Source of the DNA: a virus
Lineage: Duplodnaviria; Heunggongvirae; Uroviricota; Caudoviricetes
Length of the DNA: 29,666 bases
Direction: 5' to 3' (one strand)
Virus record (IMG/VR): IMGVR_UViG_3300009034_000003
Shown here: piece after piece, positions 1-29,666 of the stretch
How positions within the stretch are numbered: position 1 is the stretch's first letter
Layout of the letters: the number at the start of each line of letters is the position of its first letter
Notes under the pieces: generated by a model
What the model saw: the letters and a program-made list of their open reading frames with translations, nothing else
Told to the model about the DNA's origin: nothing
The model's database searches: none
Program-made: the position numbers and the translations under genes

Positions 1-2
1 CT

Positions 3-716
3 GATGATTTTCCAAAGGCGCCTGTATGTTTAGGGACTCCGGATTGCCCTGGGTGTCAGCTTTCGGAGCAACTTCGTTCTGACGGGAATGAGATAGCTGC
101 GAACAGAGCTAGAGCTCAGCGTAGATTTGTCTGGGCTGCACTCTCGCGGGACAACCCCTATGATGACGACGGTGCGTTGCGCCTCAAGGTGATTGAGTGT
201 CCAACCACAGTTTTTCAAGGGATGGCACGCATAGCCGCAGAGTGGGCAATGGACTTTACTCATCCTGACGATGGTTATGACTTGGAGATCCTGCGGTCCA
301 AGAGCGGGAATATGACCAAGTACGAAGTTCGTGCTGCGACTTCGAGAGAAGGAGCTACACAGACTGTTATAAAGTCGCCATTGACTGATGAAGAGAAGGC
401 TTTAGTTAATGATGCGTTTCCTGAGCTCTCCGAGGTAACACGTATACCTGATGCAAGGAGATTCGCTGTGGCTCTAGGCTTCGCAGTAGAGGAGCCCGAA
501 GTAAGTCCAGGTCCTACACCTACTACCACTACACCGACGCCTGTTCCGAGCGCTGCTGAGGCAAGTCCGGTGGAGGCCAATTGCCCCTATTTCAATGATG
601 GAGGGTACGATCAGAACGATGATGCGTGCAGGGGGTGTAGTTCGGCAGAGGCGTGTATGAAAAACAAGCAGCAGAAAGAGGCGCCGAGTAGAGTTCCCCA
701 AAGGAGGCCGACGTAG
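3..716 (+). CDS. ssDNA-binding protein, T4 gp32-like (5'-truncated by window)
   Basis: Frame is open from base 3 (DDFPKAPVCLGTPDCPGCQLSEQL...RRFVWAAL...KVIECPTTVF...DFTHPDDGYDLEILR...TKYEV). This resembles phage gp32-like SSBs, with a Pro/Thr-rich tail; recognised by eye only. Confidence 0.6.
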   Translation, partial: DDFPKAPVCLGTPDCPGCQLSEQLRSDGNEIAANRARAQRRFVWAALSRDNPYDDDGALRLKVIECPTTVFQGMARIAAEWAMDFTHPDDGYDLEILRSKSGNMTKYEVRAATSREGATQTVIKSPLTDEEKALVNDAFPELSEVTRIPDARRFAVALGFAVEEPEVSPGPTPTTTTPTPVPSAAEASPVEANCPYFNDGGYDQNDDACRGCSSAEACMKNKQQKEAPSRVPQRRPT

Positions 717-719
717 TCA

Positions 720-1289
720 TTGAGTCGTAGACCCCGAAGTGTGATTCTCCCCGGCTTTCGCTGGTTTGTTTTACGTGTTGAAGGGTCTTACGAGAAGCGC
801 GCAGCGCTAATGCTGGAGACGTTAGGGCGTTCTGGTAAGGTTCCGGATTTTGATCTGGTCAGACGTATATGGGTTCCTCAGATGTCTGTACAGTTCTTCA
901 CACCCGACGGTTCTTCTGCGAGCCGCCGGGTGTCTATTTTGCCTGGTTATTTGTTGTTAAAGGCGATCCTGTCGTATGAGTTATACACTGCGTTGTGCCG
1001 ACCCAGTTTGCCCCACGTGTTCGGGTGGCTAAAATATGGAGAGAGCTGGCCGTCAGAGGTTCCTCGTTCAGATATAAGGGTGCTGATACGCCTGGAGGCA
1101 CGGGAGAGGAGGTTTCAACCTCTCTTTAGCGTAGGCGAAGATGTTCGTCTTACGGGTTTAGGATTAAAGGGAGTAGTGCACGAGGTTACGGCGACACATA
1201 TGTTTGTAGAGATTTCTTTCTTCAAGCGTAAGACTCTTATCGAAGTACCTCGAGAGCGTTTTACGGAGGTAGTACGCATAAGAACGTAA
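720..1289 (+). CDS. nusG: NusG-family transcription antitermination factor (NGN+KOW)
   Basis: WFVLRVEGSYEK...IWVP...PGYLLL...VFGWL...FSVGEDVRL...GVVHEV...VEISFFKR. A divergent paralogue rather than core NusG. Confidence 0.8.
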   Translation: MSRRPRSVILPGFRWFVLRVEGSYEKRAALMLETLGRSGKVPDFDLVRRIWVPQMSVQFFTPDGSSASRRVSILPGYLLLKAILSYELYTALCRPSLPHVFGWLKYGESWPSEVPRSDIRVLIRLEARERRFQPLFSVGEDVRLTGLGLKGVVHEVTATHMFVEISFFKRKTLIEVPRERFTEVVRIRT

Positions 1290-1405
1290 ATAACATTTGT
1301 ATTTGCGCTTTGCCCAGTAGGACATCTCCTTTGGTTATACTTTCCCCGCTTTCGATTCCGTTGCATCGGTAAAATGCGATTCCAGTTATTCCGGGAGGTA
1401 GTTGT

Positions 1406-2470
1406 ATGTTTGATCAGGTAGTTACGAGTAGGGCACCTGTGCGGATAGATTTTTTTGGCGGTTGGACTGACTTGCCTTTGTTTACAGAGTTAGTTGCAGG
1501 ACTGGTAATTAACGCTGGGATAACATTATATACCTATGCCACTGTTAATCCCGCACCCGGAGACCCAGTCTCGGTATGCGAATATGGATATTCTACGTCG
1601 AGAGTTTTTCCTAAAGCTGGTATCTATATGTACAGCGAGGATCTCGATATCTGGACAAAAGCGAGGTATATTAGCGAAGTGGAGTACGATGGTACTTTGG
1701 ACCTTGTTAAAGCTGCATGTAGGAAGTTAGGTATTAAGACCATGCCGGGATTGGAGATCAGGACAAGGTCAGAAGCTCCACCAGGAAGCGGTCTCGGTAC
1801 TTCTGCCTCTCTGGGGGTTGCTGTTACAGGAGCTCTTGCGAAGTACATAGGGAAAAATCTCCTTCCATTTGAAGTAGCGGATCTAGCCTATCGCCTGGAG
1901 GCCGAGGAGCTTGAGTTATTGACTGGGACCCAGGATCAGTACGCAGCGACTTATGGTGGTGTATCGATGTGGCAGTGCAAAGGAGAAGAAATGTCGTACT
2001 TTCCAATTCGGATGTCCAGAGAAGTGGAGCTCGATTTGGAGAAAAGGTGTGTCTTGGTGTATACGGGGCAGTCACGCCTTTCTTCAGATGTTCATAGACA
2101 TGTACGCAAAGCGTTTACTGAGAAAACCAACCACGAGGCTATTAAAGGGTTGGTTGAGATTACTAAGCAAGCTGCTGACCTGTTATACAAGGGTGATCTG
2201 AATGGTTTTGGTGCTCTTTTAACTAGGAATTGGGAGCTTCAAAAGCAATTGCACTCAAGTGTGACAAATTCAGATATAGATCGTTATTTTGATATAGCAC
2301 TTGAGAAAGGTGCCTTAGGGGGAAAGGCATGTGGTGCTGGAGGCGGGGGCTGCCTCTTGTTTCTTGCGGAAAAGGGTAAAGATTATATGCTAAGGCGTGC
2401 TTTGAAGGAAGAGGGATTGGAGATATTGAACTTCCACATCGATCATTCGGGCCTATCTGTATGGGTGTAA
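1406..2470 (+). CDS. hddA: GHMP-family sugar kinase, HddA-like (heptose-7-phosphate kinase)
   Basis: RAPVRIDFFGGWTD, PPGSGLGTSAS, GKACGAGGGGC motifs; GGAGG RBS. Confidence 0.8.
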   Translation: MFDQVVTSRAPVRIDFFGGWTDLPLFTELVAGLVINAGITLYTYATVNPAPGDPVSVCEYGYSTSRVFPKAGIYMYSEDLDIWTKARYISEVEYDGTLDLVKAACRKLGIKTMPGLEIRTRSEAPPGSGLGTSASLGVAVTGALAKYIGKNLLPFEVADLAYRLEAEELELLTGTQDQYAATYGGVSMWQCKGEEMSYFPIRMSREVELDLEKRCVLVYTGQSRLSSDVHRHVRKAFTEKTNHEAIKGLVEITKQAADLLYKGDLNGFGALLTRNWELQKQLHSSVTNSDIDRYFDIALEKGALGGKACGAGGGGCLLFLAEKGKDYMLRRALKEEGLEILNFHIDHSGLSVWV

Positions 2471-2482
2471 AAGGGCAGGATT

Positions 2483-2695
2483 ATGCGAGGCGAAATAGTT
2501 TTCTATATACCACAGGGAGAGAGTCATCGACTATTAAATGAACTGGACTTTCTGCTCAGACATACTTACGGTGATGTCAGGAAAAGTCGCCAACAGATAG
2601 CTGCACAGGTTCCTGGTGTGTTAGATCTTCTGGTACATCTGGCTCAGTTTATGCCTACCGCGATTGATTTAACTCCATATTTTCCCGAGAAGTAG
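2483..2695 (+). CDS. hypothetical protein
   Basis: 70-aa ORF with upstream RBS, co-oriented. Confidence 0.55.
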   Translation: MRGEIVFYIPQGESHRLLNELDFLLRHTYGDVRKSRQQIAAQVPGVLDLLVHLAQFMPTAIDLTPYFPEK

Positions 2696-2709
2696 ATTAT
2701 TATTGCTTT

Positions 2710-2738
2710 TTGACAGATTGTAGTAGGTGGCATATAAT
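2710..2738 (+). promoter_or_regulatory. sigma70-type promoter
   Basis: TTGACA (2710-2715), 17-bp spacer, TATAAT (2733-2738); perfect consensus. Confidence 0.85.
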
Positions 2739-2758
2739 AAAATGAGGAGCATTTTTTA

Positions 2759-3016
2759 ATGAGTGGAAGCACGAGAGAGCAAGATTTTACACCTCTTTTG
2801 CAAAAGCACTTGAATGCGTTACGGAGTTCGCCCGACTATCAGAGATTTCTTGGCGTAGTGGCCGAAGTGTGTAAACGGGGGCCATTGTTACCGGAACAAA
2901 GGTTGTCACGTGTAGCCGATACCGTGTTGCGGCCTATTGCCGCTGACCTTTCAAGTTGCGCCCCGGGCAATTGGCTGGTTATTTTTCACGTAGCGGCTAT
3001 AAATGAGCAAAGCTAG
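2759..3016 (+). CDS. hypothetical protein
   Basis: ORF after promoter, GAGGAG RBS. Confidence 0.6.
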   Translation: MSGSTREQDFTPLLQKHLNALRSSPDYQRFLGVVAEVCKRGPLLPEQRLSRVADTVLRPIAADLSSCAPGNWLVIFHVAAINEQS

Positions 3017-3018
3017 CG

Positions 3019-3294
3019 ATGGCGCAGGATCAGATTCCCGAGGTGCTAAATACTCCGTGTTGCTTGTGGCGTAGGGCATATGTTACGCATCGTGATCGAG
3101 AGATTCTTGTACGTGTAGGCAATACTGCTAGATCATTTTATCGCTGGCGCTGTACTGTTCGTGCTTTTCCTCCTGATTGGCACTTGTATGTTTCGGAGGA
3201 TGATCTCACGAAACAAGAGATCGAGGAGATGAAGCAGCAGCGGGGCCCAACTATTGAGCTTCTCAGGATACTTGGACAGATTACAGGGAGTTGA
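3019..3294 (+). CDS. hypothetical protein
   Basis: ORF tightly packed with neighbours. Confidence 0.6.
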   Translation: MAQDQIPEVLNTPCCLWRRAYVTHRDREILVRVGNTARSFYRWRCTVRAFPPDWHLYVSEDDLTKQEIEEMKQQRGPTIELLRILGQITGS

Positions 3295-3977
3295 CATTGA
3301 CCTCAGAGAAGATAGATCAGGTGAAAGGCTGGCTTGGCGAGGTAACTCGTTATATGGGGCGTACTTTTCATGTAGTTAAGGATACTGGGTGGGTAGCGGG
3401 TACTGAGGACTTCGAGTGGAGATTGAACGTTGATTTCTACACTGAAAGGCATAAATATCATATAACTGCTATTGATAGGAAGAATGCTAGAGGGTATTTG
3501 GGATGCATTGCATCTGTGCGTTTTCCACGGCCAGGCGAATGTTGGAGAAGAGGGAGTGATTTGCCTGACGGGGATCTTAACAGAGCAACGTGGGTTGCTA
3601 TTAAAAATTGTATTATAGCGTATGAGCTCGTAGACCCTGCACCTAAGGAAACTCCTGCGAATACAACCTTTGAAGTGCTCGCAAAGGCTTTGCAGGGAGC
3701 GTTGATAACTGCTAATATGACTAAGCGCGAAGGGCATTGGATGATGCCTGATTTTGTATTCAAAGTGCCCGAGGAGGTACCTAAGAGGATATCCCGTAGG
3801 GTTACGAGTCATCTTTATTCTGTAATGCAGGGTGTTCCAATAGAAATGCTTCCGGAACTACTTGTTTCTGAGGATTCGCGTGTAGCGGCAGCTGCTGCTA
3901 GGCGAAGCAGATATAGAAGGTATGGCGGTACTATTGAACGTCTTCGTTTATTGGTTACGAAGATACTTAACTGTTAA
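3291..3977 (+). CDS. hypothetical protein with C-terminal HEAT-like motif
   Basis: 228-aa ORF overlapping upstream stop; LPELLVSEDSRVAAAAARR motif. Confidence 0.65.
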   Translation: MTLTSEKIDQVKGWLGEVTRYMGRTFHVVKDTGWVAGTEDFEWRLNVDFYTERHKYHITAIDRKNARGYLGCIASVRFPRPGECWRRGSDLPDGDLNRATWVAIKNCIIAYELVDPAPKETPANTTFEVLAKALQGALITANMTKREGHWMMPDFVFKVPEEVPKRISRRVTSHLYSVMQGVPIEMLPELLVSEDSRVAAAAARRSRYRRYGGTIERLRLLVTKILNC

Positions 3978-4274
3978 TTCTCTGACTATGGACACTTATG
4001 GTGCCGCCATTCAAAGGACCGAGGCGAATAGACGTACAAACATAATTACATGTGGTATAAGGCACATAGGAAGGAGCTGCGCCTCGTGTATAAGTTCTTT
4101 TACGAAGGCGCAACTATATTTCTTGAGAGGAAGAAGCGGAAGTTTGAATTAGCTACTAGATAGTTACGGGCGGACATCGGTAGATTATGATGAGCTCGTG
4201 AAGGCCGTTCCGTGAGCAGTTATAAGCGAAATCGGAATTATGTCCGCCCGTTTCTAACCTAGGAGATCTCGTGG

Positions 4275-4616
4275 ATGAGAATTACGCCCGAATTCGATGA
4301 GAGAGAAGCTGACGCGATTATTACTTCGGTATGGTTCAATATGAACATTGATTACAAGCAATTCGGCTTGTTAGATACAAAAAACCGCGCTGAGGATATT
4401 GAGCGGTTTGCAAGTGTACAAGGTGTCCGGTATTCAATTTTGTCCAAGGTTATCGAAGCTGCTCGCGGGTGTTCAAACTACGAGGAGTATGAAAAGATTC
4501 TTGCTCGTGCCAGAGACATTATGGTAGTGGCAAGGGGGGTACAACATGGACAGGGAGGAACAAAAACAGAAATATCAGGAGATAGCGGAGACGATTCGAG
4601 CGGCTCGGAAAGATAG
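4275..4616 (+). CDS. hypothetical protein
   Basis: AGGAG RBS at 4261; overlaps recA start. Confidence 0.6.
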   Translation: MRITPEFDEREADAIITSVWFNMNIDYKQFGLLDTKNRAEDIERFASVQGVRYSILSKVIEAARGCSNYEEYEKILARARDIMVVARGVQHGQGGTKTEISGDSGDDSSGSER

Positions 4617-5568
4617 AAGTATTGTAATGCTACTCGATGAAAAAGAACTCGAGCCAGTCGAGGTCATTTCTTCCGGGTCGGTCCTGCTTGATCAGGCGTT
4701 AGGCGTCGGCGGCATCCCCAGGGGAAGGATCATAGAGCTGTTTGGAGAAGAGGGTGCGGGCAAGAGTTCTATAGCCTTGAGCACTGTTGCTCAGGCACAG
4801 AAAAGGGGTATTGTATGCGCGTATATTGATGCCGAGAGTGCTCTCGATTTGAGATTTGCGACGGCATTGGATGTGGACACAGAGCTATTGTTAATCAGCC
4901 AAGAAAACTGTACGGAGGATGTTCTGAACCTGATTGCGGGTAGCGAAACGGGTCGCGAAAAAGAACCCGGTCTCATGGACGTTGGAGTCCAGTTGATCGT
5001 AGTAGATTCCGTTGCTGGGTTGGCTCCGAGAGCGGAACTTGAGGGCGCTTTTGGTGAGTGGCAGGTAGGGCTGCAAGCTCGTTTGATGGGTCAGGCGATG
5101 CGCGGCATGGCAAAGCGGGCACGAGCTACTAATACCTGCCTTATTTTTATCAACCAGATTCGAGAGAAGATCGGCGTCAGGTTTGGTAATCCCGAAACAA
5201 CTCCTGGAGGCCGTGCTCTGAAGTTTTATGCGACAATACGTCTTGATGTCAGGGGAAGAGGCCAAATAAAGTTAGGAACCGAGCCAGTAGGCATTAGGAT
5301 AAGTGCCTATGTCGCAAAAAATAAAGTGTCCCCTCCTTTCAAAAGGGTGCAGCTTGACTTCTTTTTTGACAAGGGATTTGATAATGAGCTTGCGTGTTTC
5401 GATATAGCAGCAGAGTGTGGTGTGATAGTCAGAAAAGGTAAGAGTGGGTATTACACATGGGCGGGGGAACCAGAGGTTTCTAAGCTTCGAAAGGACTGGG
5501 CTGATTATTTTAGAGAGAACGTTGATAAGCTGAAACAGCTTTTAGATGAGGTGAATGCATGTGACTAA
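4546..5568 (+). CDS. recA: RecA/UvsX-family recombinase
   Basis: SSGSVLLDQALGVGGIPRGRIIELFGEEGAGKS (Walker A), LIVVDSVAGL, GLQARLMGQAMR, FINQIREKIGV, PETTPGGRALKFYA. Confidence 0.97.
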   Translation: MDREEQKQKYQEIAETIRAARKDRSIVMLLDEKELEPVEVISSGSVLLDQALGVGGIPRGRIIELFGEEGAGKSSIALSTVAQAQKRGIVCAYIDAESALDLRFATALDVDTELLLISQENCTEDVLNLIAGSETGREKEPGLMDVGVQLIVVDSVAGLAPRAELEGAFGEWQVGLQARLMGQAMRGMAKRARATNTCLIFINQIREKIGVRFGNPETTPGGRALKFYATIRLDVRGRGQIKLGTEPVGIRISAYVAKNKVSPPFKRVQLDFFFDKGFDNELACFDIAAECGVIVRKGKSGYYTWAGEPEVSKLRKDWADYFRENVDKLKQLLDEVNACD

Positions 5569-5851
5569 GCTCAGTTTTATGGAGGTGAAGCGATACGACG
5601 AAGACCACGATACAAATTTTCTAAGCGAACTCGAAGCAGTGTGTCGCAAGTACGCTATCCCGGGCCAAGGCCCTGGTGTTTGGGCCCAGCTCAAGACAGA
5701 TTGGGTTAATCGTGGTATGGATTATGCCCTTAATCAGACATTGCGTTATGACGGGTATGGGTACTCTAGCGGCAGGGTATACAGAGATTTGGGGATAGTG
5801 CTATGGAAGATACTTGTCGCGATGGGTATTGAAACAAGTAGGAAAACATAA
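5555..5851 (+). CDS. hypothetical protein
   Basis: Co-oriented ORF overlapping recA end. Confidence 0.55.
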   Translation: MHVTKLSFMEVKRYDEDHDTNFLSELEAVCRKYAIPGQGPGVWAQLKTDWVNRGMDYALNQTLRYDGYGYSSGRVYRDLGIVLWKILVAMGIETSRKT

Positions 5852-5862
5852 GGAGGGACGAC

Positions 5863-6486
5863 ATGGAAACTTTACCACACGCTGTATACTCTCTGTTAAA
5901 GAGAGTTTTTAGGCGATACTGGGTAAGGACTTTCGTGTTCGGCGGTGTATTTTCTTGTATTACTTTTTCACTTATGGGGCTAACTGGTTTATTTACCTAC
6001 ATGCGCGTAAGCGATGACTACGAGATCAAGATGAGAGGAACAGAGGCCCAGCTTCTCTTGGATGTACATAACTACGCAGCGCAAGTTGCTGGGCTTAAAG
6101 GGGAGATTCACGGATATAGAGAAGTGATTAACGCGCTTGCTAGGCCAGGTAAACGGGTTCCTCTGGGCCGTTTTCGCGTGACTGCATACGACCCAGATGA
6201 AAGCTGCAAGCCTTACAATGACAGTTTGACATCGACTGGTCTCAAAATTGTAGATGATAACGGGGAGGTTATGAGAGGAGTTGTCGCTGTCGATCCCAGA
6301 AAGATACCATATGGATCGACTATATATCTTCGGCAACTTAATTTACTAGCTTACGCAGCAGATACAGGTGCTGCTATGCGGAAGCGTGATGGAAAGAATG
6401 TCGATATACTTGTACCTACTGTTGATGAAGCGATGAAATTTGGTGTGAAATATGTGGATGTTGATCTAATAGACGTGAGTAATTGA
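5863..6486 (+). CDS. 3D-domain (MltA-like) cell-wall lytic protein with N-terminal membrane anchor
   Basis: VTAY...TSTG...VVAVDPRKIPYGS...AADTGAA...VDIL (three-Asp 3D signature); hydrophobic N-terminus; AGGAGG RBS. Confidence 0.85.
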   Translation: METLPHAVYSLLKRVFRRYWVRTFVFGGVFSCITFSLMGLTGLFTYMRVSDDYEIKMRGTEAQLLLDVHNYAAQVAGLKGEIHGYREVINALARPGKRVPLGRFRVTAYDPDESCKPYNDSLTSTGLKIVDDNGEVMRGVVAVDPRKIPYGSTIYLRQLNLLAYAADTGAAMRKRDGKNVDILVPTVDEAMKFGVKYVDVDLIDVSN

Positions 6487-6487
6487 T

Positions 6488-6691
6488 ATGGCAACAAAAT
6501 CAATTAAGGAAGCTTTTGCAGCCGCAATAGAGGAAGTTGCCAGGGAGGATGCGGAGAGGGTGGGATTTGATATTGCTAACGAACCTCATGGATTGGCTAG
6601 AGCGATTATGGCGGTGCTAGCGAGTCAGAAGCTAAGAGCTAAGGCTGTTAAACGGGCCAAAGAGATGGCTGGAGGCGGAGAGGATGTATGA
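6488..6691 (+). CDS. hypothetical protein
   Basis: Short co-oriented ORF. Confidence 0.55.
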   Translation: MATKSIKEAFAAAIEEVAREDAERVGFDIANEPHGLARAIMAVLASQKLRAKAVKRAKEMAGGGEDV

Positions 6692-7280
6692 AGTAGCTAT
6701 TGAGGTTAAGTTCGATGCTGCTCATAGGTTATTGGGCTATGAGGGAAAATGTAAGTTCCTGCACGGCCATTCCTATGTTGCCATTGTCTGTTTATCTAGG
6801 CGAGAGCTAGAGGGCCCCGGATTCGTGATCGATTTTGGCTTTATTAAGAAGCATGTGAAGGGATGGATCGACAAATTTTGGGATCATGCTGTTATCCTGA
6901 ATAAAGAGGATAAACTCGTTACATTCTTGTCCGAACTTAGGCCGGACGAGATATCTGATGTTCTTGAGTCAGTTGGCGGGATAAATCAACAGGAGATAAC
7001 GAGAAGGAGGTTTCTCTGCGATCGTCTGGAAGAGTCACGGGTATTTGTGATGTATAACGATCCAACGGCGGAACGCATGGCTGAACTGCTTTTTAACGTT
7101 GTAAGCACTGCTTGTCCTGACAAGATTCCCCAGGTGATCGGGATTGCGAATGCTGGAGGATTTCCGCTCGAGGCAAGTTTTGGAGAAATTGAGAATCCTA
7201 TTACGGTGGAGTATGTAACAATAAAAGAAACGGCGACATCGTGGGCTACATATAGGCCAGGTGAAGAAGATGCTTCCTAG
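6684..7280 (+). CDS. queD: 6-carboxytetrahydropterin synthase QueD
   Basis: FDAAHRL...CKFLHGHSY, IDFG, DHAVILN, PTAERMA, IKET motifs. Confidence 0.92.
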   Translation: MYEVAIEVKFDAAHRLLGYEGKCKFLHGHSYVAIVCLSRRELEGPGFVIDFGFIKKHVKGWIDKFWDHAVILNKEDKLVTFLSELRPDEISDVLESVGGINQQEITRRRFLCDRLEESRVFVMYNDPTAERMAELLFNVVSTACPDKIPQVIGIANAGGFPLEASFGEIENPITVEYVTIKETATSWATYRPGEEDAS

Positions 7281-8064
7281 AAATCAGTGTCCTTGGGCTT
7301 TAACCTACGCAGATGGTTCCTACGAGTGTATAATGGATCTTGGAAGGCCCAAAGGGTGCGAGGGTGACCGCGAGAAGTGTTCCTTTGGAGACTTTTCCGC
7401 CTATGATCCTAACTTGGAGATGCACATATCTGAAATTTATCCAGCCATTTCAGGTGAGGGAGCAACAGCTGGTACAGTATGTACGATTGTCCGCACTGTT
7501 GGTTGTAATTTGAGATGCTTGTGGTGCGATACGAAGTATGCCTACGAGGGCGGTGATATTGTCTCTACACAGGATATACTGGATGTGGTTATCAAGTTTG
7601 GACTCAATTCAGTGCTTTTTACGGGTGGAGAGCCTCTATTGAACGAGCAGATTGCATCGAATTTCCTGAGGGCGCTGCTCGAGAATGAAATAATTGCGTT
7701 TGTAGAGACTAATGGATCGGTTGATATACGTCCATTTGTACCTTTAGCGCATATAGTACTGGATATTAAGTGTCCTAGTTCCGGGATGAGTGACAAGATG
7801 TTTTGGGATAATGTTCAGTACATCGGCTTTGATGACGAAATCAAGTTCGTTGTGTCTAGTAGGGAAGATTACGAGTACGCTAAGGGTAGGATAGAGGAAC
7901 ACCAATTAACCAAGAGGACTCAGAATATCTTTATGTCTCCGGCATGGGGTGACAAATCGTTTTTTCAGGAGCTATCTAGCTGGATGGTCGTGGATAGATC
8001 CCCAGCGAAATTGTCGATACAGCAACACAAGGTTATCTGGGGCCCGAAGGAAAGAGGTGTATAG
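7270..8064 (+). CDS. queE: 7-carboxy-7-deazaguanine synthase QueE (radical SAM) with Cys-rich N-terminal extension
   Basis: EIYPAISGEG, GCNLRCLWCDT (CxxxCxxC), FTGGEPLL, VETNGS, DIKCPSSG, QQHKVIW. Start uncertain (7261 or 7270). Confidence 0.92.
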   Translation: MLPRNQCPWALTYADGSYECIMDLGRPKGCEGDREKCSFGDFSAYDPNLEMHISEIYPAISGEGATAGTVCTIVRTVGCNLRCLWCDTKYAYEGGDIVSTQDILDVVIKFGLNSVLFTGGEPLLNEQIASNFLRALLENEIIAFVETNGSVDIRPFVPLAHIVLDIKCPSSGMSDKMFWDNVQYIGFDDEIKFVVSSREDYEYAKGRIEEHQLTKRTQNIFMSPAWGDKSFFQELSSWMVVDRSPAKLSIQQHKVIWGPKERGV

Positions 8065-8291
8065 TGTTAGACTACAAGTTAATAGACGTAAAGTTGGTAG
8101 AGGCAGCAGTAGAGGCGATCAGGTCTGGCACCGTTTCCATTATCGGAGAACGATTTGTAGTTGCTGTTGGGGCAGACCTTGCTACTTTGTCGGAAGAGCT
8201 TCGTTTGAGAATTGTTGGTGGTGACATAGTGATGGATTCGCCTGAAGCGGCTGAGGTCAAAAAGGCAATAGGTGTACAGGATGAGGGATGA
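8064..8291 (+). CDS. hypothetical protein
   Basis: Co-oriented ORF. Confidence 0.55.
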   Translation: MLDYKLIDVKLVEAAVEAIRSGTVSIIGERFVVAVGADLATLSEELRLRIVGGDIVMDSPEAAEVKKAIGVQDEG

Positions 8292-8763
8292 GTTTAGACA
8301 GGTTAAGGTTAGCCTTGCTGATGTCCACATTGGTATGCTTGATCGGATGGCTGAGTTTCGTGGGGCGATGACCCGGAGTGAACTTGTTAGAGGGCTAATC
8401 CTCGATGCATTTGGAGCGTTAGGGCGAAGTGTTCCGATGAATCCAAGGCGTAAGGCTGTAAGTATTCCGGTGAGGACTCGTGCTGGCGAGTTTTTAGCGG
8501 TTCTTGATACCGGTTCCGATCATACTCTTGTTCCCGAAAAGTTTGCGGAGGGTTTCACATTTACAAGGACGAAGTCGATATGGACTTTCAATACCATGAT
8601 GCAACAGCGTCTTTATAAGGGCGAGCTTGAGGTGATGGGAAAGAAGATTCAAATCGAGAATGTGCTGCTGGCGAGTGGCGATATAGGCATATTAGGGCTG
8701 GATGTGATGGAACATCTTGAGGTTCTTATCAAAAGGGGCAAAGCGACAATTAAGCTGATCTAA
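8281..8763 (+). CDS. ribbon-helix-helix domain fused to retropepsin-like aspartyl protease
   Basis: N-terminus QVKVSL...LDRMA...TRSELVRGLI (RHH pattern); C-terminus VLDTGSDHTLV...ILGLDVM (clan AA protease motifs). Confidence 0.7.
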   Translation: MRDEFRQVKVSLADVHIGMLDRMAEFRGAMTRSELVRGLILDAFGALGRSVPMNPRRKAVSIPVRTRAGEFLAVLDTGSDHTLVPEKFAEGFTFTRTKSIWTFNTMMQQRLYKGELEVMGKKIQIENVLLASGDIGILGLDVMEHLEVLIKRGKATIKLI

Positions 8764-8765
8764 TT

Positions 8766-9581
8766 ATGCGAGTACCTATCTCTAAGATTGGGGAGTTACA
8801 AAAAGTAGATATCGAGAACGATCGCGACAAAGGCGGGATCGTTTGTTACGACGACTACGCGCGGGTTTGTACCGTTTTTACTGGAACTCGTCGAGATATA
8901 GGTGACCGGTCGCCCTTCCGTATGGCAGAAATGTTCGGGGGTAGCTGGATCGACTATAATAATCACTTCGTTATTCAGCTGGCCGGATGTCCCCTGAACT
9001 GCCCCTACTGTTATGTAGATAATCTAGAAGCAGATACACACTTCTCCGCGGTTTCACTGGTGGAGTTGTATAAAGTTATTAGATTTGAGGCATTAACAAA
9101 GTTTGGAGTGAGTCTGAAAGTATTACATGTTATGGGAGGAGCTCCCGCAGTTTATTGTGAGTTTTGGCCTAAATTGCGGATGGAGTTAGATGCACTGGGT
9201 TCGTATGGCGAAGATGTTATAATATTTTCCAATGTGATTTTGGTAGAGAATTGGTTCTATGGTGTCGAGCCTTGGCGTTTTATGAACATCAAGAACTTTA
9301 TCGTAGAGGGCTGTTTGAAGGGAACGAATCGGAAAAACTTCATGGATAATACGGGTCATGATTTGTTTGGGGCAGCAGTTCGTGAGCTTTTCTACTATGT
9401 CCCCTACGATAATTTTTACCTTTCTCTGATAGGTCACGATGAGGATGACCTCCCGATGATTCACCAGTGGATAGAACCCGAGCGAGTAGATACATTGCAG
9501 ATCGTAGGATACGAGGCGACTAAAGCGAAAATGGCTGTGAGCGATGGACAACATAGGGCAGGAGATGTTGGTTATGGTTAA
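8766..9581 (+). CDS. radical SAM protein
   Basis: GCPLNCPYCYV (CxxxCxxC) and MGGAP motif. Confidence 0.8.
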   Translation: MRVPISKIGELQKVDIENDRDKGGIVCYDDYARVCTVFTGTRRDIGDRSPFRMAEMFGGSWIDYNNHFVIQLAGCPLNCPYCYVDNLEADTHFSAVSLVELYKVIRFEALTKFGVSLKVLHVMGGAPAVYCEFWPKLRMELDALGSYGEDVIIFSNVILVENWFYGVEPWRFMNIKNFIVEGCLKGTNRKNFMDNTGHDLFGAAVRELFYYVPYDNFYLSLIGHDEDDLPMIHQWIEPERVDTLQIVGYEATKAKMAVSDGQHRAGDVGYG

Positions 9582-9894
9582 AGATGATACGGAGCGAGCA
9601 GATAGTAATATGGCAACAAGTATACCTAAGGTTACTCCTGACCAAGAGGCTTGGGTCAAAGGCAGGTTACGGACGCTAGCACGTGTGGTCGACGTTGTGC
9701 TGAAGGAGCTCCGAGTAGGAGCTGATGGTCCTATTGTCGACGGAGCAATTACCGGAGCGATCAACGGCTGTGCGGTTGAGGTGGTTAGGACTTTGGGATT
9801 GGAGAACGTGTTCGTCAACCTTGAGAAGCCCATCAAGTTGCATCCAGCGGAGAGGCGAGAGGTGGTGTCTAGTGAAAGTATTTCATCACAATGA
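9544..9894 (+). CDS. hypothetical protein
   Basis: Co-oriented ORF between two recognised genes. Confidence 0.55.
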   Translation: MDNIGQEMLVMVKDDTERADSNMATSIPKVTPDQEAWVKGRLRTLARVVDVVLKELRVGADGPIVDGAITGAINGCAVEVVRTLGLENVFVNLEKPIKLHPAERREVVSSESISSQ

Positions 9895-10837
9895 TCTGGA
9901 TGGTCGTTGCGCTGCATTTATAGTAGGCCACTTTACAAAGAAGCTGCCGCCTTTGCACTTATGGCCAGGCGGTGTGAGACATGTTCAACCTTGCGCAGCG
10001 TTTATAGAGCTGGACTACGATCTTGCGTTTCCGTTTGTCCAGGTCGAAAAGGATGAGTGTGTGTACATCGTGGACTTTTCCCTTGAGCCTAGGGACATGG
10101 CTACGCTGCTGAAGATCACTTCTGATGTCCATTGGGTTGACCATCATGGAACATCTCTCGCAAAGTATGAAGATTGGCAGGGCGAAGAGATCGCAGGTAT
10201 ACGTGAAGTTGGGAAAGCGGGTTGTGTGCTTACCTATAAGTATTGTATGGGGTTGCTTCGGAATAGTTACTATGACGATGAGGAGGTCCCCTGGTTTGTT
10301 AAGCTTATAGGGGACAGGGACACATGGAGCTGGGAATATGGTGATCGTACCAAGTTTTTCTGCAGGGGAATGAGGACGGTAGATACTTCCCCCGCTTCAG
10401 AGAAGTGGTATGATGCATGGAAGTCGACCGAGCCTTTTGAGGCAGCCGGAAAGGTCCTGGATGCTGCTTTTTTGCAAGAGGCGAAAGATTCCATAGCGAA
10501 GCTTGGTTTTTGGGTGGAGTTCGACGGTCATAGGTGCTTTGCTTATAATGGGCGGCCTATGGGTCACGAGTACATTGAAGTGGCAGCACCTGATGCTGAT
10601 ATATGGATATGCTTTTGGTTTTCGAACAACCAGTGGAGCATTAGGCTTTATTCTAGAACAGAGGATGTATCCAAGATAGCAGAGAGGTACGAGCACAACG
10701 GCCGGCGGGGCGGAGGCCATCCACTCGAACCTGGTAAGGGCAGTGCAGCAGGTTTCCAGTGCGTGTATCCGCCATTTCTACCTGCTGTTCGGCCTGGTGT
10801 GGCTACATATGAGGACTTAAGGAAGCGTTTGGGATGA
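9872..10837 (+). CDS. DHH/DHHA1-family phosphoesterase (NrnB/oligoribonuclease-like)
   Basis: HHNDLDG, YIVDFS, WVDHH, GGGHP...AAGF. GTG start at 9872 after GAGGTG; the upstream ORF extension is unlikely. Confidence 0.85.
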   Translation: MKVFHHNDLDGRCAAFIVGHFTKKLPPLHLWPGGVRHVQPCAAFIELDYDLAFPFVQVEKDECVYIVDFSLEPRDMATLLKITSDVHWVDHHGTSLAKYEDWQGEEIAGIREVGKAGCVLTYKYCMGLLRNSYYDDEEVPWFVKLIGDRDTWSWEYGDRTKFFCRGMRTVDTSPASEKWYDAWKSTEPFEAAGKVLDAAFLQEAKDSIAKLGFWVEFDGHRCFAYNGRPMGHEYIEVAAPDADIWICFWFSNNQWSIRLYSRTEDVSKIAERYEHNGRRGGGHPLEPGKGSAAGFQCVYPPFLPAVRPGVATYEDLRKRLG

Positions 10838-10862
10838 GGGTGTAAGTGATTGGGGGTCTGCA

Positions 10863-11141
10863 GTGATAGATCTTCGGTGTATAATCTGTGATAAGACTGA
10901 GCGACTGCAACCCTCAGAGATTGCAAAGCGAGGCTGGCTTCTTCGGCATCATGATGAAGCGTATAACCTTATGTTTTGTATTATGTTATGTCCGGAGCAT
11001 AATACTCCCGAGAACGACGAGAAGGCAGTGGGAATTCGTAGGAAGCGTCATGTTCGGATTGTAGCTGAGGATCGATTTCCTGATTGGTATTTTGAAGATG
11101 TTGTGGATGGGGGTAGTAGTGATAAAGAAGATCAAGATTAA
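10863..11141 (+). CDS. hypothetical protein (Cys-containing)
   Basis: CIICD...CPEH, possible Zn site. Confidence 0.55.
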   Translation: MIDLRCIICDKTERLQPSEIAKRGWLLRHHDEAYNLMFCIMLCPEHNTPENDEKAVGIRRKRHVRIVAEDRFPDWYFEDVVDGGSSDKEDQD

Positions 11142-12300
11142 AAGTTTTCAGTCTCATAAGGATACCGAGATATCTCCGTCTCCCGGTGTGAATGTTGTTG
11201 TCGGTAAAAATATGTCTGGAAAGAGTGCTTTGCTTCGGGCATTGCGGCTGTTGTTCTATAATAAACCCGAAGGAAGCGATTTTGTTAGTTGGGGAGATAC
11301 AAACACGGAGGTTGCAATTGAGTATGGGGATCATATAGTACGTCGTGTGAAGGGAAAGAGAAAAAACGTGTATATAGTAGACGATAGCGAGTTTACTAGA
11401 TTCGGTAGAGCGGTTCCCCAAGAGGTTATTGATGTACTAGGAGTAGCTCCTATACGTGTAGATGATGCGGCCTACGAGCTGAACATTGGTGATCCGCACG
11501 CCCCTCCTTTCCTTGTTTCTGAAACAGATGCTGTAAAAGGCAAGGTGTTTTCTAGGCTTGGTGAGCGTTTGCTTGGGGACCTTGTTCGTTTGGATAAAGC
11601 AATTACGAAGGCCAATACCACTCTTCGGAAAATGGGTTCTGAATCCAATGTTTTAGCCAGTGAGGCTTCTACTGTTGAAGGTGCGCTGGACGCTTTTTTG
11701 CCTCTGGATGGCATAGAAGGAAAATTGAGTATGTGCCATAGCCTGCTTGCTAGAGCTGCAAGTATGGAAGAGGATCTTGATCAGCTAGGGTCATATAGTG
11801 AAACGCTTAGGCAGGTAGGAGCTGATATTGAATTTGGTAATAATATAGTTGCTGTGTATGATTTTGTGGATCTCGATTCTAAGGTGTCTGAGGCGGTCGA
11901 TTTCCAGAGGGAACTGGAGGTTCTTACAAAGAGCAGGGGGTATTTAGTTGATATTGAAACGGCTGCGACTGATCTAAAAGCAAGGCACAAAGTACTGGGC
12001 GTTATCCCCGAGATCTCACAAGCCGAGAGGGCACTGGAGGAGCTGGAATCACTGCGTGCTCTCTCGCTTGATTTACAACGAGTAGACAAGGCTATAAATC
12101 GGGCGAAATCTTCGCGAGAACGAGTAGCAAGTCAACTGGACAAGGCGCTTCATGAGTACCAAGAGAAGCTACTCGAGGCGAAAAGGTGCCCGATCTGTTT
12201 TGGTCCTGTGGATGAGCACAGTATAGAAAGGATTTTAGAGGAGCTTACGAGCGATGGAGAGGGCGGAAATAGAGGAGATGGTAAAGGGTCTAATAGCTAA
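11119..12300 (+). CDS. sbcC: SbcC/Rad50 (gp46-like) ATPase, N-terminal half
   Basis: IKIKSFQSH...VVVGKNMSGKSALLRAL (Walker A), coiled coil, ends just after a CPIC zinc hook; no Walker B. Confidence 0.85.
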   Translation: MIKKIKIKSFQSHKDTEISPSPGVNVVVGKNMSGKSALLRALRLLFYNKPEGSDFVSWGDTNTEVAIEYGDHIVRRVKGKRKNVYIVDDSEFTRFGRAVPQEVIDVLGVAPIRVDDAAYELNIGDPHAPPFLVSETDAVKGKVFSRLGERLLGDLVRLDKAITKANTTLRKMGSESNVLASEASTVEGALDAFLPLDGIEGKLSMCHSLLARAASMEEDLDQLGSYSETLRQVGADIEFGNNIVAVYDFVDLDSKVSEAVDFQRELEVLTKSRGYLVDIETAATDLKARHKVLGVIPEISQAERALEELESLRALSLDLQRVDKAINRAKSSRERVASQLDKALHEYQEKLLEAKRCPICFGPVDEHSIERILEELTSDGEGGNRGDGKGSNS

Positions 12301-12493
12301 GTATTCTTCTCTAGGAGAAGTTACTGATGTGTGGTTGAATCCCTATGTGATGGAAGTTCTTGATCCTCGGCCGCCATTGGAACGATTGAACGCGCATTAT
12401 AAAATAGGACCGGTGTGGGTATCAGCGTTTTCAGAGTTACAAGAGGATGAAGTCCGTATAGCATTTTGTACTAAGATTGGTACTGGAGAATGA
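12254..12493 (+). CDS. hypothetical protein
   Basis: Co-oriented ORF overlapping both neighbours. Confidence 0.5.
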   Translation: MERAEIEEMVKGLIAKYSSLGEVTDVWLNPYVMEVLDPRPPLERLNAHYKIGPVWVSAFSELQEDEVRIAFCTKIGTGE

Positions 12494-13359
12494 GTCTCCT
12501 TGTTTTGACCGATATACATATGTCTGCGAGTAAACCAGCCGGAAGAGTAGGTGACTACGTTGCTGATGTGGACGCCAAGTTACAGGAGGTAGCGGACCTC
12601 GCACATAAGTTGAATGTAGATGCTGTTCTTTGTGCGGGTGATATTTTCCACCGACCAGCTCCAGCACTTTCTGTGCTCGCTCGTTTTCTAACCTTTTTGG
12701 AGTGGCTGGATATACGTTTTATTACTATTCCGGGTTCGCACGATTTGGTCGGTAATAATCTTGACGTTTTATACCGGACGGCGATCGGTGTGCTGGATCG
12801 TCTAGGCTTGATCGAGCTGCTCACACCCGTGACAAAAGATGTGACTAGGGTCGGACCGTTTGTTGTAGGGTCACCTTATGTCGATGTTCCAGACATTAAA
12901 CTTGTGCATGAATCAGTAGTCCCGGAACCGACCTTTGGGGAGTACACCTTACTTAAGGATTATAAGGCTCGTTCCAAGATAGTAGTTGTCGGTCATGAGC
13001 ACAGCGGGTATGACCTAAAGACAATTGACAGTACCACTTATGTTTGTCCCGGTTCTTTAGTCAGGACTGTAGCTCGGGAGAGCGAATTGGATCGAAGACC
13101 CAGAGTGGCGATTATACGCGAAGATTACAGTGTCGAGTGGCGTGAGTTACAGATAGCTAAGCCAGGGAGCGAGGTGCTTGTACCACCCATTGTGACCCCT
13201 GAGGTAGATTTTGCTGGTGTTGTCAAAGAATGGGCTTCCGTGAAGATAGAAGAGATTGATGTAACTACACTGCTTAAAGAGGTAGCAGAGGAGGAAGAGG
13301 CCCCCAAAGAAGTTATAGATTACGCGCTTGCGATGCTTGGAGATGATAGTGGCTTATAG
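12490..13359 (+). CDS. sbcD: SbcD/Mre11 (gp47-like) metallophosphoesterase nuclease
   Basis: LTDIH, AGDIFH, PGSHD, HES, GHEH, PGSL motifs. Confidence 0.9.
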   Translation: MSLLVLTDIHMSASKPAGRVGDYVADVDAKLQEVADLAHKLNVDAVLCAGDIFHRPAPALSVLARFLTFLEWLDIRFITIPGSHDLVGNNLDVLYRTAIGVLDRLGLIELLTPVTKDVTRVGPFVVGSPYVDVPDIKLVHESVVPEPTFGEYTLLKDYKARSKIVVVGHEHSGYDLKTIDSTTYVCPGSLVRTVARESELDRRPRVAIIREDYSVEWRELQIAKPGSEVLVPPIVTPEVDFAGVVKEWASVKIEEIDVTTLLKEVAEEEEAPKEVIDYALAMLGDDSGL

Positions 13360-13555
13360 AGTGATGGATCGACGGGGTGATTGTATAAAGATTCTTCGGG
13401 AACAAGAGGCGTTGGAAGCGGGTTATCTTGTAACTCCTTTTGGAGATTTGTTAAGGGCCCGGTTTGAAGAAGCGCCTAGCGGAAAGCTAGTTGGATATTT
13501 TGAGGAAGTTTCAGAGGAAGATTTTGCAGTTCTTCGTGTTATTGGGTGTGGGTGA
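13328..13555 (+). CDS. hypothetical protein
   Basis: Co-oriented short ORF; start uncertain. Confidence 0.45.
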   Translation: MRCLEMIVAYRVMDRRGDCIKILREQEALEAGYLVTPFGDLLRARFEEAPSGKLVGYFEEVSEEDFAVLRVIGCG

Positions 13556-13881
13556 GAGATGTGAAAATGCACACAGATCTGAATGAGCATTTGATAGGCT
13601 TGGCTGATCGTATAGCTGAGTTAAAGGACGAAAGAGCTCGGGTAGAGGGGCAGATGCAGACACTAGAGGCACAGCGTAAGGCTGTCCTGGATGGCTGTCG
13701 AGATATGGGTGTTGACCCTGATAAGTTGGATAACGAGATAGAGTTGAAGGAGAAGTCTTTACATAGTCTGATTCAAGATGTTGAAAAGGCTCTAACCGAT
13801 ATTGAGTTACGTAGGAATGAGGTCATTAAGCGCGAGCGAGATAAGGAGCGAGAGGCTAGTAGCAACGGAGAAGAACGTTAG
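13546..13881 (+). CDS. coiled-coil protein (possibly part of the split SbcC)
   Basis: Heptad-rich E/K/L sequence lying between sbcD and the SbcC C-half. Confidence 0.6.
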   Translation: MWVRDVKMHTDLNEHLIGLADRIAELKDERARVEGQMQTLEAQRKAVLDGCRDMGVDPDKLDNEIELKEKSLHSLIQDVEKALTDIELRRNEVIKRERDKEREASSNGEER

Positions 13882-14470
13882 CTATTTGCTAGGCCGAAGG
13901 AACGAGCTGGCCGAACGGCTTGATAACCTGAGAAGCAGGTTGTCGGCACTTGAAGCTGAGCGAGAACTTCTTACTGCTTCTCGGACGCTTTTTCAAAAGG
14001 TCTCTATGCTGGTGCGATACAAGATTTCGGACCGTTTTGCGGAGCTTGCGACTGATGCTCTTAAGTTTATTTTCCAGCGTGAGGATTTGAAGTTCTTAGT
14101 TGATCTTGATGTCAAGGGCAATCTCCCTGTTGCCTCCTTTTCGGTTGAGGTAGATGGACACGCAGTTGATCCAAGAAGAGCCCTCGGAGGATCTGTTTAT
14201 GAAATAATTGGAGTGTGTTTGAGGTTGATATGCCTAGAAGTTTTTAAGATTAAGGGCCCCTTGATTCTCGACGAGCCTTTACGTTCGGTTGATGATACTA
14301 ATTTGAGCAATGCCCTTGGATTTATTTTGCAATATTGCAAGTCTACCGGCCGACAGCTTTTCATTGTGACTCATAATAATCAGATTGCGAATGCCGCTGA
14401 TAAACTCTTTGAAGTCACACAAGCTAACGGAATAAGTTCTATTCACGAAAGAGCCGTAGGTATTATTTAG
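13802..14470 (+). CDS. sbcC: SbcC/Rad50 ATPase, C-terminal half
   Basis: Coiled coil, then degenerate signature (LGGSVYEII), Walker B/D-loop LILDEPLRSVD, H-loop IVTHN. Start 13802 or 13817. Confidence 0.85.
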   Translation: MSYVGMRSLSASEIRSERLVATEKNVSYLLGRRNELAERLDNLRSRLSALEAERELLTASRTLFQKVSMLVRYKISDRFAELATDALKFIFQREDLKFLVDLDVKGNLPVASFSVEVDGHAVDPRRALGGSVYEIIGVCLRLICLEVFKIKGPLILDEPLRSVDDTNLSNALGFILQYCKSTGRQLFIVTHNNQIANAADKLFEVTQANGISSIHERAVGII

Positions 14471-14495
14471 CGGAGAGGTGATTTCGAGGTGAACT

Positions 14496-15311
14496 ATGTT
14501 TACGTGCAATGATTGCGGTAAGCACAAGGTGGCTAGGGCTGTTTTGACGGGAGAAATTTTACGCGTTGTTTGTGCCGATTGTGGTGAGAGCCAGGTCACA
14601 AGTTTCCGTGCCGGTCAGACCATTACTGTAGAGCCTGGGGTAGACGTTGAAGAGTTTGTGCCGGAAGATGAAGCTAAATATCCTTGGCTTGAGTTGGCCC
14701 CCAAGGAGCAGTATGAAGAGATGCGTCGGGAGCTGGATCTCCCTCCAGAGGTAGAGATTCCGGATCCAGGGACTGATGTGCCTACTATATTCAAAGAGCC
14801 CGAGCCGAGACCTGGTGTACCTGTTATTGAGCATGATCCCAAGTTCTACGGCCGTAACATGACGCGTTTGTGGGCGTTCGGGTGGGATCAGCTTGGCGAC
14901 CTTATGGGAGACGAGCTTTATACAGAGTTTGCTGAGCCCATGTTGCATCAAATAGCAGATACTCCCGAATATGTTGAACAGCTTTACACGCCGTATGGTG
15001 GTAGCCGGCTGCAGAATGAGTTCGTAGGGCTTGTGAAGGAACACATTTACCATGATCTAGCTGAACGTGGCATTGCTCCTGATGTAGGTCGTGGCAAGTT
15101 TGGTATAGAGCCTGGTTATGAGAAAAATGAGGAACGGGGTGAGTACGTTTACAATATAGTTTTCAATGAGGGGCATCCCGATTACCTAGGCAAGCCTCCC
15201 TTGTATGTAGCGGAGGAGACTCCCTGGTTAGTTAAGCTATTGCAGCAGGTAAGAGCTTGGGAGGTTGAGAATCTGGAGCCCGAGGAGCTGAAATATGTAT
15301 GGGAGAGTTGA
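14496..15311 (+). CDS. hypothetical protein with N-terminal Zn ribbon
   Basis: CNDC...CADC; GAGGTG RBS. Confidence 0.65.
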   Translation: MFTCNDCGKHKVARAVLTGEILRVVCADCGESQVTSFRAGQTITVEPGVDVEEFVPEDEAKYPWLELAPKEQYEEMRRELDLPPEVEIPDPGTDVPTIFKEPEPRPGVPVIEHDPKFYGRNMTRLWAFGWDQLGDLMGDELYTEFAEPMLHQIADTPEYVEQLYTPYGGSRLQNEFVGLVKEHIYHDLAERGIAPDVGRGKFGIEPGYEKNEERGEYVYNIVFNEGHPDYLGKPPLYVAEETPWLVKLLQQVRAWEVENLEPEELKYVWES

Positions 15312-15317
15312 CGAAAG

Positions 15318-15866
15318 GTGGTAGTATTTATGTCCAATGCAAAGACGCCTATAACAGAGGGTGACATACGTAGCGGGTGGTTCAAATTGCTTATTCCTGA
15401 GATGGATAAGGTCTTCGGGGGTTTGTTCTGGAGTGACCAGGTGAAATTTTCACCACTTCCTTTTGTATATGGGAAACTAGAACCTGATATGGTGGCTTTT
15501 GACGTTGAGCTATCTGTGCCTTTCCTTGCTGTGGATCGCGTAGTCCTGGTCGAGATTGTCGAAAGTAAAATGGAAGACGAAGACGAGGACGAAGGTTCGG
15601 GTGCTGAGACGCAAGTTGAGGAACAAGCTGAGACGCACTTCGAGATCAAGGTTAGACCTCTGAAGTTACTGGCCATGGATCAGGAGAACCGCTGTTTTAT
15701 ACCGACGCGGTTTGTCACATGTATTTTGCCCGTAGATCCTCGCCATCCACTTGTAGCTACTTTAATAGCTGTGACAACCGATATTGTTATTCCGCCGCCC
15801 GGAGAAGTGGGCAAGATTCTTGATATAAAGGGACGAGAGGTCGATCCAAATCAGCCAAGAGGATAG
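15318..15866 (+). CDS. hypothetical protein
   Basis: 182-aa ORF with an acidic tract. Confidence 0.6.
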   Translation: MVVFMSNAKTPITEGDIRSGWFKLLIPEMDKVFGGLFWSDQVKFSPLPFVYGKLEPDMVAFDVELSVPFLAVDRVVLVEIVESKMEDEDEDEGSGAETQVEEQAETHFEIKVRPLKLLAMDQENRCFIPTRFVTCILPVDPRHPLVATLIAVTTDIVIPPPGEVGKILDIKGREVDPNQPRG

Positions 15867-16232
15867 ATGAACGCTGCTAGGGATGAGGGATATATTGCCT
15901 GTAGGCTTGATAATATAGTTACCCTGACAAAGCAGGGTAGGGTTATTCAGTTTGTTGTGTGGGACCGGGACACCTTGTGTTCAGGATCAAAGGGTATCTT
16001 TCCCGTGTGGTTTCGAGTCGCGAGTGTTTGTAAGGGTCCAAGAGAGTGCATTTTATTAAAGTACGGAGAGCTTCTATATCCTCCGGATACCACGATTTGG
16101 GTACCTTTGCTGGACGAGACAGACTGGTCCGATATTGCAGCAAAGTTTGCAAGTTTACCTAGAGATAGTCGGTGTGATCCGGTGAGAGGTCACGTAGAGG
16201 AAATGAAACGGAAATGGGGAATCGTGAGATAG
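15867..16232 (+). CDS. hypothetical protein
   Basis: Abuts upstream stop; RBS present. Confidence 0.55.
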   Translation: MNAARDEGYIACRLDNIVTLTKQGRVIQFVVWDRDTLCSGSKGIFPVWFRVASVCKGPRECILLKYGELLYPPDTTIWVPLLDETDWSDIAAKFASLPRDSRCDPVRGHVEEMKRKWGIVR

Positions 16233-16242
16233 GAGCATTGAA

Positions 16243-16752
16243 ATGGAGACCAAAAAGATTCAGGAAGGGATAGTTCGCGTTCTTGGTCCGGTTGGTTCAG
16301 TTTTAGATGTAGGCTGCGGTGATTGCTCATTGGTCCGGTTCCTCGCGAAGACGATAGCGCAAGAGGCCATTGGTATCGATTTGGAGAGGGACTTTCCGGA
16401 GAAGATGCGGTTTAACATAGGCGGAGAGGGCCATACAGCAGAGTGCATAGAGGGTGACGCCCGTGCCATAGATTTTCCCGATGGGCGCTTTGACGCTGTT
16501 GTGTCCATGCGAGCTTTTCACGAGGTAGAAGATCCAGCAGGCGCTTTGTTCGAGATGCGGAGGGTGCTAAGACCTGGAGGAATGTTGCTAGTAGCAGATT
16601 TTACGGAAGGCGAGCCCGACGAGAGTGAGGGTTACTATGCCCCGGAGGCTATAGAGTCACTGTTGAAAGAGAACGGTTTCGAGCAGGTTGAAGTGATTCA
16701 AATTCCCCGCGACACGTTCATGTTTGCTGCTGGAAAGAAACCCCCGCTCTAA
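16243..16752 (+). CDS. class I SAM-dependent methyltransferase
   Basis: VLDVGCGDC, GIDL, EGDARAIDFPDGRFDAVVS...FHEV...EMRRVLRPGG. Confidence 0.9.
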   Translation: METKKIQEGIVRVLGPVGSVLDVGCGDCSLVRFLAKTIAQEAIGIDLERDFPEKMRFNIGGEGHTAECIEGDARAIDFPDGRFDAVVSMRAFHEVEDPAGALFEMRRVLRPGGMLLVADFTEGEPDESEGYYAPEAIESLLKENGFEQVEVIQIPRDTFMFAAGKKPPL

Positions 16753-16760
16753 TTTTTTTG

Positions 16761-16789
16761 GTGCAAAAAAGATTCAATGGTCATATAAT
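16761..16789 (+). promoter_or_regulatory. putative sigma70-type promoter of the Y RNA array
   Basis: GTGCAA, 17 bp, TATAAT (16784-16789); same CATATAATA context as the 2710 promoter; -35 is imperfect. Confidence 0.5.
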
Positions 16790-16827
16790 AAAGTGAGCCG
16801 CGAAAAAATATTTGAAAAATTGCATAT

Positions 16828-16980
16828 TCGGTTGGACCGTTGTCAGTGAGTTATCACAAGTTCGAATCTTGTTCCGGGTTCCCCGGGGTGAGAGCCTCGG
16901 GCTACATGCCCGGATCGCTCGTTGGTAAGAGCACCCCTCTTCGGAGGGAACCATTCACAAGGCATTTTTTCGTCTGCCGA
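16828..16980 (+). ncRNA. Y RNA-like unit Y1 (permuted tRNA-like cargo)
   Basis: GGACCG 16834 / TCGTCT 16970 bulged helix; GTGAGTTATC; T arm ACAAG-TTCGAAT-CTTGT; closed acceptor; D arm GCTC-GTTGGTAA-GAGC; CCCTC-TTCG-GAGGG arm. Confidence 0.8.
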
Positions 16981-17031
16981 ATTGACGAAGGGGTGCAAAT
17001 TGCGAAAATTGTTAATAAAGAAGTAGTATTC

Positions 17032-17160
17032 TAACGGGCCGTTAGTTATGGGTTATCGGAAAGAGCACCAGCTTCGGCTGGCTGTACCGGTTCAAGCCCG
17101 GTTCCTTGTGCAAACGAGGATAGCTCAATAATAACGCCCATGACACCCACTCGCCCGTTA
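17032..17160 (+). ncRNA. Y RNA-like unit Y2 (tRNA-like cargo opened in D loop)
   Basis: TAACGGGCCG / TCGCCCGTTA; GGGTTATC; order GAGC, CCAGC-TTCG-GCTGG, T arm ACCGG-TTCAAGC-CCGGT, closed acceptor, TAGCTC. Confidence 0.85.
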
Positions 17161-17174
17161 TATCGACGACCTGA

Positions 17175-17308
17175 ATAAATGGGCCGGACGTATGAGGGTT
17201 ATCTCACTTTCAATGAGAAGATGGGAGGTTCGAGTCCTTCCCTACCGAAAGGTAGTAGCTCAAAGGTAGAGCACTAAATATTCCTCGTGCAAACTTTCGC
17301 CCATTTAT
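17175..17308 (+). ncRNA. Y RNA-like unit Y3 (tRNA-like cargo with intact TTC anticodon arm)
   Basis: ATAAATGGGCCG / TCGCCCATTTAT; GGGTTATC; TCTCA-CTTTCAA-TGAGA, T arm GGAGG-TTCGAGT-CCTTC, CTACC-GAAA-GGTAG, D arm GCTC-AAAGGTA-GAGC. Confidence 0.85.
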
Positions 17309-17339
17309 CTTCTTGATATATTGTATCAATTTTGTGTTG

Positions 17340-17451
17340 TGTTGGGTTGGGTTGCTAGAGGGTTGTTACAGGGATTACCGTACAATAGCTTCCGGAGGCT
17401 GTACGGACTTGGAGCAAGGTGCTGGGAAACTTGCAGCAACTCTTCTCAACA
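17340..17451 (+). ncRNA. structured RNA within array (possible degenerate unit)
   Basis: TGTTGGG/CTCAACA and GAGGGTTGT/GCAACTCTT stems, GGGATTAC motif, inner CGTAC/GTACG hairpin; no bulged Ro helix. Confidence 0.35.
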
Positions 17452-17462
17452 TAAGCGATCTT

Positions 17463-17571
17463 ATGTGGGCCGTTGAGTAAAGGTTACCATTAGCACCGCG
17501 ACCAGACCAGGGGTGGTCGTTAATATACCTTCCGCGGTTTAACAGTGTCTTTATTCGCTATTCGCCCACAT
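17463..17571 (+). ncRNA. Y RNA-like unit Y4
   Basis: ATGTGGGCCG / TCGCCCACAT; GAGTAAAG/CTTTATTC stem; GGTTACC; ACCGCG/CGCGGT cargo. Confidence 0.8.
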
Positions 17572-17593
17572 GTTCTTTGACAGGTGAATTACT

Positions 17594-17706
17594 GACTTTT
17601 ATGAGAAGATGATAGACCAAATGAGCCACGGTGCATGGCTGAGGTTTCACATTTGGCATCACCTCCTTTCAAGAGTATCATTCTTCAAATCTTGCTCATA
17701 AGAGTC
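17594..17706 (+). ncRNA. structured RNA within array (non-Y)
   Basis: GACTTTTATGAG/CTCATAAGAGTC 12-bp stem, inner CCAAATG/CATTTGG and AGCCA/TGGCT stems. Confidence 0.4.
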
Positions 17707-17708
17707 TT

Positions 17709-17906
17709 TCGGGCCGGTAGGAGAGGGTTATCAATACGATAAACCTGGTTACGGATCCGTGTAAAATCCGTATTCTGCCACGCGGGCAGAATAAAAGTAA
17801 TAAGCGCACTCGGTCGTGTGGACCGAGGTTAAACAACTAATCACTAGTCGACGGACTATAACTAATCGTAGAACGAAATGTTCGTCCTCGCCTAATATTC
17901 GCCCGA
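17709..17906 (+). ncRNA. Y RNA-like unit Y5 (multi-hairpin cargo)
   Basis: TCGGGCCG / TCGCCCGA; TAGGAGAGGG/TCCTCGCCTA; GGGTTATC; hairpins TACGGA/TCCGTA, TTCTGCC/GGCAGAA, CTCGGTC/GACCGAG, TAGTC/GACTA. Confidence 0.8.
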
Positions 17907-17943
17907 TCACCTGTCAATTCATCTTTGGGGGAGAGTAGAGAAG

Positions 17944-18097
17944 AATTGCGGACCGAAGAGGGAAGATTATCGCCTGCTCAAAAGGTCGTGGCGGACTAGG
18001 AAAACGCCAGGTGCGTGGGTGCACCGTTTCCTTCGGAGCTGGATATCGGAACCGGAGAGAATAAAATATAGACTTCTTTCAAGTCTCGTCCGCAATT
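17944..18097 (+). ncRNA. Y RNA-like unit Y6
   Basis: AATTGCGGACCG / TCGTCCGCAATT (compensatory A-U pair); GATTATC motif variant. Confidence 0.75.
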
Positions 18098-18103
18098 TCA
18101 TTT

Positions 18104-18179
18104 TGCTCCGTAGCTCAATTGGTAGAGTACCTGACTGTTAATCAGGGGGTTGTGGGATCGTTACCCACCGGGGCAGCCA
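18104..18179 (+). tRNA. tRNA-Asn(GTT), atypical T loop
   Basis: Full cloverleaf, U1-A72, CCTGA-CTGTTAA-TCAGG, G73, CCA; T loop ATCGTTA. Confidence 0.85.
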
Positions 18180-18190
18180 CGGGGCAGCCA
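18169..18190. repeat. 11-bp tandem duplication of tRNA-Asn 3' end
   Basis: CGGGGCAGCCA CGGGGCAGCCA. Confidence 0.9.
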
Positions 18191-18203
18191 TATAGAATAA
18201 CAA

Positions 18204-18347
18204 TATCGCTTGGGCCGGAGTTTTGTGGGTTATCCTTTTTGGAAGGCGTAGTCATTGGTTCAAATCCAATCGGGCACCCCAACGGTGCCTGTAGCTCAGC
18301 CAGGTAGAGCGCGTAAAACATCCACGAGCAAGTTTCGCCCGGCGATA
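18204..18347 (+). ncRNA. Y RNA-like unit Y7 (YrlA-like; permuted tRNA retaining CCA)
   Basis: TATCGCTTGGGCCG / TCGCCCGGCGATA; GGGTTATC; T arm ATTGG-TTCAAAT-CCAAT; CGGGCACC-CCA-AC-GGTGCCTG; D arm GCTC-AGCCAGGTA-GAGC. Confidence 0.88.
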
Positions 18348-18352
18348 CTTTT

Positions 18353-18490
18353 TGCTGGACCGCAGTAGATGGGTTACCTTGAAAACCTGAATGTCGTTAG
18401 TTCAAATCTAACCCCTTCCACCAATGGAAGGGTAGCTCAGTTTGGTAGAGCGTCAGGGTGTGTGTTCCATTTACGTTAACTCGTCCAGCA
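18353..18490 (+). ncRNA. Y RNA-like unit Y8 (YrlA-like; complete permuted tRNA-Phe(GAA))
   Basis: TGCTGGACCG / TCGTCCAGCA; GGGTTACC; TTGAAAA-CCTGA-ATGTC-GTTAG-TTCAAAT-CTAAC-CCCTTCC-A-CCA-AT-GGAAGGG-TA-GCTC-AGTTTGGTA-GAGC-G-TCAGG. Confidence 0.9.
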
Positions 18491-18508
18491 TTTGATAAGG
18501 GGATTGAC

Positions 18509-18748
18509 TTGTCTACACTCGAAGCTATTAAATTAACACCAGATATACGGACAGACTTAATGATTCTGGTTGCGAAGGAGCTACAGCAGGCTGCCGGAGA
18601 AGTTGATCTGTCTGTAAAGGAAAACGCCTATACGGTTGCCGTTTCTCTTGTTAGCTCAATCGCTACGCACTTGGAGTCCTGTAAGCTTCAGGAGGAAAGT
18701 CTTTCAGGGCATACAGTAAAACGGATGTTAGTTCCAGTAGGCGTGTAA
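18509..18748 (+). CDS. hypothetical protein embedded in Y RNA array
   Basis: AAGGGG RBS plus TTG start; fills the gap between Y8 and Y9. Confidence 0.5.
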   Translation: MSTLEAIKLTPDIRTDLMILVAKELQQAAGEVDLSVKENAYTVAVSLVSSIATHLESCKLQEESLSGHTVKRMLVPVGV

Positions 18749-18750
18749 TG

Positions 18751-18844
18751 TTCGGGCCGGAAAGTCAGGGTTATCTTAGGCAAAGCCGGTTCATCTAAGT
18801 GGATGGGCCGGTGGGATTTCTCCCTGATTTACAACTCGCCCGAA
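18751..18844 (+). ncRNA. Y RNA-like unit Y9
   Basis: TTCGGGCCG / TCGCCCGAA; AGTCAGGG/CCCTGATT; GGGTTATC; single cargo hairpin. Confidence 0.85.
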
Positions 18845-18870
18845 GCTTGAATAACGGATGGTGATGTGTA

Positions 18871-19071
18871 ATGGCAAGATGTGATACTTGTCCTTGCGCT
18901 CGCTGGGATGGCAGCAGCGATACAACGGTATGGTGCCGGAAGAAAAAGAAATACATAAAGGTCGGTAGGCTAAGGCATTTATTTGCTGCTGCGGAAACTA
19001 TTCAGCACGAACTCGAAGAGAGTAGAAAGATTATTCGGGCCGGAGATTCTCGGTTATCTAATTGCTTTTAG
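18871..19071 (+). CDS. small Cys-rich hypothetical protein embedded in array
   Basis: CDTCPC...WC; 3' end overlaps Y10. Confidence 0.4.
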   Translation: MARCDTCPCARWDGSSDTTVWCRKKKKYIKVGRLRHLFAAAETIQHELEESRKIIRAGDSRLSNCF

Positions 19072-19134
19072 ACTGAGGCCTATTTCCCACAAGAAGTCCC
19101 AGGCCTCTTTATTCCGAGGTCACAACTCGCCTGG
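19034..19134 (+). ncRNA. Y RNA-like unit Y10
   Basis: GGGCCG 19037 / TCGCCT 19127; CTCGG/CCGAG; GGTTATC; GAGGCCT/AGGCCTC cargo. Confidence 0.8.
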
Positions 19135-19142
19135 TATTTTGT

Positions 19143-19215
19143 TGTCTGGGCCGGTTGGTGTTGGTTATCACTAAAACCCTTTAGCAAGAATCCGACGCCG
19201 CTAACTCGCCTGACA
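19143..19215 (+). ncRNA. Y RNA-like unit Y11 (near-minimal)
   Basis: GGGCCG 19148 / TCGCCT 19206; GGTGTTGG/CCGACGCC; GGTTATC. Confidence 0.8.
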
Positions 19216-19221
19216 TTTTCA

Positions 19222-19276
19222 TGGGCCGGAGCACGAGGGTTACCTGTCCAGTTCCCCTTGTGCACTAACTCGCCCA
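19222..19276 (+). ncRNA. Y RNA-like unit Y12 (minimal)
   Basis: TGGGCCG / TCGCCCA; GCACGAGGG/CCCTTGTGC; GGGTTACC. Confidence 0.8.
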
Positions 19277-19290
19277 AATAAAAACTGGAC

Positions 19291-19350
19291 TTCATTGAGC
19301 CGAGCATCAGGGTTATCGGTTGCGTTCCTGGTGCGTTATTCGCTTGTGAA
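19291..19350 (+). ncRNA. Y RNA-like unit Y13 (minimal, abuts Ro60 RBS)
   Basis: GAGCCG / TCGCTT (compensatory); GCATCAGG/CCTGGTGC; GGGTTATC; ends at the GGAGG at 19351. Confidence 0.75.
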
Positions 19351-19363
19351 GGAGGTTTCACAA

Positions 19364-21274
19364 ATGAACAGAAGTTTGCAACAATTCGGTACAAAGAAAA
19401 CGCCTCAAGATGAGCGTATTCCCGGTCGGCCAGAAATGGTCGAGAATTATGCCGGTGGATACGGCTGGGAAGTAGACGACTGGATGAAGCTTCGCAGGTT
19501 CCTTTTCCTAGGAACAGAGGGAGGAACATATTACATTGGTGAGCGCGAGCTTACCAAAATGAACTGCGAAGCTATTATAAGGCTTATCGAGACGGATGGT
19601 GTCAACGTAGTTAATACTGTCGCCGAGATAAGCGACGCAGGTCGCGCTTATAAGAATGATTACGCTCTCTTCGTACTGGCAATGTGTGTTGGTATGGGGG
19701 ACAGTGCGACTAGACGAGCTGCGTTTGATGCTGTGCCAAAGGTTGCAAGGATCGGTACCCATGTGCTTCATCTCATTAGCTTCGCCGAGCAGTTTAGAGG
19801 CTGGGGCAGAGGTTTCAAGGGCGCTGTTGCCGGTTGGTATAATGGTAAGTCGCCAAGGGATCTTGTGTACCAGGTGCTGAAATATCAATCTCGTGACAAG
19901 TGGTCTCAGCGCGATGCTTTAAGATCTTGTCATCCAAAGCCAGCGAGTGACGTTTACGATTTCATCTACAGATACGTCACTCATGGAGTTAATAGACCGT
20001 TGTTTGAGCTTTCACCTGGGCACGGTGACGCTCTAGTTCCAATGGCTTCTGGGACCCTCGGTGGTCTTACAACTCAAGGTATATACGCCGACTTTGGGAA
20101 TAATGGTATCAGTTTTGTAGGAAGGCCTTCTGCAAAGCGAGTAGACGGCGAATGGCGTGTAAAAGATGTTCACGATGGTAAGATAAAGCAAAGCTTTTGC
20201 ATCAAGAAAGAAGGCGACAAGTTCGTTGTGTACGAGGACGCATTGTCATATTCTATGCGCGACATCGTTGCGCTAGTTGACAAGTACGGGGAACATGGCG
20301 TCGGTATGATCGAGGGCTTTGAGGAGGCTAAGAGAGCGGCCTCTGCAATTGAGATCGTGAAACTGATACGCGAGTATAATTTACCTCGTGAGTGCATTCC
20401 AACCCAGTTCCTTAGGGAGAGGGACGTTTGGAAGGAACTGCTTACCGCGGGCAGGGGAATGCCTATGACCGCCATGATACGGAACCTTGGCAATATGTCC
20501 AAGTGCGGTCTTCTCGTAGAGGGTGCTTTCGACATTATCAAATACGTCAGTGAACGTGTAACTGATCAGGAGATCTTGAAGAAAGCGCGTATACATCCGC
20601 TTGGGGTATTAGCCGCACTGAATACCTATGGTCGAGGCCGCGGTTTCAGGAGCGATAGTGAATGGCCAGTGGTCGGAGATGTTATGGATGCTTTGGACAA
20701 GGCTTTCTATTTGTCGTTCGACAATATCGTTCCTACAGACCAAAGAATCTGTATCGGTCTTGACGTTAGTGGTTCAATGGGCGGCGGCGAGATATTAGGT
20801 ATACCAGGTATGCAGCCTAGGATGGGTGCATGCGCAATGGTAATGGTTACCTATAGAACTGAGCCGTATGTTGCTGTCACGGCTTTTTCGCATCAGCTCG
20901 TTCCAGTTAGAATGCAACGGAATGAAAGCTTGAAAAGCCTTATGACTCGCACTGCCGCAATCCCAATGGGTGGAACCGATTGTGCGTTACCTATTCTCTG
21001 GGCGACCGAGCAGTATAAACGGAACTCGGACATAGTGTTCGATGCGTTCATAGTTTATACCGACTACGAGACGTGGTTCGGTAACATTCATCCGTGTCAG
21101 GCGCTAAACCAGTATCGTAACCTGACAGGGCGCCCAGTTCGTATGGCGACGGTCGGTTTGAGGGCTGAACCGTTCACCATTGCTGACCCGGAGGATTCGG
21201 GTACAATGGACTTTGTAGGATTTGACACGGCAGCGCCCGCAATGTTAAGTCAATTCTTACGAGGGGAGCTTTAG
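19364..21274 (+). CDS. rsr: Ro60/Rsr RNA-binding protein (TROVE + vWA), 636 aa
   Basis: NYAGGYGW...LRRFLFLGTEGGTYY, RIGTHVLHL, KYQSRDKWSQRD, LPRECIP, MPMTAMIRNLG, IHP, MIDAS LDVSGSM, GGTDCALP, TDYETW, GFD. ATG at 19364 after GGAGG. Confidence 0.95.
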   Translation: MNRSLQQFGTKKTPQDERIPGRPEMVENYAGGYGWEVDDWMKLRRFLFLGTEGGTYYIGERELTKMNCEAIIRLIETDGVNVVNTVAEISDAGRAYKNDYALFVLAMCVGMGDSATRRAAFDAVPKVARIGTHVLHLISFAEQFRGWGRGFKGAVAGWYNGKSPRDLVYQVLKYQSRDKWSQRDALRSCHPKPASDVYDFIYRYVTHGVNRPLFELSPGHGDALVPMASGTLGGLTTQGIYADFGNNGISFVGRPSAKRVDGEWRVKDVHDGKIKQSFCIKKEGDKFVVYEDALSYSMRDIVALVDKYGEHGVGMIEGFEEAKRAASAIEIVKLIREYNLPRECIPTQFLRERDVWKELLTAGRGMPMTAMIRNLGNMSKCGLLVEGAFDIIKYVSERVTDQEILKKARIHPLGVLAALNTYGRGRGFRSDSEWPVVGDVMDALDKAFYLSFDNIVPTDQRICIGLDVSGSMGGGEILGIPGMQPRMGACAMVMVTYRTEPYVAVTAFSHQLVPVRMQRNESLKSLMTRTAAIPMGGTDCALPILWATEQYKRNSDIVFDAFIVYTDYETWFGNIHPCQALNQYRNLTGRPVRMATVGLRAEPFTIADPEDSGTMDFVGFDTAAPAMLSQFLRGEL

Positions 21275-21295
21275 TGTAGAACATGGGTTGAAGAA

Positions 21296-21335
21296 GCCCG
21301 CTCCCCTTGACCACTAGGGGAGCGGGTTTTTTTTT
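21296..21335 (+). terminator. intrinsic terminator after Ro60
   Basis: CCCGCTCCCCT/AGGGGAGCGGG 11-bp stem followed by T9. Confidence 0.92.
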
Positions 21336-21369
21336 GTGCGTGGATGCTAATAGGAGCTCTTTTTCTTCT

Positions 21370-21400
21370 TTGCCTCATTTTCGTTTATTTCATATAATAT
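21370..21400 (+). promoter_or_regulatory. putative promoter
   Basis: TTGCCT...CATATATAAT in an AT-rich gap after the terminator. Confidence 0.45.
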
Positions 21401-21429
21401 AAGTAGGAAATGTTGAAAAGGAGAAGCTA

Positions 21430-21735
21430 ATGTTTAGAATACGTGACATGGATGAACTGCGGCGGATGATTCTACTCTTAGGAGCGCTTGATAACAGTAC
21501 AGTAAAGTTTCCCGTTGATATTTTTAGGGATGAGGAGCAAATTTCTGCTGTACAATGTGGTAAGAACTATCGGTGCGCGTTCACATACACCAATGTAGAT
21601 GGACGCGCGGTAATGGGGTGTCCAATACATGCTAGGGACCTTTTGCACTCTCTACATGCAAGGGAGGAACAATTTGAGAAGGGGCTAGAGGAAGCGCTAG
21701 AGGAGGAGGCCAATGTTCAGGATACAGAATCTTGA
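21430..21735 (+). CDS. hypothetical protein (paralogue 1)
   Basis: MFRIRDMDEL...KFPVDIFRDEEQISA...DGRA; AAGGAG RBS. Confidence 0.75.
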   Translation: MFRIRDMDELRRMILLLGALDNSTVKFPVDIFRDEEQISAVQCGKNYRCAFTYTNVDGRAVMGCPIHARDLLHSLHAREEQFEKGLEEALEEEANVQDTES

Positions 21736-21991
21736 TGAATTGGATCGGCTGAGAAAGCTTGTGAACAACCTTAGCGATGGTTCGAAGTTCCCTATTGATA
21801 TTTTTAGGGACGCGGAGAGAATTTCAGCTATGGAGTATGGGGAGAATCATAAAGAGGTTTACTCGTATACTACGAAAGACGGACGTGCTGCGATCGAGGG
21901 TACAGAGAGCTCTGAGAATCTTCGATCTGGTCGTGAGTTGGCCGAGAGAGGATACAATCATCGTTATCTAGGGCAAGGGGCTGTGGGCTAG
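21713..21991 (+). CDS. hypothetical protein (paralogue 2)
   Basis: MFRIQNLDEL...KFPIDIFRDAERISA...DGRA; GAGGAGG RBS. Confidence 0.75.
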   Translation: MFRIQNLDELDRLRKLVNNLSDGSKFPIDIFRDAERISAMEYGENHKEVYSYTTKDGRAAIEGTESSENLRSGRELAERGYNHRYLGQGAVG

Positions 21992-22051
21992 TGGCAAGGC
22001 CGTAGGAATTTCACTCCTGCAATCGCGGGTTCGAATCCCGTCAGCCCCTCC
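21977..22051 (+). tRNA. tRNA-Glu(TTC)
   Basis: TAGGA-ATTTCAC-TCCTG arm, GCGGG-TTCGAAT-CCCGT, acceptor GGGGCTG/CAGCCCT, then CCA (discriminator register ambiguous). Confidence 0.85.
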
Positions 22052-22084
22052 AACGTAATTATCAGGGATTAGAGGCGTCTTTTC

Positions 22085-22279
22085 ATGGGAAAACTACATC
22101 GTATAAGAAGAGCATTCAATAAACTTCCAGAGGAGAGGAAAAAGAAGCTGCGCAGGTATGGAGGCAGTTGTTATGTTGGACAGTACGGCGTAAGATTTTA
22201 TCTTATGGGAAGCTCCTATCGGAAGTTTATGAAGAAACTATGTAGTGAGCATTTCAGGGAGGTAGCTCAAGGCGATTAA
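22085..22279 (+). CDS. hypothetical basic protein
   Basis: 64-aa co-oriented ORF. Confidence 0.45.
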   Translation: MGKLHRIRRAFNKLPEERKKKLRRYGGSCYVGQYGVRFYLMGSSYRKFMKKLCSEHFREVAQGD

Positions 22280-22381
22280 GTCCTCCATTGCCAGAGGATA
22301 GTCAAGCAGGGGCTGGCAATCCTGCGAAAAAGTGGTGAAAATCCACACTCCCTAAAATGTTCACTGATATAGAAAGTCGAG

Positions 22382-22936
22382 ATGGTATGTAATATGAGTA
22401 AGAAAGAGCGCATGGAGGCTCTGATTCGAGCATATGAGGAGGGTATTAAATCGTATGAGCTACTTATGCGTGATTTCCAAAGGCGAGTTTCTGAGATGCA
22501 GGACTCTATTCGTGATCTCAGAGGCAAAAGAGTAGATGCGAGGAATGAGATAAAGGCGTTGCGTCTCCTATTAACAGATCCCGAGGGGAACTGGACTCCT
22601 GGTTTGGAAAGTCATGAAGAGAAGAGCGTAATGATATTTCGGCGAGATGCCGTTGATAAGGTGCGCTTGTATGTAGCAGTAGGAGACTTTAGTAAAGCTA
22701 GGTACTGGCTGAAAAGGGTTCATCTGGATTGGCTGCCGGAGTTACTTGTTGATCCATCTCAGATAGTAAGCAAGATGTCCAGTCGGAGAATCAAACATTG
22801 GGAAGTCGCTAATTACCCGAGCGTTCGATGTGAATCGTCTATGCACAAGCGATCGCATGTGAGGGGTCAGAAATGGCAGGCAAAAACAGATAGTTCAGAA
22901 CGGGGCACCGTGGGGAAGTGGCCATTACCTTGTTGA
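22382..22936 (+). CDS. hypothetical coiled-coil protein with HEAT-like motif
   Basis: Coiled-coil N-terminus; LPELLVDPSQIVSKMSSRR. Confidence 0.6.
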   Translation: MVCNMSKKERMEALIRAYEEGIKSYELLMRDFQRRVSEMQDSIRDLRGKRVDARNEIKALRLLLTDPEGNWTPGLESHEEKSVMIFRRDAVDKVRLYVAVGDFSKARYWLKRVHLDWLPELLVDPSQIVSKMSSRRIKHWEVANYPSVRCESSMHKRSHVRGQKWQAKTDSSERGTVGKWPLPC

Positions 22937-22999
22937 GCTGACGGGCCTGTAGAACGCAGTAGACTTCCCAATATTTTGGGCTTGAGGTTAAGGGGCATA

Positions 23000-23323
23000 A
23001 TGACTATACGTGAGGCTTTATTTCCAGATGAGGAACCTACTTTCAGGGGAGATCTTCGGGACATCCCGCCTGAGTTGTGGCGAGATCTTCCACCGGAGCT
23101 CCGTGCTGCTCTTCGTGGCTTTGGCCTCCATCCATCAACGGAGATAGTCCCAGGTGACGATGTTGTAGATGCGGTTTATGAGAGGGAGAGTTCAAGGTGG
23201 GATGTAATAGAACTGGATTCAAGTGATCAATCTGACAGTGAAAAACGATCAAAAGCCTCCAGTGATTATAGCCAGCAGGATTCCGTGGGGCGCGTGTTGG
23301 AATTGGTAGACAAGGTGGACTAA
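23000..23323 (+). CDS. hypothetical protein
   Basis: AGGGG RBS; stop codon lies inside tRNA-Leu. Confidence 0.5.
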   Translation: MTIREALFPDEEPTFRGDLRDIPPELWRDLPPELRAALRGFGLHPSTEIVPGDDVVDAVYERESSRWDVIELDSSDQSDSEKRSKASSDYSQQDSVGRVLELVDKVD

Positions 23324-23375
23324 GGATCCGCTGGACATTTGTTCCGTAAGGGTTCGACTCCCTTCGCGCCCACCA
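23288..23375 (+). tRNA. tRNA-Leu(AAG)
   Basis: Type II cloverleaf GGGCGCG/CGCGCCC, D loop GGAATTGGTAGAC, GTGGA-CTAAGGA-TCCGC, long variable arm, A73-CCA. Confidence 0.9.
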
Positions 23376-23378
23376 TTA

Positions 23379-23478
23379 TGCGGTCCGAGACGAAGCAGCA
23401 TGGGTGACATGTCGTAATGCTTGGCTCCATGCTTATGCGAGTTCGTCGAATCGGGATTACGCACCCTGTAGGACCGCA
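23379..23478 (+). ncRNA. unassigned structured RNA
   Basis: TGCGGTCC/GGACCGCA, GACGAA/TTCGTC, GCATGG/CCATGC nested stems between two tRNA-type genes. Confidence 0.45.
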
Positions 23479-23487
23479 GCGCTTCTT

Positions 23488-23561
23488 GGCCGTGTAAGAC
23501 TCAGCGCAGAGCTCTGGGGAGACCCGGGGACGTGGGGCTCGATACCTCACCACGGCCTCCA
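23488..23561 (+). ncRNA. tRNA-like RNA lacking an anticodon loop
   Basis: GGCCGTG/CACGGCC-T-CCA, T-like arm GTGGGG-CTCGATA-CCTCAC, central CTCTGGG-GAGA-CCCGGGG hairpin. Confidence 0.65.
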
Positions 23562-23568
23562 GTTAAGA

Positions 23569-23760
23569 ATGGAACAAGAGTGTATTCAGAACGAGATGCT
23601 TGCTGGGAAGGTTTGCCAGGAGTGCGACCAGCCCGCGACTAACATAGCAGGCTCAGCACATTCTAAACGCCTGTTGTACTATTGCAAGTATCATTACAAT
23701 CTCGCGTTACGGCTTGCGTCGCAGTGTAGAAGGGAGGACGTGATTTGGCAGAAGGAGTAA
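23569..23760 (+). CDS. small Zn-finger-like protein
   Basis: CQECDQPA...YYCKYH. The annotated upstream extension overlaps RNA genes. Confidence 0.5.
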   Translation: MEQECIQNEMLAGKVCQECDQPATNIAGSAHSKRLLYYCKYHYNLALRLASQCRREDVIWQKE

Positions 23761-24371
23761 TGGCTAAGTTCTCCTGGGTGGATGTTCACAATTGGTCTGT
23801 TCGCTGGAGGGTGAGGCTAGGGCTGGGGCTGTTCCCAAAGCTCCCGACGCCGTCAACTCTGATTCCTACTTTGTACAACACGAGTACTTATGGGGACATA
23901 GGGAAGCTATCCGCTCCTGAGAGATTGCAGTACGTGTATGCAGAGATCCAACGTGGTGTTACCGAACGGTTCGACGGTGTTCTGAGGGATGTTCTTGCTG
24001 GGGGAGAGGAGGCACGGGAAATCAAGCAGATAGCCGATAACCGTGATATAGCAGCTCTTCCACGGTTTCTAGCACATCCGCACGAGCTAGTACGTCTCGC
24101 AGCTAGTTTACGCCTCAAGTACCTTCGTATGGGATTGTGCACTAGGATGGCAAAGGTTGTTGATTCTAAGATTCGGATTCTTTGCGGCATCCTGGGAATA
24201 GATAGAGGAGCGAGGATGTCCTATACAGTTGCAGCTAAAAAGCAGGCCAAGCGGTTTTTAATTAGGCGAGCTGACCTACATTGCATGCTGCGAGAGGCAG
24301 GTGCGGGTACTATGGTAGAGTACGCTGTAGCTAAGGCTAAAAAGCGGCTTAAGGACTACTGGAAAAATTGA
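23745..24371 (+). CDS. hypothetical protein with HEAT-like motif
   Basis: LPRFLAHPHELVRLAASLRL. Confidence 0.6.
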   Translation: MAEGVMAKFSWVDVHNWSVRWRVRLGLGLFPKLPTPSTLIPTLYNTSTYGDIGKLSAPERLQYVYAEIQRGVTERFDGVLRDVLAGGEEAREIKQIADNRDIAALPRFLAHPHELVRLAASLRLKYLRMGLCTRMAKVVDSKIRILCGILGIDRGARMSYTVAAKKQAKRFLIRRADLHCMLREAGAGTMVEYAVAKAKKRLKDYWKN

Positions 24372-24372
24372 T

Positions 24373-24633
24373 ATGAGCGATAGTTTTATATGGATGGATA
24401 TAGATGTGGGCTTTGCAGTAGAAACGGCTCGGAGTTTTTTCGCTCACTGGGACAAAGGAGTCAGTCTGGAGACGGAGCGACTCGAGGGTGTTGAAAGTCC
24501 TGACGCAGTACTAACAACGGCTGCCGAAATGAAGGAATTGAAGAAGTTAGATTTTCCATCCGTATTAACTCTAGCGGTTATATGGTGTCCTGGGGGATAT
24601 GCCACAGTATTTCGTGCGTATCCACTTGACTGA
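24373..24633 (+). CDS. hypothetical protein
   Basis: Abuts upstream stop. Confidence 0.55.
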   Translation: MSDSFIWMDIDVGFAVETARSFFAHWDKGVSLETERLEGVESPDAVLTTAAEMKELKKLDFPSVLTLAVIWCPGGYATVFRAYPLD

Positions 24634-24638
24634 TGCGC

Positions 24639-24715
24639 GGGCGCGTAGCTTAATTGGCTAGAGTGACGGTCTCCAAAACCGTTGGGTGTCAGTTCGAATC
24701 TGACCGCGCTTGCCA
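24639..24715 (+). tRNA. tRNA-Trp(CCA)
   Basis: ACGGT-CTCCAAA-ACCGT, GTCAG-TTCGAAT-CTGAC, G73-CCA. Confidence 0.92.
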
Positions 24716-24722
24716 ACTTGTT

Positions 24723-24986
24723 ATGAAGAGAATACCTATCAAGATTTTAGTTGACGACCCAGAGTGGCAGAAGCTACGAAAGTCTTTTCTCGGTACCTGG
24801 AAGGAGCAAATGGGGCCAAATCTTACCAAGTTGCGCGCTTATCTGGGAAAAAAGCCCTGGAGTGATGAGAATAGGCTGCGTCGAGTTCAGAATATGCTTG
24901 GGGCGCTAAAGCGTGGTGGCTTCAAAGATAGACGCATAGACAGTTTCTTAGAAGATGTTAAGCGTGCCCGTAGCTTAATTGACTAG
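24723..24986 (+). CDS. hypothetical basic protein
   Basis: ATG just after tRNA-Trp. Confidence 0.6.
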   Translation: MKRIPIKILVDDPEWQKLRKSFLGTWKEQMGPNLTKLRAYLGKKPWSDENRLRRVQNMLGALKRGGFKDRRIDSFLEDVKRARSLID

Positions 24987-25006
24987 AGTGCCGGTCGCGC
25001 TTGCCA
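24964..25006 (+). pseudogene. internally deleted chimeric tRNA remnant
   Basis: GTGCCCGTAGCT (identical to tRNA-Arg 5' end) + TAATTGACTAGAGTGCCGGT (near tRNA-Trp D arm) + CGCGCTTGCCA (identical to tRNA-Trp 3' end). Confidence 0.75.
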
Positions 25007-25293
25007 ATTCAATTGAGGTGTTGTGGATGCAATGGAGATTTGATCATCACGAGGAATGCTACTATATTAACTGGACTCAGATGGAGGTGAGAAAGAGCCG
25101 GGCTAGGCATTCGTTAAAAGGTAGGCTATGGGAACAAGAGTTGTATGAAACATGTGATACCCCTATGGGACGCTATTACGAGTTGTATAAGGATTTCCCG
25201 GAGGCGCTAGAGGCGTTAAAAAGAGGATTACGTAACAAAGTAGCCCTCGTTCAGGAAAGACTTCAGGAACTAGAAGTTGCTGTGTGCCCGTAG
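24979..25293 (+). CDS. hypothetical protein
   Basis: Co-oriented ORF; start uncertain; stop inside tRNA-Arg. Confidence 0.5.
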   Translation: MTRVPVALANSIEVLWMQWRFDHHEECYYINWTQMEVRKSRARHSLKGRLWEQELYETCDTPMGRYYELYKDFPEALEALKRGLRNKVALVQERLQELEVAVCP

Positions 25294-25359
25294 CTCAATG
25301 GATAGAGTAACGGACTTCTAATCCGTAGGTTGTGAGTTCGACCCTCACCGGGCACGCCA
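25284..25359 (+). tRNA. tRNA-Arg(TCT)
   Basis: GTGCCCG/CGGGCAC, ACGGA-CTTCTAA-TCCGT, G73-CCA. Confidence 0.93.
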
Positions 25360-25365
25360 TAAGTT

Positions 25366-25623
25366 ATGGAATTCAAAGAGTCACGACATGGAAGAAGAAT
25401 AAGGCATACCGAGCGAGTTATTAGGAACAGGTTACGGTTTCTCAAGGCAATGGGACCGGATGAGTGGTATAAGGTGCATCTTGGGGATAGGCACAGATTA
25501 GCTAAGAGGCACCCTTGGGATTGCGGTCGAAGCAAATGTCATATATGCCATCCCGAAAAGCTTTTTGGGCGACCGAAAGCCAAGAATATAATACCGAAGT
25601 ATGAATATGAAGAGATACCCTAA
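25366..25623 (+). CDS. hypothetical basic protein
   Basis: HPWDCGRSKCHICHPEK, putative Zn motif. Confidence 0.65.
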   Translation: MEFKESRHGRRIRHTERVIRNRLRFLKAMGPDEWYKVHLGDRHRLAKRHPWDCGRSKCHICHPEKLFGRPKAKNIIPKYEYEEIP

Positions 25624-26158
25624 GATATACAGGATTCAAATAGAGGGTTTTGTCAAGAGAGGAAAGTACTATCTTACTCCTGATGAAGTTACTCGTCTTC
25701 TTGATGGTCCAATTTGCGTCGAAGAGAAGATCGATGGGAAACTCGTGGAGTCACCTCAACATGAGCAAGAGGGTTATATTCTTTTTTACGAGAATGCTAA
25801 GCGAAGGCACACTGTAGAATACATGCAATTGCCAGCTTGGCTAATTGGTATTGATGTTTGGGATGGAGAATGTTTTCTCGGCCGGACAGACAGGGAAATA
25901 GTCTTTGGGGCGTTGGGCGTTCCTGTTGCTCCATTGCTTTTCAAAGGCTGTGTAAATAGTATTCATTCACTCATCACTTTCATAGGCCAGCCTTCAGCAT
26001 ATGGTGCTGAACGTATAGAAGGGATTGTTATCAAGAATTACAGCCAACAGATGATGGGTAAAATTGTTGATCCGGTTTTCGATCGCATAGTGGATACAGC
26101 AGGTCATCATCTGAAAAGGGCTTTTGTTAGAAACAGATTGGATTTGAGCTATGTCTAA
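25601..26158 (+). CDS. ATP-dependent RNA ligase, Rnl2-like (minimal nucleotidyltransferase domain)
   Basis: YPKI, motif I EEKIDG, FYEN, IGIDV, VPVAPLLFKG, motif IV EGIVIK, motif V GKIV. Confidence 0.75.
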   Translation: MNMKRYPKIYRIQIEGFVKRGKYYLTPDEVTRLLDGPICVEEKIDGKLVESPQHEQEGYILFYENAKRRHTVEYMQLPAWLIGIDVWDGECFLGRTDREIVFGALGVPVAPLLFKGCVNSIHSLITFIGQPSAYGAERIEGIVIKNYSQQMMGKIVDPVFDRIVDTAGHHLKRAFVRNRLDLSYV

Positions 26159-26450
26159 TGAGATGAAGGATTTTACGATTAAGCTGCGTTGCAACGAGGC
26201 TTTCTATCGGGCACTAGTGTTAATGCTTCGCTACGCATCGAAGCTTGGTTCCTGGGGTAGTTCAAGACTAGTTGCTATTTATTGTGACGGGGACGGGGCG
26301 GATCATATAAGAGAACTAGAGGTAAGCGAGCCCGTTCCCGAAAGCAAGAAGGGTATCTTAACGCTTGATAAGATAGCCGAAATGGGGCCACAGTGGTCTG
26401 ATGGCGACTTTTTCTTAGATACCGATGAGGTATTCAGTGGCGTGGAGTGA
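26151..26450 (+). CDS. hypothetical protein
   Basis: Co-oriented, overlaps ligase end. Confidence 0.6.
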   Translation: MSNEMKDFTIKLRCNEAFYRALVLMLRYASKLGSWGSSRLVAIYCDGDGADHIRELEVSEPVPESKKGILTLDKIAEMGPQWSDGDFFLDTDEVFSGVE

Positions 26451-26808
26451 GTTAACTCTCAAACAGAAAGTAGCTCTTGGTTTCCTTCGAGGATTTAGCT
26501 TATCACTACCGTATATGACGGATAAGCTTAATAGGACTGAGAGGAGCCTTCTGAGGCGAGGGTTAGTAACTTCCTGGCGCGCTTTTAGCCTCGTTTGTAT
26601 TTGTCTTACAGTGAAGGGTGAGGCTGTGGTAGCGAAGAAGCCGCCTATGTGGTGGATCCGGTTGTTGTGCGAACAAAATGTTCCGTCAGGTGTATGTCAC
26701 TTCGTTGAACAGTTGTCTATCGAGGAGCTATCACAATTTCTTGCTAGCGATTCGGGTCATGAGCGTTTTGCAGCACAACAACGTCTTAGGGAACTGTTAA
26801 AAGGGTGA
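26425..26808 (+). CDS. hypothetical protein with C-terminal HEAT-like motif
   Basis: LSQFLASDSGHERFAAQQRL. Confidence 0.55.
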   Translation: MRYSVAWSELTLKQKVALGFLRGFSLSLPYMTDKLNRTERSLLRRGLVTSWRAFSLVCICLTVKGEAVVAKKPPMWWIRLLCEQNVPSGVCHFVEQLSIEELSQFLASDSGHERFAAQQRLRELLKG

Positions 26809-26815
26809 GCGTAAT

Positions 26816-26890
26816 GGCGGGCGTATCTCAACGGTAGAGAGACTGACTGTGGATCAGTTTACGAGGGTTCGATTCCCTTCGCTCGCCCCA
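26816..26890 (+). tRNA. tRNA-His(GTG)
   Basis: G-1:C73, ACTGA-CTGTGGA-TCAGT, CCA. Confidence 0.93.
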
Positions 26891-26897
26891 ATGTTTC

Positions 26898-27188
26898 ATG
26901 AGGAGAATAGCAATGGACAAAGAACAAGGAGAGCTTTTAACAGTTCTGGCTTCTACTCCGCGCCTTGGGGTGCTGTGGTGGAAGCGAGAGACCTTCGACT
27001 GGTACAAGGCCCATCCCGATGAGATCTACAGTCGGAGTAGGAATCGCTATGTCGCAGCACTTATAGCTGAAGGTAACGTAGCTAGAATGGCTAGAACGTT
27101 AAGACAAGATAAAGAGAGAATAGAGAGATGGCTTGAGAAGTATGAAGAGTACAAGGGAAGGTATCCAAGTCCGGTTAAAGGAACCTGA
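26898..27188 (+). CDS. hypothetical protein
   Basis: GAGGAG RBS; stop inside tRNA-Tyr. Confidence 0.55.
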   Translation: MRRIAMDKEQGELLTVLASTPRLGVLWWKRETFDWYKAHPDEIYSRSRNRYVAALIAEGNVARMARTLRQDKERIERWLEKYEEYKGRYPSPVKGT

Positions 27189-27240
27189 CTGTAGATCAGG
27201 CGTGCAAGCTTCGTGGGTTCGAATCCCACCCTTCCCACCA
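27155..27240 (+). tRNA. tRNA-Tyr(GTA)
   Basis: GGGAAGG/CCTTCCC, CCTGA-CTGTAGA-TCAGG, long variable arm, A73-CCA. Confidence 0.93.
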
Positions 27241-27257
27241 TTAAGGAGTGATTGTAG

Positions 27258-27581
27258 ATGGCTGTCGTTTCACGGTTCGTGTTCTCTCAGTCAGATTTGG
27301 AGGATTATCTTGATCAAGTTAAAATACTGATCGCGGGTGCTCTAGTGACTAGCGGATTGGTCGATTCTGATGCTGCCGAGGAATGGTGTAAGAATCATAC
27401 GGTTATTATACGTGAGGTAGCTAGCAAACACCCTTTCCGTTCCATATTTTCCAGGTGGACCAAGAAGAAGTCAGAAGGGGGGCACTATATAATAGTGGTT
27501 AAAGCGATAGGGCAGCCCCAGATGGAAGAGGTACAGTCGATCGAGGCGGAGATACCTGTGGAGGAACCAACAGAAGGTTAA
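27258..27581 (+). CDS. hypothetical protein
   Basis: AAGGAG RBS. Confidence 0.65.
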   Translation: MAVVSRFVFSQSDLEDYLDQVKILIAGALVTSGLVDSDAAEEWCKNHTVIIREVASKHPFRSIFSRWTKKKSEGGHYIIVVKAIGQPQMEEVQSIEAEIPVEEPTEG

Positions 27582-27584
27582 ATG

Positions 27585-27704
27585 GAGAAGGTGGAAACAG
27601 TAACACCACAACCGATAGGAGCATATACCTGACGCAAATCGCGCCTTGGGCGCAGAGAGTAGAAATGTCACACAGGTAATTCTTTCAATAGTTTCCACCT
27701 TCTT
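27585..27704. ncRNA. long hairpin, possible divergent member of the 27.7-28.0 kb motif
   Basis: GAGAAGGTGGAAAC/GTTTCCACCTTCTT stem; inner GCGCC-TTG-GGCGC followed by AGAGAGTAG. Confidence 0.35.
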
Positions 27705-27713
27705 CTTGTTCTT

Positions 27714-27849
27714 GGGACAGGGGCTGCAATAGCAGCGAATATGGCTAACCTAGTTAGCTAGTTCATCGTCAAGTTCATCTAGTTCACTTAGCGCGTTGTG
27801 CACAACGCGCAGTAGTATGTTATGAGTAGCACCATGTAGCCCCTGTCCC
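27714..27849. ncRNA. unrecognised structured RNA motif, copy 1
   Basis: 15-bp stem GGGACAGGGGCTGCA/TGTAGCCCCTGTCCC; AGTTCA x3; palindrome GCGCGTTGTGCACAACGCGC; AGTAG...TATGAGTAGCACCA. Confidence 0.6.
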
Positions 27850-27878
27850 TTTCTTAGTGGTTTCACTTTTTTGTTCTT

Positions 27879-27980
27879 GGGGCAGGAACAACGACGAGTT
27901 CTAGCAGTTCTAGTTCACCCGGCGCGCTCTGCAAAGTGCGCAGTAGCACCCTATGAGCAGTATCACGTTGTTCCTGTCTC
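27879..27980. ncRNA. unrecognised structured RNA motif, copy 2
   Basis: 15-bp stem GGGGCAGGAACAACG/CGTTGTTCCTGTCTC; AGTTC x3; GCGCGCT/AGTGCGC hairpin; AGTAG...TATGAGCAGTATCA. Confidence 0.6.
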
Positions 27981-27997
27981 CTCTACGGAGATCTAGG

Positions 27998-28570
27998 ATG
28001 CGAGAGATGAAAGTTACTATAAAGGTATTCGGGGAGATGCAGAGCCTAGTGGATTCCCTCGGTGAAGAAGGAATTAGCGCTAAACTTGTTCGCGGAGGCG
28101 TTTTAATATCGCCGGACTACGATTCCGAAGTTGAAGGGTATATTATACCGGAGGAAATAGGTGACCGCGAACGGCTCTTTCTTATTGATTGTCATGAACA
28201 TGGTGGAGCAATGACCAACACAGGTAGTGCCACCATTGTTTGTAGCTATCGTGGGCTACCATTAAAGCCATATTATAGGCCGCGAAAAGGACACCTTTCC
28301 AACGGGATCCACGCTTATTTTAGTATTCCAAACGTCGTTGTTACGGTGACAGCTCATCGTAATGATACTAATATCTCGATTTCATCGCATAGGATCGTAG
28401 TAGAGAACGGTATTGTTGATATAGATAGCGTGATAATGTGGTCGGGCGAAGCTGAGTTTTTACCTGAGAAGTTTGACTGCTACGGAAACGCTGTAGCTGC
28501 TGCTATCAAGAAAAGCGATTGCTATCATTGTAGAGAGGCTCATTATGTGGAAAAGGTTACGGAGCACTAG
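27998..28570 (+). CDS. hypothetical protein
   Basis: ATG after GGAG; Cys/His-rich C-terminus (CYHCREAH). Confidence 0.65.
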   Translation: MREMKVTIKVFGEMQSLVDSLGEEGISAKLVRGGVLISPDYDSEVEGYIIPEEIGDRERLFLIDCHEHGGAMTNTGSATIVCSYRGLPLKPYYRPRKGHLSNGIHAYFSIPNVVVTVTAHRNDTNISISSHRIVVENGIVDIDSVIMWSGEAEFLPEKFDCYGNAVAAAIKKSDCYHCREAHYVEKVTEH

Positions 28571-29087
28571 TTCTACATGGCCGTATTATTTAGGCGGAGC
28601 TTTGGTAGCTGTGGACAATATTGCCGGAGAGGTATTGAATCATGAGGGGACATCGATAACTGAAATACGGGATAAACCCTATGAGAAGCCACCAGGCACT
28701 GCCCAATTCGCGCCATATGTGGAAGTGGTTGTGTCTACTTTGCTTAGTAGTAGGAAATCGTCAAGTGTATCTTTTAAGGCAAGGCTCGATACTGCTGCCG
28801 ATCTTACTTGTGTCCCACGAGCGCAGGCAAAGAAGCTAGATCCGTTGCTTTACGGTCGTCCGATATTGATAAGGCATTACAATGGCGATGTCGAAAAGGA
28901 ACATACTCGGAGAGTTATCATAGCGATTTGTGGTTATCCAGATGAGAAGCAAATGAGAACCTATCGACTAGAAAAAGGGGTGCTTTTGACTGATTCTGAT
29001 ATAGGGTTAATTGGCATGGATATTCTTAAGTATTGGGATATACGGCTGGACGGCGTTACAAGAAGATTTTCTGTAGAGCGTTTGTAA
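28545..29087 (+). CDS. retropepsin-like (clan AA) aspartyl protease
   Basis: RLDTAADLTCVP ... LIGMDIL. Confidence 0.7.
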   Translation: MWKRLRSTSSTWPYYLGGALVAVDNIAGEVLNHEGTSITEIRDKPYEKPPGTAQFAPYVEVVVSTLLSSRKSSSVSFKARLDTAADLTCVPRAQAKKLDPLLYGRPILIRHYNGDVEKEHTRRVIIAICGYPDEKQMRTYRLEKGVLLTDSDIGLIGMDILKYWDIRLDGVTRRFSVERL

Positions 29088-29107
29088 TGTATTGGAGGAG
29101 ATTTTGA

Positions 29108-29356
29108 ATGCACGTTCTAGTAGCAATACCTGTGGCAATGATCTTTATCATGCTTTGCGCTGTTGCCGCCTATATTATAGGGCTATTCGGTATAGGGGTA
29201 CTGGCGCTCATTGAGAAGCTCGGCTACCCTATAATGATTCCAGCGCTCCTTTTGTTTATAGGTTTGATTGTTTATACTATTACTCGTATTCGTAGGCGGC
29301 GGAAGGTGGTATTAGCAGAAGAGGAGGCGTTTGATAGGGGAGAAAGAGGAGTTTGA
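29108..29356 (+). CDS. small membrane protein
   Basis: Two hydrophobic segments followed by RRRRK; GGAGG RBS. Confidence 0.65.
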   Translation: MHVLVAIPVAMIFIMLCAVAAYIIGLFGIGVLALIEKLGYPIMIPALLLFIGLIVYTITRIRRRRKVVLAEEEAFDRGERGV

Positions 29357-29358
29357 AA

Positions 29359-29666
29359 GTGGATGAGCGGAGATTAACTACATTTGACGCACTGGTGGCA
29401 GGTATTATGGATAAGCCACTGATTGAGTTTCCTTATTCGGCAGATAGGGAAATGGTAGATGCTGACTACGAGTTTGAGTATATCGGGGCCGAAGCGGTAA
29501 AAGAGGCTATAGAGAGAGGCAAGGTTGTAAAGAGTAGCAACTATTACGGTATTCCTAGGATCTGGAGAGAAGGAGATTCAGAAGAAAAGACAAGGTTCGG
29601 TATTATTGATCTGGGGATCAACGCTCCTACTAAGTCTATGAGAAAGAGGTACAGGGTATTTTTAAC
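29359..29666 (+). CDS. hypothetical protein (3'-truncated by window)
   Basis: GTG after GAGGAG; frame open to window end. Confidence 0.5.
   Translation, partial: MDERRLTTFDALVAGIMDKPLIEFPYSADREMVDADYEFEYIGAEAVKEAIERGKVVKSSNYYGIPRIWREGDSEEKTRFGIIDLGINAPTKSMRKRYRVFL

What the first reader, a model, noticed from the sequence alone, without database searches (positions are those of the whole stretch)
16828..21335. Tandem array of 13 Y-RNA-like genes feeding directly into a Ro60 gene
Seen: 13 units, each closed by the same bulged helix, with covariation. Pairs are GGGCCG/TCGCCC (17036, 17181, 17467, 17711, 18212, 18754, 19223), GGGCCG/TCGCCT (19037, 19148), GGACCG/TCGTC(C/T) (16834, 17950, 18357) and GAGCCG/TCGCTT (19297). 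Each also has an upper stem and a GGTTAY motif, but different flanking stems and cargo. The array ends at the Ro60 RBS, and a strong terminator follows Ro60. Established: Ro60 binds a helix with a bulged C (GGUCCGA/UUGACC type), and Y RNAs (YrlA/YrlB, Deinococcus Yrn1) are encoded next to rsr in bacteria and some phages, usually as one or a few copies. Inference: this is a modular Ro60-RNP repertoire, one protein with a dozen interchangeable RNA adaptors or decoys, possibly made as one transcript. I do not recall an array this large, but novelty needs a literature and database check.
Basis: partly seen in the sequence, partly recalled or inferred. Interest (0 to 1): 0.95.

Follow-up and report, generated by a model that had tools for sequence, protein, structure and literature searches.

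The report
Thirteen Y RNA genes before phage Ro60
A large uncultured phage encodes 13 small RNAs that share the stem bound by the RNA-quality-control protein Ro60 but carry different bodies, placed directly before its Ro60 gene; published systems have one to four such RNAs, so this is a much expanded form of a known RNA-protein system.

Summary
Thirteen units lie on the + strand between 16828 and 19350. Each is closed by a GGRC[C]G / CGYCC helix with a bulged C, followed by a unit-specific upper stem and a TTAYC motif. The array ends 13 nt before the start codon of a true Ro60 gene (19364-21274), which is followed by a strong terminator.

A covariance model built from 9 short units found 8 of the 10 window units that were not used to build it. 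It gave no confident hit (E<=1) elsewhere in the window. Paired positions are 93% against 40-51% in slid controls, and compensatory changes are abundant.

The array is collinear and conserved in relatives: about 18 units where Ro60 is 70% identical, and about 12 where it is 62% identical. With the same model at its default filters, 79 other viral Ro60 loci gave 0-4 hits each.

Five units carry YrlA-type tRNA-like modules. The handle itself resembles animal Y RNAs and nematode sbRNAs more than bacterial YrlA.

The array is not purely tandem. It holds a tRNA-Asn gene and at least one conserved small protein gene.

Ro60 binding, expression and processing are untested. No paper I found describes more than four Y RNAs per locus. 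This scan has, however, already reported arrays of 10-13 units in other phages on other DNA.

The parts
16761..16796 (+). Promoter-like element at the head of the array: GTGCAA, 17 nt, TATAAT, then AAAGTGA
   Evidence: Exact match to the phage's recurring TAWAATAWAGTGA motif at 16784-16796. The same arrangement (GTGCCA, 17 nt, TATAAT, AGAGTG, behind a T-run) heads the array in L007. Its function is inferred.
16828..16980 (+). Y unit 1 (GGACCG/TCGTCT), tRNA-like body
   Evidence: Motif and fold. Collinear with L007:3747-3801, where the unit hits Rfam YrlA at 35.3 bits. Not scored by R2.
17032..17160 (+). Y unit 2 (GGGCCG/TCGCCC), body with T-arm-like and D-arm-like elements
   Evidence: R2 28.5 bits. 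Rfam sbRNA RF01656 28.2 bits. Fold.
17175..17308 (+). Y unit 3, YrlA-type tRNA-like body
   Evidence: R2 27.3 bits. Rfam YrlA 28.5 bits, aligned end to end. Orthologue at L007:4093-4257.
17462..17572 (+). Y unit 4, non-tRNA body
   Evidence: R2 31.3 bits. Orthologue at L007:4401-4545, 76% identical.
17709..17906 (+). Y unit 5, long multi-hairpin body (about 190 nt)
   Evidence: Motif and fold. The 5' part matches L007:4615-4655. Not scored by R2.
17944..18097 (+). Y unit 6 (GGACCG/TCGTCC, GATTATC)
   Evidence: R2 18.9 bits. Orthologue at L007:4896 onward.
18104..18179 (+). tRNA-Asn(GTT) inside the array
   Evidence: ARAGORN. Rfam tRNA 61.2 bits. A tRNA-Asn sits at the same place in L007, 5020-5095.
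18206..18345 (+). Y unit 7, YrlA-type tRNA-like body
   Evidence: Rfam YrlA 38.3 bits. R2 15.5 bits.
18353..18490 (+). Y unit 8 (GGACCG/TCGTCC), YrlA-type tRNA-like body
   Evidence: Rfam YrlA 38.9 bits and sbRNA 22.1 bits. R2 31.4 bits.
18458..18748 (+). ORF of uncertain status (96 aa from GTG)
   Evidence: No Pfam match. No relative in the related loci.
18751..18844 (+). Y unit 9, hairpin body
   Evidence: R2 36.3 bits. sbRNA 28.1 bits.
18871..19071 (+). Conserved small Cys-rich protein gene (66 aa); its 3' end overlaps unit 10
   Evidence: 60% identical over 50 aa to L008:1749-1916, E 1e-20.
19035..19134 (+). Y unit 10 (GGGCCG/TCGCCT)
   Evidence: R2 29.2 bits. 85% identical to L007:7775-7891.
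19143..19215 (+). Y unit 11 (GGGCCG/TCGCCT), minimal
   Evidence: R2 40.9 bits; used to train the model.
19222..19276 (+). Y unit 12, minimal stem-bulge-stem RNA
   Evidence: Rfam sbRNA RF01656 35.3 bits against a gathering score of 38. R2 62.8 bits; used to train the model.
19291..19350 (+). Y unit 13 (GAGCCG/TCGCTT); its closing helix abuts the Ro60 ribosome-binding site
   Evidence: R2 36.6 bits; used to train the model. Folds.
19364..21274 (+). Ro60/Rsr orthologue (636 aa; GGAGG at 19351-19355)
   Evidence: Pfam TROVE plus vWA_Ro60. PDB 2nvo at 3e-112 and 1yvp at 1e-110, with a DVSGSM MIDAS motif and about 100 extra residues between 209 and 309.
21290..21335 (+). Intrinsic terminator
   Evidence: 18-bp hairpin followed by a T9 run; -32.4 kcal/mol, z -5.5.

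Best explanation
This is an expanded Y RNA operon that serves the phage's own Ro60.

Each of the 13 RNAs has the same handle. Its 5' and 3' ends pair into a lower stem of GGRC[C]G / CGYCC with a bulged C. An asymmetric loop follows, then a unit-specific upper stem of about 9 bp, then UUAYC. This is the type of site that Ro60 binds in animal Y RNAs.

The bodies differ. Five are YrlA-type tRNA-like modules, five are other structured modules, and three are minimal hairpins.

I infer that the region is transcribed from the conserved promoter at about 16784, possibly with internal starts, through Ro60 to the terminator at about 21335. I also infer that it is cut into single RNAs together with the embedded tRNA-Asn, as in M. 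smegmatis, where YrlA and YrlB are processed from one precursor upstream of rsr.

I further infer that each RNA loads onto a Ro60 ring through the handle, and that its body acts as an adaptor or gate. The body would tether Ro60 to a particular host partner, such as PNPase or other exoribonucleases, or tRNA-recognising enzymes in the case of the tRNA-like bodies. Alternatively it would control which RNAs reach the Ro60 cavity. One protein would thus be split into a dozen specialised particles during infection, probably to control RNA turnover and tRNA damage.

What is shown: the shared structure, its covariation, its conservation and its linkage to Ro60. What is inferred: binding, processing and the roles of the bodies.
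For: Structure:
- All 13 units fold closed by the handle.
- RNAalifold on a plain MAFFT alignment of 9 units recovers both stems, and 8 of 14 pairs show compensatory changes.
- On 31 units from three phages, 93.3% of cells are paired against 40-51% when partners are slid. 118 cells are changed on both sides against 21-32 in the slid controls. 12 of 17 pairs show compensatory change, and no shuffle out of 500 reaches the covariation score.
- Each upper stem matches its own partner: 8.3 of 9 for self against 6.45 of 9 for non-self, and the own partner is best or joint best in 11 of 13.

Specificity:
- R2 hits in the window, L007 and L008 (50.9 kb, both strands) are all on the + strand and all inside the arrays.
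- On 80 other IMG/VR Ro60 loci (789 kb), all 105 hits at E<=1 are on the Ro60 strand. Most lie within about 1.5 kb upstream of the gene.

Independent models:
- Rfam YrlA aligns end to end with units 8, 7 and 3 (38.9, 38.3 and 28.5 bits).
- The nematode sbRNA model, a Y RNA homologue, hits units 12, 2, 9, 8 and 10, at up to 35.3 bits against a gathering score of 38. L007 shows the same pattern.

Conservation:
- Unit order is collinear with L007 at 69-88% DNA identity, against about 70% for Ro60 itself.
- L007 has about 18 units and L028 about 12.
- The promoter is conserved in L007.

Protein and context:
- The protein is a true Ro60.
- tRNA genes and an RNA ligase lie downstream.

Precedent:
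- Y RNAs lie upstream of rsr and are processed from one precursor (PMC4201824).
- The Ro60 of Thermus phage phiLo binds two upstream Y-like RNAs and host PNPase (PMC12135203).
Against: - There is no expression, end-mapping or binding data.
- No unit reaches an Rfam gathering score, and Rfam Y_RNA (RF00019) gave no hit at E<=10.
- The bacterial YrlA motif GNCGAAN0-1G is absent from all 13 units.
- Units 1 and 5 are not scored by R2.
- Alignment A6 was fitted to the model, which inflates the paired percentages.
- Four promoter-like sites inside the array argue against a single transcript.
- The roles I assign to the bodies rest on analogy alone.
Confidence: 0.75

Rival explanations
1. Decoy library. 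The RNAs do bind Ro60, which stabilises them. Their bodies are baits that soak up host enzymes attacking tRNA or other RNAs, such as defence nucleases, rather than adaptors that direct Ro60 activity.
For: Five bodies mimic tRNA. The locus sits within a phage tRNA array beside an RNA ligase. Many different bodies would suit many different targets. The phiLo Ro60-Yrl complex attenuates host PNPase (PMC12135203).
Against: In YrlA-type modules the handle takes the place of the anticodon arm (alignments). Nucleases that read the anticodon loop would therefore lack their site. Eight bodies are not tRNA-like. No host defence gene is known here.
Confidence: 0.15
2. Multi-handle leader. The array works mainly as one long transcript carrying many Ro60 sites. 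It would act as a scaffold or sponge that sets the level of free Ro60 and autoregulates Ro60 translation, not as 13 separate RNAs.
For: There is one conserved head promoter and one terminator after Ro60. The last handle abuts the ribosome-binding site, and in L007 and L008 the site also directly follows a TCGCCCGTG 3' strand. An alternative hairpin can hide the ribosome-binding site and AUG.
Against: A tRNA gene embedded in the array implies cutting by RNase P and RNase Z. Protein genes are interspersed. The bodies are conserved unit by unit in L007, which a pure sponge would not need. The alternative hairpin is not significant (z -1.3) and is not conserved.
Confidence: 0.07
3. The units are not Ro60 partners. 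The shared stems are processing or insulating elements of a tRNA/small-RNA operon, for example double-strand nuclease sites, or a repeat family that happens to lie next to Ro60.
For: No binding data exist. The units sit among tRNA genes. No Rfam gathering score is reached.
Against: The same handle model finds hits on the Ro60 strand, next to the gene, in dozens of unrelated viral contigs whose hits range from 33 to 66% G+C. The handle copies the defined Ro60 site of animal Y RNAs: a helix with a bulged C, a bulge on the opposite strand, an upper stem and UUAUC (PMC4726728). No copies occur elsewhere in the 29.7-kb window.
Confidence: 0.03

Closest known systems
YrlA/YrlB with Rsr in Salmonella, M. 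smegmatis and mycobacteriophages (Rfam RF02553; Chen et al. 2014, PMC4201824)
   Same: The RNAs are encoded directly upstream of Ro60 on the same strand. More than one RNA occurs per locus. Five units have a T-arm, an acceptor-like hairpin and a D-arm in the YrlA order. In M. smegmatis the RNAs are processed from one precursor.
   Different: There are 13 RNAs here (12-18 in relatives), against 355 RNAs in 276 genomes in that survey. Eight bodies are not tRNA-like. The handle keeps both strands and reads GGRCCG with a bulged C, not GNCGAAN0-1G. Scores are 29-39 bits against a gathering score of 69.
Thermus phage phiLo Ro60 with Yrl1 and Yrl2 (Hu et al. 2025, PMC12135203; PDB 9KOP, 9L5Y)
   Same: A phage-encoded Ro60 with Y-like RNAs upstream of the gene. 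Binding was shown there, and a ternary complex with host PNPase lowers PNPase activity. It is the nearest functional precedent.
   Different: phiLo has two RNAs with a CGAA motif in a bulge. Here there are 13, with a CCG bulged-C helix plus UUAYC. The phiLo protein did not appear among the PDB sequence hits for this Ro60 at E<=0.001.
Animal Y RNAs and nematode stem-bulge RNAs (Rfam RF01656; review PMC4726728)
   Same: A lower stem with a single bulged C and a bulge on the opposite strand, a conserved upper stem (GUG/CAC in units 1 and 7), UUAUC at the start of the loop, and a variable loop. Five units hit RF01656, the best at 35.3 bits against 38. C. elegans likewise has at least 18 sbRNA genes.
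   Different: Position 3 of the helix is G-C or A-U, not U-A. There are no Pol III signals. The genes are clustered in an operon with Ro60. Some units carry tRNA-like modules, which are not seen in animal Y RNAs (PMC4201824). No hit reaches the gathering score, and RF00019 gave none.
Deinococcus radiodurans Yrn1/Yrn2 with Rsr and PNPase (RYPER)
   Same: Both strands of the Ro60-binding helix are retained, as in animals (PMC4201824). Up to four small RNAs lie upstream of rsr. The Y RNA acts as tether and gate, which is the mechanism I propose here.
   Different: There are far fewer RNAs, and the tRNA-like module has a different layout. The system is bacterial and stress-induced rather than phage-borne.

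Membership tests
Y RNA in the broad sense (Ro60-associated noncoding RNA) | Encoded next to, and on the same strand as, a Ro60/TROVE gene (the prokaryotic criterion of Chen et al. 2014) | tested here: met
   The units lie at 16828-19350 and Ro60 at 19364-21274, all on the + strand.
Y RNA in the broad sense (Ro60-associated noncoding RNA) | The 5' and 3' ends pair into a stem that holds the conserved Ro60-binding helix with a single bulged C | tested here: met
   Folds, RNAalifold and pair counts with controls. This is in silico only.
Y RNA in the broad sense (Ro60-associated noncoding RNA) | Physically bound and stabilised by Ro60 | not testable with these tools
   Needs pull-down or gel-shift experiments.
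Animal Y RNA / nematode sbRNA (RF00019, RF01656) | An upper stem and a UUAUC motif at the 5' edge of the loop (PMC4726728) | tested here: met
   TTAYC is present in 13 of 13 units directly after the upper stem. 8 of 9 upper-stem pairs covary.
Animal Y RNA / nematode sbRNA (RF00019, RF01656) | Reaches the Rfam gathering score | tested here: not met
   The best RF01656 hit is 35.3 bits against 38. RF00019 gave no hit at E<=10.
YrlA (RF02553) | A tRNA-like module with T-arm, acceptor-like hairpin and D-arm between the handle strands | tested here: met
   This holds for 5 of 13 units. Units 8, 7 and 3 align to the whole model with their T and D arms at high posterior probability. Units 1 and 2 were judged by motif and by the L007 orthologue.
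YrlA (RF02553) | Reaches the Rfam gathering score (69 bits) | tested here: not met
   Scores are 38.9, 38.3 and 28.5 bits.
YrlA (RF02553) | A GNCGAAN0-1G motif near the 5' end | tested here: not met
   It is absent from all 13 units. They read GGRCCG(G/A/U/C).
Ro60 / Rsr protein | A TROVE (HEAT-repeat ring) domain followed by a vWA domain with a MIDAS motif | tested here: met
   Pfam PF05731 and PF25045. The protein aligns over its full length to 2nvo and 1yvp and has DVSGSM.

The most novel reading that the evidence does not exclude
These phage RNAs link two RNA classes that the literature treats as not homologous. A single molecule carries the animal-type handle (a two-stranded helix with a bulged C, an upper stem and UUAUC) together with the bacterial YrlA-type tRNA-like module. 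If this reflects shared ancestry, the upper stem and UUAUC would be ancient features of the Ro60 particle. In animals they are credited with a role in DNA replication. The 12-18-unit arrays would then be a natural library of exchangeable adaptor heads on one protein-binding handle, which could be reprogrammed experimentally.
Probability: 0.25. Interest if true: 0.8.

Novelty: new variant of a known kind. Interest (0 to 1): 0.62.

Why it matters
Ro60 and Y RNAs are conserved from bacteria to humans, yet what the variable parts of Y RNAs do is still unclear. Studied systems offer only one to four RNAs.

A phage clade with 12-18 RNAs on one shared handle is a natural comparison set. The handle is constant and the bodies vary, with some tRNA-like and some not. 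The unit-by-unit conservation seen for at least eight of the 13 window units suggests that each of these has its own job.

This makes the adaptor-or-gate model directly testable, through one pull-down followed by unit deletions. It also points to Ro60 particles as a phage tool for controlling host RNA decay or tRNA damage.

The animal-like handle, including UUAUC, bears on whether bacterial and animal Y RNAs share ancestry.

Tried and rejected
- A single-sequence model (R1, from unit 12 alone) was too specific and found little. I replaced it with R2.
- MAFFT alignments of units of unequal length misplaced the 3' strand. Only the set of short units (A5) was usable.
- My fixed-motif scanner found almost nothing in distant Ro60 loci L001-L006. 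R2 did find units there.
- There was no near-identical DNA in the GenBank phage collection.
- No whole genome is held for this window, so I could not look for further units elsewhere in the phage.
- The contig of the closest relative (Ro60 84% identical) has no DNA on file, and P0003 could not be located.
- Spacers 17309-17460 and 17574-17704 fold moderately (z -2.7 and -1.7) but have no handle. I did not count them as units.
- ORF 18458-18748 shows no conservation.
- I rejected a repeat or mobile-element reading. The units are strand-specific, occur only at this locus, and vary with structure-preserving changes.
- I did not run a complex prediction, because that tool does not score protein-RNA pairs.

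Full report
**What is there**

The window looks like part of a large phage. All genes lie on the + strand and there are seven tRNA genes. Earlier notes place it in an uncultured large phage.

ORF 19364-21274 encodes a 636-aa Ro60. It matches Pfam TROVE at 4.9e-32 and vWA_Ro60 at 1.6e-51. It matches D. radiodurans Rsr (2nvo) at 3e-112 and X. laevis Ro60 (1yvp) at 1e-110. It has a DVSGSM MIDAS motif and about 100 extra residues between positions 209 and 309.

The gene is followed by an 18-bp hairpin and a T9 run (-32.4 kcal/mol, z -5.5).

**The 13 units**

The 5' motif (GRRCCG, then 4-14 nt, then RKTTAY) occurs 12 times, only on the + strand and only between 16834 and 19297. The 13th unit, at 17950, has GATTATC.

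The A at position 3 covaries perfectly with a T in the 3' strand. The 3-5 bp outside the core helix differ in every unit but stay complementary.

Each unit's minimum-free-energy fold is closed by this stem. Unit lengths range from 55 to 198 nt. Spacers between the last units are 6-14 nt and A/U-rich.

**Structure tests**

- RNAalifold on a plain MAFFT alignment of nine short units (three from the window, six from relatives) recovered both stems. 8 of 14 pairs showed compensatory changes.
- I built model R2 from that alignment, with 17 pairs and a bulged C. With filters off it found 11 of the 13 window units, including 8 that were not used for training. Every hit at E<=1 in 50.9 kb and on both strands lay on the + strand inside an array.
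- On the resulting 31-unit alignment, 93.3% of cells pair against 40-51% when partners are slid by 1-3 columns. 118 cells are changed on both sides against 21-32. 8 of 9 upper-stem pairs show compensatory changes. No shuffle out of 500 reaches the covariation score. That alignment is fitted to the model, so one search is the cleaner control.
- Upper stems are unit-specific. The self score is 8.3 of 9 and the non-self score 6.45 of 9.
- R2 does not score units 1 and 5, which have interrupted upper stems and long bodies. They rest on motif, fold and orthology.

**Independent models**

In E-value mode, Rfam YrlA (RF02553) aligns end to end to units 8, 7 and 3, at 38.9, 38.3 and 28.5 bits against a gathering score of 69. 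The T-arm, the acceptor-like hairpin and the D-arm are clearly matched.

The nematode stem-bulge RNA family RF01656 hits units 12, 2, 9, 8 and 10, the best at 35.3 bits against 38. These RNAs are described as Y RNA homologues (PMC4726728).

Nothing reaches a gathering score, and RF00019 gives no hit.

**Relatives**

- The Ro60 has relatives at 84, 78, 70, 69 and 65% identity in metagenomes.
- L007 (70%) carries about 18 handle units in the 4.4 kb before its Ro60. Sixteen come from R2 and two more from motif alone.
- L008-L010 (65%) have at least four units before the contigs end.
- L028 (62%, IMG/VR) has about 12.
- The window and L007 arrays are collinear. Units 1, 3, 4, 5, 6, 7, 10 and 11/12 have counterparts at 69-88% DNA identity, and the tRNA-Asn sits in the same place. 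Ro60 itself is about 70% identical at the DNA level.
- L007 has extra units, extra tRNAs and an HNH-like ORF.
- The head of the array carries a promoter-like element (GTGCMA, 17 nt, TATAAT, ARAGTG) that is conserved in L007. It matches a motif noted earlier across this phage.

**Survey**

Of 498 IMG/VR contigs that encode a Ro60 relative, I fetched 80. With default filters R2 gave 105 hits at E<=1 in 789 kb. All are on the Ro60 strand, and most lie within about 1.5 kb upstream of the gene.

By my hand count from that table, loci have 0-4 hits, apart from L028 with 6. Filters off raises L028 to about 12, while three other well-populated loci stay at 4-6.

Five further loci (L001, L002, L004, L005 and L006) gave 0-5 hits with filters off.

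Multi-RNA handle arrays before phage Ro60 genes are therefore common. The 12-18-unit size is a trait of this clade.

**Comparison with the literature**

- Chen et al. 2014 report 355 YrlA-like RNAs in 254 bacteria and 22 phages. They describe a GNCGAAN0-1G motif and note that only the 5' strand of the helix is recognisable in Salmonella and M. smegmatis. They show that M. smegmatis YrlA and YrlB lie upstream of rsr and are processed from one precursor. They also state that animal Y RNAs lack tRNA-like modules.
- Hu et al. 2025 show that a Thermus phage Ro60 binds two upstream Y-like RNAs and host PNPase, and that this attenuates PNPase.
- The review PMC4726728 defines the animal Ro60 site as a helix with a bulged C and a bulge on the opposite strand. 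It notes a conserved upper stem and a UUAUC motif in Y RNAs and sbRNAs, and calls bacterial Y RNAs not homologous.

The units here lack GNCGAAN0-1G. They have the two-stranded bulged-C helix, the upper stem and UUAYC in 13 of 13, and five also carry the YrlA-type module.

Searches for Ro60, Y RNA, YrlA and phage found no paper describing more than four Y RNAs at a locus.

This scan has already reported arrays of 4-13 units beside Ro60 in other phages, and of seven in a cyanobacterium. I did not re-test those.

**Mechanism**

The shared, covarying, conserved handle and its linkage to Ro60 are shown. The following steps are inferred:

- transcription from the head promoter through to the Ro60 terminator;
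- processing into single RNAs together with the tRNA;
- loading of each RNA on Ro60 through the handle;
- bodies that act as adaptors or gates, by analogy with RYPER and phiLo.

Four internal promoter-like sites leave the number of transcripts open.

The context fits a role in RNA turnover or tRNA damage control. It includes a downstream tRNA array with an RNA ligase (PF09414), 7-deazaguanine-type genes, RecA and SbcCD-like genes, and a methyltransferase directly upstream.

**Verdict**

This is a real and well-supported expansion of a known RNA-protein system. It is conserved in a phage clade and has an animal-like handle. Function is untested.

Noticed in passing
L007:4266-4390: A unit with the Y handle encloses a near-complete tRNA-like gene. 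Rfam tRNA scores 43.1 bits at 4285-4363, and ARAGORN calls a 4-base anticodon (gtac). It has no counterpart in the window.
   Followed up: no
window 19340-19366; L007:7975-8003; L008:2237-2264: In all three phages the Ro60 ribosome-binding site directly follows a TCGCYYGTG 3' handle strand. In the window an alternative hairpin (UUGUGAAG/UUUCACAA) can hide the ribosome-binding site and AUG (z -1.3, not conserved). Ro60 may control its own translation.
   Followed up: partly
window 18871-19071: A small Cys-rich protein gene (MARCDTC...) lies inside the array. It is 60% identical in L008-L010 and matches no Pfam family. Its 3' end overlaps unit 10.
   Followed up: partly
window 19988-20308 (Ro60 residues about 209-309): There are about 100 extra residues in the Ro60 ring relative to 2nvo and 1yvp. 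The L028 relative is only about 569 aa yet still has about 12 units, so the insertion is not needed for a large array.
   Followed up: partly
window 17309-17460 and 17574-17704: Two spacers inside the array fold into long hairpins (z -2.7 and -1.7) but lack the handle. They may be other small RNAs or processing elements.
   Followed up: partly
window 25601-26158: A short RNA ligase-family gene (PF09414, 2.2e-08) sits inside the downstream tRNA array, which holds tRNAs Glu, Leu, Trp, Arg, His and Tyr.
   Followed up: no
window 6684-9581: A PTPS/QueD-like gene and a QueE-like radical-SAM gene (a second ORF matches Radical_SAM only below the Pfam cutoff) suggest 7-deazaguanine synthesis. RecA (4546-5568) and SbcCD-like genes (11092-14470) lie nearby.
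   Followed up: no
L007:6419-6865: An HNH-like ORF (CANCH motif) is inserted in the relative's Y RNA array, along with extra tRNA-Pro and tRNA-Ala genes. The arrays gain and lose parts.
   Followed up: no
window 18379-18457 (unit 8): The acceptor-like hairpin of unit 8 has a loop reading ACCAAU, that is a CCA-like end. Another first-stage note reads this unit as a permuted tRNA-Phe. I confirmed only the YrlA-type T-arm, hairpin and D-arm order.
   Followed up: partly

What the first reader, a model, noticed from the sequence alone, without database searches (positions are those of the whole stretch)
16856..18457. Five Y RNAs carry circularly permuted tRNA modules opened at different positions
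Seen: the Y stem replaces a different tRNA junction in each unit. Y1 opens at the variable loop (T arm 16856, closed acceptor, D arm, UUCG-capped anticodon arm). Y2 opens in the D loop (GAGC 17063 first, TAGCTC 17121 last). Y3 opens between the D arm and anticodon arm (intact TTC arm, GAAA-capped acceptor). Y7 opens in the 5' anticodon stem. Y8 opens at position 31/32. Established: YrlA has a T-acceptor-D tRNA-like module attached where the anticodon arm would be. Inference: attachment at the D loop, variable loop or D/anticodon junction is a different topology. It would present different tRNA faces (elbow, anticodon, acceptor) to different enzymes, for example as decoys for host tRNA-targeting defence nucleases.
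Basis: partly seen in the sequence, partly recalled or inferred. Interest (0 to 1): 0.9.

Follow-up and report, generated by a model that had tools for sequence, protein, structure and literature searches.

The report
Phage Y RNAs with re-wired tRNA mimics
Five small RNAs encoded just upstream of a phage Ro60 gene each carry a tRNA look-alike joined to the Ro60-binding stem at a different point of the tRNA, including two rare joins (D loop, variable region), which widens the known design of tRNA-mimicking Y RNAs.

Summary
Observation confirmed. Window 16830-18488 (+) holds five Y-RNA-like genes of a 13-unit array that ends at a Ro60 (TROVE+vWA) gene. When each cargo is circularised, only these five pass a tRNA detector: ARAGORN 108-124, against 112-120 for the window's real tRNAs. 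Other units gave 0 hits, 150 shuffles gave 0, and 1 of 60 random segments hit. A profile of 255 phage tRNAs matches the re-permuted cargos nearly end to end.

The join falls at different tRNA positions:
- Y1: variable region.
- Y2: D loop.
- Y3: position 26/27.
- Y7: position 28/29.
- Y8: position 31/32.

Y8 is essentially the published YrlA layout. Y3, Y7 and Y8 form one series along the 5' strand of the anticodon stem, and all keep a 7-nt anticodon-like loop. The Y7 layout is the commonest in 57 phage Ro60 loci (44 of 98 modules) and occurs in mycobacteriophage Cali. The Y1 layout recurs in 3 other contigs and the Y2 layout in 4. A relative with 62%-identical Ro60 has syntenic orthologues with compensatory changes.

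Function (tether, gate or decoy) is untested. This scan has noted phage Ro60/Y arrays with several wirings on other DNA. I found no note or paper describing the D-loop join. Verdict: a new variant of a known kind.

The parts
16830..16978 (+). Y1, with the Y stem at the variable region. Y 5' strand 16830-16855; T arm 16856-16872; closed acceptor 16873-16914 (7 bp plus an 8-bp GAGA-capped extension); D arm 16917-16932; UUCG-capped anticodon-like hairpin 16935-16948; Y 3' strand 16949-16978.
   Evidence: Orthologue with the same order of elements at L019 1838-1960.
17036..17156 (+). Y2, with the Y stem inside the D loop. Y 5' strand 17036-17057; GGAAA plus D-stem 3' strand GAGC 17058-17066; UUCG-capped anticodon arm 17068-17081; T arm 17086-17102; 7-bp acceptor capped by GCAA 17103-17120; UA plus D-stem 5' strand GCUC plus AAUAAUAA 17121-17134; Y 3' strand 17135-17156.
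   Evidence: (MFE = centroid, z -3.57). L019 2543-2680 is the orthologue, with 8 compensatory changes. Same wiring in L183, L185 and L188.
17181..17302 (+). Y3, with the Y stem at the D-stem/anticodon-stem junction. Y 5' strand 17181-17203; complete local anticodon arm with loop CU-UUC-AA 17202-17218; T arm 17224-17240; 5-bp acceptor capped by GAAA 17242-17255; D arm 17258-17272; Y 3' strand 17283-17302.
   Evidence: (YrlA 28.5 bits, with the hairpin treated as an insertion). Orthologue at L019 2259-2385, 85% identical.
18212..18340 (+). Y7, with the Y stem branching from the 5' strand of the anticodon stem (28/29). Y 5' strand 18212-18233; local 3-bp hairpin with 7-nt loop UU-UUG-GA 18234-18246; positions 42-43 at 18247-18248, pairing with 27-28 at 18312-18313; T arm 18254-18270; 7-bp acceptor with C73-CCA-AC linker 18271-18291; D arm 18294-18310; Y 3' strand 18320-18340.
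   Evidence: YrlA 38.3 bits; 124.2. Class-wide support.
18355..18488 (+). Y8, canonical YrlA-like, with the Y stem continuing from the anticodon stem (31/32). Y 5' strand 18355-18378; 7 nt UUGAAAA 18379-18385; anticodon-stem 3' strand 18386-18390; T arm 18396-18412; 7-bp acceptor with A73-CCA-AU 18413-18432; D arm 18435-18451; G26 plus anticodon-stem 5' strand 18452-18457; Y 3' strand 18465-18488.
   Evidence: YrlA 38.9 bits, full length; z -4.18. The L019 3187-3335 orthologue keeps the 5-bp stem through two compensatory changes and also has exactly 7 nt before it (read).
19364..21274 (+). Ro60 (TROVE plus Ro60-type vWA) gene, the presumed protein partner of all the Y units.
   Evidence: Pfam PF05731 at 5.7e-32 and PF25045 at 1.7e-51.

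Best explanation
These are five genes of a phage Y-RNA array. Each RNA has two modules. The first is a terminal stem formed by the 5' and 3' ends that carries the Ro60-binding signature (5' GGNCCG...GGGUUAYC, 3' ...CUCGCCC). The second is a cargo that is a circular permutation of a tRNA with its acceptor end closed by a loop.

The cargo is linked to the stem by short single-stranded linkers: UUAUC on the 5' side and an A-rich run on the 3' side. Because of these linkers, the stem can leave the tRNA body at almost any backbone position without disturbing the L-shaped fold. In this array it leaves at the anticodon loop (Y8), part-way up or at the top of the 5' strand of the anticodon stem (Y7, Y3), the variable region (Y1, like the long arm of a class II tRNA), and the D loop between positions 16/17 and G18 (Y2).

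Shown: the elements, their order, their tRNA-likeness, and conservation of each wiring in other phages.

Inferred: phage Ro60 binds the stems. The tRNA-like cargos serve as adaptors or gates that bring tRNA-binding proteins (modification enzymes, RNase P, nucleases, repair enzymes) to Ro60, or keep them busy. The different exit points leave different faces of the mimic free (anticodon loop, elbow, acceptor end). Y7 and Y8, with 7-bp acceptors and encoded NCCA, may be cut by RNase P as M. smegmatis YrlA is.
For: - Ro60 gene directly downstream.
- Sub-threshold but full-length hits to Rfam YrlA for Y3, Y7 and Y8, and to the nematode Y-RNA homologue model for Y2 and Y8-Y12.
- tRNA-likeness of the re-permuted cargos by two methods with clean controls.
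- Distinct join classes.
- Thermodynamic folds.
- Orthologous units in L019 (Ro60 62% identical). Y2 has 8 compensatory double changes with all stems kept. The Y1 T stem has 1 compensatory change, and its anticodon-like hairpin is replaced by a different stable hairpin.
- The D-loop wiring occurs in three more contigs, one with Ro60 520 nt downstream.
- The Y1 wiring occurs in L040 and L042.
- The Y7 wiring accounts for 44 of 98 modules from 57 Ro60 loci. In those modules all five anticodon-stem pairs are kept in 42-44 of 44, with 5-8 base combinations per position (5-6 of them standard pairs), and the loop shows U33 in 42/44 and R37 in 43/44.
- Register tests that do not use ARAGORN's reading of the anticodon arm: a 7-nt loop in 48 of 107 modules against 10-22 for other loop lengths, and pairs 27:43 plus 28:42 in 77 of 102 against 17-32 at other offsets.
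- RNAalifold covariation for the Y stem, T, acceptor and D stems across 30 units.
- Published precedent: YrlA is a permuted tRNA mimic with tRNA-type modifications, and M. smegmatis YrlA is cut by RNase P (PMC4201824; bioRxiv 10.1101/312249).
Against: - No expression, binding or probing data exist for this phage.
- No unit reaches the Rfam YrlA gathering score (best 38.9 against 69), and Y1 and Y2 give no YrlA hit.
- The D stem of the D-loop type is GCYC/GAGC everywhere, so the helix that defines that wiring has no covariation support. In L183 and L185 it has only 3 of 4 pairs, and the L019 MFE does not form it.
- Y1 lacks A14, and the L019 Y2 orthologue lacks A58.
- Y7 as a whole is not more stable than shuffles (z -1.22).
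- For Y1 and Y3, sequence alone cannot say which helix stacks under the D stem.
- The selection of modules by ARAGORN score biases the pair counts.
Confidence: 0.8

Rival explanations
1. Decoy array. The tRNA mimics, especially those with intact anticodon-like loops (Y3, Y7, Y8), are bait or competitive inhibitors for host tRNA-cutting defence nucleases or other tRNA-directed defences. Ro60 stabilises or positions them. It is a special case of the adaptor model, not its opposite.
For: The anticodon-loop signature is kept in the Y7 class: Y32 in 37/44, U33 in 42/44, R37 in 43/44. The array lies among phage tRNA genes, an RNA ligase gene (PF09414) and a methyltransferase whose best PHROG is 'tRNA methyltransferase'. 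A Ro60-shaped protein of phage Bas63 counters the ppl defence (PMC11482910).
Against: Y1 and Y2 have UUCG caps instead of anticodon loops. The loop triplets are not conserved between orthologues: window Y8 has GAA but L019 does not. No nuclease, host or defence system is known for this phage. Nothing here tests cleavage or binding.
Confidence: 0.2
2. Permuted pre-tRNAs. The Y stems are processing handles, and the cargos are matured (cut and joined, then opened at the acceptor) into decoding tRNAs, as with the permuted tRNA genes of the red alga Cyanidioschyzon.
For: Re-permuted Y7 and Y8 score as well as real tRNAs and carry N73-CCA. An RNA ligase gene lies 7 kb downstream.
Against: Y1 and Y2 have UUCG in place of the anticodon loop. 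Y1, Y2 and Y3 have acceptors sealed by GNRA loops or a long hairpin, with no discriminator or CCA, and Y3 has only 5 acceptor pairs. The stems carry the Ro60 signature and lie next to Ro60. Y7 pairs a Gln-type loop with C73 and G1:C72. The Y8 'Phe' triplet is not conserved in L019.
Confidence: 0.05
3. One topology with decorations. In three dimensions the Y stem always takes the place of the anticodon stem, as in YrlA. The extra hairpins of Y1, Y3 and Y7 are side insertions, not anticodon arms.
For: The Rfam YrlA model aligns Y3 and Y7 end to end by treating the hairpin as an insertion. Some phage units have T-acceptor-D only, with UUAUY serving as the variable loop (L033, L174, L058).
Against: This cannot apply to Y2, where the two D-stem halves flank the stem. 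In the Y7 class the 3' strand runs unbroken from the long-range pairs into the local hairpin, with a loop of exactly 7 nt and tRNA-like U33/R37. In Y1 and its L019 orthologue the hairpin follows the D stem after 1-2 nt, as an anticodon stem does.
Confidence: 0.15
4. Decaying debris. The units are chance products of recombination between tRNA genes and Y genes, with no selected structure.
For: Arrays of tRNA and Y genes are recombination-prone. Unit order differs between the window and L019.
Against: Each wiring is kept in a phage whose Ro60 is only 62% identical, with compensatory changes, and recurs in unrelated contigs. There were no hits in shuffles.
Confidence: 0.03

Closest known systems
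YrlA (Rfam RF02553; S. Typhimurium, PDB 6CU1; Chen 2014 PMC4201824; Wang 2018 bioRxiv 10.1101/312249)
   Same: Encoded next to Ro60. Terminal Ro60-binding stem. Cargo is a permuted tRNA in the order T arm, closed acceptor, D arm, with the same UAGCUCA..GGUAGAGC D arm. Y8 has the same wiring.
   Different: Published YrlA lacks an anticodon loop and joins only at the anticodon stem. Here Y3, Y7 and Y8 keep a 7-nt anticodon-like loop, and Y1 and Y2 join at the variable region and the D loop. No unit reaches the Rfam gathering score.
M. smegmatis YrlA and mycobacteriophage YrlAs
   Same: 7-bp acceptor; cut by RNase P and given CCA, with both halves staying on Rsr (PMC4201824). Y7 and Y8 have 7-bp acceptors with encoded NCCA. 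The middle Y unit of mycobacteriophage Cali has the Y7 wiring.
   Different: Processing is untested here. The local anticodon hairpin of the phage units is not mentioned in the texts I could read, and the supplements are not held.
D. radiodurans Yrn1
   Same: A Y RNA whose tRNA-like part is wired differently from YrlA, with D and T arms in the native order and an anticodon-like arm between them. This is the precedent for more than one wiring (PMC4201824).
   Different: None of the five units has that wiring. A unit of L019 (3052-3175) does.
Class II tRNAs (long variable arm), and permuted or intron-bearing tRNA genes of Cyanidioschyzon and Archaea (from my own knowledge, not checked here)
   Same: A helix leaving the tRNA core at the variable region (as in Y1), or breaks and insertions in the D loop and other non-canonical positions (as in Y2), are tolerated by the tRNA fold.
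   Different: Those are decoding tRNAs or their precursors. Here the acceptor is sealed and the extra helix is a Ro60 handle.
Vertebrate Y RNAs and nematode sbRNAs (Rfam RF01656)
   Same: The stem motif GGNCCG...GGGUUAUC / ...CUYGNCC. The sbRNA model hits Y2, Y8-Y10 and Y12 at 21-35 bits against a gathering score of 38.
   Different: Animal Y RNAs have no tRNA-like module.

Membership tests
Y RNA / YrlA (RF02553) | Encoded beside a Ro60/Rsr (TROVE) gene | tested here: met
   TROVE and Ro60-vWA domains at 19364-21274; the array ends about 10 nt before it.
Y RNA / YrlA (RF02553) | Stem formed by the 5' and 3' ends, carrying the conserved Ro60-binding sequence | tested here: met
   The shared motifs are visible in all units. 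The stem base co-varies in 30 related units. The sbRNA model gives hits. Actual binding is not testable here.
Y RNA / YrlA (RF02553) | tRNA-like module in the order T arm, closed acceptor, D arm | tested here: met
   In Y2 the D arm is split by the stem.
Y RNA / YrlA (RF02553) | Y stem replaces the anticodon arm, and the match reaches the Rfam gathering score (69 bits) | tested here: not met
   Best scores are 38.9 (Y8), 38.3 (Y7) and 28.5 (Y3); Y1 and Y2 give no hit. Mycobacteriophage Cali's unit also scores only 36.1, so the model is narrow.
tRNA (RF00005 / ARAGORN) | Cloverleaf in linear order with free acceptor ends | tested here: not met
   No linear tRNA call in 16830-18488 apart from tRNA-Asn at 18104-18179. 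The cloverleaf appears only after circular permutation.
Permuted tRNA genes (Cyanidioschyzon type) | The 3' half lies upstream of the 5' half, and maturation yields a complete decoding tRNA | tested here: not met
   The order of halves is met. However, Y1 and Y2 lack anticodon loops and Y1-Y3 have sealed acceptors without a discriminator or CCA. Processing motifs were not tested.
Yrn1-type Y RNA | Y stem at the acceptor position, with D arm, anticodon-like arm and T arm in native order | tested here: not met
   In all five units the T arm lies upstream of the 5' half of the D stem.

The most novel reading that the evidence does not exclude
Phage Ro60 particles carry an interchangeable library of tRNA mimics. 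Their stems are deliberately moved around the tRNA body so that each RNA offers a different intact face (anticodon loop, elbow, acceptor) to a different host or phage tRNA-handling protein. For example, they could sequester tRNA-cutting defence nucleases or steer repair and modification enzymes. The D-loop join would then be a purpose-built way of exposing both the anticodon arm and the acceptor/T arm while Ro60 sits at the elbow.
Probability: 0.15. Interest if true: 0.85.

Novelty: new variant of a known kind. Interest (0 to 1): 0.6.

Why it matters
YrlA-type Y RNAs are known tRNA mimics whose partners are still unknown. A single phage array that presents the same mimic through five different joins is a natural experiment. 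It shows that the Ro60 handle and the tRNA body are separable modules, and that an intact anticodon-like loop is under selection in most phage versions. It also gives ready-made constructs for asking which face of the mimic is read and by which protein.

There is also a practical point. These RNAs are being annotated as tRNAs. The 'tRNA-His' of Streptomyces phage Blueeyedbeauty is one case, and the L019 D-loop unit passes the Rfam tRNA threshold in linear order.

Tried and rejected
- An Rfam search at gathering thresholds finds only the seven real tRNAs.
- blastn of the array against 50,697 phage records matches only the embedded tRNA-Asn.
- No whole genome is held for this window.
- The exact-junction pattern for Y2 gave 46 matches in IMG/VR, of which 45 are chance matches and one is the L019 contig.
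- The metagenome scan with Ro60 found no relative closer than L019, and no further D-loop or variable-region units.
- RNAalifold on the MAFFT alignment of 30 Y7-type units missed the anticodon hairpin because that stretch is misaligned. I replaced it with register tests in Python.
- A MAFFT alignment of the five D-loop-type units was too poor in its 3' half to build a covariance model.
- A descriptor search that allowed any D-stem sequence found only GCTC/GAGC cases, so there is no covariation for that helix.
- The promoter and terminator scan was not clearly above the shuffle expectation.
- Several 'variable' or 'D-loop' calls by ARAGORN in other loci turned out to be tandem tRNA genes or second-best cuts of Y7-type units, and were dropped.
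- Reviews by Sim and Wolin, Burroughs and Aravind 2016, and the supplements of Chen 2014 are not held. A prior description of these wirings there cannot be excluded.
Full report
**What is there.** The stretch 16830-19360 (+) is a head-to-tail array of 13 small units. Each begins with GGNCCG...G(G/A)UUAYC and ends with ...CUCGYCC, the two strands of a Y-RNA-type stem. The array runs straight into a 636-aa gene with TROVE and Ro60-type vWA domains. Below the curated thresholds, Rfam places Y3, Y7 and Y8 on the YrlA model over its full length (28.5-38.9 bits, gathering score 69). It places Y2, Y8, Y9, Y10 and Y12 on the nematode stem-bulge RNA model, a Y-RNA homologue. The surroundings look like a large phage: seven tRNA genes, RecA, 7-deazaguanine pathway genes, an SbcCD-like pair, an RNA ligase, and a methyltransferase whose best PHROG is 'tRNA methyltransferase' directly upstream of Y1. 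No whole genome is held.

**Checking the observation.** Every coordinate in the finding is correct.
- Minimum-free-energy folds recover a T arm, a closed acceptor hairpin and D-arm elements in all five units.
- For Y2, the MFE and the centroid are both exactly the cloverleaf closed by GAGC/GCUC around the Y stem. The z-scores are -2.05, -3.57, -3.26, -1.22 and -4.18 for Y1, Y2, Y3, Y7 and Y8.

- All five units give tRNA calls. Best scores are 108.8, 108.3, 110.5, 124.2 and 118.0, against 111.6-120.0 for the window's real tRNAs.
- The six other units scanned gave no call in about 5,300 cuts.
- None of 150 dinucleotide shuffles gave a call, and 1 of 60 random window segments did, at 103.3.
- A sequence profile built from 255 phage tRNAs taken from other loci matches the re-permuted cargos almost end to end (29.7 to 10.8 bits). 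It scores 23-33 bits on real window tRNAs, gives only partial 7-15 bit matches to the native order, and 6 bits or less on shuffles.

**Where the stem joins.** The position of the join in the ARAGORN cloverleaf is stable for each unit and differs between units.

| Unit | Join position | Notes |
|---|---|---|
| Y1 | Variable region | |
| Y2 | D loop, after base 14-18 | G18, G19 and A21 lie on the 5' side of the module; U8 and A14 lie on the 3' side |
| Y3 | Between the D stem and the anticodon stem | |
| Y7 | Inside the 5' strand of the anticodon stem | Pairs 27-28:42-43 are long-range; pairs 29-31:39-41 form a local hairpin with a 7-nt loop |
| Y8 | Anticodon loop | |

- For Y8, several registers score alike, and RNAfold prefers a competing 8-bp helix.
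- The L019 orthologue settles the Y8 register. It keeps the 5-bp tRNA-register stem through two compensatory changes, cannot form the competing helix, and also has exactly seven bases between the Y motif and that stem (read).
- Y8 is therefore the published YrlA wiring with the loop bases retained.
- Y3, Y7 and Y8 form a series of cuts along one strand (26/27, 28/29, 31/32).

**Relatives.** A profile of Ro60 proteins fetched 80 IMG/VR loci, and a single-protein scan fetched 46 metagenome loci. T-arm-like hairpins lie almost only on the Ro60 strand. Of 237 T arms outside linear tRNA calls, 167 give permuted-tRNA calls.

After filtering, 98 unique modules from 57 loci remain:

| Wiring | Modules |
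|---|---|
| Y7 | 44 |
| Anticodon-loop (canonical) | 28 |
| T arm directly after the Y motif | 7 |
| D-loop | 2 |
| Y3 | 2 |
| Unclear | 15 |

*The Y7 class.*
- It has a fixed plan...GGUUAU, then a 2-5-bp (mostly 3-bp) hairpin with a 7-nt loop, then 2-3 bases that pair with the 2-3 bases after the D arm, then an A-rich 3' linker.
- Two register tests support it that use only the T-arm position (plus, for the second test, the D-arm end) and not ARAGORN's reading of the anticodon arm. A 3-bp hairpin closes a loop of exactly 7 nt in 48 of 107 modules, against 10-22 for other loop lengths. Pairs 27:43 and 28:42 both form in 77 of 102 at the tRNA register, against 17-32 at other offsets.
- Within the class, all five pairs are kept in 42-44 of 44 modules, with 5-8 base combinations per position (5-6 of them standard pairs). 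The loop has U33 in 42 and a purine at position 37 in 43. The selection by score biases these counts.
- The middle Y unit of mycobacteriophage Cali has this wiring. The sequences were therefore within reach of the 2014 survey, although neither paper's text mentions the hairpin.

*The rare wirings.*
- L019 (Ro60 62% identical) has a syntenic array with orthologues of Y1, Y2, Y3, Y5, the tRNA-Asn, Y8 and a small ORF.
- The Y2 orthologue has the same D-loop-opened order. It carries 1, 2 and 5 compensatory double changes in the anticodon, T and acceptor stems, with every stem fully paired. It has a full 7-nt loop in place of UUCG.
- The Y1 orthologue folds by MFE into the same five-helix plan, with a different stable hairpin after the D arm.
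- A looser pattern scan found the D-loop wiring in three more contigs. One (L188) has seven Y motifs upstream and Ro60 520 nt downstream.
- The Y1 wiring (T, acceptor, D, extra hairpin) also occurs in L040 and L042.
- Weak point: the D stem is GCYC/GAGC in every case, so the helix that defines the D-loop join has no covariation.
- L019 also holds a unit with the native tRNA order inside the Y stem, like D. radiodurans Yrn1.

**What is known.**
- Chen et al. 2014 (PMC4201824) and Wang et al. 2018 (bioRxiv 10.1101/312249) describe YrlA as a tRNA mimic resembling a circularly permuted tRNA with a closed acceptor, no anticodon loop, and the Ro60 stem in the anticodon position.
- They note that M. 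smegmatis YrlA, with a 7-bp acceptor, is cut by RNase P and gains CCA. They also note that Yrn1 is wired differently.
- Phage Ro60 with two Y-like RNAs has been studied in Thermus phage phiLo (PMC12135203).
- A Ro60-shaped protein of Bas63 counters the ppl defence (PMC11482910).
- I found no paper describing joins at the D loop, the variable region or within the anticodon stem. Several reviews and the 2014 supplements are not held.
- Earlier notes of this scan report phage Ro60/Y arrays with several wirings on other DNA, including an exit from the variable region and un-permuted forms. None mentions the D loop.

**Mechanism.**
- Shown: a modular RNA, made of a Ro60 handle, short linkers and a permuted tRNA body, with the handle placed at five points.
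- Inferred: Ro60 binds the handle. The tRNA body docks tRNA-binding proteins or blocks the Ro60 cavity, as proposed for bacterial Y RNAs. The exit point decides which face stays free.
- The sealed acceptors and UUCG caps of Y1-Y3 argue against maturation into decoding tRNAs.
- The conserved anticodon-loop signature in most phage units suggests that something reads that loop.

**Verdict.** Its functional idea is untested. This is a new variant of the YrlA kind, with the D-loop and variable-region joins as the unusual part.

Noticed in passing
L180 2405-2540 (Streptomyces phage Blueeyedbeauty, MH536814.1 67008-67143): The annotated 'tRNA-His(gtg)' (67008-67080) is the 5' part of a Y RNA. It has a Y motif, a local anticodon-like arm with a GUG loop, a T arm, a closed acceptor, a D arm and a Y 3' strand. 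It is probably a mis-annotation, and one likely to recur in phage records.
   Followed up: partly
L019 2551-2623: The D-loop-type unit of L019 passes the Rfam tRNA gathering score in linear order (33 bits against 29), because the Y 5' strand stands in for the acceptor and D 5' halves. Annotation pipelines would call it a tRNA.
   Followed up: partly
L019 3052-3175: A Y unit whose tRNA-like cargo is in the native order (D arm, capped anticodon-like hairpin, T arm), with the Y stem continuing from the acceptor. This is the Yrn1-like wiring. Rfam tRNA gives 42.1 bits.
   Followed up: partly
window 18458-18748; L019 3358-3590: A small ORF (96 aa in the window) sits inside the Y array, directly after Y8, in both phages. 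It has no Pfam or PHROG match.
   Followed up: partly
L179 3100-3440 (Mycobacterium phage Cali, upstream of gp224 Ro): Three unannotated Y units lie upstream of the Ro gene. The middle one has the Y7 wiring with a UGC loop. Rfam YrlA scores it at only 36.1 bits, so the Rfam model misses phage YrlAs at its threshold.
   Followed up: partly
L001 5330-5910: A five-unit Y array upstream of Ro60 includes one unit with only a T arm plus a GCAA-capped helix (a tRNA 'top half') and one with a GCAA-capped hairpin in the variable-arm position.
   Followed up: no
window 6684-8064 and 8766-9581: QueD-like (PTPS) and two radical-SAM genes, suggesting a 7-deazaguanine pathway. RecA lies at 4546-5568, an SbcC-like ATPase at 11092-12300 and a metallophosphoesterase at 12490-13359.
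   Followed up: no
window 16243-16752 and 25601-26158: A SAM methyltransferase (best PHROG 'tRNA methyltransferase') lies directly upstream of Y1. A short RNA ligase (PF09414) lies among the tRNA genes downstream of Ro60.
   Followed up: partly
window 18271-18292: In Y7 the base before G1 can pair with C73, giving an 8-bp acceptor in the MFE. This resembles the G-1:C73 pair of tRNA-His, although the loop triplet is UUG.
   Followed up: no
Ro60 loci L001-L086: T-arm-like hairpins are almost all on the Ro60 strand (about 555 against 15 on the other strand). The 3' linker of Y7-type units is nearly always (U)AAAAC-like.
   Followed up: partly

What the first reader, a model, noticed from the sequence alone, without database searches (positions are those of the whole stretch)
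18379..18457. Y8 encodes an apparently complete permuted tRNA-Phe(GAA) with CCA; Y7 also keeps CCA
Seen: joining 18426-18457 (5' half) to 18379-18423 (3' half) gives a canonical 77-nt cloverleaf with loop TT-GAA-AA, A73 and CCA; only a 2-nt AT linker joins CCA to G1. Y7 has CCA-AC between its acceptor strands and a TTG or TGG anticodon-like loop depending on register. Established: permuted tRNA genes matured via circular intermediates are known in Cyanidioschyzon and Thermofilum, using splicing endonuclease. Inference: a latent tRNA stored on Ro60 could be excised, ligated and opened by RNase P, or it records how Y RNAs arise from tandem tRNA genes. Caveat: ACCTTGA (18376-18382) can also pair with TCAGGGT, so the GAA loop may be sequestered.
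Basis: partly seen in the sequence, partly recalled or inferred. Interest (0 to 1): 0.8.

Follow-up and report, generated by a model that had tools for sequence, protein, structure and literature searches.

The report
Phage Y RNA holding permuted tRNA-Phe
One of about eleven Y RNA genes upstream of a phage Ro60 gene carries a complete but circularly permuted tRNA-Phe look-alike (anticodon loop, A73 and CCA included), the most tRNA-complete known example of a described class of tRNA-mimicking Y RNAs and probably not a hidden working tRNA gene.

Summary
Joining 18426-18457 to 18379-18423 gives a 77-nt cloverleaf with every tRNA invariant, loop TTGAAAA, A73 and CCA, and a 2-nt linker. It sits inside Y8 (18354-18492), one of at least 11 Y-RNA modules upstream of a phage Ro60 gene.

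An ARAGORN call alone proves little: 62 of 140 control modules, permuted the same way, also get called. Under strict criteria Y8 is the only one of 115 that combines a 5/5 distal anticodon stem, a canonical loop and N-CCA.

Orthologues support the tRNA-like fold through compensatory changes, not the slipped pairing that would bury GAA. One (L001) keeps TTGAAAA and ACCA. The other (L016) has lost GAA, CCA and the seventh acceptor pair but keeps the Y frame.

There is no bulge-helix-bulge motif and no conserved splice junction.

Best reading: a YrlA-class tRNA mimic on Ro60, probably opened by RNase P as shown for M. smegmatis YrlA. A latent spliced tRNA is unlikely (about 4%).

Y7's CCA is not conserved.

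This is a new variant of a known kind. No expression data could be obtained.

The parts
18354..18492 (+). Y8, whole Y-RNA-like module (Ro60-binding stem plus permuted tRNA-like domain)
   Evidence: Rfam YrlA hit at 18369-18487, 38.9 bits, below the gathering score of 69. Fold z-score -3.9. Positional orthologues in L016 and L001.
18354..18378 (+). 5' strand of the Ro60-binding bulged helix (GCTGGACCG...ATGGG) and the GGTTACC motif
   Evidence: The motif GRCCG-N6-12-RRTTAY occurs 11 times on the + strand in 16835-19224. There is one more hit at 1900, none on the - strand, and 0.66 expected in the whole window. The lower and upper stems are conserved in L016.
18379..18385 (+). Anticodon-loop-like heptamer TTGAAAA (U33, G34 A35 A36, A37)
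   Evidence: Identical heptamer in L001, closed there by a local stem TCGA/TCGG. ATTCAAT in L016. Unpaired in the consensus fold.
18386..18395 (+). Anticodon-stem 3' strand CCTGA (39-43) and variable loop ATGTC (44-48)
   Evidence: Pairs with 18453-18457. Two compensatory changes and one one-sided change against L016.
18396..18412 (+). T arm GTTAG-TTCAAAT-CTAAC
   Evidence: Three compensatory pairs against L016.
18413..18425 (+). Acceptor 3' strand CCCTTCC, discriminator A73, CCA, and the 2-nt linker AT
   Evidence: ACCA is also present in L001. N-CCA after a 7-bp acceptor occurs in 6 of 64 surveyed modules against 1.6 expected.
18426..18457 (+). Acceptor 5' strand GGAAGGG, U8 A9, D arm GCTC-AGTTTGGTA-GAGC, G26, anticodon-stem 5' strand TCAGG. 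The predicted RNase P site is 18425|18426.
   Evidence: The RNase P site is inferred from the 7-bp acceptor and the M. smegmatis precedent.
18458..18492 (+). 3' strand of the Ro60-binding helix (...TTCCAT...AACTCGTCCAGC)
18208..18348 (+). Y7, a YrlA-like module with a 7-bp acceptor and the loop C-CCA-ACG
   Evidence: Rfam YrlA 38.3 bits.. The CCA is absent from the orthologues.
19295..21274 (+). Ro60 (Rsr) orthologue. This is the longest ORF. The database record of the same protein has 612 aa.
   Evidence: Pfam TROVE 5.7e-32 and vWA_Ro60 1.7e-51. Homologues.
25601..26158 (+). Small RNA ligase (PF09414) among the tRNA genes. Context only.
   Evidence: Pfam RNA_ligase 2.2e-08.

Best explanation
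Y8 is a YrlA-class Y RNA. Its 5' and 3' ends form the bulged helix that Ro60 binds, and its effector domain is a tRNA mimic.

Here the mimic is unusually complete: a circularly permuted tRNA-Phe-like cloverleaf, with the Y stem attached between positions 31 and 32. The 'anticodon loop' TTGAAAA is a 7-nt single-stranded bulge between the Y stem and the anticodon stem. The acceptor stem is closed by A73-CCA-AU.

Shown here: the anatomy, the Ro60 linkage, and conservation of the tRNA-like fold.

Inferred: the acceptor stem has 7 bp, with U at -1, G at +1 and RCCA. Host RNase P therefore probably nicks the loop at 18425|18426, as it does in M. smegmatis YrlA, and 3' trimming of AU would leave a two-piece RNA on Ro60 with a genuine ACCA-3' end. 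No ligation is needed. The RNA acts as a tRNA look-alike that engages a tRNA-binding partner, not as a decoder on the ribosome.

The module probably descends from the phage's own CCA-encoding tRNA genes.
For: - Ro60 gene lies 805 nt downstream on the same strand.
- 11 modules carry the same Ro-stem motif, against 0.66 expected.
- Sub-threshold YrlA hits on Y8, Y7 and Y3.
- Fold z-score -3.9.
- Consensus fold with L016: both Ro stems conserved, the distal anticodon stem has 2 compensatory and 1 one-sided change, the T stem has 3 compensatory changes, and the heptamer is unpaired.
- L001 keeps TTGAAAA and ACCA, with compensatory acceptor changes: GGGAAGG/CCTTCCC against GGAAGGG/CCCTTCC.
- All 7 linear tRNAs of the window encode CCA.
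- M. smegmatis YrlA (7-bp acceptor) is cut by RNase P in vitro, and in vivo it is found as two halves whose ends fit RNase P cleavage followed by CCA addition; both halves co-precipitate with Rsr (Chen et al. 2014, PMC4201824).
- A Mycolicibacterium module in my survey has a 7-bp acceptor closed by only ACAT (L096), which suggests that a short loop is compatible with cleavage, if it matches the M. smegmatis RNA.
- Complete local anticodon hairpins (9 of 108 against 0.17 expected) and N-CCA (6 of 64 against 1.6 expected, P about 0.004) recur in Ro60-linked modules from distant phages and bacteria.
- Phage Ro60 with Y-like RNAs binds host PNPase in vitro (PMC12135203).
Against: - No expression, end-mapping or binding data.
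- The YrlA score is below Rfam's gathering threshold (38.9 against 69 bits).
- The slipped pairing that buries GAA is isoenergetic in this sequence.
- RNase P cleavage of a 6-nt closed loop containing CCA is inferred, not tested.
- L016 lacks CCA and the seventh acceptor pair. If nicking occurs, it is therefore not conserved across the Y8 lineage.
- The effector partner is unknown.
Confidence: 0.6

Rival explanations
1. Latent permuted tRNA-Phe gene. The module is cut out of the Y stem at 18378|18379 and 18457|18458 and the ends are ligated, for example by the phage RNA ligase. RNase P and 3' trimming then open the CCA-AU-G1 loop and release a functional tRNA-Phe.
For: - Complete cloverleaf with every invariant, GAA, A73 and encoded CCA.
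- No linear tRNA-Phe among the 7 tRNAs of the window.
- An RNA ligase gene lies about 7 kb downstream.
- The possibility was raised for YrlA RNAs in general by Wang et al. 2018.
Against: - No bulge-helix-bulge. The two required cuts are directly opposite each other at a helix junction.
- No splicing endonuclease has been reported in bacteria, and none turned up among the 30 larger ORFs scanned.
- The break point differs between orthologues: 31|32 in the window and L016, about 26|27 in L001.
- L016 has lost GAA, CCA and the seventh acceptor pair but keeps the Y frame.
- Only 30 kb of a contig of about 123 kb was seen, so a linear tRNA-Phe may lie elsewhere.
Confidence: 0.04
2. Evolutionary relic. 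Y8 works as an ordinary Y RNA. The GAA heptamer and CCA are undecayed leftovers of a fairly recent birth from tRNA gene material (the dimeric-tRNA model) and have no present function.
For: - L016 has ATTCAAT, a 20-nt acceptor loop without CCA and only 6 acceptor pairs.
- Y7's CCA is not conserved.
- 'Anticodons' in other modules are diverse: GAA, UUU, CAU, UCU, GCU, GUA.
- Overall similarity to 378 real tRNAs does not single out Phe: best Phe 0.71, Tyr 0.74, Trp 0.73.
Against: - TTGAAAA and ACCA are identical in the window and L001, although the modules are only 75% identical and their stems carry compensatory changes.
- Anticodon hairpins and CCA are enriched far above shuffled expectation in distant Ro60 loci. 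That needs either retention by selection or many independent births.
Confidence: 0.25
3. Bait or decoy. The exposed anticodon-like bulge and acceptor end are the working parts. They engage a tRNA-specific enzyme (PheRS, a modification enzyme, or a host anticodon nuclease used in defence) and bring it to, or titrate it on, the Ro60 particle. The diverse 'anticodons' of sister modules would address different targets.
For: - Diversity of anticodon-like loops in Ro60-linked modules.
- Y3 of this window carries a local arm CTCA-CTTTCAA-TGAG.
- The neighbourhood holds tRNA genes and an RNA ligase.
- Ro60/Y RNA loci are linked to RNA repair in the literature.
Against: Purely inferential. No nuclease, synthetase or defence gene is tied to it here. 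The bulge geometry differs from a hairpin loop.
Confidence: 0.08

Closest known systems
YrlA-class bacterial and phage Y RNAs (Rfam RF02553; Chen et al. 2014; Wang et al. 2018, S. Typhimurium YrlA structure, PDB 6CU1)
   Same: - Encoded next to Ro60.
- The Ro-binding stem is formed by the two ends.
- The T arm lies 5' of the D arm and the acceptor stem is closed.
- The distal 'anticodon stem' is formed by 5' and 3' segments.
- Already described in print as resembling circularly permuted tRNAs.
   Different: - S. Typhimurium YrlA lacks the anticodon loop and a CCA end and has a 6-bp acceptor. Y8 has a 7-nt canonical loop sequence with GAA, A73-CCA and 7 bp.
- Y8's Ro stem keeps both strands of the metazoan-like helix; it also hits the nematode sbRNA model.
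- It scores below the Rfam threshold.
M. smegmatis YrlA (RNase P-cleaved, CCA-added Y RNA; Chen et al. 2014)
   Same: A 7-bp acceptor stem closed by a short loop. Both halves stay on Rsr after cleavage, and the 5' half ends in CCA.
   Different: In M. smegmatis, CA is added after nibbling. In Y8 the whole CCA is encoded and only AU would need trimming. No anticodon loop was reported there. Cleavage of Y8 is untested.
Permuted tRNA genes of Cyanidioschyzon merolae and Thermofilum (Soma et al. 2007; Chan et al. 2011, as cited)
   Same: The 3' half is encoded upstream of the 5' half with a short linker across the acceptor ends. The distal stem is formed by the transcript ends.
   Different: Those have a bulge-helix-bulge cut by the splicing endonuclease and are proven to yield mature tRNAs through circles. 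Y8 has no such motif, sits in a Ro60-binding frame, and its break point is not conserved among orthologues.
Thermus phage phiLo Ro60 with Yrl1/Yrl2 (PMC12135203)
   Same: A phage-encoded Ro60 with Y-like RNA genes immediately upstream. The RNAs bind Ro60 and host PNPase in vitro.
   Different: There are two Yrl RNAs there and no tRNA-like domain is mentioned (0 occurrences of 'tRNA-like'). Here there are at least 11 modules, several with tRNA-like cargo.

Membership tests
YrlA-class Y RNA (RF02553) | Encoded within about 4 kb of a Ro60 orthologue (criterion used by Chen et al. 2014) | tested here: met
   Y8 ends at 18492. The TROVE + vWA_Ro60 ORF starts at 19295 on the same strand.
YrlA-class Y RNA (RF02553) | The 5' and 3' ends form a bulged helix with the conserved Ro60-binding sequence | tested here: met
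   GCTGGACCG.../...CTCGTCCAGC pairs in the MFE and in the consensus fold with L016. The motif is shared by 11 modules. Actual Ro60 binding cannot be tested here.
YrlA-class Y RNA (RF02553) | T arm, closed acceptor stem, D arm in that order, with tRNA invariants | tested here: met
YrlA-class Y RNA (RF02553) | Reaches the Rfam gathering score | tested here: not met
   38.9 bits against 69 (E = 2.1e-06 in a 2.7-kb search). The Ro stem and linker differ from the seed. I therefore file it as YrlA-like or YrlA-class, not as a curated family member.
Canonical tRNA-Phe | Cloverleaf with invariant positions, anticodon GAA, A73, CCA | tested here: met
   Met only after permutation.
Canonical tRNA-Phe | Collinear gene (positions 1 to 76 in order) giving a free RNA of about 76 nt | tested here: not met
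   Neither ARAGORN nor Rfam tRNA calls it in genomic order. The halves are permuted and embedded in a Y stem.
Canonical tRNA-Phe | Body sequence closest to tRNA-Phe rather than to other isoacceptors | tested here: inconclusive
   Against 378 tRNAs from the fetched loci, best Phe is 0.71, Tyr 0.74 and Trp 0.73.
Canonical tRNA-Phe | Aminoacylation by PheRS and decoding | not testable with these tools
   Needs biochemistry.
Permuted tRNA genes (C. merolae / Thermofilum type) | 3' half upstream of the 5' half, joined across the acceptor ends by a short linker | tested here: met
   CCA-AT-G1.
Permuted tRNA genes (C. merolae / Thermofilum type) | Bulge-helix-bulge motif at the junction to be excised | tested here: not met
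   The junction is one 7-8-nt bulge or internal loop, and the two required cut sites lie directly opposite each other. The break point is not conserved in L001.
Permuted tRNA genes (C. merolae / Thermofilum type) | Circular intermediate and mature collinear tRNA | not testable with these tools
RNase P-opened YrlA (M. smegmatis type) | Seven-base-pair acceptor stem stacked on a 5-bp T stem | tested here: met
RNase P-opened YrlA (M. smegmatis type) | Cleavage at position +1 by RNase P, with the halves retained on Ro60 | not testable with these tools
   Precedent only.

The most novel reading that the evidence does not exclude
Y8 and its L001 orthologue would be genuine sources of a chargeable tRNA-Phe-like molecule held on Ro60. 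There are two routes. In the first, the RNase P-nicked two-piece RNA is aminoacylated by PheRS through its exposed GAA bulge, A73 and CCA. In the second, it is excised and sealed by the phage RNA ligase into a free tRNA-Phe when host tRNA is damaged. The second route would be the first permuted or split tRNA maturation pathway in the bacterial and phage world.
Probability: 0.07. Interest if true: 0.9.

Novelty: new variant of a known kind. Interest (0 to 1): 0.45.

Why it matters
The literature describes YrlA Y RNAs as tRNA mimics that lack the anticodon loop and a CCA end. It only speculates that they came from dimeric tRNA transcripts and might be processed toward tRNAs.

Y8 is a natural intermediate. 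Its acceptor stem is a true tRNA acceptor stem followed by A73-CCA and a 2-nt spacer, not a spacer-derived stem, and the anticodon loop sequence survives. That gives the origin model a concrete example. It also gives experimenters a clean substrate for three assays: RNase P cleavage, PheRS charging, and a search for circular or back-spliced RNA.

The side survey adds that intact anticodon hairpins and encoded CCA recur in Ro60-linked modules of distant phages and bacteria. The role of the tRNA-like domain may therefore involve the anticodon and acceptor ends, not only the elbow.

Tried and rejected
- No whole genome is held for this window, so I could not ask whether the phage has a linear tRNA-Phe elsewhere on its contig of about 123 kb.
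- Close relatives: single-protein scans of IMG/VR and the metagenome contigs found nothing. Exact DNA patterns found nothing or only L016's own contig. Phage GenBank has no relative; only the tRNA-Asn matches. Orthologues came only through exact-protein look-ups and an alignment-based scan. The contig of the 84%-identical Ro60 gave no DNA.
- BLAST of the 45-nt 3' half against phage records was uninformative.
- I rejected 'ARAGORN calls it tRNA-Phe' as evidence of specialness after 62 of 140 control modules were also called.
- Ranking against 378 real tRNAs did not single out Phe.
- The promoter and terminator scan was not above shuffled background, so transcript ends remain unknown.
- The small ORF downstream of Y8 has no homologues beyond itself in the protein collection, so it could not be used to fish for more orthologues.
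- A tRNA search of L016's record found only four matches, all within the stretch already held as L016, and no record is held for L001, so it gave no answer on a linear tRNA-Phe.
- The slipped helix ACCTTGA:TCAGGGT was considered as the real structure. I rejected it as the conserved one because L016 cannot form it, whereas the tRNA-like stem covaries.

Full report
**Setting.** The window looks like part of a large phage genome. Nearly all long ORFs lie on the + strand, and seven tRNA genes are interspersed with small ORFs. Identified genes include RecA, a NusG-like protein, QueD/radical-SAM enzymes, an SbcCD-like pair and a small RNA ligase. The ORF at 19295-21274 is a Ro60 (Rsr) orthologue, with TROVE at 5.7e-32 and vWA_Ro60 at 1.7e-51. 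The 2.5 kb upstream of it is essentially non-coding. It holds 11 copies of the motif GRCCG-N6-12-RRTTAY, all on the + strand, where 0.66 are expected in the whole window. Rfam gives sub-threshold YrlA hits on three of them and nematode Y-RNA (sbRNA) hits on others.

**The observation.** Every letter and coordinate in the finding is correct.
- Permuting 18426-18457 in front of 18379-18423 gives a 77-nt sequence that ARAGORN draws as a canonical tRNA-Phe(GAA).
- It has a 7-bp acceptor, U8, A14, G18 G19, A21, a G15-C48 pair, G26, a 5-bp anticodon stem, the loop UUGAAAA, a 5-nt variable loop with G46, G53-U54-U55-C56-A58-C61, A73 and CCA.
- In genomic order neither ARAGORN nor the Rfam tRNA model calls it.

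**Is it special?** I fetched 160 other Ro60 loci, 80 viral and 80 bacterial. I scanned them with my own detector for a T arm followed by an acceptor hairpin and a D arm.
- It found 140 modules; 115 do not overlap linear tRNAs.
- Permuted in the same fixed geometry, 62 of the 140 are also called tRNA by ARAGORN. The ARAGORN call is therefore weak evidence.
- Strict criteria separate Y8. A 5/5 distal anticodon stem occurs in 11 modules, a Y-U-NNN-R-N heptamer in 32 of the clean set, and N-CCA after a 7-bp acceptor in 6. All three occur together only in Y8.

**A wider pattern.** The same survey showed something the finding did not anticipate.
- Many Ro60-linked modules carry a complete local anticodon hairpin directly after the GGGTTATC motif. 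Examples are TCCT-CTGAAAA-AGGA (L066), TCGA-CTTCTAA-TCGG (L088) and TCTA-CTGCTAA-TAGA (L046).
- After removing duplicates there are 9 of 108, against 0.17 expected from shuffles.
- N-CCA after a 7-bp acceptor is also enriched: 6 of 64 against 1.6 expected, P about 0.004. One viral module has an acceptor loop that is nothing but ACCA (L048).
- Y8 is therefore the best example of a recurrent tendency, not an isolated oddity.

**Orthologues.** Relatives were found through the Ro60 protein.

*L016* (Ro60 62% identical in the best-matching segment) is syntenic: tRNA-Asn, a Y RNA, the Y8 orthologue, then the same small ORF.
- A consensus fold of the window and L016 keeps both Ro stems.
- It keeps the distal anticodon stem, with two compensatory changes and one one-sided change, and the T stem, with three compensatory changes. 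The heptamer is left unpaired.
In the window sequence alone the slipped helix UACCUUGA:UCAGGGUG is the MFE at -49.5 kcal/mol, against -49.4 for the tRNA-like stem. L016 cannot form the slipped helix, so the tRNA-like form is the conserved one.
- L016 reads ATTCAAT instead of TTGAAAA. It has a 20-nt acceptor loop without CCA and only six acceptor pairs.

*L001* (Ro60 70% identical) keeps TTGAAAA and ACCA.
- Its acceptor is GGGAAGG/CCTTCCC, two compensatory differences from the window's GGAAGGG/CCCTTCC.
- Its heptamer is closed by a local stem, TCGA/TCGG. The Y stem therefore joins the tRNA at about 26|27 rather than 31|32. Permuted there it is again a tRNA-Phe(GAA) cloverleaf.
- In L001 the CCA and G1 are separated by 347 nt that hold a conserved structured element, a tRNA-Ala gene and a 62-aa ORF.
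- The two halves still cofold strongly in trans: ddG -19.1 kcal/mol, against -4.6 +/- 3.3 for shuffles.

**Y7.** In the tRNA frame Y7 reads acceptor CGGGCAC, then C73-CCA-ACG, then GTGCCTG, so CCA is present. The orthologous loops are CACAG, CATTATG and TAC, so it is not conserved. Its 'anticodon-like loop' is a conserved 4-bp hairpin with a 5-nt loop: CCTT-TTTGG-AAGG here, CTTC-TTAGG-GAAG in L001, and the same with a G-U pair in L016.

**What is known.**
- Chen et al. 2014 (PMC4201824) defined YrlA RNAs next to Ro60 in 254 bacteria and 22 phages.
- They showed that M. smegmatis YrlA, which has a 7-bp acceptor stem, is cut by RNase P in vitro. In vivo it is found as two halves whose ends fit RNase P cleavage, the 5' half carrying an added CA that completes a CCA tail, and both halves co-precipitate with Rsr.
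- Wang et al. 2018 (bioRxiv 10.1101/312249) solved the S. Typhimurium YrlA tRNA-like domain. [quoted passage not shown]
- They cite the dimeric-tRNA origin model (Sim and Wolin 2018). They explicitly raise the possibility that some YrlAs are processed like the permuted tRNAs of algae and archaea, while noting that no splicing endonuclease is known in bacteria.
- Both interpretations in the finding are therefore published speculation.
- Phage Ro60 with upstream Y-like RNAs has been characterised in Thermus phage phiLo (PMC12135203).

**Mechanism.** The most economical reading is that Y8 is a Ro60-bound Y RNA whose effector domain is a full tRNA-Phe mimic.
- It has a 7-bp acceptor stacked on a 5-bp T stem, with U(-1), G(+1), A73 and CCA. 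From general knowledge of bacterial RNase P, these are the determinants of cleavage, so I expect cleavage at 18425|18426, as in M. smegmatis.
- A Mycolicibacterium module in my survey has a 7-bp acceptor closed by only ACAT (L096). If it corresponds to the M. smegmatis RNA, a short loop is no obstacle.
- Trimming of AU would expose ACCA-3'. This needs no excision or ligation.
- All seven linear tRNAs of this phage encode CCA. This fits derivation of the module from the phage's own tRNA genes.
- It also refines the dimeric-tRNA model. Here the acceptor stem comes from true tRNA acceptor strands, not from the inter-tRNA spacer.

**Why not a latent tRNA.**
- The two required cuts lie directly opposite each other at a helix junction. 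They are not in a bulge-helix-bulge.
- The break point differs between orthologues.
- L016 has lost the tRNA-Phe features but keeps the Y frame.
- No endonuclease candidate was seen among the 30 ORFs scanned.
- Overall similarity to real tRNAs does not single out Phe.
- I put this reading at about 4%. A pure-relic reading gets about 25%, and a bait or decoy role for the anticodon and acceptor ends about 8%.

**Limits.**
- No genome is held for the window.
- No read data were available.
- There are only two orthologues.
- Transcript ends are unknown.
- RNase P cleavage, Ro60 binding and charging are inferred, not shown.

**Verdict.** This is a new variant of a known kind and of moderate interest.

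Noticed in passing
L001:8962-9460: The Y8 orthologue is split. The 5' part (Ro-stem strand, GAA hairpin, T arm, CCTTCCC-ACCA) and the 3' part (GGGAAGG, D arm, Ro-stem strand) are separated by 347 nt that hold a conserved structured element, tRNA-Ala(GGC) and a 62-aa ORF. The halves cofold with ddG -19.1 kcal/mol, against -4.6 +/- 3.3 for shuffles. It may be a two-piece Y RNA released by tRNA processing.
   Followed up: partly
L001:6265-6385 and L016:2050-2180: These are Y-RNA frames (GGGCCG...GGGTTATC ... TTTCGTC / TTTAGCCC) that enclose a non-permuted tRNA-like sequence. ARAGORN calls the L001 one 'tRNA-???' with a 4-base anticodon, gtac. The corresponding place in the window (about 17340-17440) looks different.
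   Followed up: no
window 17182-17305 (Y3): Y3 carries an intact local anticodon-like arm, CTCA-CTTTCAA-TGAG (UUC), directly after GGGTTATC, then a T arm, a short closed acceptor and a D arm. The Rfam tRNA model scores 24.6 bits on 17184-17248.
   Followed up: partly
window 18166-18187: The 3' end of tRNA-Asn is duplicated in tandem: CGGGGCAGCCA CGGGGCAGCCA, that is, part of the acceptor 3' strand, the discriminator and CCA, twice. It may be a recombination footprint.
   Followed up: no
window 27155-27240 vs L001:8962-9460: The window's tRNA-Tyr has the acceptor GGGAAGG/CCTTCCC with A73-CCA. This is identical to the acceptor of L001's Y8 orthologue and one register away from the window's Y8 (GGAAGGG/CCCTTCC). 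It could reflect exchange between tRNA genes and Y modules, or chance.
   Followed up: no
L001:8294-8374, L002:834-913, L003:956-1035, L005:409-425, L016:2695-2770: A 17-nt motif, ATCTCCCATAGCCGCAC, sits in the loops of two tandem long hairpins between Y RNA genes in all the related phage contigs. It is absent from the window even with 3 mismatches. No Rfam family matched it.
   Followed up: partly
L001:9045-9125 and L002:1100-1190: A conserved element of about 80 nt, closed by GGTATATCC...GGATATACC, lies upstream of tRNA-Ala in two relatives. No Rfam hit.
   Followed up: no
L048:3854-4017 (IMG/VR viral contig): This is an independent viral Y RNA. Its tRNA-like module has a local anticodon hairpin (TCTC-CTTGAAA-GAGA), a 7-bp acceptor, and an acceptor loop consisting only of ACCA, so CCA is joined directly to N1.
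   Followed up: partly
window 18509-18748: The small ORF after Y8 most likely starts at TTG 18509, with GGGGA six bases upstream, rather than at GTG 18458 inside Y8. It is conserved in L016 (2358-2590) but has no other homologue.
   Followed up: partly
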